Source: Nemertoderma westbladi | Taxonomy: Eukaryota; Animalia; Xenacoelomorpha | Direction of reading: 5' to 3' | Assembly (NCBI GenBank): GCA_032718475.1 | Contig: JAUCBJ010007504.1 | Coordinates: forward strand, 1 to 64,000 | Length of the DNA: 64,000 nt | Part shown: positions 1-64,000 of the stretch, in pieces | Layout: the number at the start of each line of letters is the position of its first letter | How positions within the stretch are numbered: the first letter of the stretch is position 1 | Notes under the pieces: model-generated | What the model saw: the letters and a program-made list of their open reading frames with translations, nothing else | Told to the model about the DNA's origin: nothing | The model's database searches: none | Position numbers and translations under genes: made by a program

Positions 1-283
1 TTTTCATAATATAATTAATTTTGCCAGTTCAACCAAAAACGTGTTTTCATAATATAATTAATTTTGCCAGTTCAGCCAAAAACGTGTTTTCAAAATATAA
101 TTAATTTTGCCAGTTCAGCCAAAAACGTGTTTTCATAATATAATTAATTTTGCAAGTTCATCCAAAAACGTGTTTTCATAATATAATTAATTTTGCAACA
201 GTTCAACCAAAAACGCGTTTTCATAATATAATTAATTTTACAACATCACCAAAAACGTGTTTTCATAATATAATTAATTTTGG
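1..283. repeat. Tandem minisatellite, ~43-bp unit, ~6.5 copies (may extend left of window)
   Basis: Unit TTTTCATAATATAATTAATTTTGCCAGTTCAACCAAAAACGTG recurs from position 1 to ~283, ending ~75 bp before the TRAF6 ATG. Confidence 0.95.
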
Positions 284-357
284 CCGAATTCAGCCACCGT
301 ACCTATCTCAGTATCTGTATAGTGTATAGTGCAGCTTCAACGTGAATAACGGTAATT

Positions 358-1785
358 ATGCCCTATCCGTATCCACCCGATAACAACGAAGGCGAAGACG
401 CAACACGACCACAGAGTATTTCGATGACGGACGTATCCTTATCCACCGCCATCACTACAGACGGTCTGAACGTTGACCCGGGCCTGCAGTACGGCCACTA
501 CCGATCGGTGAGCGAGCCCCGTGACATCGGTTCCCCTTACCCCTCCGTCAGCGGCAGTCGGAACACCACCATCAGCATCCCCAGCACCCTAACTACCGAC
601 GATTGTGAGGGTTACGATTTCGAGTTTATCCCTAGACTAGAGGACCGGTTTACCTGTTCCATCTGTCATATGGCCTTCCGTGATCCCGTTCAAACAGCGT
701 GCGGTCACCAATTCTGTCGGTATTGCATCACAAAGTTTTTAGACAAGGAAGGAGGCCGAATGTGTCCGTTGGATAACACTTCTCTCATACCGGCCCTGTT
801 ATTCCGAGACGTGAGTCTCCAACGTGAAGTCCTGAATCTCATTATACGATGTCCAAATCGCGACTGCCCGCTATCGCTCCCGCTTATCGAATACCTGCGG
901 GACCACAGTCGTTGTTGCCTTTACGCGATTATCCAATGCCCTAATAACTGCGTCGAAGGTTGCGTGAGGAAAGACCGGGAACTCCACATCACTGATCAGT
1001 GTAGCAATCGCGTTGTCGTGTGTCCTCATTGCGCGGAGAACGGGACTAAAACAGACGTTGAGTTCCGTCTCCTAGAGGATCACTACTCGTCATCCTGCGA
1101 GTTCGCGCTAGTAGAGTGCGAGTACTGCGGCATCTCGATGAAACGACGTTCGTTGGACTACCACGTGCACGTGGAGTGCCGCAAGGCGGACTGCCCGTGT
1201 CCTTTCTGGGACGCCGGTTGCCATGTACGCGTCGCTAAGGACCAGTTGATGACTCACGTCTCCGACGCTATGGCCGAACACATTGTCCTCCTCGCAGCCT
1301 CCGTGCAGGAAATAAAGTTCAGCGGTGCGGCGACGCCAGTTAACGAGCCGAGCGATAAATATTCCGAGACTAACAACGGCGCATACGGAGGGTATCCCAA
1401 TGCCTCCGGGGGGCTTCCGGAGGCAACCGGAAAACTTTCCGATTTCCCGGAAAACTCCGACTATTTATCCAAACCTCGGAGTTTCTCTTCCCCGGAGGAG
1501 GAGGTTAAACATCTGAAGGAACGGCTTCACCATCAGGGCGGAGATTTCGCTAATCTCAAGCAGGTGGTCGCGCAGCTGGAGGGTAAAGTGCGCACGTTGG
1601 AGCGGCAATGCGAGGGGTTGCGGCGGGATGCGGTGGAGACCGCCCGCGGTGTGGAGGCGCGCTCCGCCGGGGGGGTCTACATGTGGCGGCTACAGAACTA
1701 CTCGCGGTACCGGAGCGACTCGGTTAAGGTGGACCCGGTCGTGGTACACAGTCCGCCCTTCTACACATCCCGTTGGGGTTACAAG
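358..1785 (+). CDS. TRAF6: TRAF6-like E3 ubiquitin ligase, exon 1 (RING, TRAF zinc fingers, coiled coil, start of MATH/TRAF-C)
   Basis: EGYDFEFIPRLEDRFTCSIC...CGHQFC..C...CPLD RING preceded by the TRAF6-type GYDxEF motif; several TRAF zinc fingers; VVHSPPFYTSRWGYK starts the MATH domain; GT donor at 1786. Confidence 0.88.
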
Positions 1786-1894
1786 GTCTGTTAATCAGTA
1801 CAAATTATATTCATTTCCTTAACATTATTATTCTTGGGGTTTCAGGTTCGTAGAATCCATTTCGAGTGACATTTTTAACATTTGATGACTTCCA

Positions 1895-2245
1895 AGTTGT
1901 CTGTTTGGCTGTCAGACTGTCGGTTATATTTTGACGGATTGACTAGACAGACAGAAACGACGACGTTAAATTTGAATTCTGATACCAGGAATAAAGTCAC
2001 GGACCAAAAAAAACCCATATTGGAAATTTTTTTAGACAGATAGATTGAATTCCATTGTTTTGGAGACATACTGTCGGACAGACCGACAGTAAAACGGACA
2101 GACGGCCATATCTCGAGAAGTAAGACAGATCTTGTTAAACGGTTTTCATATTTGCAATCTTGATGAAATAAAAAAAAAACGAAAATTTTAACCAGGGGGG
2201 GGGGGGGGGGGGTGGTGTGGGTTCCCCCCCCCCCCCCCCCGGTAC
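1895..2245. mobile_element. Probable Helentron-associated (HINE/DINE-like) repeat fragment inside the TRAF6 intron
   Basis: (GACA/GGAC)-type microsatellite stretches, an ATATCTCGAGAA motif and a poly-G/poly-C hairpin at ~2191-2243; assigned by resemblance only. Confidence 0.35.
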
Positions 2246-2586
2246 TATAAAGTTTATTCACAGATTTAAATACGTCGTTTTTCAATTTCCCTATTAATTG
2301 TGAATTATTTAGTAATTCTCTAAGAAATTGGTCGCTATTAGGAAGAGAAGTTTAGAGTTCAATTAGCTGTTCATTCTTCTCGCTTGTTCCGGTTTTCGGG
2401 AGTAATCAGCTGTTTTTGCGTCGATTTATAATCAGATTTTGTTCTTTTGGTAAAATATTGAAGGATTAAGTAATTTATATAAAAAAGTAATTTAGTGAAA
2501 TAGTAGAAATTAGTAATTTAAATTACAAGTTTACTAATAAACTCTTTAATTACTTCTCATGCTATTAATTAATTATTTTATGGCAG

Positions 2587-2922
2587 GTTTGTCTCCGAGT
2601 AAACTTCAACGGCCCTCGCTCCCCTCACTCCCAACACCTCGGGTTGTTTATACACCTAATGCGGGGGGACCACGACAGCTGGCTGAGTTTCCCCTTCATC
2701 TGGTCCAGCTGCTCCTTTACCATCGTGGACCAGTCCGGCTCGGGTCGCGGTCTCTCTGAGTCCTTGCGAGTTAACCGCAGCGGCCAATCCTTCCAACGGC
2801 CCACCGGGTCCCGCAACCATAAAGGTATCGGGTTCCTACAGTTCGTTACATTCCAGAACCTAATGTCCCCGGGTTACGTGAAGGACGACTGTTTGATTAT
2901 TCGATGCGAAGTTAAGGAATAA
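2587..2922 (+). CDS. TRAF6: TRAF6-like, exon 2 (rest of MATH domain); spliced product ~587 aa
   Basis: CAG acceptor at 2584-2586; phase-0 join gives GYK|VCLRVNFNG...LGLFIHLMRGDHDSWLSFPF...FQRPTGSRNHKGIGF...YVKDDCLIIRCEVKE*; AATAAA at ~2931. Confidence 0.88.
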   Translation, partial: VCLRVNFNGPRSPHSQHLGLFIHLMRGDHDSWLSFPFIWSSCSFTIVDQSGSGRGLSESLRVNRSGQSFQRPTGSRNHKGIGFLQFVTFQNLMSPGYVKDDCLIIRCEVKE

Positions 2923-3669
2923 CTTTCATTAATAAAGGCGGAAAATAAATTAGTTACACAAACAATTATTTTTTGATTATGATTTTTAGTTTTCTTAATT
3001 ATGTAATAAATTATTTAAACACATTTATTATAAAGTATAACTTTATTTGACACCTGAGTCGAGTTGCCCTGCGATCTACACGACATGTTGTTTAGTTGTT
3101 GGGACGACTGGTAGACAATCGGCTAACAGTTATAAAGTACTAAAGGCCGGGATACTATGTGATACTTTATTTACCTAGGGAAAATAGTGCTTAATAATAA
3201 TATTTTGCCAATAACGTTCATATTTATTTATATAATAATAATTGTATCAAGTTATGCTTAAGTTGCTTTGGTTGAGGTAATTTTGAGTTTTACTTTAAAT
3301 TTTGCAGCAATTTTTAATTTCTTTATTATATTTCTAATTTTAAGTAGTAAAAATACCGGATATTAAACTTCACTAACAGCGAGACATTTATTGATGTTTT
3401 AATAAATATCCATAATATTCAACACCCTATCTACATGGGGTTTATACGACAACCAAAGCCGACAACCATTACTGACGCTAATTAATGTTATTATCAATTG
3501 AGGAAAATGAACAGGTTTCGGAGGAATGTTATTCTAACCAAAACAATTAACGAGATTCATGAGAACAGGTTCCAGTTTCAGTGTTTACAACCACAACTGA
3601 TATTTATTGAGAACCGGTGAAAGTAAAAAGTAAAAGTAAATTTTCTTCGGCCGCTTGGCCAGGGATTAC

Positions 3670-4250
3670 TGTGACGGGATCTACGGAGGATCCCGGTTTA
3701 TCCGGTTTTGGTTCTTTAATTACGCGTCCCCGCCGTGTGAATGAAAAGCGTTTTAATGTCAGATTAAGAGTTCTAATATTGTTGACGATGGTAGCTGGTA
3801 ATATATAATAGGATAAGCACAAACACAGTTATTATGAATGAGATATAAATGAACTGAATGATGGCGGCAGTGGACGGTATTAGAAGTCACCGCTGTGCCC
3901 TAACTGAACCGACTGACTGAATGAGATAACTGAACTAAATGACATGGTAGCTGGTAATATATTGCACGGTTGGCCGTATTACACTACCCAGCCGATGCCT
4001 TCCCCCCATTGGCTAATAACTCACTTGTCACCCTTCTACTTCCCCTGGGTGTGCTTCCCCCCCCCGCTGCTATCTCTCTCTCTCTCCCGGAGGTATAACC
4101 TCTGACCCCCGCTGTGTGTGTTCCCTTGGGGCCTATTGTCCCCGCTTATTGGGGTGATACAAGGTTGATTGGTAATCAACCTTGTAGTTCCAATATTGCT
4201 TAAAACCCGACTCTCTGTGGGCCTGGCTAGCGGAATTGAATACGCTAACA
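3670..4250 (-). repeat. 3' LTR of Bel/Pao copy 1 (581 bp)
   Basis: Minus strand begins TGTTAGCGTATTCAAT right after the PPT and ends GATCCCGTCACA; homologous to 30885-31427. Confidence 0.88.
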
Positions 4251-4936
4251 CTCCCCCCCATGCTATCTTCCCGGTAAGAAGATAGCATCCACCTCTAGTG
4301 CGCTACAATTCCGCTGGATCTCGACCTAGTATCGAGTGTGGGGTGGAACTATTTTTCCGGAGCCGGTTTTCCAGACCGCCCCCTATGGGTATGATATCGC
4401 TACCCTGTTTACCTGGCGTCCCGTGTCGGGCCGATCGTGCGCTCCTCTCACACGACTTTTGTTTCCCCAACACTTTCACCACTAACTCTACTCTGTTCTC
4501 ACCCTGACTCTCCTCTACTTCTCCTCACTTCCGCTCTAACTCTCGGACTTCCCTGTCCCTCACTCAGCCTCTTATTCCTCCCCCCCCCCCCACACTTGAA
4601 TTGCACCCGCACTCTCTCCGCACTACAACTCTACCCCTATCTCTCCCACTCACTCCCGACGAGTTTCACCCCTCTCCTGTGCCGTCGCACTCAAGAAGTG
4701 TGATGTCGTCCAGTGTCTCGTCCATGATAGTATTATAGTCTATCTGTCCCCAGTAGCTAATTGGAAAAAGGTTGTATGACTATAGTACTTACTTCGATTA
4801 TATTTTGCTAAACTAATAATGATTACTACGTACGTACCTACTAATTGCACTTTTTCAATTATTTAAATTACTTGAATTTGTACTTAGGAGTTCGCACGTC
4901 TCGCGTGGTGCCTTCCAGGCATGTTACACCGAAGTC

Positions 4937-7514
4937 TTAGTTCGTTCCACCAGCCTTTGGGAACCACCTCAAGTCTTTCCCTCTGTCGTCCTCCTCCCTA
5001 GGTCGTTTCCTGGTCACTGCCGCTCCTTTGGTCTTGTCTGCTTTCTGGCTTCGGACTCTCGCCGCCACCTCCTTACTGATCCCGGTCGTCGACTCCTTGG
5101 GTGCTGGTGTTATTAGCTCCCGGTATCGCTTCGCGGGTGGCCCCTCCGAGTGGCCCTGCTGTCTCCCCCTGGTGGCGTCCCATAGGATCATCTTCATTGC
5201 CCGCGGCACATGCTCCGCCAAGAAATCCCTAAACTCTCCTCTGTTCTGTGGCGTCCACCTATCTAAATACCTCTGCGTATTTATCACTCCGGCATATGAT
5301 GCCGCCGTCGCCACTTCCTGGTAGGTAAACGGAAGCCTCCGTTTGATAATCTCCATGTGAGCCTCCTGATTGATGTTAAAGAAGCCCCACCGGAACTCCT
5401 GGGCCTTCATACGTTGCCGAGTCATCGCCCCGACGTCGGCCCACTCCTCGAAGATCCTAAACTTCTCTTCGTCGTCCATCCAGTCGCACTGGCGTCCGTA
5501 ATGTCCCCGAAAGTTACACTTCGAACATCGGTTATGCAACCGTGGACACGCCCCCATCCTGTGGCTCGACTCGCGGCAGTAGAGACAACTAGTCCCTTTC
5601 TGGAACCGGTACAAACAGCTCCTTTCCTGATGGGTCTGTCTCCCACAGTAGTCACAGCCGAGCACCAATGTCTCCCGCCCCACGTCGTCTTTCGTCCCAA
5701 GCGATCTCCGCGGTCTGTGGAGTCGTTGGTAAGCGAACTTCCGGACGTTAGCGTCCCTATCTACGTCGATCTCCTCGCCCCTCTCGGGCATCGTCTCCCC
5801 GAATACTACCCGTGGTGCCATCCCCGGTTGCTCGCCCAACCTGATAGTGCTCCCCGCGAAATCCATCGCCGGCTCCTCGTGCACCCAGGCCCGCTTGCCG
5901 GGTCTATCCCAGAAGGCCCTCGCCCCACTGGCCGTCACCACCCTCCCGCCAACCCAGTCCGTGTCCGAGTGGCCGATCCTCCCGATGGGCGGCATCTCCC
6001 CGAACTCGTCGTCGTCCTCGTCCTCCTCTGGGAGTGGCTCCAGCCCCGGTATCCCAGTGGACCCACTATGTCCCTTCCCGCCTTGGCTCTCGCCCGTAGC
6101 TCTCCATCCCTCTAGCTCCCCTAGCCTCCTTAGCGGCTGGTCGCCCTCGGCGCCCGCTGGTATGGGCGTCGTCTGCAATCCCGACGTCGACTGTTTCGGT
6201 GATCCCACCGTCCATCCCAGTTCTCGCCCTAGAGACTCCCCCGAACTCCCTGATGAAGTCCAACGAAGTTCGTCTAAGCCCGCCTGTTCCTCGAAGCCGT
6301 AGCTCTGTGCCCTAGCTTCCTCCTCCCTTTCCTCTGCTTCTCTCCTCTCCCATCTAGCGACTTCTTCCAGTCGCTTCGCCTCTCGTCTATCCGTCTCTAG
6401 CTGCTCCCATCTCTGATACGGCGTATCTATCTCCCCGTCTACCAGATGTCGGCTGTTGTAGTACACCGACTCGCCCTTCAGCCCCGGGTGGTCTACCAGA
6501 CCCACGAAAGCCGTCTTAAAGGCTCTTCTGTAGTTTAGGGGTGATCCCGATAATAGGAATGCCGCTGGTTCCCTCTCGATAACCACGGTCATGAATAGGT
6601 TAAGCAAACCTATCATTATCCAGTCCTCCTGCAGGATATATCGCTTCTGATATACCTTTATCGCTCCTCTTCGGAATTGATACACCTCTTGTTTCCCCGG
6701 CCTCGCTCCCCACTTCAGCGAGTTCGCTAATTCTGCTCCGTACTCTTCTCTGAACTTCCCCCAGTCCATTGGTTTGTGACATACGAGCCCCAATAGCTGG
6801 CCCATCGCCACCGCTCCGCAATGGCCTGTGTTCTCGACTAGTCCCAACCCGTCTGGTGCTGTCATAGCCATGAAGACCATCTGCATATCCAGGAGGTTGG
6901 GGGTGTCCGGACCGATGATTCTCTCCGCGTCATCGCGAATCGCCGATCCCACTTTCGTTGTCGACTTCTCTCTCACTAGGACTTGCACCGCCTTCGGCAA
7001 CCGGTTTAACTTCGGCCCGTCCTTCTTCCCATACATTCCCAGGTCAAATAGGAAAATATCCCCATTTGGCGCGGCCAAATGTAGGAGTATGGTTCTGGCC
7101 GATCCCGCCGATCCTCTCCTCGAACCCTCCTCGTCTTCCACGGTCCCTTCGTCGTCTAGGATCATCCTAGGGTCGTCCGCCTCCCCTGCTGACGGACTCT
7201 ACGAACCTCTTCCAATCTTTCCTCGGTGACTCTCTCGCATACTTCGGAATCCCGAACTTCTCCTCGTCTCCTTTCACCACGTAGTGGAAATGCTCGAAGA
7301 TCGCGTTGTCCAGCGATGGCGTCCCGTAGGTCCCGACCAGCCACTGTTCATGCACCTCCCTGAAATGGTCCTGTAGCGCTCGCGCTGCGTGACCCTTCTC
7401 TAACCGCTCGTAGTATCCCCTCGTCTTCTCTTCCGGATGCCTCTTGGTGAAATCCACCAGTATCTCCTTTCCTCCTAGCTCCGCCTTTCTCTTTCGCACA
7501 AGTTTGCCTGCCAT
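4937..7514 (-). pseudogene. Accessory ORF: DEDDy 3'-5' exonuclease + 3 CCHC zinc knuckles (frameshift near 7170)
   Basis: MAGKLVRKRK start at 7514; ILDDEG / LLHLAAPNGDIFLFDL / LPKAVQVLVREKSTTKVGSAIRDD / LLDMQ / QKRYILQED match WRN/EXD/Mut-7 exonuclease motifs; three CX2CX4HX4C knuckles at ~5485-5657; net +10-nt change relative to copy 2 shifts the frame. Confidence 0.8.
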
Positions 7515-8009
7515 CTCGAACTCTGCCCGATCGCTCACTCGTTGGGTGGTGCCTTGCCAAGGCACAATAGGATGAGTGATAGGTTAGATGGTTTATTTCA
7601 GTTCGATGGCCTATCTCCCTCTGGATTATTAAGTTAATTAGCCTAAATTTCACTACTTGATTTCTGTAGCTACCAAATTGTACCTAAATTGCAATTTTTG
7701 TCAGTTACTTTAATTATGTTCCAGAATTTTACTTGCTACTGTTACCATAATTTGTGTAATTTTCTAGCCCTATTCTATTTTTAATATTTTAATTTAATTC
7801 AATCCTACTATCGTGCTACTACTTACTATTGCCTATGGATTATTCTATTTCATAATCCACATTCTGGCCTACTCTGTGGGCTTGTGCAGTACAGCAGTAT
7901 GCGTCGCGTGGCCTACACGATTTATCCAGCTGTACTTATATGCCCCCCTCTCGCTACTAATCTACTAACTAATGCCTATTATATATATATACCCTTCTAC
8001 CTCTTACTC

Positions 8010-8570
8010 TTACTAACCGGTACTACGTACCCTCTTGCTAACCTCTAACTCTCTCTAACTAACTAATGGTACTACGTACCCTCTTACTAACCTCTAACTC
8101 CATTAACTAACTAACGGTACTACGTACCCTCTTACTAACCTCTAACTCCACTAACTAACTAACGGTACTACGTACCCTCTTACTAACCTCTAACTCCACT
8201 AACTAACTAACGGTACTACGTACCCTCTTACTAACTCTAACTCCACTAACTAACTAACGGTACTACGTACCCTCTTTCTAACTCTAACTCCACTAACTAA
8301 CTAACGGTACTACATACCCTCTTACTAACCTCTAACTAACTAACCGGTACTACGTACCCTCTTACTAACCTCTAACTCCACTAACTAACTAACGGTACTA
8401 TGTACCCTCTTACTAACCTCTAACTCCACTAACTAACTAACCGGTACTACATACTCTCTTACTAGCCTCTAACTCCACTAACTAACTAACGGTACTACGT
8501 ACCTTCTACCTAGCTTCTACCTACTGACGGTACTACGTACCCTCTTACTAACTAACTTCTGCCTACTACT
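8010..8570. repeat. Internal tandem repeat (~42-bp unit) between pol and accessory ORF
   Basis: CTAACTAACGGTACTACGTACCCTCTTACTAACCTCTAACTCCACTAA repeated ~12-13 times. Confidence 0.92.
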
Positions 8571-8718
8571 GCGTACCTATTATGTACTATTCTAAGACTT
8601 TCTCTTCTTATTTTTTTATTTTTATTTTTAATTGTGTGGGAAGGGCGTCTCGCCCTCAATCCCACCCCCCTCAGTCCAAAACTTGGACGACTAAACTCCT
8701 CTAAAAACCCACTCCAAC

Positions 8719-11700
8719 TCAAGGCGCTCCCTCCAGCAGACAGCATTTCCCTACAGCCCTCCTGTAGGTCTTTCTGTCTTTCGCGCCTATCTTGCCACCT
8801 ATTCGCACTTCTACCGATCGGACTCTTCCGTCCTTATCGGAGTAAGTGCCCACAACTCTTGCCAACCACCATTGGTTGTTGATGATGGTATCGTCCGTGA
8901 CGATCACCAGATCACCCTCCTTTAACTCTCTACTCGTATTCCTCCACTTACTTCTACTATGTAGCGTGGGCAGATATTCCTCGACCCACCTCCTCCAGTA
9001 CTCTGCGCTTATCGCCTTAGTGACTTTCCAACTCTGGCGGGAGTGTATGTCATCTGGGTCTCCACCCCGCATGTCGATTGTCGCTGGCCTTTCCATTAGA
9101 AAGTGACTGGGCGTCAGCACGTCTAATGACTCAGGGTCATCATTCTCTGGATATAGCGGTCTGCTATTAATGATACCCTCACACTTTGCTAGTACTGTCC
9201 TTAATACGTCCTCTGTAACCATGTGGGTGTTCATCAACTTCGTCATCAGACGCTTCGAACTACCCACTAGTCTCTCGACGCATCCTAGGGTATGCGGAGC
9301 ATACGGCGTCCTCCTTTCCCACTTCACTTGTCGCCTTCTCATGGCTGCCCTGACTTCCTCCCCTTCCAGGATATCCAAGGCCTCTGCCATCTCGTTCTCC
9401 GCCCCCACAAAGTTGGTCCCGCTGTCAGAATACATTACTGCGATCGTCCCACCTTTGCGGTCTCTAAACCTTTCTAAAGCATTAATGAATGCTGATGCGG
9501 TTGCATCTTGGGTGAGTTCTATTCCTACCGCCCGCGTGTTGTTACATACGAAGATGATACCGTAGCGTTTCTCCGTGTGCCGCATCACCTTAATCTTTAT
9601 CGGCCCGAACATATCCACACCGCAATGCGTAAATGGCGGGTCGTGCTGTCTCACCCTACTGGCCGGTAGTGGCGCCATCTCCTGTATGGCTCGCTCCTTC
9701 TTCGCTCGTCGGCAGGTCTGGCACTGCCCCACTACCGCCTTTACCTTCTTCCTCAGTTGTTTGACCCAAAAGGTCCTCCGTATCTCCGTGAGGGTTCGGT
9801 TGGTGCCCCCGTGCAATATCGACTTGTGGGAGTCCCATATAATCTGGTGGACTATCGGCGATCCAGTAGGTATGATGATGGGTTTTGGCGGTATTACAAT
9901 ACTGTTGTTGTTCAATACCCTCGAGTTCATTACTAGAATCCCGTCATCATTAAGTTGTGGTGACAGCGTGATCAGCTCGCTGTCCCGTCGGAGATGCTGT
10001 TGTTTACCGACGCGTTCCACTTCGTCGCCGTAGTTCTTTCTCTGCTCGTAGCGGATGATTGCTTTGGCCGCTCCCTCCAGATCGATGGTTGTTCTAACTT
10101 TTACGTCTTTGTGGACTCCCTTGAGGAAATCCCCGAAGGCTCTCCAGTACGCCACTAACTTCTTGGTCTTGTACCAACTGGAGCTGTAGCTGAGGAGTTT
10201 ATCCGTCGGGTTATCGCACAGTTCTCCCGGTTTTGGTTGCACGTCCCTTATCTCCCTCACCATTTGGCTGTATATCTCTTCTCCCTCTGAATCTCCCTCT
10301 TCTTCCTCTAATGCTACTTCTCCTGAGCCCGGGTCCACCTTTCTCATCGGTGGCCAGGCTTCCTTATCGCTCAGAAACTGCGGCCCGTGTTGCCACAATA
10401 CCTCCTTCTTCAAGAAAGTGTGGCGTGCCACGCCCCTCGATAACAAGTCCGCTGGATTCTCGTCCGTTGGGCAGTAGTGCCACCTTTCTAACTCTGTAGT
10501 CGCCCTTATTTCGTCCACCCTATTTGCGACGAATATAGGGTATCTCGTCCTCTCGTTATGTAGCCAACCGAGCACTACCATGGAATCCGTCCAGTAGTGT
10601 GTTTCCACTATGTTGGGAATAGCGTCCACTAAGTAGGCTGTGGCCCTAACTCCTAATCTCGCAGCTGTCAACTCGAGTTTCGGAACTGATGCTGAATCTG
10701 GTGGCGTCGACTTCGCTTTACTGAATGCGAGTCTGGGCTTGTGAGCCCCCTCTCGTTGTACTAAGTAGAGTGCCGCTCCGTATGCCTCTAATGACGCATC
10801 GGAGAACATATGTAGATCCAGATTCGTCATGTCCCCATCCGGGAAATATACACGTGGCATGCTGTATGTTCCCATCTGCTCTAAACTCTCTGTCCACTTG
10901 TTCCATTGTTTACTAATTTCTTCCGGGACTTCTGTGTCCCACTCGTCCTTTAATTTGTATACTCTCTTGAGTATCTGTTTCCCCGTGACTAGTAATGGGG
11001 ATGCTAGGCCTAGGGGATCGTATATCCTCGCTATATACGACACATAGCCCCTCTTTGTGTGGATACCTGCGCCCTCCTGACTCAACTGGTATTTTAACTC
11101 GTCTGTCTCTCGGTTCCACACGATCCCTAGTGCCTTCTGCTGGGACTCCACTCTCTTGTTCGCCATGTCCTGTCCCTTGGCTGTCGTGGGATTATCCATG
11201 GTCGACTCTGGCCTCCTGTCCTCTATGGCTTTCATGAACTCTTGCGAGCTGGATTGGAACTTGGTTAGGTTGAACCCGGATCCTTTTAGGATGTCGCGAA
11301 CCTCGCGCCCCGTGTCCAGTAGCTCCTTAACCGTATTTCCAGACTCCATCCCGTCATCTACATAGAAACCTCGTCGAATCATATCGACGGCTTTGGCGCT
11401 GAATTTATCTTCCTTCCCTGCTACCGTGTCTCTTACGGCCATAGTCGTTGTAAACGAAGACGACTTGGCTCCCATATTCTGTACTATCATCTTATACATT
11501 GGTATGGTCGACGGTTCCTCATCGCCGTCGTACCATAGGAAGCGTTGGCTGTCGCTATCCTCTTCCGTTACACGGACTTGGTTGAACATGCCTTCGATGT
11601 CGCAGGTGAAAGCGTGTTTACCATTCCTGAATCTGAGTAGGACCTCGATCCCTGAGTTGTAGATGTTGGGACCCTCCAGCAGATAATCGTTTAGGCATTT

Positions 11701-14700
11701 TCCGTTGGTCTTGGCTGATGCGTCAACTACCATCCGCAGTTTACCTTTCTTCGGGTCTATAGCCACGTGGAGTGGCAGGTAATAGGTCCTGTCCGTGTTT
11801 GGTTCGTCGACCGGTAACTCCACGGCCCATCCTTTCTCGACATACTTTCTAATTGTCTTGTGGATGTACTCATTCTTCTCGGGGCTCCGTTTTAACGTCT
11901 GCTTTAACTTGCGAAGCCTCGTAAGTACCATCCCTTTGTTGTCGGGTAAGGTAGCTTCGGTAGCTTCCATACCATCCCTATGGTATACCGCCCCTCATCG
12001 CATGTCATCGATTCCTTTACACTTTGTAAAGCCTGCTTGTCTTCTACCGAGGTTCCGACCCCGGTCTCCTTTAATCCCTCAAAATCATGCCTGAGCAGTC
12101 TCCTGAGCTGCTCCTCTGCTCCCTCATCCTCCATCTCTCGCATAGTTCCCGCGAACATGCATCCTGATGTCTCTGACATCCTAAATGGTATCTTACTCTT
12201 AATTGGGCCACTCAGCGTCCATCCAAATTGTGTTAGTATCGCCACCGGGTCACACTGCCTGTCTTCGCCGAAGACCATTTGCATTCTCTCGTGGGCCGTC
12301 GGGCAGTCCATTCCTACTATGATGGATACCTTCCTGACGTCCACCTCTGGGATTGAGAAGTCGATACTGTCCAGGAATCTATATTGTTCGACCTCGATGT
12401 TAGTTGGCCGCCTGGCGTATATATTTATCGACTCTATCACCTGGATGGGGTCGAAGGTCGCCCCATAGTCGCATCCCGGTGCCACCGCTGCTATCGCGCA
12501 CCATCCGGTTCTCATCTCCAGGACTTCATCTCTGCTGGAGATGGTTGTCACTGCCATTCTACTTGGCCTCGTTCTCAATCCTATCTCTTCGGCCACCCAA
12601 TTCTCGATTAGTGTGAAGGCTGCACCACTGTCGACCGGCATCAGTGTGGTTACTGATCGATTGCCTTCCCCGATTATCCTTACTGGTACTACCCCCAATA
12701 GTACCGTTCCTCTCTTCTTTGCTCCCACGGTGCTCGTTGCCATCGTCTGGCCTTTACTTTGATCGAACTTAATCGGCATTTCCTTGCATTGTCTAGCTCT
12801 GTGTCCACTCATCACACATCGCGAGCAGATCTCATTTCTCGCCGCCTATTCTACCTGATCTTCCCTGGGTAGCGCTTGCCAGTACCTGCAGTTCTGATGA
12901 AGCGCATTTGAATGTAGCTGGCATTTGCTCTTTGGATCATAGCTGTCCTTATACAGTGCATTGCGTATCGCAGTTGCATTTGTCCCAAAGTCCCTACTAT
13001 TCTTGTTGTTTGGGCTCGGCCTACCGGGCGTACTGGGGTTATGTTTGTCTGTGTTGTTATTTTTCCCCTGTCCGCTCCATGATGTGGTCTTACCCCCGGC
13101 TACCTGTGGACTAGCAGTCCCCTGCGTCGCTGCGTATGGCAGTGATTGTCTGAGCTTCGGCAATGCGTTCGACGCGTTGTGCTCTGGTTTCGGTTTGTGA
13201 TAATCGGTCTTTGATCCCTTTCCCAGGCTATCCTCGCTGTAGACTGGGTCCGTTATAAGTTCAGCTTCATAGTTTAAGAAGCTTGACATCTCTTCTAAAC
13301 CTGGTTCCGCACCCTTCCTATCTCGAGTGGAGAAAGCGATTTTCCTCCACTTATTGCGCAGCCACATTGGTAGTGCCTGGGCTATCGTGGTGATGTTGTT
13401 GGACGCGTTGAGTTCATATGGCGCATCCAGTGTCTTTAGCACGATTTGCGCCTTCTCGACTTTGTTAGCGAATGTCTTTATGCTAACGGGGTTATCCTGT
13501 AGGCCACCCGATGTTATACCTCTCAGGGTCTGCCGGATGATCTTGGCCGGGTGCCCGTATTCCCTGTCTAACGCCCGCCATGCCATCGTGAAGCCACCCT
13601 CGATGCCCTGGTATTGCCTCACGATGTCGTATGCTGGGCCCCCTGTATATACTTGCAGATACTTTAGGCACTCCGCCTGCGTCAAATTCTTTGTTAATAT
13701 TTCGTTACTCTACATGCGCCGAAACTGTAGGTATTCTTCCGGCCTACTTCCATCGAATTTGAATGGTTCCACGGGTGGTAACTCGATCCTTGTTTTTAGT
13801 GCATCGATTAACGTGGCCATCCCCATCGCTTGCGCTTCCAATGGGTTCGATGGATGCTGCATAGGTTCTCCCGTTGGGTGCGGTCCATTCATCCTGTTTG
13901 CTGCTTTCCTCTGACTTGGATATATCATAGGGGGTAGCGGCCCCCTCCATATTTCGGTGTTGCATGATCTATTCTCGTCCAAGGGGTTCGATGTTCTTAC
14001 TCCTATTGGGGTACATTGTTGATATTATGATGGGGGAATGTCACCCTGTCTCCCCCCCCACCGGTATGTTTGGTACTGGGGTTGATGTTAATATATTGGG
14101 GCCCATGCATCTATCCGCAATAATCCCCCCCTCCCCTGGGTATATGTTATGTCCTTGCATGCTGTAGTCATACTGCTGTGCTGGTACCGGTATAGGCCTA
14201 TCTACTTCTGGCCTCCCTGCCGGTATATACTCCGCGACTTCCGGGTTTAATCCCATTGTTCGCGCTATCCTATCGCCTATATTATCTCTCTCAGCGTGGT
14301 CTATGGTATGTGCAGTAAGGCCTACAGTATGTTCTGCAGTCTGTATGTGTCGCTCGGGATCGAAGTTTAATCTTCTCGAGTGATCCTCCCCGCGGCTACC
14401 GTATTCTCGATCGGTAGGTATATCCCGTCGGGAAGTTTCTCTTCGACCCCCTCTACTGCTCTCGTTCTCGTACCGGTACATCCCGTACCCCTCTCTCTGC
14501 ACGCAATGCGCCTCGTCAGGTCGCGTTCCTCCGGGGCGACGGCAATCTCCTGAAGTTCGACCCCTCTTACTCTCCATCTCCACCTCCACTACCGACGGCT
14601 CACTATCCGTCCTCGCTCTCCTGTCGTTCGCGGCGACACTTCTTCTACTCTCTTCCTTTCTTCTCTCCGCAGTGCAGTATTCCCGCTCGGGAGATCTCTC

Positions 14701-15112
14701 GTCGACCTCTCGGTTAAACTCCACTGTTCTTCTTCCCTCTTCTGATCGGGCTCGACGCTTCGTCCGCCCTCTCGCGACGTCAACCTGTCTCTCTCTGCTC
14801 GATTGCACGCCACTGGGGATACTCGCAATCCCCCTATTACTCTCCGTCGCCAGGTGTTGCGGTTTACCTATCTCGGCCCGCGCATTATCCGTCGACGCCT
14901 GTGGGGCACTCTCTGCCCCCCCCCCCCCTCTCGCCGCTAACTTGCTGTTGTGGGGCTCCTGTAGCCCCCCCCCCCCCCCACTCGCCACATCTAACTTCAC
15001 TATCTCTTACTTCGCTACTACACCCCCCTCTAGCCGACACATCAACCCTACTGCGGCTGGGTCCATTCACCCCCGCCTCTTCCTCTGCCACTGTGTGGCC
15101 TACCAGGCCCTC
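8719..15112 (-). pseudogene. Bel/Pao gag-pol polyprotein with stops and frameshifts
   Basis: Gag LPPVEPFKFDG and CSRCVMSGHRARQC knuckle; protease VDSGA; RT YYLPLH, CDIEGMF, YVDD; RNase H FSDAS, PKLEL, WTDS; integrase VDMFGP, SDSGTNF, VERLV; in-frame stops at 13710 and 12846; frameshifts near 14050 and 11970. Confidence 0.93.
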
Positions 15113-16315
15113 TGTAAAAGCTTTTGTGGGATAACTGATTCGTTTGCCTTGTTGGCCAGTTCCCCCCCAGTCGCTAAGAATACTCTCAAAGTGATCTACA
15201 GCTAAAAATAGTGCAAGTTACCAGCTTATTGGCTGATTTGCTGTACGCAGGCATCTGGGCTCTGTTTAATCGGCCAACAAGCCTAGGGAGGTTGCGTCAT
15301 AGCCTTGTTTTGTATCTCCCAATAGAATTTGAGTTATCCTTGATGTTGACCTATCACAGAGTACTGAACTGAAAATTTCCTATCTCACTGCTCTTTCTCT
15401 GTGTTGAACGGGAGCTTCGTGGAATAAGGGAGTTGGTATCCCCGTATAGAGCTGTAGTCACGAGTTTTACAAAGCCACGAAAGAACGGCTTTGTAGTGTT
15501 TTATGTTTTATGCTTTTTAGCTCAACACTAGTAGGTTTAATTACAAGGACATATATCCTTTAACCTGGCTGCAATTACGCATCAAACAACCTGGCTTTAA
15601 ACTCTGTAAATATCAAAACAAACTGGCACGATTGATCTGTGAATACTGCATACTGCTATTTGTTGTCGGTTATTCATTATATTTGTTGATGAATTATTAT
15701 ATTGGAATAACGAGAAATAACCCCGACACCCAATATTCTTGATATACCGAAGGTAAGAGAGAAAGGTTACCAATAACGATTGTGACTTATGTTAAAGTGG
15801 TTTGAAGTGAATCTAATGTTATTTGATAGACCCTACATGAGTCAGTCTGTGTTCCTTTTATATGTGACTAAAATCAGTGAAGATTGGCAGATTAGTGTGC
15901 AGTATTGTGCAGCATTGCGTATGAGCGAGTCTGTTAAAGAAGCAATTCCTAAAGAATGCGCCATATATGTGAATTATAATTAAGCCATATCGTTGTGAGT
16001 AGTTTAAGTCATAACTCTGTTTATATAGATAAAGCGCCACGTCCTAAAGGAACTGTTAATATTCCCGAAGGTAAATAATATTGTCAGAGATTATATAATA
16101 CTGTCAGTCGAATAATACATTAAGCTTACATAGCAATAAAATTAAACCGTCGAACCCAATCTCCCGGGAATATCCAGCGGGTGAATGGTCGCGCACGGAT
16201 TGGTTTCGACTAGTGTAGTGAATCAAATACTTGTCATAGGCTAAAAAGCGATTTAATATCTAGAAGACATCTTAATTTGGCGGGTTAAACTGCCAAAGGT
16301 CTGAAAGCGCGAACA
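15113..16315. mobile_element. LTR of an unrelated family ('LTR-X'), ~1.2 kb, non-matching flanks
   Basis: Begins TGTAAAAGCTTTTG and ends GAAAGCGCGAACA; homologous end to end with 37410-38586; flanks CCCTC / TTAAA are not a TSD. Confidence 0.8.
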
Positions 16316-16610
16316 TTAAAGGATATATCTTCTTTGTTGCAGTAAGCAATAAAGTTGAAAGTACCGGTCAACCGGTAAACCTGAACGGTACACCTGTAGG
16401 TCAGTAGGCCTAACTGTTCTAACCGGTACTGCCGTATAAGTACACTAGTATTATTCGATTTGATTGTTGTATACCGGTAGGCTGTTTAGGGGATTAGGGA
16501 TTGATCACCCCTTATACCTTTATATGGTTTACTTATTTCTGTCAAGTTTTATTTATTTGTAGGCCAGTATTGAACAGAAGGCGTGTAAACCTGATCAGAT
16601 TGTGCAGACG

Positions 16611-17180
16611 ATTTGTAGGCTGAGCTGTTGTCTGATTGCTGTTAAGTCCGAACGAATTGCAGTGTGTGTAGATCACCTGTCCGATTAAGTACGATTAGGC
16701 AGTAGGGGCAGCGAACGCTGTAAGGTAAACCCCCAACTAAAGAATAAGTCGCACTACTGGGTTAGAGCGCATACTCCCTTATCATTTCGGAGTCTGCATG
16801 TCCTGTAGTTTATTTAGGCTTGAGAGTAGTCTGCCATCGTTTAGTCTGTACTTTGTTTGTGTAAGTCTGTACGGGTAGCGTATAATTTATTTAGATAATT
16901 TGTAGGCTGGATAGTTGTCTGGCTGTTATTAGGTCTGAACGGATTGCCGCGTGTGTAGATCATCTGTCCGATTAAGTACGGTTAGGCAGTAGGGGCAGCG
17001 AACGCTGTAAGGTAAACCCCCAACTAAAGAATAAGTCGCACTACTGGGTTAGAGCGCATACTCCCTAATCATTTCGGAGTCTGCATATACCGTAGTTTGT
17101 TTAGGCTTGATAGTAGTCTGTCGGTATTTGGTCTGCATTTTGTTTGAGTAGTTTGTACGCGTAGCGTAATATTTATTATT
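16611..17180. repeat. Tandem duplication of ~287 bp with near-identical ~120-bp core
   Basis: Copies start ATTTGTAGGCTG at ~16611 and ~16898; core GATTAAGTACG...GGAGTCTGCAT almost invariant. Confidence 0.9.
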
Positions 17181-18504
17181 CAGAGTCTATGCGATTATCC
17201 GCAACATTCATTCCCCAAGTTTGTTCCTACAATAATTGTGTTTGTTATACATACCGTTATAGTTAAATTAACCCCGGTACTACACGGGCTGCTTGGCGTA
17301 GGTAAAGACTGGTGATTTTGTGCACCGGTCACTCCAGCAGATGCTGTGGTTCTTTTAGCTGTTCAAGTATAGTTAACTACTGATTATCTGTTGTACAAGT
17401 ACTCGTACCTAATTTAGGGTTTAGTGTACAGTGCTTTCCGAAAGTAATTATTGTAGACATTATATCTGTATTGTAAAGTGGTTGATAGGCACATTCGATT
17501 AGCTCTATTAACTTCTAGGTAGGAACACTCCGTGATACATAACGTAGAACCTATAACGATACGGCTATAGGTCGTCAGGCGGTGGTATTTTTCTATCTAG
17601 ACAACGTAGTGTATTTACTACTACTTATTATTTCAAATACCGTAGTACCCTGTCCTTTGTAATAACCAGTTTTCTAACCCTTTGTTAGGCTGGTTTGTAG
17701 ACTTCTTGTAAAATTACCCTAAAAAATTTCGTATTTGTGTTTTTGTAAATTTTTTGTGTTTATTTAGAGATTGTAATCTCAACCCGAATTGTACGTAATT
17801 TGTAGTATTAAGTAACTTAGGTAAATTAGAATTATTTGTTTTAGTGTCCTATAAGTAACACTTCACTGAAAGCGCACCGCTTTGCGTAGTGATTACTCCC
17901 CAGAAATAATAACATTTATTTCAAACATTGACAAAACCCATTAAAACGGGTATATATATATATATTATAAATCAACTCAAACGATTTATAAATAGTAGGC
18001 CTGCCATATAACAATTAGGTCTCAATATCAGTTGGACTACTGCTTAAATAACAGTAATAAAGTAAGTTAAAGTAACCAAGTAACCCTTAAAATTCAGAAA
18101 TTCGATTATTTAAAATAATTGACATACCGGTATTACAATAGGCTTATTATATTTATTTCTATAAATTTTAGGTTGAAATCATACCGGTACTCTGTAATTA
18201 ATTCTAGTCTGTAATTATACTTATATATATACACTATAAGTGTAAACTGCATACCGGTATTCACGATAGGCCTATTATATATTTATATATATTTGTGCTA
18301 AAATTATATACCGGTTTCTGTGAAAAACCTAGTCTGTAATAATACTTATATATACTATAAGCATACTGGTATACTAATATATTACATATCACGCTACACT
18401 GAGTAGCAGTATCAGTAATTAATTACTAGGCTAACAGTGATACTGAATTACTAGACTTGCTTTAACTGTAATATAGCAGTAGGCATTCAACTGTACAATC
18501 AAAC

Positions 18505-19389
18505 ATGTCTGACTCACAACAAACACTGTCAGATAGTCTCATAGAAAGTGTTAGAATGACTGTTAGACAGTGCCTTAAAAAGATCTGTGACCAAGATCAA
18601 AGTATAGAACATCCTAGATCCAAGTCGAAGTCACCTCCTGCTGTAAGAAAGGCCATCCCTACTGTAGTAATATCAGACCCTAGGCTAGTCCAACATCGTA
18701 GGTCTATCATAGGCACTCGAGCTCAGGTCAAGCGGGACCAAGAAGCAGCGGAACCTCAACAACCCGCGAGCCAAGAACCTAGTTCTCAGCGGCCCGAGAG
18801 ATCCAGTAGTTCGGATACTGTTGAGCGGACGCCCGAACGCGGAGCGAAGATGGCGGATACGGTTTATGATGAACGGCCAACCTATGAAGAATCAACCGAC
18901 GCCACTTCTTCTCAAGAAGAAAGCGAAGGGACAGCGGAGGGGCCGCGAAAGAGAGATGCCATTGACATCTATCTGTCAGACTATCAACGCTTTGTGGGAG
19001 ATGAAGAGTTGAGGAGAAGGCTGGAGGGGCTTAGCCCTAATAGTGAAGGAACCAAACTTGTGCTGGACGCAATCGATGCGGAAATGTTAGCGGCGAACCA
19101 AGCTAAATTCGATGAACAACTCCGCATCGCTAGAGACCAAGAAGAACAAGTAAAGAAAAAACGTATAGAAGACAGAAAGATAGCAGCCGTGGCAGAGGCA
19201 GAAAGAAAAGCGGCAGCGGCAGAGGCAAAAGCGGCAGCGGCAGAGGCAAAAGCGGCAGCGGCACAGGCAGTAGGTGTAATTCGGACGAGACAACCCACAA
19301 CATCTATTACTGTGAAATATTGCTATTCTTTCAGAAGTAGTTCGGCAATTACAATTATCGCAAACATACCCATCGAAATGTGTGCGTAA
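18505..19389 (+). CDS. Hypothetical disordered/coiled-coil protein; 3' end probably chimeric
   Basis: 294-aa ORF with ATG in AAAC context and upstream TATAAATA at ~17986; AEAKAAA repeats; after ~19270 it reads the antisense strand of a zinc-finger ORF. Confidence 0.5.
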   Translation: MSDSQQTLSDSLIESVRMTVRQCLKKICDQDQSIEHPRSKSKSPPAVRKAIPTVVISDPRLVQHRRSIIGTRAQVKRDQEAAEPQQPASQEPSSQRPERSSSSDTVERTPERGAKMADTVYDERPTYEESTDATSSQEESEGTAEGPRKRDAIDIYLSDYQRFVGDEELRRRLEGLSPNSEGTKLVLDAIDAEMLAANQAKFDEQLRIARDQEEQVKKKRIEDRKIAAVAEAERKAAAAEAKAAAAEAKAAAAQAVGVIRTRQPTTSITVKYCYSFRSSSAITIIANIPIEMCA

Positions 19390-19452
19390 ATGCCGTAAAT
19401 AATTTTTCTTAAGTATAGTACAACCGCAAAAAACGCAATTAATCTCCATCAT
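19270..19452 (-). pseudogene. Small C2H2/C2HC zinc-finger ORF, probably truncated
   Basis: MMEINCVFCGCTILKKNYLRHLRTH (C2H2) then CDNC...HSNRC; the frame then runs into the antisense strand of the 18505 ORF. Confidence 0.55.
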
Positions 19453-19745
19453 TATAATTATTATTATTACGATTATAATATATTTATTAACGTAGGTACA
19501 GAAAACATATTTACAATATGCCGATGAATGAGATGCGGCAGATTTTATGTAGATAAATATATCCAATACCCGGTCAACCAGCCACCCACACTAGAAAGCG
19601 TTTAACCAATCAAAATTTACTGAACTGACATTATCCTATTTATATGCTCTATTAACTATGTTGTATAATCGCGTGTAAGAGTATTGAAATAGTATTGACA
19701 TGTGTCACCACCCGAGTTTGGTGTTATGCGTTTAATGTCACATAT

Positions 19746-20378
19746 TTAATATGCGCGGTAAAATGCCGAATTAATCTCTTCCCCATACGGCGTTAAATTC
19801 GTCGGTAAAACCCCAAAATAATCATCCGAATAAATATTAGAAACGTAGAGTATTGCCGCATTACATTGTTGGCATATAAGCTGGCATATTTTATCACCGG
19901 ATGTTACAACGTATTCCTTAGATGTGTTGTTAATCAATATAATTACAAGTTGATCTATATTACCGCGTGCGACGCTGGAATCGACTGCACATTCTGCAAC
20001 ATCAATGCCAATTTTTGTCAAGCTAAAAGTCGGCGTAATTCTTCCAAAATAATTGGCGGGTAAATATATTTTAACACCCGTCTCAATTAACATCCGTGAG
20101 TGCGGCTCTATTGTTCTATTCACGGCGCTATATATGTCAATCCCAGCTGGGCTATATGAACCGCATACAGGTGCCCGAGCTGCTGGGCTTAACAATTCAA
20201 TTTTAATCGGAATAATTGAATTAGGACCGCGGTAACTATTTTCAGCTTGTATTATTGGAAACATTTTTTTATTATGCCGTATTTTACCTAAAAAAAGTCC
20301 TAAAAGAAAGGTAACAATAAATAATATATTTGAAAAAATGATCTTATCTATAGACTCAAGCTGCCCCAGTATTGCCAT
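19746..20378 (-). CDS. dUTPase-like protein with N-terminal transmembrane helix, likely catalytically inactive
   Basis: Motif I AGIDI and motif IV GDKICQLI kept; motif II RSG replaced (GRITPTFS); motif III degenerate (AVDSSVARG); motif V absent; hydrophobic IIFSNILFIVTFLLGLFLG followed by KIRHNKK; TATAAATA ~35 bp upstream. Confidence 0.82.
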   Translation of the reverse strand: MAILGQLESIDKIIFSNILFIVTFLLGLFLGKIRHNKKMFPIIQAENSYRGPNSIIPIKIELLSPAARAPVCGSYSPAGIDIYSAVNRTIEPHSRMLIETGVKIYLPANYFGRITPTFSLTKIGIDVAECAVDSSVARGNIDQLVIILINNTSKEYVVTSGDKICQLICQQCNAAILYVSNIYSDDYFGVLPTNLTPYGEEINSAFYRAY

Positions 20379-21013
20379 GTTGCTTAATCAATAATATTTT
20401 GACCAATGGGTATATTTATAATGGGTGTGTCTTTAAAACGCCGCTCGCGCGGCACAATCATTCGTTTTTAGTAATAAATGTGATTACAGAAAAATATCTG
20501 TCGTGAGAGAAAAGTTTGCGATCCCGACATTAAATTAAATTCGCTCATGCTTAAAATTATGAAACTTCTAAGAAGCTACACAGTTAATACAGTTGACGTC
20601 AATCAATTTAACCGTGAGTAATATTCTGTAGAAATTTGGGGGTGTGTCTATAGAAATTTCTATCGGCCGCATTAATCGCCGCTGCAAAGCTGTCACCACT
20701 TACGTCAACCAATTTAAGCGTAAATAAATATTTCCCTTGAAATTTATAGGAAGTTTTTCAAAAAAATTCTCTCGCGACAATAGCGATTAATCCGGTTGAG
20801 TGGTTAAAATATACCCGTTTTCCCGATAGCCCATCATTATATTATAAATACGTCTGTAAAATACTTTATTTTGTCATTCTGGTTAATTCATTCATTCATT
20901 ATCATGTCATTCTGGTTAATTCATTCATTATCATATTTTTCGCACATTGTATAGCGCGATATTATTGTATTTTATTTTTACACTTAATTATTAATATTTC
21001 GCAAAATTTGTTG
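20379..21013. promoter_or_regulatory. Divergent promoter region
   Basis: Minus-strand TATAAATA at ~20413-20420 and plus-strand TATAAATA at ~20843; paired motifs GGTGTGTCT, CGCCGCT and ACGTCAAYCAATTTAA. Confidence 0.5.
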
Positions 21014-22306
21014 ATGGAATCTGTGAAACCATCACAACCAAAAATGATGTCATTAAGCGGTAGCTCTACTGATAGTGTGCCCGCCCCATACGTATCGGTG
21101 ATTACAGGTAAGAGTGTGTGGGGCCTCGAGTGTTTGGGGGAAGGAATAGAAATAAAAGCATTTAACGGGAAATACGTTCAATTCAACCGTTGGGGTGATA
21201 CCAAAGGACGCAACGTCGTACAAGAATCGGTAAGTCTTACTTACCAGAACATAAGATTCCTGTTTGACTTCCTCAATTATAATAAAATAGCCATTGAATA
21301 TTACAAGGAATACACCCGAGGCAATTTGCTTATAACACCGATAAATCATGCGTACTTACGCATTGGGAAAAACGGCGCATCAATTTTTATCTCGCGAAAA
21401 ATTCTAGATTACTTACAAAGCTTCTACGGCAAAGTCGTTCTTTCCCGTATTGAACCAAAAAAGAAGGAAATTCATGATGAGAATTTTATGGAGTTCGAAG
21501 ATTGTGGGTACATTGGATATATCTACGACTTTGAAGGGCAACGATTTGTCGGCGTTTGGGAAGCGGATGATATAGGTAGACAGCGAAAGGGTGTTATATA
21601 TTACGATGGGTTGAATCTCAGAGCGGATGAATTCTGTTTGCTCGACTTTAACATAGATAAGAATGTTAACGAGAATATCGATGAGGTTAGTATGAGGTAC
21701 ACATCAACCGTTAACAAAAACGGGATATATTTGTCTCACAACTTCGACACCAAGGTTATTTTCATCCCACGAAACAACGCAAATGTCGCGATAATTAAGC
21801 AATTACAGAAGTACGCGGACCACGATATTCCGTCTGGGTGTGAGTTTCTACCGATTAAAAAGTTAGTTGTTGAGGCTGCGATTGATGAATTAACGGACGA
21901 GGAACTAATGAAAGTGGAAATGCCGAACAATGCTACTCAGCTGAAGACGTCCGAAGCAGTAAAAGTCGCTGCTAAGAAAATGGATGAGAAAAAAATCTGG
22001 TTGCCCGCGATTCCGGAAAATGAACAGGTAGACAGCACTGAAAAAAAGAATGATTATAAGGATATTGATACCCTCGTTGGGGGTGTGAGCGCTCAGATGA
22101 AGATGAAAACACCTAAAGCCATGAAAGAACAAGCGCTTAAGCGAAAAATTGATCTCATCGTGAATAAAACACCTAGCTATGAGTATGAAGATATCAGCGA
22201 CTTTGAAGAGGACATCGTCAATGATACGGATGATGGTGAAGACATTTTCAATGAAATCGAGACTAATGGGCAACCTCAAATAAAGAAGAATAAACATTCA
22301 GTGTGA
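21014..22306 (+). CDS. Protein with two PC4/Sub1-like (ssDNA-binding) modules, acidic tail and basic C-terminus
   Basis: IEIKAFNGKYVQFNRW...ESVSLTYQNIRFL and YIYDFEGQRFVGVW...DGLNLRADEFCLL both resemble the PC4 consensus (V..F.G..yvdIR.....GisL...w..L); AATAAA overlaps the ORF end. Confidence 0.62.
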   Translation: MESVKPSQPKMMSLSGSSTDSVPAPYVSVITGKSVWGLECLGEGIEIKAFNGKYVQFNRWGDTKGRNVVQESVSLTYQNIRFLFDFLNYNKIAIEYYKEYTRGNLLITPINHAYLRIGKNGASIFISRKILDYLQSFYGKVVLSRIEPKKKEIHDENFMEFEDCGYIGYIYDFEGQRFVGVWEADDIGRQRKGVIYYDGLNLRADEFCLLDFNIDKNVNENIDEVSMRYTSTVNKNGIYLSHNFDTKVIFIPRNNANVAIIKQLQKYADHDIPSGCEFLPIKKLVVEAAIDELTDEELMKVEMPNNATQLKTSEAVKVAAKKMDEKKIWLPAIPENEQVDSTEKKNDYKDIDTLVGGVSAQMKMKTPKAMKEQALKRKIDLIVNKTPSYEYEDISDFEEDIVNDTDDGEDIFNEIETNGQPQIKKNKHSV

Positions 22307-22498
22307 ATCTTCGAGCGGTAGAAACTTTATTATATAAATAGACCATGTTTCTGGTTGGTGTCATGGTAACGGTTAAATTATTATCTGTGGGTTTAATGAA
22401 TTATCGATTGAAATAAAAATGTTATATAGATTTAGTTATTTATTTATTATACACGCATTTACCGGTATTTATTATTATTATTATTATACATATTATAC

Positions 22499-22939
22499 AT
22501 GGATGTGGTTAGAGAAGATGAGATTGTGGTGGATGAGATTGTAGAGGATGATGAGAGTATCGAGGATGATGAGATTGTGGAGGATGGAGATGATAATGAG
22601 AACGAAATGATACTGGTAGCAATGTATTTGACAGAAAAAGATGAAGCGCGAGTGCAGAGATTGTTAGAGCCTAGGAATGCGTGGGAGGTGATAGAAAAAA
22701 AGTATTATATGGAGGAAGAGGCGAAGAAAAACAAGAGTGTGTGGGGGGAAGATTGGGAGTTGGAGATGGCGGCTGAGGGGGATAGGAGAGCAAAGGAGGC
22801 TGAGAGGTGCGCGCGGGAGAAGGCAATGGAAGAAAGGATTGAAATGTTGATGGGAATGTTAGAGATGTTAGGCGGTGGCGGAGGTAATGGCAATAATGTG
22901 GTGGATGTAGATAGCGAGGATAGCGGGATAAATGGGTGA
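22499..22939 (+). CDS. Small acidic hypothetical protein
   Basis: 146-aa D/E-rich ORF, TATATAAATA at ~22331; no recognisable family. Confidence 0.5.
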   Translation: MDVVREDEIVVDEIVEDDESIEDDEIVEDGDDNENEMILVAMYLTEKDEARVQRLLEPRNAWEVIEKKYYMEEEAKKNKSVWGEDWELEMAAEGDRRAKEAERCAREKAMEERIEMLMGMLEMLGGGGGNGNNVVDVDSEDSGING

Positions 22940-23665
22940 GGTGGTGGAAGAAATTTTAAAATAGTAATGGTGATGGATTTAAGTATAATAATCAAATTTG
23001 TCGGTATAATGATAATATTATAAATACAATAACCTTACTTCGCCGTAGCTCGCCCCACAACTCATTAATGGCGCCCATATGCTAAGGCTTCACTCGCTTC
23101 ATGGCTCGCCCCATTTTTTCAATGTTGGAAAGGAATGAAGGGGACGTCGGGTGATGGCGGTAGTGGTAATGATGTTGTGGGTGAGGAAGAACTCACTTCA
23201 CGGCTCGCCCCCATAAGTCTGTGTTTATTTACCTTTTTTAGTTGTTGCGTCATAACCTTACTTCGGCGCTATCACTCACACTTCGACGCTATCACTCACT
23301 TCATGGCTCGCCCCATAGGTAGAATAATCAAATCATGTTAAAGACTTTTATAATAACAAACGTCTGCAACCCACTTACTATATTGGGTTTTACCTATTGC
23401 GGTTCAAGGTCAAACGCCGACCGGTAGACACGAATTAATTAAATTACTTCCGCCTGCAAACTGGCCTTATACCGCGTATGTCACATATATACACAGCGGT
23501 GACATATGTTACATATGCACAATGGTAACCATGGTAACCATAGTAAGTGGGTGGGGCAACAATAGTAATCATAGTAAGTAGGCGGGGCAAGAGCCGTTCG
23601 GCAAATTCTTTAACATGGTAGACTATGGCAGACGCTGTCTCAATCACGTTGTTTAGCCTACTACT

Positions 23666-26444
23666 ACCGGCATATAAGATGGTAGTAAAAAACATGGGGG
23701 CCAAGTCGTCTTCATTTGCGATGACTATGGTAGTGAGAGACACAGTTAAGGGAAAAGAAGATAGATACAGCACTAGGGCCGTCGATATGATTCGACGTGG
23801 TTTCTACATAGACGACGGAATGGGGTCTGGAAATACGGTTAAGGAGATACTGGACACAGGGCGCGAGGTTCGCGACATCCTAAAAGGATCCGTCTTTAAT
23901 CTGACCAAATTCCAATCCAGTTCGGAAGAATTTATCAAGGCAATAGAAGACAAGAGGCCAGAATCGACCATGGATAATCCAACAACAGTCAAAGGGCAGG
24001 ACATGGCGAATAAGAGAACACAATCTCAACAGAAGGCATTGGGAATCGTGTGGGATAGAGAGACAGACAAATTGAAGTATCAGCTGAGCCAGGAGGGCGC
24101 AGACACCCATACAAAGAGGGGCTATGTATCGTATATAGCAAGGATATACGATCCCCTAGGCCTAGCATCCCCATTATTAGTCACGGGGAAACAGATACTC
24201 AAGAGAGTATACAAATTGAAGGATGAGTGGGACGTAGAGGTACCAGAGGAAATCAAGAAACAGTGGAACAAGTGGACAGGAGACTTGGAGAAGATGGAAA
24301 CATACGACATGCCACGTGTGTATTTCCCGGATGGGAACATGACGAATCTGGACTTACACATGTTCTCCGATGCGTCGCTGGAGGCGTACGGAGCGGCACT
24401 CTACTTAGTACAACGAGAGGTGGCTCAAAAGCCCAGACTAGCCTTTAGCAAAGCAAAGTCGATGCCGCCAGATTCAGCATCTGTTCCCAAGTTGGAATTA
24501 ACAGCTGCGAGACTAGGAGTTAGAGCCACAGCCTACCTAGTGGATACTATTCCCAACATAGTGGAGACACACTACTGAACGGACTCCATGGTAGTGCTTG
24601 GTTGGCTACATAACGAAAGGACAAGATACCCGATATTCGTCGCGAATAGAGTGGACGAAATAAGAGCGACCACAGAACTGGAAAGGTGGCACTACTGCCC
24701 AACAGACAAGAACCCAGCGGACTTGCTGTCGAGGGGCGTGGAACGCCACTCTTTCTTGAAGAAGGAAGTATTGTGGCAACATGGGCCACAATTTCTGAGC
24801 GATAAGGAGGCCTGGCCGCCGATGAGAAAGGTGGAGCCGGGCTCAGAAGTAGTGTCAGAGGGAGAAGAAGGAGATTCAGAGGGAGAAGAGATATACTCCC
24901 AGATGGTGAGGGAGATTAGGGACGTGCAACCAAAATGAGAACTGTGCGATAACCCGACGGATAAACTCCTCAGCTACAGTTCTAGTTGGTATAAGACCAC
25001 GAAACTAGTGGCGTACTGGAGAGCTTTCGGGGATTTCCTCGCGGGAGTTGGCAAGGACAAGAAGATCAGGACAACCATAGATCTGGAAGGAGCGGCCAAG
25101 GCAGTGATCCGCTATGAACAACGGAAGAACTACGGCGACGAGGTGGAACGCGTCGGTAACCAACAGCACCTCCGACGGGACAGCGAGCTGATTACGCTGT
25201 CGCCACAACTCAATGACGATGGGATTCTAGTAATGAATTCTAGGGTGGGATATAACAACAGCATAGTCGTACCACCGAAACCCATCATCATTCCCACAGG
25301 ATCGCCAATAGTCCACCAGATTATCTGGGACTCCCACAAATCAATTTTGCATGGGGGCACCAACCAAACCCTCACAGAGATAAGGAGGACCTATTGGGTC
25401 AAACAACTGAGAAAGAAGGTAAAAGCGGTAGTGGGGCAGTGCCAGACCTGCCGACGAGCGAAGAAGGAGCGAGCCGTACAGGAGATGGCACCACTACCAG
25501 CGAGTAGGGTAAGACAGCACGACCCGCCATTTACGCATTGCGGTGTGGACATGTTCGGGCCGATAAAGATCAAAGTGATGCGACACACGGAGAAACGCTA
25601 CGGCATTATCTTCGTATGCAACAACACACGGGCAGTGGGGATAGAACTCGCCCAAGATGCAACCGCATCAGCATTCATTAATGCCTTAGAAAGGTTTAGA
25701 GACCGCAAAGGTGGGACGATCGCAGTGATATACAGCAACAACGGCACCAACTTTGTGGGCGCAGAGAGTGAGATGGCGGAGGCCTTGGACATCTTGGAAG
25801 GGGAGGAAGTCAGGGCGGCCATGAGACGACGACAGGTGAAGTGGGAGAGAAGGACGCCGTATGCACCACATACACTAGGATGCGTCGAGAGACTGGTGGG
25901 CAGTTCAAAGCGTCTAATGACGAAGTTAATGAACACCCACATGGTCACGGAGGACATCTTGAGGACAGTGCTTGCAAAGTGTGAGGGCATCATTAATAGT
26001 AGACCGCTATATCCGGAGAATGATGACCCTGAGTCACTAGACGTGCTGATGCCTAGCCACTTTCTGATGGAAAGGCCAGCAACCATCGATATGCAGGGTG
26101 TAAACCCAGATGACATACACTCTCGCCAGAGTTGGAAAGTCGCTAAAGCAATAAACGCAGAGTATTGGAGGAGGTGGGTCGAGGAATACCTACCCACGCT
26201 CCATAAAAGGAGTAAGTGGAGGAAACAAAATAGGGAGTTAAGAGAGGGAGATCTCGTAATCGTTACGGATGATACTATCATCAACAACCAGTGGCGGTTG
26301 GCGAGAGTTGTAGGCACCTACTCCGACGAGGACGGAAGAGTCCGATCGGTAGAAGTGCGGATAGGTGGCAAGATAGGTGCGAAGGACAGAAAAACCTACA
26401 GGAGAGCTGTGGGAAAATGCTGTCTGTTAGAAGGGGCACCTTAG
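23666..26444 (+). pseudogene. Bel/Pao pol fragment (RT C-terminal half, RNase H, integrase)
   Basis: YIDD, FSDAS, PKLEL, VDMFGP and VERLV motifs; in-frame TGA stops at 24576 and 24936; integrase SDSG changed to SNNG. Confidence 0.92.
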
Positions 26445-26594
26445 TAGAGTTAGAGAAAAGTTTAGTCGTCCAAGTTTTGGACTGAGGGGGGTGGGATTGA
26501 GGGCGAGACGCCCTTCCCACACAAATAAAATAAAATAAAATAAAAATAATAGTACGTAGTAGGTACGCAGTTAATAGGCAGAAGGTAGAAGTTG

Positions 26595-27135
26595 TTAGAA
26601 GGTACGTAGTACCTAGAGTTAGTTAATTAGTTAGGAGGTACGTAGTACCGTTAGGTTAGAAGAGTTAGAGGGTACGTAAGTACTGATAGTTAGTTAGAGT
26701 TAGAGTTAGAGGGTACGTAAGTACTGATAGTTAGTTAGAGTTAGAGTTAGAGGGTACATAAGTACCGCTAGTTAGTTAGAGTTAGAGTTAGAGGGTACGT
26801 AAGTACCGCTAGTTAGTTAGAGTTAGAGTTAGAGGGTACGTAAGTACCGCTAGTTAGTTAGAGTTAGAGGGTACGTAAGTACCGCAAGTTAGTTAGAGTT
26901 AGAGTTAGAGGGTACGTAGTACCGTTAGTTAGAGAAGAGTTAGAGTTAGAGGGTACGTAGTACCGTTAGTTAGAGAAGAGTTAGAGTTAGAGGGTACGTA
27001 GTACCGTTAGTTAGAGGAGAGTTAGAGGGTACGTAAGTACCGCTAGTTAGTTAGAGGAGAGTTAGAGGGTACGTAAGTACCGCTAGTTAGTTAGAGAAGA
27101 GTTAGATGGTACGTAGTACCGTTAGTTAGAGAGAG
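26595..27135. repeat. Internal tandem repeat (~31-37-bp unit)
   Basis: GTTAGAGTTAGAGGGTACGTAAGTACCGCTAGTTA variants, ~14 copies; homologous to the reverse complement of 8010-8570. Confidence 0.92.
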
Positions 27136-27630
27136 AGAGAGTAGGAGGTAGAAGGGTATATAAGATATATATATTAGTTAGCAGTAAGTAGCGTTAGTAG
27201 CGAGAGGGGGGCATATGAGTACAGCTGGATAAATCTTGTGGCCACACGACGCATACTGCTGTACTACATAGGCCCACAGAGTAGGCCAGAATGTGGATTA
27301 GAGAATAGAATAATCCATAGGCAACAGTAAGTAGTAGGACAGTAGGATTGAAATCAAAATAGATAAATAAATAGAATGGAGCTGAAAGTTACAAAATAAC
27401 GGCAACACAAGGAAAGTTGTTCTAGAACATAATAAAAGTAACGGACGGAAATTGTAAATTAGGCTCATTTACTAGCTTCAAGATTAATTAGCAATAAATT
27501 TAGGTTAAAAGGCGCAGTTAAGTAGAAATAGGCCATTATCGAACCGTACAGAACATCCTAGATACATCACTCATCTGTATTGCGCCTTAGTAAGGCACCA
27601 CCTTGCAGGTGAGCGAGTGTAGTGTTTGGA

Positions 27631-30177
27631 ATGGCGAGCAAGCTGATCAGAAAGAGGAAAGCGGAGTCAGGAGGAAAGGAGATACTGGTGGATTTCACCG
27701 AGAGGCATCCGGAAGAGAAGACGAAAGGATACTACGAGAGGTTGGAAAGGGGTCACGCGGCACGAGCGCTGCAGGATCACTTCCGGGAGATGCACAAACA
27801 GCGGCTGGTCGGGACCTACGGGATGCCGTCGCTGGACAACGCGATCTCCCGACACTTCCACTACGTAGTGAAAGGGGACGAGGCGAAGTTCGGGATTCCG
27901 AAATACCCGAGGGAATCACCGAGGAAGGACTGGAAGAGATTCATAGAGTCCGTCAATAGGGGAGGATATATGATCCTAGATGACGAGGGAACCGTGGAAG
28001 ACGAGGAGGGTTCGAGACGAGGATCGGCGGGGTCGGCCAGGACCATACTCCTACATTTGGCCGCGCCAAATGGGGACATCTTCTTATTCGATCTAGGAAC
28101 GTATGGGAAGAAGGACGGCCCGAAATTAAACCGATTGCCGAAAGCGGTACAAGTCTTGGTAAGAGAGAAGTCGACGACGAAAGTAGGATCGGCGATTCGC
28201 GAGGATGCGGAGAGAATCATCGGTCCGGACGCCACCAACCTCCTGGATATGCAAAAGGTCTTTATGGCTATGATGGCACCGGATGGGTTGGGGGTAGTCG
28301 GAAACACAGGCCAATGCGGGGCGGTGGCTATGGGCCAACTATTGGGGCTCGTGTGTCACAAACCGATGGACTGGGGGAAGTTCAGGGAAGAATACGGAGC
28401 AGAACTAGCAAACTCGCTAAAGTGGAGAGCGAGACCGGGAAAACAAGAGGTATATCAATTCCGCAGAGGAGCGATAAAGGTATATCAGAAGCGATATATC
28501 CTTCAGGAGGATTGGATGATGATAAGTTTGCTCAACTTATTCATGACCGTGGTTATCGAGAGGGAACCAGCGGCATTTCTATTATCGGGATCACCCCTAA
28601 GCTACAGGAGAGCCTTTAAAGTGGCCTTCGACGGTCTGGTAGACCACCTGGGGCTGAAGGGCGAGTCGGTGTACTACGACAGCCGACATCTAGTAGACGG
28701 GGAGATAGATACGCCGTATCAGAGATGGGAGCAGTTAGAGACGGATAGACGAGAAACAAAGCGACTGGAAGAAGTCGCTAGACGAGAGAGGATAGAAGCA
28801 GAGGAGAGGGAAGAGGAGGCCAGGACACAGAGTTACGGCTTCAAGGAACAGGCAGGCTTAGACGAGCTTCGTTGGACTTCATCGGGGAGTTCGGGTGAGT
28901 CTCTAGGGCGAGAACTGGGATGGACGGTGGGTTCACCGAAACAGTCGACGTCGGGGTTGCAAGCGATGCCCATACCAGGGGGCGCCGAGGGCGACCAACC
29001 ACTAAGAAAGTTAGGGGAGCTAGAGGGATGGAGAGCCACGGGCGAGAGCCAAGGCGGGAAAGGACATAGTGGATCCATCGGGATACTGGGGTTGGAACCA
29101 CTGTGAGAGGAGGATGAGGACGACGACGAGTTCGGGGAGATGCCGCCCATCGAGAGGATAGGCCACTCGGACACGGACTGGGTTGGCGGGAGGGTGGTGA
29201 CGACCAGTGGGGCGAGAGCCTTCTGGGAAAAACCCGGCAAGCGGGCCTGGGTGCATGAGGAGCCGGTGATGGATTTCGCGGGGAGCACTATCAGGTTGGG
29301 CGAGCAACCGGGGACGGCACCACGGGTAGTATTCGGAGAGACGATGCCCGGGAGGGGCGAGGAGATCGACGTAAACAGGGACGCTAAAGTCCAGAAGTTT
29401 GCCTATCAGCGACTCCACAGACCGCGGAGATTGCTTGGGACAAAAGACGACGTGGGGCGGGAGACCTTGGTACTCGGTTGCGACTACTGTGGGAGACAGA
29501 CCCACCAGGAAAGGAGCTGCTTGTACCGGTTCCAAAAGGGAACCTTTTGTCTCTACTGCCGAGAGTCGAGCCACAGGATGGGGGCGTGTCCACGGTTGCA
29601 TAACCGATGTCCAAAGTGCAACTTTCAGGGACACTTCGGACGCCAGTGCGACTGGATGGACGACGAAGAGAAGTTCAGGATCTTCGAGGAATGGGCCGAC
29701 GTCGGGGCGAGGACCCGGCAACGCATGAAGGCCCAGGAGTTCAAGTGGGGCTTTTTCCTTATCAATCAGGAGGCTCACATGGAAATCATAAAGTGGAGGC
29801 TACCGTTTACCTATCAAGAGGTAGCAACGGCGGCGTCGTATGCCGGAGTGATGAACACACAAAGATACTTGGACAGATGGAGCCCACAGAATCGAGGGGA
29901 GTTTAGGGATTTCTTGGCGGAGCACGTGAAACGAGCAATGAAGATGATCCTATGGGACGCCACAAGGGGGAGACAACAGGGCCACTCGGAGGGGCCACCG
30001 GCGAAGCGGTATCGGGCACTAATAACACCAGCGCCCAAGGAGCCAACAACCGGAATCAGCAGGGAGGTGGCGGCGAAAGTCCGAAAGCAGAAAGCGGATC
30101 CCAGAGGGGCGGTGGTAACCAAGAAACGACCCAGGGAAGAGGACGCCAGGGGGAACTATCCCCAGAGGAACAGATAG
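27631..30177 (+). pseudogene. Accessory ORF: DEDDy exonuclease + 3 CCHC knuckles (~848 codons, one in-frame TGA at 29104)
   Basis: MASKLIRKRK start; ExoI D-x-E at 27979-27987, ExoII D at 28204, ExoIII YILQED at 28495-28512; knuckles 29479-29649; the 27622 and 29140 ORFs share one frame. Confidence 0.82.
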
Positions 30178-30884
30178 GCTTACAGAGCCGAGGGAGAGAA
30201 ATTGGGACTTGGACGTGGTACGCCTGGAAGGCGCCGCGTGGGACGTACGAACTATTAAGTACAAATTTAATTAATGCAAATAATCATAATAAGTGCAATT
30301 TGTATGTACGTACGTAGTAATTAGCAGTAAAATACATACGTTCGGAGTAAGTACTATAGTCATACAACCTTTCTCAATTAGCTACTGGGACTGGGGGGAT
30401 AACTGACTATAGCACTATGGACGAGACACCAGACGATTTCACACTTCTTGAGTGCGACGGCACAAAAGGGGGGGGAGATTTGTCAGAAGGGGTGAGGAAG
30501 TCGAAGTGGGGTTGAGGGACGGAGTAATGGTGCAAAGTGCGGAGAGAGTGCGGACGCAATTCTAGTGTGGGGGGGGGGGAATGAGAGTTTGAGTGAAGGA
30601 CGAGGAGGTCCGAGGGTATGTGAGAGTTGGAGTGAGAGTGGAAGAGAGATAGGGCGAAAGTGTTGGGGAAACAAAAGTTGCGCGAGAGGTAAGCGCAATC
30701 GGCCCGACATGAGACACCAGGCATTAGGGTAGCGTTATCATACCCATAGGGAGCGGCCTGGACAGCCGACTCCGTGAGAAAAGATTTCCACCCCACACCC
30801 GATACTAGATCGGGATCCCGCGGGATTGCAGCGCACTTTTTGGTTGATGCTATCTTCTTACCGGGAAGATAGCATGGGGGGGAG

Positions 30885-31427
30885 TGTTAGCTTATTCAAT
30901 CCCGCTAACACCCTATAAATGTTAAGCCGATAAGCAATATTGGGGGCCACGAGATTGGGGTAATAACCAACTCGTGTCACCCCAACAAAATGGGAAGGTG
31001 AACAACACAACAAGGGTCAGGGGCCAAACCCCTAACCCAGAGAGAACAGGTGGAGTGAAGGGGATCACTCCAAGGGCGCCAACAAGGGTATCAACCAATC
31101 AGAGGGGGGGAAGCATCGATTGAGTAGCAATAAGGCCACCGTGCAATATAACCAGTAACCTGTAATCATATCACTTCAGTTATCTATTGGTGCTAGTTAG
31201 GTTAGTTAGTTTAGCTAGGGAAGGACCGGGACTTTAGTTACCGTATCCCGCCTTCTGCATACAACAACGTTATCTCAATTACACCTATATCTATATACCC
31301 TATATATCTATATCAGTCATTATATACAACGAACGACACGGATTCCCTTTTCTACCTTTCATACACACGGTGGGGACGAGTGAACTAAACAACAGATAAA
31401 TCGGGATCCTTCCTGGATCCCGTCACA
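30885..31427 (+). repeat. 3' LTR of Bel/Pao copy 2 (543 bp)
   Basis: TGTTAGCTTATTCAAT...GATCCCGTCACA immediately after GGGGGGGAG PPT. Confidence 0.88.
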
Positions 31428-32038
31428 GAAAACAAATCCAGAACAATTAAAATACATTTTACAACACTTAACATTATATAAGTATAATATATAATTATGG
31501 GAAAGGGTAGCAGCCAATAGCATAGCTAGTCGAGGGCTGCTACCGGTGGGAGGGTTTGGGGGATGGGGGGGGGGGGGGGGGGGGTGGGGTGGGGAGTGTG
31601 AGTGGGGTTTGGACTGTGACTTTACAATTTTGAACTTAACTTAAATTTTGTGGTCGTTTTTTTTTCAGTTAGCAGAAAATATCTAGATTCTTGTAGTCTA
31701 CACATCACCTGGCATAAACTAATCGGACGCACACACACAGTCGCACAGAGCTACAACAGGAATTAACAATTATTTAAAATTATAATGTTAGACCTGTTGT
31801 TTCCTTGTCCTGTTGTTTGAACGTACTACATATGTATTCTAGAATACACTATTTTATGAATTGTGCTAAAGTCAAGCAATGGAAAAAACGTGGCAAAAAC
31901 GCGGTGAAAACGTGGAAAAAAAGCGGCCAAAAATAAGGCAACCAAAATGGTCCTTAACGAAATAGGAAATGTCAGAGAACAACTGTTATTCTCATCCTAA
32001 ACCAATTATTCAAACCATTATTGGAATCCTGAAATAAT

Positions 32039-32902
32039 TAGGGTGGTGGGCTTTTCACTTTTTTTCGATTTCATTGTTCTACCGGTGCACAAAAGTTGAT
32101 AAATGGTAAAAAAGTAAGGCAAAAAAAATTATTTAAATTTCGTCTATATCTTCACGGATCCCAAGAGGGTTAAATTTTGAGCCGTCGCGATGCACCATAA
32201 TGAGATATATAACAATATAACACATTGATAAAAGATCAATGACTCAAAGAAAGAACTTCCTGCATGCATCAAATGTGATCAAATGGGTCCAAACTTAGTT
32301 AGATAGTTGGGACTAAGGGAAGTAGTGCCACAGGCACATAGCCAGAACCTACCCTTTGGCACAAGTGACTCTTATTCTCAATTTTGGTGATGGACAACTT
32401 TTAGGCTATAAAAAGGCTGTAATGTAGACTTGTGTCTGACTTCACTTTTTCTGCGATATCTCAAGAACTATTCGCTCTACGTTTGTTTTGAAGGTGTCTA
32501 CCCCCACTAAGTCGGTCATTGCGGTTATAATGTGCATAATATTAATGCCGTAGGAGAACTCAAAGTTGGCCATCGCGAAAATTGAGAATAATCTAGTGGC
32601 ACTAGTTCCATTGATCCAAAAAATTAAATTTTGGTATCTAACTAGGTTTGGACCAATTTGAAGACATTTGATGCAGGGAAGAAGTTCCTTCTTGAGTCTT
32701 TGATCTTTCATCAATGTGTTATATTGTTATATATCTCATTATGGTGCATCGCGACGGCTCAAAATGTCAACCCTCTTGGGATCTGTGAAGATATAGAGGA
32801 AATTTAAAGAAATTTTTTTTGCTTTATTTTTTTACCATTTGGCAACTTTTGTGCACCGGTAGAACAATGAAATCGAAAAAAAGTAAAAAACGAACCACCC
32901 TA
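32039..32902. mobile_element. Non-autonomous DNA transposon with ~265-bp TIRs, hAT-like
   Basis: TAGGGTGGT...ACCACCCTA termini; long imperfect inverted arms; 8-bp flanks GAAATAAT / GAAATCAT (1 mismatch). Confidence 0.8.
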
Positions 32903-33386
32903 GAAATCATTTTTTAATTTTTTTTGGCCAGACGAATCCAAGTAGGGTTAGAAGTTTAGACCAATAATGCTGGAATAGATTTAAGACATTTCTTGTCTTA
33001 GATTTTATATTCCCTATTTGAGGCCAAATTAAATTAAAAAAAACTATTATTATCATTGCTACTGTAGTTCTAGTTATAGAGTAGTTTATTGATTATTAGC
33101 CTAATAAACAATTATACCAAATACGGTATGTAACTAATAAACGAACGATACCTTAATTAACGATCAATATTAGACTAATATCAGACGCACGGCGCACATC
33201 GGATATCAGATTCAGACCATCTGAAGTCTGATTCCGTATGTAACGATGCACAATGCTCTTCAAATTCAGAGTTAAAAATCGGACACCTCTGACAGTCCAG
33301 ATAGTTTATACTCAAACAGACCATTGTATCAGATGTGAGGCACCTAGGAACGCTGTTTATATACAGTATCCCTGTCATATCATAGT

Positions 33387-33471
33387 CAGCTCATATCAGT
33401 TGTCCCCAGCTCTTATCAGTTGCCCCCAGCTCCTATCAGTTGTCCCCAGCTCCTATCAGTTGTCCCCAGCC
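33387..33471. repeat. 20-bp minisatellite, ~4 copies
   Basis: CAGCTCCTATCAGTTGTCCC repeated. Confidence 0.85.
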
Positions 33472-33755
33472 CCTTTTTGTAGTAGCATGTAAAATTATAT
33501 TTGAGACGATAACACTCAATAGTTTAACCACTTAAAAACAATAACTTCATATCAACACTAAATGATTAATATTGATTTAGTACATAAATGTATTAATGTT
33601 ATGTTATATTAAATTGTTATTATTATTTTATATCCACAGTATTGAATCGCAAACTTTCAACATTAAACTCAGATTCACCTGTAATGATTGGACTGGAAGG
33701 ATAAAGTAACGAACAATAATTATTATAATATATTCAAATGCGTGATCCAAGAAAA

Positions 33756-35754
33756 TTAGAAGGATCTTACCTACAACCCTGCCTCTTGTACAGGTACTAC
33801 TATAATACCAGTAGTCCAGGACTTCGGTAAGTATCCAATTAGAAGGATCTTACCTACAACCCTGCCTCTTGTACAGGTACTATAATACCAGTAGTCCAGG
33901 CCTTCGGTAAGTATCCAATTAGAAGGATCTTACCTACAACCCTGCCACTTGTACAGGTACTATAATACCAGTAGTCCAGGCCTTCGGTAAGTATCCAATT
34001 AGAAGGATCTTACCTACAACCCTGCCACTTGTACAGGTACTATAATACCAGTAGTCCAGGCCTTCGGTAAGTATCCAATTAGAAGGATCTTACCTACAAC
34101 CCTGCCACTTGTACAGGTACTATAATACCAGTAGTCCAGGCCTTCGGTAAGTATCCAATTAGAAGGATCTTACCTACAACCCTGCCACTTGTACAGGTAC
34201 TATAATACCAGTAGTCCAGGCCTTCGGTAAGTATCCAATTAGAAGGATCTTACCTACAACCCTGCCTCTTGTACAGGTACTATAATACCAGTAGTCCAGG
34301 CCTTCGGTAAGTATCCAATTAGAAGGATCTTACCTACAACCCTGCCACTTGTACAGGTACTATAATACCAGTAGTCCAGGCCTTCGGTAAGTATCCAATT
34401 AGAAGGATCTTACCTACAACCCTGCCACTTGTACAGGTACTATAATACCAGTAGTCCAGGCCTTCGGTAAGTATCCAATTAGAAGGATCTTACCTACAAC
34501 CCTGCCACTTGTACAGGTACTATAATACCAGTAGTCCAGGCCTTCGGTAAGTATCCAATTAGAAGGATCTTACCTACAACCCTGCCACTTGTACAGGTAC
34601 TATAATACCAGTAGTCCAGGCCTTCGGTAAGTATCCAATTAGAAGGATCTTACCTACAACCCTGCCACTTGTACAGGTACTATAATACCAGTAGTCCAGG
34701 CCTTCGGTAAGTATCCAATTAGAAGGATCTTACCTACAACCCTGCCTCTTGTACAGGTACTATAATACCAGTAGTCCAGGCCTTCGGTAAGTATCCAATT
34801 AGAAGGATCTTACCTACAACCCTGCCACTTGTACAGGTACTATAATACCAGTAGTCCAGGCCTTCGGTAAGTATCCAATTAGAAGGATCTTACCTACTAC
34901 CCTGCCTCTTGTACAGGTACTATAATACCAGTAGTCCAGGCCTTCGGTAAGTATCCAATTAGAAGGATCTTACCTACAACCCTGCCACTTGTACAGGTAC
35001 TATAATACCAGTAGTCCAGGCCTTCGGTAAGTATCCAATTAGAAGGATCTTACCTACAACCCTGCCACTTGTACAGGTACTATAATACCAGTAGTCCAGG
35101 CCTTCGGTAAGTATCCAATTAGAAGGATCTTACCTACAACCCTGCCACTTGTACAGGTACTATAATACCAGTAGACCAGGCCTTCGGTAAGTCCAATTAG
35201 AAGGATCTTACCTACAACTCTGCCACTTGTACAGGTACTATAATACCAGTAGTCCAGGCCTTCGGTAAGTATCCAATTAGAAGGATCTTACCTACAACCC
35301 TGCCTCTTGTACAGGTACTATAATACCAGTAGTCCAGGCCTTCGGTAAGTATCCAATTAGAAGGATCTTACCTACAACCCTGCCACTTGTACAGGTACTA
35401 TAATACCAGTAGACCAGGCCTTCGGTAAGTATCCAATTAGAAGGATCTTACCTACAACCCTGCCACTTGTACAGGTACTATAATACCAGTAGTCCAGGCC
35501 TTCGGTAAGTATCCAATTAGAAGGATCTTACCTACAACCCTGCCTCTTGTACAGGTACTATAATACCAGTAGTCCAGGACTTCGGTAAGTATCCAATTAG
35601 AAGGATCCTTACCTACAACCCTGCTACTTGTACAGGTACTATAATACCAGTAGTCCAGGCCTTCGGTATGTATCCATTTAGAAGGATCTTACCTAAAACC
35701 CTGCCACTTGTACAGGTACTATAATACCAGTAGACCAGGCCTTCGGTAATTATC
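33756..35754 (+). repeat. 80-bp satellite A, ~25 highly homogeneous copies
   Basis: AGAAGGATCTTACCTACAACCCTGCCACTTGTACAGGTACTATAATACCAGTAGTCCAGGCCTTCGGTAAGTATCCAATT in strict tandem. Confidence 0.97.
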
Positions 35755-36485
35755 CTCAAAATTATAATTTATGAGCCAAAGTTCTAAAATATTTCTAAAA
35801 TGACCCCCCCCCCCCCTGGACCAATTGCATTGTAAAATAGTCCGGGCCAGATAGGGTTTAATATTCTGCTATACGGTTGCTTTAAAGTATATCGTATCAT
35901 AATTCTATATGAAAAATAAATAAAGAATACGATATTATATATCTGGGTAAAAAGTCGGATTGGGCTGAGGCTGGTGGAAGGGTGGAGCTGGAGCCACAGC
36001 GGGTGGTATAGGGAGGAGCGGTTGGATTGGGCTGAGGCTGGTGGTAGGGTGGAGCAGGAGCCACAGCGGGTGGTGTAGGCAGGAGCAGGTGGATTGGGCT
36101 GAGGCTGGTGGAAGGGTGGAGCTGGTGCCACACCGGGTGGTTTAGGGAGGGGCAGTTGGATTGGGCTGAGGCTGGTGGAAGGGAGGAGCTAGAGTCACAG
36201 CGGGTGGTATAGGGAGGAGCAGTTGGATTGGGCTGAGGCTGGTGGAAGGGTGGAGCTGGTGCCACAGCGGGTGGTATAGGGAGGGGCAGTTGGATTGGGC
36301 TGAGGCTGGTGGAAGGGTGGAGCTGGTGCCACAGCGGGTGGTATAGGGAGGGGCAGTTGGATTGGGCTGAGGCTGGTGGAAGGGTGGAGCTGGAGTCACT
36401 GCGGGTGGTATAGGAAGGAGCAGTTGGATTGGGCTGAGGCTGGTGGAAGGGTGGAGCTGGTGCCACAGCGGGTGGTATAGGGAGG

Positions 36486-36878
36486 GGTACTTTTGCACTT
36501 TAGGTCCCCACCCCTAGATTTTTTTTGTGTGTGTTTTTTATGCAAATTACACTACTACAAGGTTAGTGTGACTATCTAGGAACATTTTTGGTATAAAAAA
36601 TGTTAGATTATGTTGCACCCCCGATCAACCCTAACCCAAAACAAAAAGGTTTATTTATTTATTTTTATTTAAAATAGTCAAGCGTTAAATCATTTTATGT
36701 AATTAAATAGCTAAAAAAAAGTAGAGTTCATTTTAGGCTACTGCTTTTATTAAAAATGTTAAACTGAATACATAAAAATGTTCTCAGATAATGCTATTCA
36801 TATTCTAGAACATAATAATATTATGTTTCCTTGATATAAAAAAATCTGGGTGGTGGGGACCTAAAGTGCAAAAGTACC
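36486..36878. mobile_element. Merlin-type MITE (393 bp)
   Basis: 27-bp perfect TIR GGTACTTTTGCACTTTAGGTCCCCACC; 8-bp TSD TAGGGAGG; GG termini with an 8-bp TSD fit Merlin. Confidence 0.8.
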
Positions 36879-37409
36879 TAGGGAGGGGCAGTTGGATTGG
36901 GCTGGGGCTGGTGGAAGGGTGGAGCAGGAGTCACAGCGGGTGGTATAGGGAGGAGCAGTTGGATTGGGCTGAGGCTGGTGGAAGGGTGGAGCTGGTGACA
37001 CAGCGGGTGGTATAGGGAGGGGCAGTTGGATTGGGCTGAGGCTGGTGGAAGGGTGGAGCTGGAGCCACAGCGGGTGGTATAGGGAGGAGCAGTTGAATTG
37101 GGCTGAGGCTGGTGGAAGGGTGGAGCTGGAGCAACAGCGGGTGGTATAGGGAGGGGCAGTTGGATTGGGCTCAAGCTGGTGGAAGGGCGGAGCTAGAGCC
37201 ACAGCGTGTGGTATAGGGAGGAGCAGTTGGATTGGGCTGAGGCTGGTGGAAGGGTGGATCTGGAGCCACAGCGGGTGGTATAGGGAGGAGCAGTTGGATT
37301 GGGCTGAGGCTGGTGGAAGGGTGGAGCTGGAGCCACAGTGGGTGGTATAGGGAGGAGCAGTTGGATTGGGCTGGTGCAAGCGGAAGGGTGGAGCTGGAGC
37401 CACAGCGGG

Positions 37410-38586
37410 TGTAAAAGCTTTTGCGGAATTAGCTGATTGTTTTTCCCGCAAAGTACTCTGTAGTTGGTTTAACGGACATAAAAAGCCATTTTCTTACTGT
37501 ACCGGTGTTTTAGTGGACATAAAAAGCCATTTCTTCTGTATGTGTACTTTAGCGGACATAACTAGCAATTCTATGTCGCAATACGCTAAATATTCTTGAA
37601 ACAGTGTAGTTACTATGACGACAGCTAACAGCTGATCTGTACACATGTAGCTTTTTCCTTGTTCTCTGTTGTTTCTTTGTTCGGTCAACCAATCAGAGCG
37701 ATTCTCCTGCTTTTTGTACAGAAACCTCCGGGAAATCGCGCAATGCATTATGGGTCAACGTTTACCTTTTTCCTGAGCCCAGAAGACCGGCTTTGGAATC
37801 TCTGTGGTTTCAGGCTTTAGCCCAACATTAGTAGGCTTAATCATAGAAACGTATATCTGTTATTGCATCTCACAATAACTCACCTAATCATATTGTTAAC
37901 TACAAACACCGCATTTTTACTGCTATTTACTGTCGGTCATTAATTATATCAGTCGATGGAATATTATTATATTTGGAATATCGATAAATAATTATAAAAC
38001 CCTCAATCTTCTTGATATACTGAAGGTAAGAGAGACCGGTTACATATAACAATTGCGACTTACATTAAAGTGGTTTTGGAGTGAATCTAATGCTATTTCA
38101 TAGGCACTACATGAGTCGGTTGTTGTTCTCTTTATATGTGACTAAAAGTAGTGAAGGTCGGCAGATCGGTGTGCAGCATTGTGCGGTTGTGTACATGATT
38201 GTGACTGATAACAAAGCATCTCCTAAAGAATGCGCTATATACGTGAATCCATAGCCATCCCGTTGTGTCTAGTGTAAGTCATAACTCTGTTTACATATTT
38301 AGAGCGCCACGTCCTAAAGGAACTGTTAATATTTCCCGAAAGTGAATAATATTTGTCAGAGATTATATATTACGATCAGTCGAATAATACAGTAGGCCTA
38401 CACCGCAATAAGGTTAGGCTTCCGAATCCAGTCTCCCGGGTATATCCAGCGGGTGAATGGTCGCGCATAGACTGGCTTCGGCTAATGTAGTGTATCAAAT
38501 ACTCGTCATAGGCTAAAGTCGATTTATTATCTTGAAGACATCCAAATTTGGCAGGTTAAACTGCTAAAGGTTTGAAAGCGTGAACA
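37410..38586. mobile_element. Solo LTR (LTR-X family, 1177 bp)
   Basis: TGTAAAAGCTTTTG...GAAAGCGTGAACA with perfect 5-bp TSD GCGGG inside satellite B. Confidence 0.9.
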
Positions 38587-40051
38587 GCGGGTGTTATAGG
38601 GAGGACCAGTTGGATTGGGCCGAGGCTGGTGGAAGGGTGGAGCTGGAGCCACAGTAGGTGTTATAGGTATGAGCAGTTGGATTGGGCTGAGGCTGGTGGA
38701 ATAGTGGAGCTGGAGCCACAGCGGGTGGTATAGGGGGGAGCAGTTCGATTGGACTGAAGCTGGAGCCACAGCGGCTATTATAGTGAGGAGCAGTTGGATT
38801 GGGCTGAGGCTGGTGGAAGGGTGGAGCTGAAGCCACAGCGGGTGGTATAGGGAGGAGCAGTCGGATTGGGCTGATGCTGGTGGAAGGGTGGAGCTGGAGC
38901 CACAGCGGGTGGTATAGGGAGGGGCAGTGGGATTGGGCTGAGGCTGGTGGAAGGGTTGAGCTGGAGCCACAGCGGGTGGTAGGGATGAGCAGTTGGATTG
39001 GGCTGAGGCTGGTGGAGCTGGAGCCACAGCGGGTGTTATAGGGAGGAGCAGTTGGATTGGGCTGAGGCTGTTGGAAGGGTGGAGCTGGAGCCACATCGGG
39101 TGGTAGGTAGGAGCAGTTGGATTGGGCTGATGCTGGTGGAAGGGTGGAGCTGGAGCCACAGCGGGTGGTATAGGGAGGAGCAATTGGATTGGGCTGAGGC
39201 TGGTGGAAGGTGGAGCTGGAGCCACAGCGGGTGGTATAGGGAGGAGTAGTTGGATTAGGCTGAGGATAGTTGAAGGGTGGAGCTGGAGCCACAGCGGGTG
39301 GTATAGGGAGGAGCAATTGGATTGGGCTGATGCTGGTAGAAGGATGGAGCTGGAGCCACAGCGGGTGGTATAGGGAGGAGCAGTTGGATTGGGCTGGTGC
39401 AAGCGGAAGGGTGGAGCTGGAGCCACAGCGGGTGTTATAGAGAGGGACAGTTGGATAGGGCTGAGGCTGGTGGAAGGGTGGAGCTAGAGCCACAGCAGGT
39501 GTTATAGGGAGGAGCAGTTGGATTGGCCTGAGGCTGGTAGAAGGGTGGAGCTGGAGCCACAGCGTATGGTATAGGGAGGAGCAGTTGGATTGGGCTGAGG
39601 CTGTTGGAAGGGTGGAGCTGGAGCCACATCGGGTGGTAGGGAGGAGCAGTTCGATTGGACTGAAGCTGGAGCCACAGCGGCTGTTATAGTAAGGAGCAGT
39701 TGGATTGGGCTGATGCTGGTGGAAGGGTGGAGCTGGAGCCACAGCGGGTGGTATAGGAAGGAGCAGTGGGATTGGGCTGAGGCTGGTGGAAGGGTGGAGC
39801 TGTAGCCACAGCGGGTGGTAGGGATGAGCAGTTGGATTGGGCTGAAGCTGGTGGAGCTAGAGCCACAGCGTGTGTTATAGGGAGGAGCAGTTGGATTGGG
39901 CTGAGGCTGTTGGAAGGGTGGAGCTGGAACCACATCGGGTGGTAGGGAGGAGCAGTTGGATTGGACTGAAACTGGAGCCACAGCAGCTGTTATAGGGAGG
40001 AGCAGTGGGATTGGGCTGAGGCTGGTGGAAGGGTGGAGCTGGAGCCACAGC

Positions 40052-40800
40052 GGTATTATAGTACCTGTACAAGTGGCAGGGTTGTAGGTAAGATCCTTCT
40101 AATTTGATACTTACCGAAGGCCTGGACTACTGGTATTATAGTACCTGTACAAGTGGCAGAGTTGTAGGTAAGATCCTTCTAATTTGATACTTACCGAAGG
40201 CCTGGACTACTGGTATTATAGTAATTGTACAAGAGGCAGGGTAGTAGGTAAGATACTTCTAATTGTATACTTACCGAAGGCCTGGACTACTGGTATTATA
40301 GTACCTGTAGAAGTGGCAGAGTTTTAGGTAAGATCCTTCTAATTTGATACTTACCGAAGGCCTGGACTACTGGTATTATAGTACCTGTACAAGTGGCAGA
40401 GTAGTAGGTAAGATCCTTCTAATCGGATACTCACCGAAGGCCTGGACTACTGGTATTATAGTAATTGTACAAGAGGCAGGGTAGTAGGTAAGATACTTCT
40501 AATTGTATACTTACCGAAGGCCTGGACTACTGGTATTATAGTACCTGTACAAGTGGCAGAGTTTTAGGTAAGATCCTTCTAATTTGATACTTACCAAAGG
40601 CCTGGACTACTGGTATTATAGTACATGTACAAGTGGCAGGGTAGTAGGTAAGATCCTTCTAATTGGGTACTTACCAAAGGCCTAGACTACTGGTATTATA
40701 GTACCTGTACAAGAGGCAAGGTTGTACTGTAGGTAAGATCCTTCTAATTGGATACTTACCGAAGGCCTAGACTACTGGTATTATAGTACATGTACAAGTG
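40052..40800 (-). repeat. 80-bp satellite A in inverted orientation, ~9 more diverged copies
   Basis: Reverse complement of the 33756-35754 unit. Confidence 0.95.
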
Positions 40801-41029
40801 GACATACACCTACAAGTACACATACACCTACACTTGAGGAGTTACCAGTTAGATCCCCACCTGTAGGAGTTCCTTCACACATACACGATTACCGGTCCGC
40901 TGATTAACTGAGCACTATGTAGCACTGTTACTGCCGTAGGCCTACCTACTGCAACCAACATACATTTTACATACTGACCGCGGTCCTACAATGCCGAGCC
41001 CCGGCTCCAGTTGATATCGATATTCAACT

Positions 41030-42139
41030 ATGTCTATAACACTTGACGCGGTTTACCGAGAAATAATTGAACTACGCAAAACTAGTGAGGCGAATTATCT
41101 GAACCTGCAACACAGCATTGATATATCTAGAGCTGCAAGCGAAAGCACACGCAGGCAGATTAACGAACACCAACAATTCCTTACAGCCAGTTTCCTAAAC
41201 AATGACTCTGAACACCAATATCGACGCAGATGCAACATTCTGCTACACGGTATCGAAATTCGTTCCACAGGAAAACCTGAGGATGTCCGAAAAATCATTG
41301 AACCTATTGTACGCGCTTTTATAGACCTTCAGCAGTTTAACCTGCCGAAATTTATATGTCTTTATTGATAATCTGCCTTTTGTAAGATGATAAGATTTAA
41401 TACAAAACAAACCAAAAACATTAGCCGAAGCCAGTCCATGCGCGTCCAAATGACCCGTTTATAACACCGGGAGACTGGATTCGTGGGCTTAAATTTATTT
41501 GCGGTCAAGCCTACTGTATTATTCATCTTGGAGTCACTAAAAGTCTCCGACGGATTGAAGTCAGTAGATGGTTGTCATCGACTTGGCCCTCAACGCCCTG
41601 GTTCTAAACGACCACCACCAATTATTGTTAAGTTTAAGTACCATTCCCCGCGTTCTGAAATATTTTCAAATATCAAACATGTTCCTAAAGGCGTTCAGAT
41701 TAGCGACCATCTTACGATTTATCGCTCGCGTTTGCTAAACTTCCTTAGGAAGATCCGTGCGGATGGTATCATATATGGCTGTGGCTCACGTAATGGCAAC
41801 ATTAGCGTACAGCTGGCCACAAAATCTCGACACATAAGGATTACGACCTTCGAGGACATCGAGGACGTTCTGGGATCAAAGAAACCTCAATCGCTCATCA
41901 TCCCCGACACGTACGAGGAGATTCGATCCTGCATGGATCTCCCAGTTAGCGAATCAATCTCTGGGGGGACAGGGGGTGAACCGCAAACATCTCGTGACGA
42001 CGAGTCGACAGCTGTTCCAGTACCGAAGGACAAGGGGAAGAAACAACGCGTCCAACTCAGCCGATCTCGAACCGGTCTACGATCCCACCCCACGTCAACT
42101 GACAACCAATATATTTCCCTTGAAGAAGAATCCCAATAG
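41030..42139 (+). pseudogene. LINE ORF1 (coiled coil + RRM/CTD type), disrupted by an LTR fragment
   Basis: EHQYRRRCNILLHGIE ... VDGCHRLG ... PPPIIVKF ... ISDHLT ... RNGNI; removing 41308-41524 rejoins IEPI|LESLK. Confidence 0.8.
41308..41524. mobile_element. Truncated LTR-X fragment (~217 bp), opposite orientation to the other two copies
   Basis: TGTACGCGCTTT...CAGCAGTTTAACCTGCC...ATTAGCCGAAGCCAGTC...CCGGGAGACTGGATTCG...GCCTACTGTATTATTC matches the reverse complement of ~38380-38586. Confidence 0.82.
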
Positions 42140-42946
42140 TAATTATATTATTCATTTAATATGCAGTCTTATGTATTTTGTCTGTCTGCCTTAAGATTGA
42201 TTAATTTAGAAAGTGTAACTGTTATGCACTCTATAGGTTTATGATCTGCAATGTGTCGTCTATATTTAGGTTTATTATTCCACTTTTATCGTCCTAAATG
42301 TGTCTTACATCACTGGTGTTTCTACTACATCTTAGTTCACTATTTCATCTTTCCTTGCTTCATGTCAGGATGTTGAATGTCATACTCGAACTAATATTTC
42401 ACTCTGCTTCATTCAGAATAACAAGTAATTTCACAATAATAATATCCTTTCATTATATTTCATATTAATTTCTCAATTTCTTTATTTCAAACAAACATAC
42501 GAACAAGTTGGTTGTGGGTAGCCTATGGCCTTCACATGCTACTTTCGTCACTTATAATGCCCCAGCATCACCCTACCCCACCACCCCATCCCCTTCCTGT
42601 ACCTTCTGTTACTCGATAGTATCCCCCACCGAAACCTCCTTAAAGTGCTCACTATGTCAAAATTTATATCACTATCCTTGTGGGACCTGTCTCGATTTAG
42701 CGCATTTTCCATTGTCTAACACAAATTCGATCCTAACATACTGTATATACTGTTACTTGGATATTTTTCCTTTTAATAATGTCCCTAACTCTGATACTGA
42801 TATTTTTTCTGACGGGGCCGAGGACACTAATTCAATAGACTTTTCTGCTTCAAATAATCAATTCAAATCAATTGACCCCGACAGAAATATAATATCTTCC
42901 ATCAATAGCTCTGACTACTTTAACACTGACTCTTACAACTCCCTTC

Positions 42947-45900
42947 TGAAATGATTGTCTGGTTTAAGATCTTGCATATCGGTATTATATTTGAACTCAG
43001 TTCATAAGATATATAAGAGTACATATACTACTGTACTGCCGAAGCACTACTGCACTCAAATACCCCAACACCAGTATCTCGCTATGCCCTAAGCCTAATA
43101 CAGTCCTAGGCCCAACCTCAAGGGGCGAGCCATCTGAATTGGTGAGTCTCCTCCTTATCACCTAATTCCATCATCCCCCCATTAAGATCGATTGGTCCTT
43201 ATCAGATTGGAATCTAACGGTTTTAGTACGTGTTCGAGTTCCTCGTCTCAAGGCTGATTTGGGTGTTTCCGTAGGAGTTTCATCCCTTGTCTCTATGGAA
43301 TCACTGGAGCTTGGATATGGTCGCAGGAAGCGACGATTACGCCATAAGACTTTCCCGGATGGTAATTTCACGTGGTAATCTCTACTCATCTTTCCCCTTT
43401 CAAAAATAATCCCCTTCCTTGTCCATCTCTTAGAAACGGGATCCTGTATGAGTACGTGTGTTCCAGGTTCAAGCGGTTTTAATGTGTGTGCGGATCTGTC
43501 ATAATATTCTTTCTGTTTATTTGCCTTTATAAAGTCAGTATCTGCGGCCATCGTCAGCCAATTGGCAGAGAATGTTGAGTAATGAGCTGGAACTCGTGAA
43601 CGCAACGGATGTCCATACAGTATGATAGCGGGAGAACGTCCGTCGATGTGTGGGGTATTTCTTAATTCTAAAAGGCCATGAAGGAATGAATCCGTATGTA
43701 AGTTTCCGCCATCTGTTTTTGCAACCAAATTTTTTAATATGCGGACATTGACCTCAGCGTGTCCGTTGGATTGGGCGTATGTTGGAGATGATGGTATCCA
43801 TTCTACTCCCCAAGTTTTAAGGAAATCTGAAAATATCTTGGAACTGTATTGGGGTCCTCCATCTGAGCGGAGTCGAACTGGTACTCCCGTTTGGACGAAA
43901 TAACCTTTGATTTCTTTCAAAACCTGTTGGGAGGTTGGAGTATAATTCCAATGAGATATGAATGGAAATCCTGAGTAGCGGTCTACATAGACTAAGTAAG
44001 TGTGTGTTCCAAGTGAGAATAGGTCTGTTGAAACAGATTCGAATACGCGTGTTGGCATAGGATCGCTTATTAGCGGTTCCTTAGGGTTGCTTGGCAACCG
44101 AAGTTGACACTTATCACATGATTGTACAGCCATTGTGAGGTCGTTCGTTATACCCGGCCAGTACACACACTGTCTGGCGCGCATTTTCGTCCTTTCAATA
44201 CCCTGATGTGAGTCATGGAGTCTATTGATAACATTTTTGCGTAGGTCAAAGGGTATCACTAGACGGCGCCCGAACAACACAAGACCGTTGTCAGTGGTCA
44301 GGTCATTTTTTAATTTGTCAAACATTTTGACAAATTGGCAATTTGCGTGAGGCCCCTCAAAGCCTGTCTCAATTGATTTTATTAGTAATTGATAATTATA
44401 GTCTAATTTAGCCGCGACTTTTATGTCTTCTATTACAGGATCAGGGAAATGGTGAGTTTCACCTGAATTCGTTCCTGCTATCATTATTGTAACGGCATTC
44501 AGTATAATATTAGCGGTCATGTACCCAGTCGTAGTGTTAATTTCAGTTTCGGGGTCATCGACCGGTGCTCTGGATAAGGCATCAGGTATTTTATTATCTG
44601 AACCTTTCCGCCATTTAACAACAAAATTGTAGCTGCTGAGCTTCATTTTGTGATTGAGTAAGCGCACATTATCTATCGTGTCTAATGTTTGTTTGTTGTA
44701 AATGGACACTAAAGGACTGTGATCGGTAATTACTGTATACAATGCTAGGCCGGTAAGATAGATGCGACACTTCTGAGTTGCCCAGAGTATTGCAAGGGAC
44801 TCTAGCTCTACCATAGCATATCTAGACTCCGCGTCTGATAAAAAACGCGAGCCGCATTGAATTAGTTTAAAACATTCGTCTTGTTTCTGTAACAAGGCAT
44901 ATCCTAGGCCACCTTTACGTGCCGCATCTACTTCTAAAACAATTTCGGCCTTGGGGTCAAAATTGGATAAAATTGGCGTAGATGATAAAGCAATTTTCAT
45001 ATTGTCAAATGCTTTCTGGTGGTTTGGTGTCCACAAAAATTGATTTTTTGTTTTCAGTATATCTCTCAAAGGACTAGCTATTAAACTTATTTCGGCCGAA
45101 AAGTGGCCCAACTGTTGTACTAAACCCATAAAGGATCGAAGTTCGGTTCTATTGGTAGGTGTAGGGAATTGACTAATCCCTTTTACCTTCACTGGGTCTG
45201 CTTTTATTCCCTCTTGCGACACTATATAACCTGCAAAATTCATTTCACTTTGGGCGAATTTGAATTTTTTTTGGTTTATAGTGATATTATATTTCATGCA
45301 ACGTTCTAAAACGTTACAAACATTTCGGACGTGGTCCTGAAAGTTGACATTATAAATTATAATGTCATCTACGATTTTCTGGATATTGTCTAAACCTTCC
45401 AGAGCGGTGTCACCCCTGAGACTATAAATATCTCCGGTTGAGATAAAACCCATGGGAGCCCTAACGTACATGTATCTTCCCCAAGGAGTAATAAAACATG
45501 TCAGTTTTTGTGACTCTATAGCTAATGGCATTTGCCAATATCCTGATTTTGCATCAAGTTTAGTAAACCAATTGCAACCAGGTGGGATACTCGAAACACA
45601 ATCGTTTGGTGTTTTGGTAGGGTATACTACTCGCTCTACTTGTCTATTTAAGTTGGATAGGTCTACACAAATTCTAATCCCGCCATCAGGTTTATTGGCT
45701 ATAACCATAGGATGGCACCACTCGGTAGGTTTATCGCCTGCTGGTTTGATAATGTTCCATTTAATTAAATTATCTATTTCAGCTTTTACTTGGTCTCGCT
45801 GTGCAAATGGAATAGGGCGTGCTCCGTGCACTGCGTACGGTATTGCGTCCTTTTTAAGGTATATTGTCATAGGCTTACCTACATCTGTACCGGACATTTG

Positions 45901-48210
45901 TTTCAGTTCAGTATTATTGAAAAATACGTCTGAATATATGTCCGAGAGTTTATTATGAACTCTCTCAATTTCGCATTTGTTAGGAGAAATAGGCAATTGG
46001 TTAATCCATTTTTCTCTTGCGTCATGTTTAAAAGTTTCACTTACGTTTAATTTAACGTCGTCAAGTGATCGAATTATTTCCTTCTTTTGGTTAATATTCG
46101 ATCCAACTTGATCATTAGGGACAGAGGTATTGGTAACATGTATAGGTAAGTTACACTGGCAAAAGGCAGCTGCATTGGCAAAAAGTGGCGGTGGGTTCGG
46201 AAAATGTTTAGAAACTATATCTAATGCCTTACAAACAGATAGTGATAAATATAAACGCGGAATGCCGTCACATATTTTCACACTTTCTATTACAGACCGA
46301 CCACTAATTTTGAGACAGACCTTTATCTGGCCCAATTGTTTAATAACTTTGCCATTTATACTGACTAACCGTTCTATAGACGGTTTCTGGAGGTCTGTTT
46401 CGTTTAAATTTAATGACCTCAAGAATGTCATGTTTGCAACTGTGCGTTGGGACCCGGTATCAGGTACTGCCTGACTATAACCAAATAATTTATCCGTTTC
46501 GGGATGGCATATCCCTACGGAAATGAGTGGCGGGTCCTCGAAATCGACCGTCGCTACTCGAACAGCTGCTTGTTCTACAGCTCCTAGGGATTTATTACGA
46601 CATACGTTAGCGAAATGGTTAAGTTTATGGCACGCGCTACACTTTTCCCCTTTCGCTGGACACCTTTTAAAGTTAGTGTGACTATATCCACATTTGGTAC
46701 AAGGTTTCTTATCCTGATTTCCGGAATTCCGTTCCGGGGATGGAGACCGGTTTCTCCCGGAGCTCGTAGATCTTCCGGAAAAATATTTATTTTTCCGATA
46801 TTGATTCGAAGAGGATCCTGACTTTGAAGTCGCTCCCGCCAAACTAGTGTTCTTGTAAGGACCGTGGGCTAGGACTTTCTTAACTTTGTCCTTGTGTATT
46901 CGCGCCGCTTCTTCGGTCCGACAAAATTTAATAGTCGCCTCATGGTTTAAAGGCGGTGATTTCGCCAGGAGATCCTGTCTGATTTCGTCGTTTTGAATTC
47001 CAACGGTGATCAATGTCGACATCCATTCGTCGTCTCCCATCTCTTGTAACGCTGCAGTGTTGGCCAATTCGCTCAAACGAGTATAAAAGTCGTCGAACTT
47101 TTCCATCTCGTGTTGTCGGCACAACGTAAGTTCTAATCTGTCGAGGGCTATATTCTGTTTTTCGCGCAGATATATTTCCAAGTTGTTTAGGACTTCATCA
47201 AGGGATAGGGATGTGGTTTGGGGAATCCGTACGACATATTCAAGTTTCGATAAGAATGCCGGCGAACAGTATCCGAAAAATGCAGATACCTGCTCGTCTC
47301 TCGGCTGTCGGGATAGTTGAACAACTTTCGCGTAGTTATTCCAGGTCTTTCTCCATCTCTGGAACATCGTTATATCGACATCTTCTTCGAGATTGGGAGG
47401 TCGGTTTACGGGTGCTCGAGGTGCATTGTCCGTTTTACTTGGTGCTGGTGGGAATCCTCCGGTACCGGAAGCAGTCGTCCTACTTCCTTCATTCATAGAT
47501 CTACAGTCTTCCTGGTTTTGTGCAATCGCCATCTTGACGTCAGACTTTATTTGTAATAATTCGGTAGTGCATTGGTCATAATGGGTATACTCGTCAGTGA
47601 GATCCAACTGAGTTTCATCCATCGCCATTAAGGATTCACCAAGATGGTCATATGCAACTTCCAGTTTTAAGAGCTGTTTTTCCAGGTCGTTAACCAACAG
47701 AGGGTGGCGATTTACCGGATCGATGCGGTTTAAATCGCGAATACTTGATATACACAAATTTACGGCCCGAGTGAAACTTCCCTTGAAACCACCGAGTTTC
47801 CGCTTTAGGTGTTTCATCCCCTCGAGGTCCATAATTGAATTCCTCACAGTTGTTCCTTCCCTATTGCAGTAGGGGCCTATTGGATTTACTGTTTGGTCGG
47901 TTATCGTTTCTGGTGGGTTTGTAGGTATCGGTACCGGTATGTTATCCCGGAACGACCGAACTGCTATCCTACTCGCAGCGCCATGAAATGATTGTCTGGT
48001 TTAAGATCTTGCATATCGGTATTATATTTGAACTCAGTTCATAAGATATATAAGAGTACATATACTACTGTACTGCCGAAGCACTACTGCACTCAAATAC
48101 CCCAACACCAGTATCTCGCTATGCCCTAAGCCTAATACAGTCCTAGGCCCAACCTCAAGGGGCGAGCCATCTGAATTGGTGAGTCTCCTCCTTATCACCT
48201 AATTCCATCA
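42947..48210 (-). mobile_element. Full-length Ty3/Gypsy (Mag-like) LTR retrotransposon
   Basis: Two 227-bp LTRs (42947-43173, 47984-48210) identical by eye; 5-bp TSD CCTTC; PBS TGGCGCTGCGAGTAGGAT (tRNA-Ser-like) at 47966-47983; PPT at 43174-43180. Confidence 0.96.
43171..47832 (-). CDS. Gag-Pol polyprotein (single uninterrupted ORF)
   Basis: Mag-type knuckles CTKCGYSH..RCPA..KCSACHKLNHFANVC; protease PDTGS; RT LDAKSGYWQ and IVDD; RNase H VDAA, ELE, TDH; integrase HHCC, TDLF, SDGGPQY, NGHAE. Confidence 0.95.
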   Translation of the reverse strand: MDLEGMKHLKRKLGGFKGSFTRAVNLCISSIRDLNRIDPVNRHPLLVNDLEKQLLKLEVAYDHLGESLMAMDETQLDLTDEYTHYDQCTTELLQIKSDVKMAIAQNQEDCRSMNEGSRTTASGTGGFPPAPSKTDNAPRAPVNRPPNLEEDVDITMFQRWRKTWNNYAKVVQLSRQPRDEQVSAFFGYCSPAFLSKLEYVVRIPQTTSLSLDEVLNNLEIYLREKQNIALDRLELTLCRQHEMEKFDDFYTRLSELANTAALQEMGDDEWMSTLITVGIQNDEIRQDLLAKSPPLNHEATIKFCRTEEAARIHKDKVKKVLAHGPYKNTSLAGATSKSGSSSNQYRKNKYFSGRSTSSGRNRSPSPERNSGNQDKKPCTKCGYSHTNFKRCPAKGEKCSACHKLNHFANVCRNKSLGAVEQAAVRVATVDFEDPPLISVGICHPETDKLFGYSQAVPDTGSQRTVANMTFLRSLNLNETDLQKPSIERLVSINGKVIKQLGQIKVCLKISGRSVIESVKICDGIPRLYLSLSVCKALDIVSKHFPNPPPLFANAAAFCQCNLPIHVTNTSVPNDQVGSNINQKKEIIRSLDDVKLNVSETFKHDAREKWINQLPISPNKCEIERVHNKLSDIYSDVFFNNTELKQMSGTDVGKPMTIYLKKDAIPYAVHGARPIPFAQRDQVKAEIDNLIKWNIIKPAGDKPTEWCHPMVIANKPDGGIRICVDLSNLNRQVERVVYPTKTPNDCVSSIPPGCNWFTKLDAKSGYWQMPLAIESQKLTCFITPWGRYMYVRAPMGFISTGDIYSLRGDTALEGLDNIQKIVDDIIIYNVNFQDHVRNVCNVLERCMKYNITINQKKFKFAQSEMNFAGYIVSQEGIKADPVKVKGISQFPTPTNRTELRSFMGLVQQLGHFSAEISLIASPLRDILKTKNQFLWTPNHQKAFDNMKIALSSTPILSNFDPKAEIVLEVDAARKGGLGYALLQKQDECFKLIQCGSRFLSDAESRYAMVELESLAILWATQKCRIYLTGLALYTVITDHSPLVSIYNKQTLDTIDNVRLLNHKMKLSSYNFVVKWRKGSDNKIPDALSRAPVDDPETEINTTTGYMTANIILNAVTIMIAGTNSGETHHFPDPVIEDIKVAAKLDYNYQLLIKSIETGFEGPHANCQFVKMFDKLKNDLTTDNGLVLFGRRLVIPFDLRKNVINRLHDSHQGIERTKMRARQCVYWPGITNDLTMAVQSCDKCQLRLPSNPKEPLISDPMPTRVFESVSTDLFSLGTHTYLVYVDRYSGFPFISHWNYTPTSQQVLKEIKGYFVQTGVPVRLRSDGGPQYSSKIFSDFLKTWGVEWIPSSPTYAQSNGHAEVNVRILKNLVAKTDGGNLHTDSFLHGLLELRNTPHIDGRSPAIILYGHPLRSRVPAHYSTFSANWLTMAADTDFIKANKQKEYYDRSAHTLKPLEPGTHVLIQDPVSKRWTRKGIIFERGKMSRDYHVKLPSGKVLWRNRRFLRPYPSSSDSIETRDETPTETPKSALRRGTRTRTKTVRFQSDKDQSILMGG

Positions 48211-49504
48211 CCTTCTAGAACAAGCACAGCACAATACAAACAAAAAACCACTTACTGTGTTTCACCTTAACTGTCGCAGTCTCAATAAAAATATACAGGA
48301 AACTTCAGACTATCTGGATTTATTAAATAAAAAGTTCGATATACTTACATTCTCTGAAACCTTTCTTACAGATAATACACGTTGTGGGGTCTTCGAGCAG
48401 CACGTGTTCAAATGTTCAATGACTGCGCAGCGACTAATTAACAAATTTATGAGGGATTCATTGACCAGCTACCGACAGACCAATATTGTGACATATATTT
48501 TAGTTTAATGTTTGATTCAATTAGAGGCACAAATTAAAAAGGCTACAAATATATAGGGTTGAATAATTAAATTAGTCACCCATTAAAAGGTAGGCAAATA
48601 TAAGTTGCAATCTATATAAATTTTTAAATTCAGTAGTGTGCGTGTGTTGTGTATTGATTCCGTAGATTTCATGTTGAAATAGCGTTCATTAACTTAATTT
48701 CTATTTAATTATTCAGGCATACTAATACCCACTTTAAATTAGTTCGTGTGTGTTAAGTGTGTAAGAATTGATTGTTTTGGCACGAACCCATTAGGGCACA
48801 GAAACTGACGGATTCTTCGCGAATTTCGCAAACGTCGCAAACTTCGGTAATTTTTTCTACAATTTTGACTCCTTAAGCAAAAGTGTCCCGAATGAGTTTT
48901 TTAACTTTTATTTTTTTGTGATTTTGAGTGCTTTTTTATATTAGTGAATGTTCTAGAACCTTAGTAGATTTTTTATGGTATATAGCTAGTATTTTTTACT
49001 AGCTAGTAATTTTTGGAAATTATTTTGGTCATTAATATATTCTTCAACAGTTTAACCTGAAATATCATGGACTTTCACATTTTTTATAATTTCTAAAAAT
49101 ACTAGCTAGCAAAAAACACTACCGGTAGCTATCAATAAGAACATCTATATATAGAACATCTTCACCAATAACAAAAAAATTTAAAAACTCTAAAAAAGGA
49201 TTGGTGAATAATCGCTGGGGTGTCGACAGGGCGAAGTAGGGACCGTGTTGCTTAACCCCTTAGAGCCTATGACGTCCACTGCACGTCACCATGGACAACA
49301 CTAAGACATGCAGTGGACGTCATGCTGCAATATGCTGCAATACATGTTTCATTGGAAGGCTCTTGGTCTAGGTATACTGGTGGATAGTATTAAAGACATT
49401 TAGTGCTCTTCATGGCAAAAAATCCATTCTGTACTGTAGATAGGCTGTATTGTAGACTGTAGTATTAGTGTTAGGTATATGGCGTAATGCCAACCACAGT
49501 ACAG

Positions 49505-50057
49505 TAGTACAGACTGACAGTAAGACCGACAGACAGACAGACTAGATTTATGTAAACGTGTAAACTGACATCAGAAATGAAATCAGCAACCCTTAACACC
49601 CCCATAGCGGGAATGTTGGTTAGTTAGTATACTTTCTTAAGTTTTGACAGACTGACTGACAGAAAGACCGACAGACCAACAGCCAGACAGACTAGATTTA
49701 TTAAACGTGAAAACTGACATCTGAAATGAAATCAGCACCCATTAAAACCCCCATAACGAGAATGTTAGTTAGTTTGTATTCTTTTTAAAGTTTTGACAGA
49801 CTGACTGACTGACAGAAAGACCGACAGTCCGACAAACTAGATTAATGTAAACCTGAAAACTGACATCAGAAATGAAATCAGCACCCCTTAAAACCCCCAT
49901 AGCGAGAATGTTAGTTAATTTGAATTGTTTTTTATGTTTTGACAGACTGACTAACAGAATGACCGACAGACAGACAGACTAGATTTATGTAAACGTGAAA
50001 ACTGACATCAGAAATGTAATCAGCACCCCTTAAAACCCCCACAGCGAGAATGTTAGC
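49505..50057. repeat. ~145-bp tandem repeat x4 with (GACA) microsatellite, HINE-like
   Basis: ACTAGATT...AAACTGACATCAGAAATGAAATCAGCACCC...GAGAATGTTAG at 49541, 49691, 49836 and 49978. Confidence 0.85.
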
Positions 50058-50909
50058 GACACGTTTTAATTATTAACCATATTTCGTAAGATATATTTCA
50101 TCATCATAGCGCCCCATTTGGTGATCTCCAGTGAATGTTTGGATTTGACCTGACCAAAATTGGTTTACTACGGAAGATCCGCAGTGGGCACACCTAAGCG
50201 GGTGTGGGCCACTCGGAATCCGACGACGCGGCGCACATATTGACATTTGGCGTATGTACATTTCTTACAGTAGGGAGCCACTGGGTTAAGAGTTTTTACG
50301 GTATACTTAATATGAACAAAAAGAAGAAAGTGTTGGCGATGTATCTGAAAAATAAATAAATAAACGTTGCTCTTTGTATCTCAAGTTGATTTGGATTAGG
50401 ACAATGTGATACTTTTAACTCCTGCAATAATTCAGGTGGTTTGATGAGACTGCTTAGGGGTGGGGTGGGGTGTGGGGGGGGGGGGGGGGGGGGGTAACTG
50501 AGAAAATGTGACAAAGAAATGGAAAGAAAGGCAATGTTATAGTAAATGGATTTGGGTTATGTAATACTCTGTAGCAGCTGCTGGCTCCGAGGTAACTAAT
50601 TTTGTATAGCCTGGGACTGACTGTCGCTGGGTAGTATATTATTGAAGACATAAGTACACGTTCGTGGGGCCTTCGCGCAGCACGAGGCCCAGTTATGAGA
50701 TACAAATTAAAATTGAGCGACTGTATCACAAAATCAGGTTTTGAGAAATTTACCCACACCACCAATCAATCAAAGAAAGGGGGACAGTACGTGTTCACCC
50801 CTTTTAATCCCCCCCCCCCCCCCCACCCTTCCCAACCACCAATACATAACCGCGACATCTACCACCCACGGAAGGGTAGCACGAACTTATTTCCAATCGC
50901 ACGTTCAAT

Positions 50910-51200
50910 ATGCAAAGCCAGGTGGTTTATAGGAATATAATAAACGCAGTACTCGTATTCATTATAAGCCTCGTTGCGTTCGTCCTGTTTTGTATTTAAA
51001 TATATTTCTTAAACGCAGGCTAGGACGTTCTTTATAATAATAATAACTAGGGATGCGATCAATATGTGAAGCCAGGTGGTTTATATAATAATTTAGTCAA
51101 CGCAGTACTCGTCTTCATTATATGCCTCGTTGCGCTCGTCGCTTGTCCTGTTTTGTTATAAAATATTTTTCCTAAACGCAGACTGACGATCTTTATACAG
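50910..51200. repeat. Tandem duplication of ~155 bp
   Basis: AAGCCAGGTGGTTTATA...ACGCAGTACTCGT...GCCTCGTTGCG...TAAACGCAG occurs twice. Confidence 0.75.
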
Positions 51201-52329
51201 TTATAACTATGCGAAGTTTCGAAACTGTGCGAGTAACTGTTGATACATCTATGTGGATATGTGTGATATGTGGAGATGTGTGATACAACGCCAACGCATC
51301 TTATGCCGATGTAGTAATATGGGTATTGAAATAATATTAAATTAATGTACACTCTTAAAGCTGCAGCGAAAAAATGTAGCTAATTTCCTAGGTTACATAT
51401 AAAATAATAATATTATTTTTAAGAACATTAATTTTACTACTTTGCAAAAATTCAATTAAAAAATAACCAGACATATACATTGTGGAATAAACTATTTCAG
51501 AAGCCTACACAACAACCATGCCATGGATAGTATTTATGTTATGATATCTGTCATTCACCTGAGATAGCAATACAACATTTATAGTGAATTTAAAGAATGC
51601 TGTCTGGGCTGGAATAGCAATACTGGTTGTCTATTACTATTCCTCTCTGGTTAGTCTTAGCAACAACTCCCAGCCAGCAGCAGAGACTTGACCAATAATC
51701 ATTCCCAGCAACTGGGAATGACACACACATCCCATCTATGTACCAGCATGTTGGCCAATAAATGAGCAGTATTTAATGAGAATAAATTTTTTTTGCCGTT
51801 TTAATTACTTTAGATCAATTAAAGACAAAATTATTAAAGCAAATCACTTGAACTAATTAAAAACTATAATAGAATGGCGTATGGGGATTACATCTGTATA
51901 ATTTTTAATTATAATTATTTAAATCTTATACTGTAAAACAATTAATTTCCTTTAAAAGGCAGGTTGAAAATGGTGTTTTTACCGTAATAACTTAATTAAC
52001 TAATTAACTGCTATTATCTTAGCTTCTCGAAGGCCACACTGAAATTCTACTTGGAAAATTTCTAAACTTTTGCCAAACAACATGTGTACCAAGTTTGGAT
52101 AGATTTCATCAAAGATTGGCCGAGTTATTAACGTTTAAAATTGAACACGACAGAACGACAGAACGACAGGTTGATTAATGGTACCACTACGCTAAGGCTC
52201 ACTCACTTCGTGGCTCGCCCCACAGTTTTATTTTTGCTTGTAATCAGCTGTTATCTGCGTCGATTTTCCCCTGGAGAGAATAAAATAAAATAAATTTTCT
52301 TCGGGCGTTATTTCCAGTGCGGTCCCCCC

Positions 52330-52535
52330 CTCCCCACAACTACAGTATACCCCAAAGGAAGCTCCAGTATTCATTTAGCTACCACTAAAGGATGCAATGC
52401 AGAGAGATATGCGCACTGGCAATTCCCTTCGTAGCTTTCGGGCCAAAACGAAAAAAACTGCCCTGGACCGTTGCGAGGATCGAACCCACAACCTCCGAGA
52501 AATGTGAATTCAATGAAACCACTACACCAAGGTGG
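52330..52535 (-). mobile_element. tRNA-derived SINE (Pol III head)
   Basis: Minus-strand A box TGGTGTAGTGG (~52519-52529) and B box GGTTCGATCC (~52477-52486) at tRNA-like spacing, but no cloverleaf. Confidence 0.6.
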
Positions 52536-52677
52536 GACCCCAGAGGGTTAAGATTGGATTGCAACACAGGCGCCCCCCCCCCCCCCCCATATCTGAGAAA
52601 ATTCTCCCCTTTCTTTATTCGTCTAAAAAAATGAATACATCGAAGTCTATATTTACAAAGTCATATCATAATATCAT

Positions 52678-54926
52678 CAGTGCCGGATTAAGCCTCAGAT
52701 GGCCCTAAGGCACATTTTAGTAATTTCCAAAAATGGCCCGAAAATTGATATTTTTCCGCAAACCCTTTCAAAAGAAAAAGCTGCTAAAAACAACTGAAAT
52801 TGTGAAAATGTTGCGAAGGAAATATAAAGTTTTTTCGTCGGATTACTGCGTGCAAATTTAACATTACTAAACGGCATATTATGCCTATAAAACCTTTGCT
52901 ATAAAATGTGTAATGGTTTTGGTAGAACTTCTGAAGCTTTAATTTTTAATATATTAATGGGGGACCATTACCCCAAATCTATTTGTTTTATTTATAAAGC
53001 TACTATTCTAAAACTTTAATACAATTATCTGTGATCTTATATATACTATTAAATAGCTAGCTTCATAAACTCTTTGTTCGAAAAATATGGCACTTTTTGA
53101 GCAGGTCGGTTTTTTCAAAAATTCTATAAATTTGTGGCATTTCTATGTAAATTATCTCATGTTTAAGGATCTGTAATATCCTTGCAGGACATTGCTTTCG
53201 CCGTGAGGACCAGCCAGTGCATAATCTTGTACTTTGGCAGCCTCATGGAGTGAATTAGCATGGTGGACAGCCCATGACTTTCTAGAGACGCATCTTAAAG
53301 GACACTGGCCTTGAAGATGCGGATGATCTAGCAAATGTCATGGGTGATAGGTAGTTGTGGCGGGGCAATTTTGTTGACAAGCCGGCACAGCATTCTTAAA
53401 ATGCAGCTGCAATGCAGCATGCCGATCCTAGTAGTAGTAGTAGTAATACCCTGCATTTAAGTTCTTGGTCCAAGACTTTGGTAAAATGGACCTAAAAATG
53501 TAGGCTTTCTTCTATGATGATTTTAGCACAAAATTATTGTTTTTGAAAAATTTAGGGGGGTTTTAGTATTTCCGGGCTATATTTTGTGATAGACAAAGTG
53601 TAACAGTTACAAAATCGGTTCTAGAAGATCCAAATGGCCATGTTTTACAAAACCAACGATAGTAGTACTAAAGCTGCGGAACATTTTGGTATATGTTTGA
53701 TGGAAATTGAGTAAAAAATAAAATAGTAGTAGGGAATTTAGTGATGAATAAAGTCAAAATTGACAAACTGAGAAAAAGGTTGTTTTATACAGAGAGTCAT
53801 AAATATCAGCAATTTATTTATGTTGTTGAAAAGAGCAGTTTTGAGGTCAAAAAATAATTCACTGTTGAAAACCAATATCACCTTATGAAAGAAAGCCATT
53901 CTATCAAACTACAAAAAATTGTGTAAATTTTCGAAAATTTCATTTCTGTGGGGGTTATAGTTGGCCCCCTTAAGGCTGACTGGCCCCTGTCAGCCTGTAG
54001 GCATTTAGTAATTTTGATCGGATCTTGGGAATGTGTTATTTATTTGCTGTAGGTTTCGCAGGGTACTTATCTTTACAGGACTTGCTGAGAAATATAGCAC
54101 ACCAAAAGTGTGGGCTTAGTGCAAAGATCTAATATTTCTGATCTATATTTGGACTTGCTGAGAAAGTAATGTTCTTCGATAAGAGAACAGTCTCGCAAAT
54201 AAGCACTTTCTGTCGCTAATTTTAATTTACCCAAATTCAATTGTGCTGCCCAAAAGTTTTATGTTTTGCAGGTATTGCACCTAAAATGCCATCGAATGCA
54301 AAATTCAAAACACGAGGGCAGAACATCTGAATTTCGGTTAAATTAAATTACAGTAGTGACAAGAAATTATTTCTGAAATTATTTCTTTTTTTTTATCAAC
54401 AACTATTTTATCTACAATTAATTTATCCTTTTTTTTTTTATCTATTAGGGCCTATATTTATAAAACTCGTTTCCGGAAAAAAAATTAATTTCGCACTACC
54501 ATATCTCCACGCCATACATTTACTATGAACAGTATTTCCAGTATGTCATTATTTGGTTGTTCTTAAGTTTAAGAGCATAACTACAAATAATTCCCCACAA
54601 ATAGAAACAAATTAAATTCTCCATTGTTCATAATTAGCACTTTAAAGTTTTACTGCCCATGTTTTATTATTTCCCTGCCATCAGATCTCGAACTAATAAC
54701 ACAGCACCTGTCGGTCGACTGAGCTAGAATTTTGCACTTTCTATCACAAATAATTTAGGGATAGAAAGTAGTCGAAAGATGCACTTTGTTGCTCTGTTTC
54801 CGGACTTTTCAGATAAAAATATTTTTTTCATAGGATCACAGGAATGACTCGCAAAAAAAAATGGCCCGGATTTTCGGCTGGCCCTAAGGCACGTGCCTTA
54901 TATGCCTTAAGGTTAATCCGGCACTG
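52678..54926. mobile_element. Non-autonomous hAT transposon (2249 bp)
   Basis: TIR CAGTGCCGGATTAA / TTAATCCGGCACTG; perfect 8-bp TSD AATATCAT; subterminal GGCCCTAAGGCAC at both ends; no transposase ORF. Confidence 0.92.
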
Positions 54927-56189
54927 AATATCATATATAAAATTTAACAAAAACCAACAAAAATTAGCAAGAATATCATAACATCATTAATTTAGTATTT
55001 TTTCGATAGAAATATGTAAACAAATAATTTTTTAATTAAAGATACCACACACCCATGCGGTAAACATTATTAGTAAAGTAATAAATAAATAAGATTATTC
55101 ACTAAAAACAATTATAGTGTTAAGTTGGATAATCCAAACGATAAGAGTTGGACATCGAGGACATTTTAGGGCGTGGTAAAGGGACTGGGTAAACAAATAC
55201 CAATTTGTATTATTTCATGTATTGCCTAATCGCTCAGATGCAAAATTTGCACTGGAATTTAAAAGCAAAGTTTTTTGTACCAAACACATTTATTTTATGT
55301 ATTTGTAATTATTATAAATTAATTTCGCACAACAAAATCGCCAGGGTGACATATTTTCCAATTCCAGTCCTTTTCCTTAATGTCCAGTATATTCATAATA
55401 TGTTAAGGATAGAAAGTCTTCCCCAGCAATAAAAACGTTTTGTATTATTATTATTCGCGAGGCCTCCAGTATATTCAGTATGTCACCGCGTCATTCTAAA
55501 TATAACCACATGATGACGTCATTTGAATATACAAGCATGTATTATTCATAATATGTACCTAATACTTACAAAATAATAAAATGGCTAAGATTCGAAATGA
55601 CTGACTGCTCTTACATTCATAACTCAACATATCTACCAAGCTAATATGGCGCGAGATTATAACTATTTATTTTACAAATAGAAAATACAATTTTTTTGTC
55701 TGACTTTAAAATCCGTAGATTGCAAAGAGGAAAACAACTACTTTCTTATGGTAAAAGATGCTGTTTTCTTTAAAATATTCACTTTTGAATTAAAACTTTA
55801 CAGTAACAAAGTTATCTCAAATTTGTATTAAGTAAATTACGCCATGTTATTGGCAGATAAGTATAGAGTACCGGTACACATAAAAATTTAAATTTCAATA
55901 CGTAAAATAGGCGCAGCACAAATTAGAAAAACGCAGAAATCACCACTTGTTCTTTTTCTTTATTTTATCTCAAATTTGAGGTCAATTCTGCACCATGTAT
56001 TTAAAGAATACTAGATACTATATACAAGTTATACTTTGTGAATGATGATGATATTCCATAAAGTTAATAAAATAGTCAAACCAAAAATTCGATTAAGCTA
56101 TCTACCGGTACTACTGGAGAAAACGATTATACTAGCAAACACTGGATGCTATATTTATGTATAAATTTATTAACGTAATTACTTTATTG

Positions 56190-56810
56190 ATCTAGAATAA
56201 ATAATGCGTCTTAATTTGTTAAATTTTGCTCAAAAATACACTAAAATCGGGAGAAAAATTTTCACTTTTTTCCCTAAAGAAAAAATTGAATAAGGATTGC
56301 ATTGATTTTACTTTTTCCCGGTGAAAAAAGTAATATAACATATTTTTGGTGGAATTTCTTAAATTTTATTACATGTGTTTAAAGAGCATGGAAGTAGAAA
56401 AGGTTTGCACGTTAAGTTATTACAGCTTTAGTGTCTGCAAGACGAACTCCAAAACGGAACTCAGTATCCAATGTTGGTTTTATCTAGTTAAGCAGCTCTC
56501 TAGTTAGGTAATAAATATTCGAGAACACTAAATTATTTAACATTGAGTAAGGCAGCATTAGGAGTTGAAAAATACAATAATTTGACTCACAGAAACTATG
56601 GCAGCAATATAGTATAGTACTATATAGTTCAATTTATTTTGTTCATATATTCATATATCGCTCTATATAAAAGCAATGCTATCCTATGGGTTACTTTTTC
56701 GTTAGGGAAAAAAGTACTCCCCTTTCTCCCAATTTTGGGGTATATTCGAGCGAAAAAGTAACAATTTACGAAGATGCCATGCTTTCCTGTTACAAGTTTA
56801 TTCTAGAATA
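56190..56810. repeat. Old imperfect inverted repeat (degenerate MITE?)
   Basis: CTAGAATAAA...GGGAGAAA...TTTTCCCTAA at ~56190-56280 is mirrored at ~56700-56810. Confidence 0.45.
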
Positions 56811-56948
56811 TTTAAATATGCAAAACTATTATTGATAACACTCGTGCTGGGTTAGTGGATCTTTAATTCCCACGGAAATCAGCTCAGATAATAATTCAGA
56901 GGATGATCATAGTTCGAAATAAATAGAGTTATTGAAGACAATACTTTA

Positions 56949-59900
56949 TCACTTTCTTGAGGAATGTTTCTGTTTATTCAGATTATATAGTGCTAGAATA
57001 ATGCACTCGATCAGACGCTTCTGTAACGGCCAATACTTAAATTGGTGACACATATCACTAATACATTCGTCATTAATCGCAATATTTGAAAATTCTTCTC
57101 CATTCGTGAGTAGCTGGAATGAGTGACTTACTTTCGATTCCAATGATTTATATCCATGGACTTTCACTGTTAATTCAGGAAGTATTTCCCAGCATTCATG
57201 CAAAAAGGTGTTACTAGTACTTGAAGAACCCATCATGTTCCACATGTTTGCCAATCCATTGAAAGTTTTATAAAACACATCCTTTGAGGTTTCAGGAGGC
57301 TTGAATAACTGAACCATATCTTTAGCGAGAAATCGTTGCCATATATTAGCAGGATGAAGGTTTCGACATAAAATAAGCGAAAACTTTGACTTTCGTAGAT
57401 GCAAACTCTCAGAACTTTCACAGGAATGAATTTGGTGGATAAAATTCGTAGGAAATATTTCCAACCAGGTCGATACCCGCTTCTCAAGTGGTACCTCCTT
57501 GGCAAAATTTTGAGCACTCATATCAGTAATATCACCGTGTGTGAGCTGAATATATGGAGTGTCAAATAGAAGCACCCGTTCTATTAATGTTGGGCTAGCA
57601 GGCCTCCAGTTTAAAATTGAGACGATAGTCCATTTTGGGCCAGGTGCAAGAACTGTCAATCTGACATCACCAAGTTGGAACAATGTCAGCTGCCGATGTA
57701 CTTCAACAATATGGGCAGAGTCACTATGACGCGTATCTGGAACTAGAATTGAATAAAGTCCATGAAGCATGGCATCTCCTATATCGTCAAACTTACTGAT
57801 ATTGGCTTCTTTATACCAGTTAATAACATTTAATGACACATTAAGTTCATTGGAAAACTTCATAGAGTTCCCTGACATCAATGATTTTGCAAGTTTAGAT
57901 GTCTGCTGTTTGCGCATTAGTCGGTCCTTCCTCCTAGCAGCTTCTGCTTCCTTCTCCGTATTGAATTTATCAGCGTAATTTGGCCTCCGAACAAAGAGAT
58001 TGAGGGCAAGTCCTTTGACAATCTTTGGCAAATGCGCTAAAGGTCCTCTTGATGCATGGAGTAAAAATCCCGCACTGTGATGTACACGAAGTGAATTATT
58101 AGCAAGTCTAAATGGAGATTGAGTGTCAAGGAACTTCCTGAGACCATCGACTAATCTCTTCGTTATCCATTTCAGTTCAGCATTATCTGGAAACTGTTCT
58201 ATCGAAATCGATAACACATCACATACTGGTAAAGAGTTTTCTTCCAGTTGATTACATGTTAAGGCTGTTAATAGACGGCAGTCTGAATTAAACAGGATCT
58301 CAATAAGAGTTGAGTCTGAGGTATGTTTATAAACTTGATGTATGAGATTCACTTTTGCACAAAAGACAAGTTCCGGAGATGACTTTGTTTTGCTGTGCCA
58401 GATTGCAATTCCCATATTAACTGTACCTGGATCGATGCCGACAGACCTGATTGATTTCAGATTTAGATTTTGGTTAATATTGTTGTCTAGTTGGCGGGAA
58501 TAAATGGGTATAGTCAATATCGCTTCTCCCATTCCAAAGCGTTTAGTAAAAGCTTTGCTGTTTTCAATTAAGACAAGCTCTTCACGGTTCCTTTTTAAAT
58601 CCATTTTCGATGTTCCAAGCTTCAAAAAAGTTTCTTGAGAAAAGGGTTCAGGATATAGATTGCTACAGCCATCAGCGCGCGTGAAGGATACTTGGACAAG
58701 CTGGCTCAGCATACTCAAATTGCTTCGGGCGAGTTCATCAGCATTCAAATTGATATACACTGGACGACCTGGATATTCCTTACTTTGAGATTTATGCACC
58801 GTGATGGCATGATTCGGAACGAAAGGAAATTGTGTCCGTGTGATCTTTTCCGCATATCTTCTGCGACGTTTGCCAGTGAGCCTGCTAGACATGGGGAAAA
58901 TTCGAACCCATGTAGGATGATCCGGAAAATCGGACTCCAAGCCATCCTCAATATCATATGATGGTATATCTACAACGACATGGTTAGGTTGTGGATGCTC
59001 ACCGCGCATAACAGCATCACAGTCTGATCTTCCGTACACTATTTTCTTAATAGTCCCAGTGCCACCATTGATAATTCTTTTTTTGACACTAATGTTGTCT
59101 ACAAATAGTACATCCAACCCAATATATAATGGAATGCAGTGTTCAACCATTATATCAAAATCTGATGGTGAAATCTTCTCCACATTAGCAAGGTTATGAT
59201 TATAGTTGGCAATTGATAAGAATAACGGAACATTGTGGAAGCAAATCTCATCTACACAAGCTCGCGCATTTCTAAACATTCTTGTACTATTATCATACAG
59301 TAGTGATACAGGTTCAATTCCTAAATTATGTCGCGTGGGGTGGGTACCCAGTGTGTTCATTGCCTTAAAAACTTCACAATAGTCTGTTAATGTTTGATCT
59401 CCTGTGCGTATTCGCCCCGCAATACTAGCTAGTTGGCTATCGGATCGATACACATTATTCAAACATATGACATTTGGTCGTATCTCCGTTTGGTAAAGTT
59501 TATGGCCTAAATGAGATGGTGCCTTAGCTCTGGCTCCTCGACTAGGAGGAGTTGTATCCAACAGGTTCGGTGGCGAATCCCAAAGTGCGCGGGATAACAC
59601 TGGTGGGAGTTGGCCAATGTCACCAACAAACATCGCTTTTTTGCCACCCCACAGCTGACCATACTTTCCTGTCGCATGTTGTAAAGAACTGTCCAACAGT
59701 GCTAAGGTTACTGGTGATGCCATTGAAATTTCATCTACAATGACTACTTTAACATCTTGTAGGAACTCTTTGATTTGGGTCTGTCGATTGGATATTTTGC
59801 TAGGATTGTTGTCCCATAAAGTTTTACCATTATAGATACCATAAAAACCCTCTAAGGTGGAGCAATGGAGGTTTGCAGCTGCCACTCCACTAATACCATG

Positions 59901-62900
59901 AAGTAAAACCTTTGATTCACCCAGTATATGATATATCCGTTTTATGACTTCAGTCTTACCTGATCCACCGGGCCCATGTAAGAAGAGCGTTTTCACGGAA
60001 GGCACACCATTAACCTCATCATTACACATCAAATCGACAGCAAGCTGTTGATATGGATCCAAAATACGTAATCCACCTTCATCACGAGAAGGACCGCCCA
60101 TAAATGTCTTTGAAGAATTTTGCAATTCCTTCCATGATGATAATACTGCAGAATACTCTGTGGAATTAATATCTATTGAATCAAAGGAAGATATAGGTCT
60201 ACAGGGAATTTCATCAATGCATGTGCGTAATATATTTTCAGGCTCTATATAGGAATCACAATCAAAATCATTGCTGAGCAATTTACTCAATGAAATCTTC
60301 TCTATTTCTAAGTTTTCTAATGTTGGATCCTGAAGAGCACCACTAGTATCACCTTCATCACAACCATAAGATTCATGTTCTATTTCTAGAGGGACGCAGT
60401 TGAATTGAGATTTTATCTTTGTAATATACTTTGAATGTTCACTCTCCGATTTGAAGGTATTTTGGAAGACCCGAAAACGAAAACAAGGATCATTACATTT
60501 GACTGATATCTGAAATTCTTCGGTTTGATTTAATGTTGACCTGCTGCGCTCAGATAGGTTCTGCATCCACATCTCGTAAAACCTTTGGTATGCCATTATT
60601 ACATCCTTCCTTCCAGATTTGATATCATCCTGTAGAATCTCATCAATAAATATGCTTAAAGAAGTAAAAGGAAAAAACGCAATACATTCTAGCCGCAGGT
60701 TCTGTAGTGCACGCTTGTCATCAGAATTTAGAGAACTCCATGTCGATCCTTGCAAAGCATTTAATTTTTCAGGACGATCTGAAAACTGTTGGGGCACAAT
60801 GTGTGGAACTCTAGGAAAATTTGAATTAACTCTCTTGTATATAAAAATGTCATCTTTCTTATTATATGAACAATTTACTGTTCGGAGGAAATCGAAGTAA
60901 CTCATACTTTCAGGTGACTCTAAAGTTGATGACCAATTCACATTAGAATTTGTTCTATTTAAATAAAATTTCAAATTTGACTTAGCTGGTACAATGAATA
61001 TGTTTGTAACTTTGTAAATATCGGCGTTGTTGGTCTCTAAATTACTGCTATCTTCAGTGTCGGATATTCTATCGCAAATTATTGTTTCGATAGTATTTGT
61101 ATCTCGAGTTATACTTGCTACAATTGGTGATGTTTGACTGCACTTCAATGGCAGTATGCGAGGCATGCATGATATAGTGTCTGGGAGATCAAGAGAATGG
61201 AATAACAGCTCCCTTCTAGTCATGTCCTTGGGATTAAATATATGTGCAATAGTTAATCGGCGAACAATGCTCTGTATGGTTATATCAGGTTCGCTCTCAA
61301 CCAGTTGCATGAGTTTTACAACTGCAGCATCAACTGATGATGATAGTGATGTCGACTTGGCAGCATATTTAACTGCATATCTTATAACGGAAAAAGGGCA
61401 ACTGATTACTGTTAAATCGGTGTTAGCCCGCCAGTATTGTTGAAGGATGGGGTTAATATTATTTAGTCTAGCAAATGACTTATGTTCTCTCTTCGTTAAA
61501 ACATGACATTCCGTAAATTCCATTGTTGCAGTTACTTTTGAAAATCCAATTTTTGTAGAGTCCCGCCGTGGCTTCATTCCTCCATGGCGACAACCATCTC
61601 CACTGGAATTACCTCCACAAGTTTCTTGGTGGCAGTCATGGATTTGTGCTAATGCAGCTTGATGAGATCTATCTTTCCATTCGGGGTTACACAAGTCTTG
61701 ATGGTTAATGGGATCTCGCATCAGAGGGTGATTATATGGAGTATATTGATCTTTTGGGGGAAGTTTGCGCCATTCCTTTAAAATCTGCCTGAGATCTACT
61801 AGAGTTTCGTTTTCATCTGCAAAATTAGTAGTTATTAAACTATCATATAGATTTGTCAAATAGACCTCAGCTAATGTACCAACGTGTAATATTCTAGTTG
61901 CCTTATTTCTGAAGCTCTCTTTCATTTTCCCTTCTGCCCACCATTTCTTCACAGTTCGTGCACGATGAATAAGATGAGATAACAAGATTGGTTCGTATAC
62001 ATGATTGAGGCGAAGAAGAAAGTGCCAATGCTGCACACCACGGGAAGGTCCCCATTCAACGCGGCCCCAATACCATCCAGAAGTAGCATCGACATCACAG
62101 ACACGCTGAAAAAAGGCCTTTGCCATGATCTTCATCTTCATGTGAAGGTACTGTTCCACAATAGCTGCATGCTTATTTAAAAGATTGTTCCACTCTGTTC
62201 TATTTATAATGAACCAATCTGATGAGAACTGATCATTGTTACCATTATTCTCACATAAGAATATGAGTCGCCTAACTCCATAATCTGTTCTCAGATTATT
62301 ATTAAATGTCACGAAGACATTCGGAAATCCAGATGTCATGCATAACGATTGTAATTGCATGCGTATAGATTTCCATCGCTCACAGGAGTGTGGGTATCGT
62401 CGCAAATGGGCGACTAGTAGTGGTGCAACCGACTCGGGATGTCCACGATTGAAAGCCAAAAGAAGATCATTGATTCTAATATTCTCAATCTCAGCCTCAC
62501 TATGCAAATAGAATCTTATACCATCCATTGCCGTAGTAAGATTAAGTTGATCGTAAACTACGAAAGAATAAATATCATCTTCGGCATAAGGCCATCTAAA
62601 TCGGCCATCATTTTCCTTTACAGCATATTTAAGCTGGTGACTCAACGTTTTCTTAAGTATATCCAAATGTGTGCGATGTGATTTACCATTGTCATCCTCA
62701 GTGAACAGAATATCAGTGATAGAGGTTTGTTTATCACCATGTAGATCTGGAAATTGATCCTGAATGCGCCAGTTGTGTGAGGACACTTTATTCTCCCACA
62801 TTGAAGTGACATCAATGTGTTGCGGATTTCCAGATAATTGCGACTCCACAGCTTGCCGAATTCCAGTTTGAATATACCCACTCAGACTCTCATTGGTACG

Positions 62901-64000
62901 GAATAGGTTATGAGCAGTGCTATCAGATTGTGCATACATGTCATCCTGCACTTCCCGCACAGTGCAAACTATGTCTTCATCTTCAAGAGTCAATGGTTCT
63001 GTACATACACGATTAAACTCTTCCACTAAATGTAGCAACTCCTCATCAGATACAACATGAGTGTAACAACTTCTTTGATTGACGAGATGATGAACCCATA
63101 ATTTAACAACATTACTCCGCACTTTCATTCTCTTGATGATTTTATCTTTATCATCTTTTGCAACAACTACAACGTGACTGGAAAATTCTGTATGTGGAAT
63201 AACATTTTCCAGTGTTTGCTTTAAGTTATGGCTTACTACTATGCTATGACAACCAAAACGCGGGCCTCCTGCAAAGTCAAATTTTACGCTGGTGAAAGCT
63301 TGCTGCTTGGAAATCATACACCGCTCAGCTGGTGAACATTTTGGTAAGTGACCAATGTTTGATTGATATTCAGCAGGAACCATTGTTGTAGATAAGGCAA
63401 TATCTCGGTGATCTGGTTTCTGAGTTTTCCTTTTCATCCTTGACTTACATGTTGAACATTGATTATTGGTATATTCCTTGGAAGGTCGAACTGTAATTTC
63501 GTGGCAAACTTCGCATTGCTTTAAGCACCAATCTGTACTCCATTGCCTTACAGCATCCCCCATTACATATTTTACAAAAGCCGAATCCTGCCTCTGAATT
63601 ATCTGAGCTTGATTCCGTTGATCCTTTTCAAGAAATTCAAGATGTTTTCGAATGCGCTGATCCCAGGGCCACAAGGGTATCTGCATTTTTTTAGAATCAT
63701 CCTTACAGCGCGCTAATTCAATCTGGAAATTCTCTACCTCTACTGGATTAGCATCTACATTACACATTTCAAGCTCTATGTCAGTATCAACTGATTTAAC
63801 TCCCCAGTTATCTAAAGTACATTTTAACAAACTTAGTTCTTTATCAAGTTCCAAATAGAAGGGACATGATGTACAAAATTTAGTTCTCTCTTCCCATGAA
63901 GCTGGACCCTTTGCAGACTCTGTTCCATTATTTTGTCTTTGTCTTTGACTTTGCTTCGAGTGTCGATCAGTAGTTCGTTTTTTTTCCCGCACTGTTTGAG
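56949..64000 (-). CDS. Helitron/Helentron-type Rep-Pif1 helicase fused to a RuvC/A22-like resolvase; N-terminus probably beyond window
   Basis: Rep motifs VFVTF (~62310), EWGPSRGVQHWH (~62020-62060), YAVKY (~61370); SF1B helicase GPGGSGKT (~59960), IVDEISM, GDIGQLPPV, VYR, AITVHKSQ, VSFTR; C-terminal IDPG / IEQ / RK / KFDDIGD; frame is open to the window edge. Confidence 0.9.
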   Translation of the reverse strand, partial: QTVREKKRTTDRHSKQSQRQRQNNGTESAKGPASWEERTKFCTSCPFYLELDKELSLLKCTLDNWGVKSVDTDIELEMCNVDANPVEVENFQIELARCKDDSKKMQIPLWPWDQRIRKHLEFLEKDQRNQAQIIQRQDSAFVKYVMGDAVRQWSTDWCLKQCEVCHEITVRPSKEYTNNQCSTCKSRMKRKTQKPDHRDIALSTTMVPAEYQSNIGHLPKCSPAERCMISKQQAFTSVKFDFAGGPRFGCHSIVVSHNLKQTLENVIPHTEFSSHVVVVAKDDKDKIIKRMKVRSNVVKLWVHHLVNQRSCYTHVVSDEELLHLVEEFNRVCTEPLTLEDEDIVCTVREVQDDMYAQSDSTAHNLFRTNESLSGYIQTGIRQAVESQLSGNPQHIDVTSMWENKVSSHNWRIQDQFPDLHGDKQTSITDILFTEDDNGKSHRTHLDILKKTLSHQLKYAVKENDGRFRWPYAEDDIYSFVVYDQLNLTTAMDGIRFYLHSEAEIENIRINDLLLAFNRGHPESVAPLLVAHLRRYPHSCERWKSIRMQLQSLCMTSGFPNVFVTFNNNLRTDYGVRRLIFLCENNGNNDQFSSDWFIINRTEWNNLLNKHAAIVEQYLHMKMKIMAKAFFQRVCDVDATSGWYWGRVEWGPSRGVQHWHFLLRLNHVYEPILLSHLIHRARTVKKWWAEGKMKESFRNKATRILHVGTLAEVYLTNLYDSLITTNFADENETLVDLRQILKEWRKLPPKDQYTPYNHPLMRDPINHQDLCNPEWKDRSHQAALAQIHDCHQETCGGNSSGDGCRHGGMKPRRDSTKIGFSKVTATMEFTECHVLTKREHKSFARLNNINPILQQYWRANTDLTVISCPFSVIRYAVKYAAKSTSLSSSVDAAVVKLMQLVESEPDITIQSIVRRLTIAHIFNPKDMTRRELLFHSLDLPDTISCMPRILPLKCSQTSPIVASITRDTNTIETIICDRISDTEDSSNLETNNADIYKVTNIFIVPAKSNLKFYLNRTNSNVNWSSTLESPESMSYFDFLRTVNCSYNKKDDIFIYKRVNSNFPRVPHIVPQQFSDRPEKLNALQGSTWSSLNSDDKRALQNLRLECIAFFPFTSLSIFIDEILQDDIKSGRKDVIMAYQRFYEMWMQNLSERSRSTLNQTEEFQISVKCNDPCFRFRVFQNTFKSESEHSKYITKIKSQFNCVPLEIEHESYGCDEGDTSGALQDPTLENLEIEKISLSKLLSNDFDCDSYIEPENILRTCIDEIPCRPISSFDSIDINSTEYSAVLSSWKELQNSSKTFMGGPSRDEGGLRILDPYQQLAVDLMCNDEVNGVPSVKTLFLHGPGGSGKTEVIKRIYHILGESKVLLHGISGVAAANLHCSTLEGFYGIYNGKTLWDNNPSKISNRQTQIKEFLQDVKVVIVDEISMASPVTLALLDSSLQHATGKYGQLWGGKKAMFVGDIGQLPPVLSRALWDSPPNLLDTTPPSRGARAKAPSHLGHKLYQTEIRPNVICLNNVYRSDSQLASIAGRIRTGDQTLTDYCEVFKAMNTLGTHPTRHNLGIEPVSLLYDNSTRMFRNARACVDEICFHNVPLFLSIANYNHNLANVEKISPSDFDIMVEHCIPLYIGLDVLFVDNISVKKRIINGGTGTIKKIVYGRSDCDAVMRGEHPQPNHVVVDIPSYDIEDGLESDFPDHPTWVRIFPMSSRLTGKRRRRYAEKITRTQFPFVPNHAITVHKSQSKEYPGRPVYINLNADELARSNLSMLSQLVQVSFTRADGCSNLYPEPFSQETFLKLGTSKMDLKRNREELVLIENSKAFTKRFGMGEAILTIPIYSRQLDNNINQNLNLKSIRSVGIDPGTVNMGIAIWHSKTKSSPELVFCAKVNLIHQVYKHTSDSTLIEILFNSDCRLLTALTCNQLEENSLPVCDVLSISIEQFPDNAELKWITKRLVDGLRKFLDTQSPFRLANNSLRVHHSAGFLLHASRGPLAHLPKIVKGLALNLFVRRPNYADKFNTEKEAEAARRKDRLMRKQQTSKLAKSLMSGNSMKFSNELNVSLNVINWYKEANISKFDDIGDAMLHGLYSILVPDTRHSDSAHIVEVHRQLTLFQLGDVRLTVLAPGPKWTIVSILNWRPASPTLIERVLLFDTPYIQLTHGDITDMSAQNFAKEVPLEKRVSTWLEIFPTNFIHQIHSCESSESLHLRKSKFSLILCRNLHPANIWQRFLAKDMVQLFKPPETSKDVFYKTFNGLANMWNMMGSSSTSNTFLHECWEILPELTVKVHGYKSLESKVSHSFQLLTNGEEFSNIAINDECISDMCHQFKYWPLQKRLIECIILALYNLNKQKHSSRK

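What the first reader, a model, noticed from the sequence alone, without database searches (positions are those of the whole stretch)
27631..30177. Bel/Pao retrotransposon carries a DEDDy exonuclease-zinc-knuckle gene in the env slot
Seen: both Bel copies have an ~850-codon same-strand ORF between pol and the 3' LTR with no signal peptide or TM helix. It has WRN/EXD/Mut-7-type motifs (MILDDEG; LLHLAAPNGDIFLFDL; LPKAV...TKVGSAIRED; LLDMQ; QKRYILQED), an acidic linker, three CX2CX4HX4C knuckles and basic NLS-like ends. Known: host relatives (Mut-7/Nibbler, EXD1) act in piRNA/siRNA pathways, and tandem knuckles bind RNA (Air/ZCCHC type). DEDDy ORFs have been reported in some Ty3/Gypsy elements (C. 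elegans Cer1, bdelloid rotifer elements); I know of no Bel/Pao case with knuckles. Inference: a transposon-encoded counter-silencing nuclease that trims or degrades small RNAs, or a cDNA-processing enzyme.
Basis: partly seen in the sequence, partly recalled or inferred. Interest (0 to 1): 0.85.

Follow-up and report, generated by a model that had tools for sequence, protein, structure and literature searches.

The report
Bel/Pao retrotransposon exonuclease–zinc-knuckle accessory gene
A jumping-gene family in an animal genome keeps a conserved extra gene where retroviruses carry env, encoding three zinc knuckles joined to a very divergent, likely RNA-trimming enzyme domain; similar extra genes are known from another retrotransposon group, and its job is untested.

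Summary
The third gene is real. Two inverted copies of one Bel/Pao family carry it between pol and a 3' LTR-like repeat. It evolved under purifying selection close to that on pol (dN/dS 0.10 against 0.06–0.09).

Corrections: neither copy is intact (B stops at codon 492, A breaks frame near 7180), neither shows a 5' LTR, and the Cer1 precedent was not supported in the papers checked.

The three CCHC knuckles are certain. The DEDDy exonuclease fold is likely (about 0.8). It rests on a language-model hit to PF01612 (0.93) and a colinear motif chain (1 of 2000 shuffles). Pfam, profile and homologue searches found nothing, and the supporting AlphaFold model was alignment-guided. The last catalytic Asp position holds Glu in both copies, so activity is uncertain.

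Best reading: a knuckle-guided 3'→5' RNA exonuclease, built like trypanosome TbRND, serving the element. Counter-silencing has no direct support. DEDDy ORF3s are published for bdelloid Juno/Vesta elements, and this scan noted similar genes in other genomes' LTR elements. The Bel/Pao host plus knuckles was not found in print. Verdict: new variant of a known kind.

The parts
27631..30177 (+). ORF3 of copy B, 848 codons, broken by one in-frame stop at codon 492 (29104-29106)
   Evidence: dN/dS against copy A 0.097 (0.07-0.135) over 727 codons from Met114 on
27631..27969 (+). N-terminal region (residues 1-113), basic RKRK cluster, no known family
   Evidence: dN/dS 0.114 over 111 codons; Pfam only E 0.11 or worse
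27925..28566 (+). Likely DEDDy 3'-5' exonuclease domain (residues 99-312). Predicted site: D117 (27979), E119 (27985), D192 (28204), Y289 (28495), E293 (28507, Glu in place of the usual Asp)
   Evidence: dN/dS 0.08
28666..29310 (+). Charged Glu/Arg-rich stretch (about residues 365-400), then Gly/Ser-rich linker with a short acidic run (residues 346-560)
   Evidence: sequence; dN/dS 0.138
29479..29649 (+). Three tandem CX2CX4HX4C zinc knuckles starting at 29479, 29548 and 29608
   Evidence: kept in both copies; Atlas leads are all CCHC-type proteins, best score 0.89
29671..30000 (+). Conserved domain after the knuckles (residues 681-790), no known family
   Evidence: dN/dS 0.04, the lowest in ORF3; no Pfam hit
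23673..26444 (+). Copy B pol fragment (RT, RNase H, integrase), 5'-truncated and broken
   Evidence: 88-94% amino-acid identity to copy A pol
26594..27129 (+). 41-bp minisatellite (13.7 copies) between pol and ORF3; a related 48-bp array in copy A
27200..27330 (+). Conserved island behind a TATA-like run that folds into two hairpins in both copies; candidate cis signal
   Evidence: fold z -3.7 (B) and -3.9 (A); alignment; no Rfam match
27555..27630 (+). Conserved island before the ATG: hairpin and a weak candidate splice acceptor (shared AG near 27593)
   Evidence: z -3.0 in B, -1.3 in A; untested
30847..30884 (+). Perfect 11-bp hairpin, identical in both copies, followed by the polypurine tract
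30885..31427 (+). 3' LTR-like repeat of copy B (TG...CA, 543 bp); element end at 31427
   Evidence: loose ends with mixed flanks behind 31427 and fall of cover
4937..7514 (-). ORF3 of copy A; frame break near 7180; open from Met114-equivalent (7165) to the stop
8719..15006 (-). Copy A gag (DUF1759), aspartic protease and pol (Pao peptidase A17, RT, RNase H, integrase, DUF5641), in several broken frames
3670..4250 (-). 3' LTR-like repeat of copy A (581 bp), about 78% alike to that of copy B over aligned columns

Best explanation
ORF3 is a conserved accessory gene of this Bel/Pao family that encodes three zinc knuckles joined to a likely WRN/EXD2-type 3'-5' exonuclease domain, and it likely works as a knuckle-guided trimmer of single-stranded RNA 3' ends for the element's benefit. 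Shown: position, conservation, purifying selection, knuckles, no membrane helix. Inferred: the fold; that the knuckles hold RNA while the domain removes nucleotides from the 3' end, as in trypanosome TbRND; that Glu293 stands in for the last catalytic Asp and leaves at least weak activity; that the protein is nuclear (basic clusters); and that it is made from its own subgenomic message. The likeliest substrate is the element's own RNA or the RNA in its particles; host small RNAs are the second choice.
For: Selection: dN/dS 0.097 over 727 codons, 0.08 in the exonuclease region and 0.09 in the knuckles, against 0.059 and 0.089 in pol; mismatches by codon position are 31/34/151 over an ungapped 2129-nt block. 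14 of the 19 variant places inside ORF3 that one search listed are third positions (only 40 of about 1265 places were shown). Long residence in the element: dS 0.42-0.63 against 0.61-0.72 in pol, and the same purine-rich strand (A+G 0.62-0.63 against 0.60 in gag/pol, 0.53 in the Gypsy element nearby, 0.50 in the TRAF-like frame). Fold: Atlas first hits PF01612 at 0.93 with 172-181 of 256 features shared, 25 of 30 hits. An unfiltered HMM from 68 such domains gave 4.5 bits, with 0 of 2000 full and 1 of 2000 local shuffles as high. The Exo III spacing (aromatic-x4-aliphatic-x3-Q-x2-Y-x3-acid) occurs once, against 50 of 100,000 shuffles. In the alignment-guided model, AlphaFold made the strand before D117 although no bacterial row reached that strand, and the model aligns from residue 1 to WRN residue 64, which puts D117 on WRN D82 if colinear. 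D117, E119, D192, Y289 and E293 are the same in both copies. Architecture precedent: TbRND joins a DEDD exonuclease to four CCHC fingers that raise RNA binding and cleavage (PMC7797062, passages).
Against: No sequence relative was found: Pfam 0 hits for the domain, 0 of 7991 and 0 of 363 candidates, 0 among 1.84 billion representatives. Profile-profile probability was only 7.9% (P 0.0044, 68 columns, with a motif-selected set). In the chain test the Exo I, SL and Exo III blocks score below zero on their own. The single-sequence model failed (pLDDT 36) and matched no nuclease. The good model (pLDDT 67, Z 11.7 to WRN, rmsd 3.0 over 158 residues) was fed 59 exonuclease rows, so it is largely circular. 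Exo III reads YILQE where the family has YAATD. A 270-residue linker separates the domain from the knuckles, against about 28 residues in TbRND. Nothing here shows expression, activity or substrate. Both window copies are broken and no intact copy was seen.
Confidence: 0.5

Rival explanations
1. The domain has the exonuclease fold but little or no activity, and the protein is an RNA adaptor that exports, protects or localises the element's genomic RNA, in the manner of Egalitarian or Cer1 CERV.
For: Exo III has Glu for Asp and bulky residues for the usual two Ala in both copies. Three knuckles and a strongly conserved domain after them (dN/dS 0.04). Conserved hairpins in the leader and before the purine tract could be binding sites. 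Egl binds localisation stem-loops, including that of the I-factor, without its putative catalytic residues (PMC13186709, passages; PDB titles). CERV in the env slot of Cer1 is needed for gRNA export (PMC10309623, passages).
Against: D117, E119, D192 and Y289 are all kept and the fourth position is still an acid. Bdelloid ORF3s also carry an Asp-to-Glu change (DEED) and were read as possibly active (PMC5408684).
Confidence: 0.25
2. A counter-silencing nuclease that shortens or destroys piRNA/siRNA or their precursors.
For: Structural neighbours include Nibbler/Mut-7 and Exd1 (Z 10.4-10.6, alignment-guided). The family is represented by thousands of divergent contigs in three runs, so it spread well. 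PMC5408684 raises a silencing role for such ORFs.
Against: No closer link to Mut-7/Nibbler than to WRN, NrnC or polymerase proofreading domains: the top 20 rows lie within about 1.3 Z. No small-RNA data. dN/dS near 0.1 shows no sign of an arms race, although two copies cannot show site-level positive selection. In bdelloids such ORFs gave no clear copy-number gain.
Confidence: 0.15
3. A DNA 3' exonuclease that proofreads or trims the cDNA ends during reverse transcription or integration.
For: WRN and polymerase proofreading domains top the alignment-guided match. Some Dada DNA transposons carry a DEDDy domain thought to process 3' ends (PMC3706591, passages). CCHC knuckles also bind ssDNA (own knowledge).
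Against: It is a separate gene, not part of pol. Bel/Pao elements generally replicate without it (own knowledge). The WRN match is biased by the alignment used.
Confidence: 0.07
4. The region is not an exonuclease at all and the motif likeness is chance.
For: All standard searches were blank. Shuffled proteins reach Atlas 0.9 in 4-10 of 100 cases. The family for the tests was chosen after the motifs were seen.
Against: Atlas recognition 2906 with 172-181 shared features; the chain test at 1 of 2000; the Exo III spacing; all motifs in the right order.
Confidence: 0.12

Closest known systems
DEDDy ORF3 of bdelloid rotifer LTR retrotransposons Juno and Vesta, shared with Athena/Terminon elements (PMC5408684; main text read, parts 1-3 of 5; PMC6431247 and PMC5718144, passages)
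   Same: [quoted passage not shown]
   Different: Host element here is Bel/Pao. The Glu is at the last position (DEDE), not the third (DEED). The text read mentions no CX2CX4HX4C knuckles in ORF3. Homology between the two could not be tested (no rotifer sequences at hand).
TbRND, trypanosome mitochondrial RNase D with four CCHC fingers (PMC7797062, passages; PDB 7c42-7c4c)
   Same: DEDD exonuclease followed by tandem CCHC knuckles; matched by the alignment-guided model (Foldseek E 3.9e-5, Z 10.4).
   Different: Cellular gene; four fingers on a short linker against three on a 270-residue linker; no sequence match; probably convergent architecture.
WRN / EXD2 / Mut-7 (Nibbler) exonuclease domains, Pfam PF01612
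   Same: Order and spacing of Exo I, the two strands, the KVG...D Exo II segment and the Exo III helix.
   Different: About 15-23% identity to bacterial WRN-like proteins, below Pfam detection; two insertions between Exo II and Exo III; Glu in Exo III.
CERV of C. elegans Cer1 (PMC10309623, passages) and Egalitarian (PMC13186709, passages)
   Same: CERV is a nuclear accessory protein from the env slot of an LTR element; Egl uses an exonuclease-homology domain non-catalytically on RNA stem-loops.
   Different: CERV is not described as an exonuclease; Egl is a host protein with LOTUS-like domains. No sequence link to either was tested or found.
Dada DNA transposons with an inserted DEDDy domain (PMC3706591, passages)
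   Same: Transposon-borne DEDDy DnaQ-like domain.
   Different: Inside a DDE transposase, all four acids kept, DNA transposon.

Membership tests
Bel/Pao LTR retrotransposon | Pao-type gag-pol domains (DUF1759, protease, RT, Peptidase_A17/RNase H, integrase, DUF5641) in the order PR-RT-RH-IN | tested here: met
   on copy A; copy B pol 88-94% identical
Bel/Pao LTR retrotransposon | Two LTRs with target-site duplication | tested here: inconclusive
   One TG...CA repeat behind a purine tract in each copy, with a sharp element end at 31427; no 5' partner in the window, so no duplication can be read
env gene | Signal peptide and membrane anchor | tested here: not met
   best hydropathy window 1.35, basic N-terminus
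DEDDy 3'-5' exonuclease (PF01612) | Score above the Pfam cut-off | tested here: not met
   0 families at E up to 10 for three cuts of the domain
DEDDy 3'-5' exonuclease (PF01612) | Exo I DxE, Exo II D and Exo III Y-x3-D in order | tested here: inconclusive
   D117/E119, D192 and Y289 present in both copies; the last position is E293, with D at the next residue
DEDDy 3'-5' exonuclease (PF01612) | DnaQ/RNase H-like fold | tested here: inconclusive
   Atlas 0.93; guided model Z 11.7 to WRN but largely circular; unguided model unusable
DEDDy 3'-5' exonuclease (PF01612) | Metal-dependent 3'-5' activity | not testable with these tools
   needs an assay
CCHC zinc knuckle array | CX2CX4HX4C spacing, repeated and conserved | tested here: met
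   three in both copies; at most one in 20,000 shuffles; Pfam zf-CCHC-type hits only weak
Bdelloid-type retroelement DEDDy ORF pool | Groups with the Juno/Vesta/Athena ORFs in a tree | not tested
   no such sequences were retrieved
Mut-7/Nibbler orthologue | Closer to Mut-7 than to other DEDDy families; Nibbler N- and C-terminal domains | tested here: inconclusive
   Z to Nibbler 10.4, WRN 10.5-11.7, NrnC 11.4; flanking regions match no family

The most novel reading that the evidence does not exclude
A Bel/Pao retrotransposon encodes its own zinc-knuckle-guided exoribonuclease that attacks the host's small-RNA silencing guides: a transposon anti-piRNA enzyme, with a non-canonical DEDE active site and an architecture reached independently of trypanosome TbRND.
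Probability: 0.15. Interest if true: 0.85.

Novelty: new variant of a known kind. Interest (0 to 1): 0.55.

Why it matters
Exonuclease genes in the env slot are published for bdelloid Juno/Vesta elements, with no function shown. A case in Bel/Pao, under selection as strong as pol and fused to RNA-binding knuckles, suggests that unrelated LTR lineages repeatedly recruit a 3' trimming module. The knuckles give a handle on the substrate that the rotifer ORFs lack. If the target is host small RNA, it would be an enzymatic transposon counter-defence in an animal. If it is the element's own RNA, it points to an unrecognised step in the LTR cycle. The protein has no detectable relative among 1.84 billion representatives, so such genes are easily missed by annotation.

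Tried and rejected
Searches for relatives, all blank: the search for homologous proteins with copy A from Met114 (0 of 7991 candidates, lengths 408-1299) and with the knuckle region (0 of 363, lengths 195-623); phmmer of residues 1-365 over 1.84 billion representatives (0); metagenome and viral contigs (110 and 3 pattern matches, none confirmed); PDB sequences (best E 0.12, unrelated); plasmids and phages by tblastn (best E 0.2 and 2); PHROGs (none for the domain). These collections hold few animal transposons, so a blank does not show that the gene is unique.

Single-sequence AlphaFold: pLDDT 36; its fold searches gave no match at E 0.001 and best Z 4.7. Uninformative.

A shuffle null for hhalign timed out. 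The first chain test had one block wrongly defined (3 of 1500 shuffles) and was redone. MAFFT first put Exo I on the second acidic motif, D124/E126. I prefer D117/E119 because a hydrophobic strand precedes it and the model placed a strand there; residue-level geometry could not be inspected.

No RNA holder was listed among sequencing runs, so expression is open. No listed contig bridges pol and ORF3, so linkage rests on the two window copies. No whole genome is held. Rfam: no match in 26400-31600.

Rejected: env (no anchor); chance frame (dN/dS); a recent separate insertion into one copy (colinear in both copies at a similar dS; no dedicated search for terminal repeats around ORF3 was completed); Cer1 as a DEDDy precedent.

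Literature searches for a Bel/Pao case: searches found none. The term 'bel pao' scored 0 in every listed row, so the search probably cannot match the slashed spelling. Repbase and supplements were not seen and may hold such an element.

Full report
ANATOMY. The window holds two inverted copies of one element, 84% alike over 7.4 kb. Copy A (minus strand, about 15200 to 3670) has gag, protease and pol with the Bel/Pao marker domains DUF1759, Peptidase_A17 and DUF5641. Copy B (plus strand, 23673-31427) starts inside RT. In both, pol is followed by a minisatellite (41 and 48 bp units), a leader of about 500 nt, a third frame, a 700-nt untranslated stretch, a hairpin, a purine tract and a TG...CA repeat (30885-31427; 4250-3670). 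Neither repeat has a partner at the 5' end. Contigs from public runs cover all of copy B, stop at its end, and in one run 5 contigs continue behind 31427 into unlike flanks. The element is thus a widespread mobile family ending there. Summed contig depth is no copy number, but ORF3 is covered as fully as pol (run X3: about 26,000-51,000 over ORF3, 39,000-79,000 over pol, 120 in the flank). A TRAF-like frame at 346-1794 fits an animal host.

IS ORF3 A GENE? Yes. Neither copy is whole: B has a stop at codon 492, and A leaves the frame near 7180. But codon comparison of the two copies gives dN/dS 0.114 for residues 1-113 and 0.097 (bootstrap 0.07-0.135) for the rest, against 0.059 and 0.089 for pol. 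Every subregion is below 0.18, and the domain after the knuckles is lowest (0.04). Synonymous divergence (0.42-0.63) is near that of pol (0.61-0.72), and the strand has the element's purine bias, so the gene was in the element before the two lineages split. Of 19 variant places inside ORF3 listed from other contigs, 14 are third positions. It is not env: no hydrophobic anchor (best window 1.35).

KNUCKLES. Three CX2CX4HX4C motifs at residues 617, 640 and 660 are kept in both copies; 1 of 20,000 shuffles has even one. Atlas leads for this region are CCHC proteins, all under 0.9.

EXONUCLEASE DOMAIN. Standard searches fail: Pfam, 5.8 billion clusters by word index, 1.84 billion representatives, PDB sequences. 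Support comes from four weaker lines. (1) The ESM Atlas gives PF01612 clusters at 0.93, with 172-181 of 256 features shared and 25 of 30 hits. (2) I collected bacterial WRN-like exonucleases (three of the loci checked as PF01612; closest solved relative WRN, E 4.5e-17). The seed set came from a recalled motif and is biased at Exo II, so the tests used the 68 domains, which were not selected by that motif although found with one seed. An unfiltered HMM scores copy B at 4.5 bits, with 0 of 2000 full and 1 of 2000 local shuffles as high. Three of the seven blocks score below zero alone, and the family was chosen after the motifs were seen. (3) Exo III keeps the family spacing F277-x4-I282-x3-Q286-x2-Y289-x3-E293 (50 of 100,000 shuffles). 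(4) AlphaFold with 59 bacterial rows trimmed to start after Exo I gave pLDDT 67 and made the strand before D117 from the two copies alone. The model matches WRN (Z 11.7, rmsd 3.0, 158 residues), NrnC, Exd1, Nibbler and TbRND, over its whole length. This is largely circular, and the unguided model failed. I put the fold at about 0.8. The predicted site is D117, E119, D192, Y289 and E293, the same in both copies. The last acid is Glu instead of Asp, so activity may be reduced or absent.

EXPRESSION. Unknown; no RNA run was listed. The leader has two conserved islands: one behind a TATA-like run, folding into two hairpins (z -3.7 and -3.9), and one before the ATG with a hairpin and a weak shared acceptor AG near 27593. 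A subgenomic message is inferred from the 1.2-kb gap to pol and from the statement in PMC5408684 that ORF3s are typically separate, spliced units.

MECHANISM. The best reading (0.5) is a knuckle-guided 3'-5' exoribonuclease: the knuckles hold single-stranded RNA and the domain trims its end, as shown for TbRND, whose CCHC fingers raise binding and cleavage (PMC7797062, passages). The substrate is inferred, most simply the element's own RNA. Rivals are a non-catalytic RNA adaptor like Egl or CERV (0.25; PMC13186709 and PMC10309623, passages), a counter-silencing nuclease (0.15), a cDNA-trimming enzyme (0.07; compare Dada, PMC3706591, passages), or no exonuclease (0.12). Nothing ties the domain to Mut-7/Nibbler more than to other DEDDy families.

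PRIOR KNOWLEDGE. PMC5408684 (main text read, parts 1-3 of 5, plus passages) describes DEDDy ORF3s in bdelloid Juno and Vesta elements and Terminons, with a DEED change and no shown activity; 'BEL', 'Pao' and 'Cer1' do not occur in it. PMC6431247, PMC5718144 and PMC6338049 (passages) repeat this. Searches found no Bel/Pao case, but they handle the slashed name badly and do not reach Repbase or supplements. Earlier notes of this scan (unchecked) report Rrp6-like, DEDDh and zinc-knuckle third ORFs in LTR elements of other genomes; none held all my search words, and no look-alike sequence was found. The theme recurs; what is new here is the Bel/Pao host, the fusion with three knuckles, the DEDE site and the extreme divergence.

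VERDICT. Observation partly confirmed; a real accessory gene; new variant of a known kind; interest 0.55. It would deserve 0.85 if it proves to be an anti-small-RNA enzyme (probability about 0.15).

Noticed in passing
window 42947-48210: A Ty3/Gypsy-type element on the minus strand with one 1609-codon frame (RT, RNase H, integrase) and two identical 227-bp repeats: probably very young and intact.
   Followed up: partly
window 19746-22306: An intron-less dUTPase (19746-20387, minus; Pfam E 6.6e-16) head to head with an AT-rich 518-codon frame of no known family (20750-22306), just left of the truncated end of copy B. May be a piece of a DNA virus or large DNA transposon; by eye the long frame has two PC4-like segments (recalled, untested).
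   Followed up: partly
window 33754-40801: An 80-bp array (25 copies, 33754-35755) and its inverted counterpart (9 copies, 40052-40801) enclose 67-bp arrays: a foldback-like structure of about 7 kb.
   Followed up: no
window 30847-30875 and 4260-4288: A perfect 11-bp hairpin directly before the polypurine tract, identical in both copies although the surrounding untranslated region is only about 76% alike; candidate packaging or plus-strand priming signal.
   Followed up: partly
window 27200-27330 and 7825-7955: Conserved double hairpin behind the minisatellite and a TATA-like run (z -3.7 and -3.9); no Rfam family.
   Followed up: partly
window 15651-16315 and 37918-38586: A 670-bp dispersed repeat at 82% identity, one copy lying where the 5' LTR of copy A would be expected.
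   Followed up: no
window 346-1794: Long single frame for a TRAF6-like protein (RING, TRAF fingers, coiled coil, start of MATH), about 1.9 kb from the 3' end of copy A.
   Followed up: no
window 18472-19389: 305-codon frame for a low-complexity, charged protein with an Ala/Glu/Lys repeat; no family.
   Followed up: no
window 32039-32305 and 32635-32902: Inverted repeat of about 270 bp at 91% identity, MITE-like.
   Followed up: no

Follow-up and report, generated by a model that had tools for sequence, protein, structure and literature searches.

On the minus strand of the window, by which we mean the whole analysed stretch of 64,000 nucleotides of Nemertoderma westbladi DNA, there is one ORF that runs for at least 2349 codons without a stop, with its 5' end open at the window edge and its first ATG at 63767, which bears out the uninterrupted frame of more than 2300 residues given in a preliminary description of this DNA. 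Along the ORF the domains follow one another in the order DUF6570, two-tyrosine HUH Rep, PIF1 helicase, a RuvC-fold domain that we call RuvC-1, and a second RuvC-fold domain that we call RuvC-2 (Table 1). The preliminary description had placed a resolvase at 57745-58455; its quoted motifs are all found on the minus strand and within this one ORF, but the strand was left unstated there and the frame starts at 58454 rather than 58455, so that the minus-strand reading of 57745-58455 is out of frame, while that of 56952-58550 is in frame. Nor does the resolvase come directly after helicase motif VI, as was claimed, since about 75 residues lie between them, and the interval given there, by ending at 57745, leaves out about 250 further residues, which make up RuvC-2. 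It is noted that the A22-like motif pattern with the same spacing turned up once when the ORF was shuffled 5000 times, a figure that serves as a rough guide only because the pattern was composed post hoc.

Table 1. Positions in the window of the transposase ORF, its domains and motifs, and of the short-read contigs that cross the helicase/nuclease junction; residues of RuvC-1 are numbered from 58454.
Feature	Position	Strand	Basis
Rep-helicase-RuvC-RuvC transposase, single stop-free ORF	56949..63998	-	38% identity to P0002 over 1797 columns
DUF6570 domain	63033..63350	-	Pfam E 7.7e-5, 23.6 bits; cut-off 24.3
HUH Rep domain	61365..62471	-	Pfam Helitron_like_N E 2.7e-8
Rep motif 1	62315-62295	-	motif position
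Rep HUH motif	62033-62022	-	motif position
Rep two-tyrosine motif	61379-61365	-	motif position
PIF1-family SF1 helicase	58674..59999	-	Pfam PIF1 E 4.8e-15
Helicase Walker A	59975-59952	-	motif position
Helicase Walker B	59735-59724	-	motif position
Helicase motif VI (VSFTRA)	58691-58674	-	motif position
RuvC-1, RuvC/A22/Ydc2-like domain	57732..58454	-	predicted model, ESM Atlas, conserved columns
IRSVGIDPG	58451-58425	-	motif position
RuvC-1 predicted catalytic D8	58433-58431	-	numbered from 58454
SIEQFP	58205-58188	-	motif position
RuvC-1 predicted catalytic E86	58199-58197	-	numbered from 58454
RKQQTS	57914-57897	-	motif position
KFDDIGDAMLHGL	57794-57756	-	motif position
RuvC-1 predicted catalytic D224	57785-57783	-	numbered from 58454
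RuvC-1 predicted catalytic D227	57776-57774	-	numbered from 58454
RuvC-2, second RuvC-fold domain without catalytic motifs	56961..57689	-	model, motif columns, dN/dS
Junction-crossing contig X1	56739-59418		
Junction-crossing contig X2	56741-59256		
Junction-crossing contig X3	56739-59861		

The part of this architecture ahead of the RuvC domains, with the HUH Rep upstream of the PIF1 helicase in one ORF, is that of a Helitron-like element (HLE). The HUH, two-tyrosine and helicase motifs are intact and both Rep tyrosines are present. The nearest other Rep-helicase matches carry APE, OTU or DUF6570, and the core of the window is 23-27% identical to the nearest APE-bearing and other Rep-helicases; it is noted that a word search for Rep-helicases failed to recover the known P0002. 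DUF6570 is a reported marker of HLE2 (PMC11417382), and it is found in the window at 0.7 bit below the Pfam cut-off, above the cut-off in the relative L004 (32.7 bits), and in L001 with E 4e-4. A Helentron in the strict sense would have an APE at the C-terminus; by contrast, no Pfam match to Exo_endo_phos (AP endonuclease) is found in the window, P0002, L001 or L004, and the whole C-terminus is modelled as two RuvC folds. Rep motif 2 of the window has one extra residue. The same extra residue is seen in P0012, the nearest relative without RuvC domains, which ends soon after the helicase with no recognised nuclease domain and is a candidate sister lineage.

The junction between the helicase and the nuclease is bridged by single short-read contigs from three runs, two samples and two studies, with 1-4 differences, one of the two samples possibly being the window's own source; a further run with the same species label (X5) gives almost no cover of the ORF and is uninformative. 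The fusion of helicase and RuvC is not an assembly chimera, and chance read-through or a chimera, which had been named as one way in which the proposal could fail, is ruled out by these bridging contigs from two studies together with the recurrence of the fusion in relatives.

The last 500 residues of the ORF have no match in a Pfam scan. An AlphaFold model of the C-terminal region built from 7 sequences has a pLDDT of 73 and a pTM of 0.49, the single-sequence prediction giving a pLDDT of 34 and no usable model. In the predicted model RuvC-1 (residues 2-240) has a RuvC-clade RNase H-like fold, which matches the fowlpox resolvase 6p7b with Z 12.0 and rmsd 3.0 over 147 of 148 residues, TEFM with Z 11.9, Ydc2 with 11.1 and the canarypox resolvase with 10.7, the top three (fowlpox resolvase, TEFM and Ydc2) being tied. 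Terminase nucleases match with Z 10.4-11.2 overall (10.6-10.9 for those of herpesviruses) and bacterial RuvC with Z 8.1-8.8. Among viral models searched with Foldseek a terminase is the best match, with the resolvases of medusavirus (E 1.3e-5), Tetraselmis virus and pithovirus among the top matches, and in the ESM Atlas residues 1-252 lie nearest to Pox_A22/Ydc2 clusters of Nucleocytoviricota, with a score of 0.93. The RuvC/A22-like fold put forward in the preliminary description is therefore what the AlphaFold model, Foldseek and the ESM Atlas agree on, as a prediction. At the level of sequence, the similarity is faint: neither Pox_A22 (PF04848) nor Ydc2-catalyt (PF09159) is matched in Pfam at E<=1 by the window domain or at E<=0.5 by five relatives, a search of PDB sequences with C-terminal profiles gave nothing significant, and the window domain has a weak match to a RuvC-like PHROG (E 0.001).

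The predicted active site of RuvC-1 comprises four catalytic acids in the order D, E, D, D, of which D8 and E86 are conserved in all 7 sequences that span them and D224 and D227 in all 8; the earlier statement that every expected acidic residue is present holds in each relative covering the sites. RuvC-1 also has N13, K182 and K221. In the fowlpox resolvase the active site is formed by D7, E60, D132 and D135, with N12, Q62, R101 and K129 nearby (PMC6962361). By motif order and spacing, D8/E86/D224/D227 correspond to these four fowlpox acids and N13/K182/K221 to N12, R101/K102 and K129. Taking the fold, the active site and the Rep-helicase core together, we hold with high confidence that a RuvC-fold nuclease is fused here to a Helitron transposase.

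RuvC-2 forms the last ~245-250 residues of the ORF. In the AlphaFold model it has the same order of strands and helices as RuvC-1, and its best fold match (model residues 256-498) is TEFM, with Z 10.3-10.5; the mutual orientation of the two domains is not fixed, because the pTM is only 0.49 and the linker between them (residues ~240-260) has low model confidence. The catalytic residues are gone: of the 9 sequences covering these sites, none has the first-strand Asp and all carry Arg or Lys where the fourth-strand Glu would be, and there is no DDxxD, the helix keeping at most one acid, near its last position. A profile comparison aligns RuvC-1 and RuvC-2 end to end but weakly (E 0.007, probability 5%), RuvC-2 has no match in Pfam, PHROG or the ESM Atlas, and the RuvC-2 domains of L001, L002 and L004 are only 12% identical to that of the window.

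The same fusion occurs elsewhere. In P0002 the helicase and both RuvC domains lie in one ORF whose homology to the window spans from the Rep to the C-terminus. When the C-terminal 501 residues were used as a HMMER query there were 6 matches, 5 of them relatives (P0003-P0007), which come from contigs of 1.1-2.0 kb, P0004 starting within the stretch that in P0002 comes after helicase motif VI. One further candidate, P0008, is a repeat protein with no relation to these and was set aside. Of 492 pattern matches in a metagenome scan, 4 were confirmed (L001-L004), and in three of these a single ORF contains both the helicase and the C-terminal region, namely L001 (3006 aa), L004 (~3040 aa) and the cut-off L002, L003 being frameshifted by decay or sequencing error. 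Thus four more ORFs, those of P0002, L001, L002 and L004, join the helicase to both RuvC domains, as had been anticipated for a genuine Rep-helicase/resolvase fusion; their RuvC-1 domains are 23-43% identical to that of the window, the range over all the relatives being 23-47%. L001 and L004 additionally carry C2H2 fingers and an OTU-like N-terminus, and in these features, as in the tandem repeats downstream of L004, they are like Helentrons and HLE2 elements. No relative was found in the scans of IMG/VR, and a search for longer fusions with alignment A5, limited to 985-2810 residues, gave no score to any of its 6257 candidates; since even P0002 escaped it, this search carries little weight.

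For the pair L002/L004, the dN/dS is 0.16 in the helicase, 0.17 (CI 0.09-0.29) in RuvC-1 and 0.09 (CI 0.04-0.18) in RuvC-2, these values describing that one pair of relatives rather than the copy in the window; L001/L004 was left out because its synonymous sites are saturated, and one further comparison because it was out of frame. To judge from these substitutions, both RuvC domains are under purifying selection in this pair, and because of its value of 0.09 the degenerate RuvC-2 is taken to be maintained. In a tree of 8 Rep-helicase cores, unrooted and having neither an HLE1 member nor an outgroup, the four RuvC-bearing cores form a group of their own (support 100), apart from the other four, which are the nearest Rep-helicases without RuvC and of which three carry APE. 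The earlier proposal of a new rolling-circle lineage is upheld to the extent that the RuvC-bearing sequences form one clade among the sampled Rep-helicases, in an unrooted tree of 8 sequences.

Concerning mobility, L002 and L004, which come from one dataset, are 94% identical, and a ~503-bp tandem repeat lies directly downstream of the ORF (L004:9963-11822, 3.7 copies; L002:4150-5234), the two sharing it at ~90%. Within the window the segment 59227-61023 of the ORF is assembled in X2 and X3 at a depth ~2-4 times that of the remaining ORF, a depth that does not equate to copy number, with 15-18 differences and 7-10 gaps, which suggests that the window's organism has other copies, partial or decayed. 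The near-identical copies with their shared repeat, the broken L003 and this variant segment point indirectly to a mobile family, and the window copy is presumably mobile too; no empty site was seen. HLE2 elements are characterised by short asymmetric terminal inverted repeats, a stem-loop at the 3' end and insertion at TT. The 5' end of the window's element lies beyond the window edge; the ends of L001, L002 and L004 were sought and not fixed, and in the 3' flank of the window ORF there is no clear terminal hairpin, a high-copy inverted-repeat element lying there instead. This element (56209-56772) is MITE-like: its inverted ends, ~104 bp long, are 74% identical, and there are palindromes inside it; it lies 177 bp past the stop codon, and many of its other copies end at 56772. 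It was considered as the 3' end of the transposon itself or as a non-autonomous partner, but its inverted ends, and the fact that its flanks vary at 56772, seem more in keeping with an independent insertion. Note also that L004:1-40 (minus strand) resembles the 3' terminus, hairpin plus CTAG, that canonical non-autonomous Helitrons have; it probably belongs to another element.

We propose that the ORF encodes the transposase of an HLE2-type Helitron, likely an autonomous one, in which the tandem active and inactive RuvC folds would act as a pseudo-dimer that nicks one strand of branched DNA, a reading that draws on the predicted model and that we consider moderately probable. In the proposed pathway, the Rep would nick the element end and the PIF1 helicase would strip off one strand, as in Helraiser; the strand peeling, or strand invasion at the target, would then give a fork, flap or loop, structures of the kind expected to arise during Helraiser-type transfer. 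The active and the dead RuvC copy in one chain would present a dimer surface with one active site, giving one cut. A RuvC-type nick leaves a 3'-OH, to which the element could be joined by its tyrosine-linked 5' end; alternatively, the nick could free a branch that has stalled. A single-nick pair is proposed because RuvC-family enzymes bind branches as dimers, and an intramolecular active/inactive pair is preferred to the symmetric two-site resolution implied in the preliminary description because a catalytically degenerate second RuvC fold is present. Helraiser reportedly transposes without a RuvC-type domain and both Rep tyrosines are intact in the window, so that by analogy the RuvC nuclease may be an accessory. 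The pox resolvase is described as dimeric and as binding not only junctions but also Y-DNA, bulges and loops (PMC6962361), and in Helraiser cleavage is described as tyrosine-dependent, with only the plus strand cut and moved through a tyrosine-linked intermediate (PMC5876387). The RuvC pair occupies the position of the APE in Helentrons, where the APE has been proposed as the maker of the initiating nick (PMC4067079).

It could instead be supposed that RuvC-1 works as a conventional resolvase, two transposase molecules pairing their RuvC-1 domains and cutting four-way junctions or cruciforms symmetrically so that concatemers or circle multimers are reduced to units, with RuvC-2 as a DNA-binding domain or spacer. 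The A22-type active site is complete, as this supposition would have it; on the other hand, it leaves unexplained RuvC-2, which is under selection at least as strong as RuvC-1, and an HUH domain can itself resolve the multimers of rolling-circle replication. Helitrons have been reported in tandem arrays and with head-to-tail junctions (PMC5876387), and mriyaviruses have separate genes for an HUH endonuclease, a helicase and an A22-like resolvase (PMC11253617), both of which would suit such an activity, but the Helraiser transposase is reported as a monomer, and on balance we consider this explanation unlikely.

We regard as still less probable that the nuclease is a functional swap for the APE, nicking unbranched duplex with some sequence preference, for instance for T-rich tracts. 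Its position is the same as that of the APE in P0009-P0011 and in Helentrons, and terminase nucleases, which cut duplex DNA, are close to it in fold by the Z values given above. However, the N at D+5, the RK helix and KxxDDxxD make up the motif set of the pox/Ydc2 branch cutters, and no target site is definable. A precedent for a different nuclease exists in the GIY-YIG domain of another HLE2 family (PMC11417382).

A non-catalytic clamp that grips DNA for the helicase in the manner of the processivity factor TEFM, or a domesticated and immobile host gene, seems to us very improbable. TEFM uses the RuvC fold without nuclease activity and is tied best for RuvC-1 and best for RuvC-2, and the C-terminal part is found in the window's organism as long low-depth contigs, unlike the repeats around it; yet the four acids are invariant among relatives that are 23-47% identical, there are no introns, L002 and L004, two 94%-identical copies from one dataset, have the downstream repeat in common, L003 carries disrupting frameshifts, and variant copies in the window's organism contain a 1.8-kb internal part of the ORF. 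Finally, that the locus is a fragment of an endogenous, mriyavirus-like rolling-circle DNA virus rather than a transposon is scarcely credible, for although the clusters nearest to RuvC-1 are viral and HUH, helicase and RuvC genes are present in mriyaviruses (PMC11253617), the core consists of Helitron_like_N, PIF1 and DUF6570, no other long ORF flanks the gene in L001, in L004 or, on the downstream side, in the window, and the IMG/VR scans gave no relative.

The proposed single-chain nickase can be placed among known systems. With Helentrons and HLE2 it shares DUF6570, HUH Rep and PIF1 in one ORF with a C-terminal nuclease (PMC4067079, PMC11417382); Helentrons have an APE in the C-terminal slot, whereas the window has two RuvC-fold domains and no APE, and its core groups apart. 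The HLE2 family HelenSM92 has also captured a nuclease, but one of GIY-YIG rather than RNase H/RuvC type, with no tandem active/inactive pair described in the accessible text (PMC11417382). The pox A22/NCLDV resolvases (PF04848; 6p7b, 5e6f) and Ydc2 (PF09159; 1kcf) have the same fold (Z 10.7-12.0) and the same four catalytic acids, around which the N, R/K and K residues also recur; they are stand-alone homodimers of ~150-240 residues, whereas the window domain, 13-18% identical to them and missed by Pfam, is fused to a transposase and followed by a degenerate copy. TEFM (5ol8, 8u8v) shares the RuvC fold at 6-12% identity but is a host mitochondrial transcription factor. The nuclease of Fanzor is likewise of RuvC type, and the C4 finger motif of Fanzor/TnpB is absent from the C-terminal 501 residues of the ORF, which have no Pfam match either. 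Fanzor1 is carried by Helitron2 as a separate RNA-guided protein, recognised as a separate ORF by a C-terminal D...TS...C4 zinc finger...RD, unlike the contiguous, A22-like and Rep-helicase-fused domain of the window (PMC3627910). Mriyaviruses also combine an HUH endonuclease, a helicase and an A22-like resolvase in one replicon, but as separate genes, with SF3/SF2 helicases and a capsid (PMC11253617).

As to the origin of the nuclease, a RuvC-1 profile matches viral segments with E 6e-6 and probability 85%, a comparison that is partly circular as the segments were motif-selected, and single-sequence scores against 63 such segments (120 loci) reach at most 14 bits. Sequence similarity is too low for a tree of the RuvC domain with the viral enzymes. 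The study of mriyaviruses calls RuvC trees unreliable (PMC11253617). Judged from these similarities, capture of an A22-like gene from a virus is plausible. We tentatively entertain, as possible rather than probable, the fuller history that an old and hitherto undescribed Helitron lineage of animals took an A22-like resolvase from a large DNA virus, duplicated it and inactivated one copy, giving a single-chain nickase of branched DNA and the third independent fold, with APE and GIY-YIG, in the C-terminal slot. If this is true, HLE2 integration would depend on a nick directed to a branch and made by something other than the HUH domain.

The earlier remark that no Rep-helicase/resolvase fusion has been described agrees with our search of the literature, from which Repbase, Dfam, subscription journals and bioRxiv supplements were outside: by title and the start of the abstract, none of the papers listed in full-text searches describes a Helitron with a resolvase, and no such fusion appears in the accessible text of PMC6431247, PMC13085455, PMC5148889, PMC3627910 or PMC3985635. 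The accessible parts of the HELIANO paper and its supplement mention one GIY-YIG family and no resolvase, RuvC, Pox_A22 or Ydc2 (PMC11417382). RuvC-1 is invisible to Pfam in the window and in all five relatives scanned, and its absence from HELIANO's Pfam-based survey of 404 genomes would be because the domain escapes Pfam. The RuvC-bearing Helitron transposase is real, conserved and apparently undescribed. How Helitrons open the target and complete integration is unsettled, and a transposase with its own putative branch-cutting nuclease, whose predicted catalytic residues are clearly assigned, makes this step testable in one protein. Moreover, RuvC-family resolvases are known as symmetric homodimers, and a single-chain active/inactive version would be a new route from resolvase to nickase.

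The remainder of the window holds several other features. At 358-1794 (+) there is a long ORF with RING and TRAF-type zinc-finger motifs, which to us resembles an exon of a TRAF6-like gene. Two related elements in opposite orientation, 4937-14577 (-) and 23625-30177 (+), are presumably BEL/Pao-like LTR retrotransposons; behind each comes an uncharacterised ORF, the two being similar (4937-7165 and 27631-30177). Between these copies sits a group of three ORFs, 19746-20378 (-), 21014-22306 (+) and 18505-19389 (+), one of which we take to be dUTPase-like, the other two being uncharacterised; the group could be the remnant of a DNA virus or a large transposon. At 43171-47832 (-) lies an intact-looking ORF of 1553 aa, presumably a Gypsy-type gag-pol.
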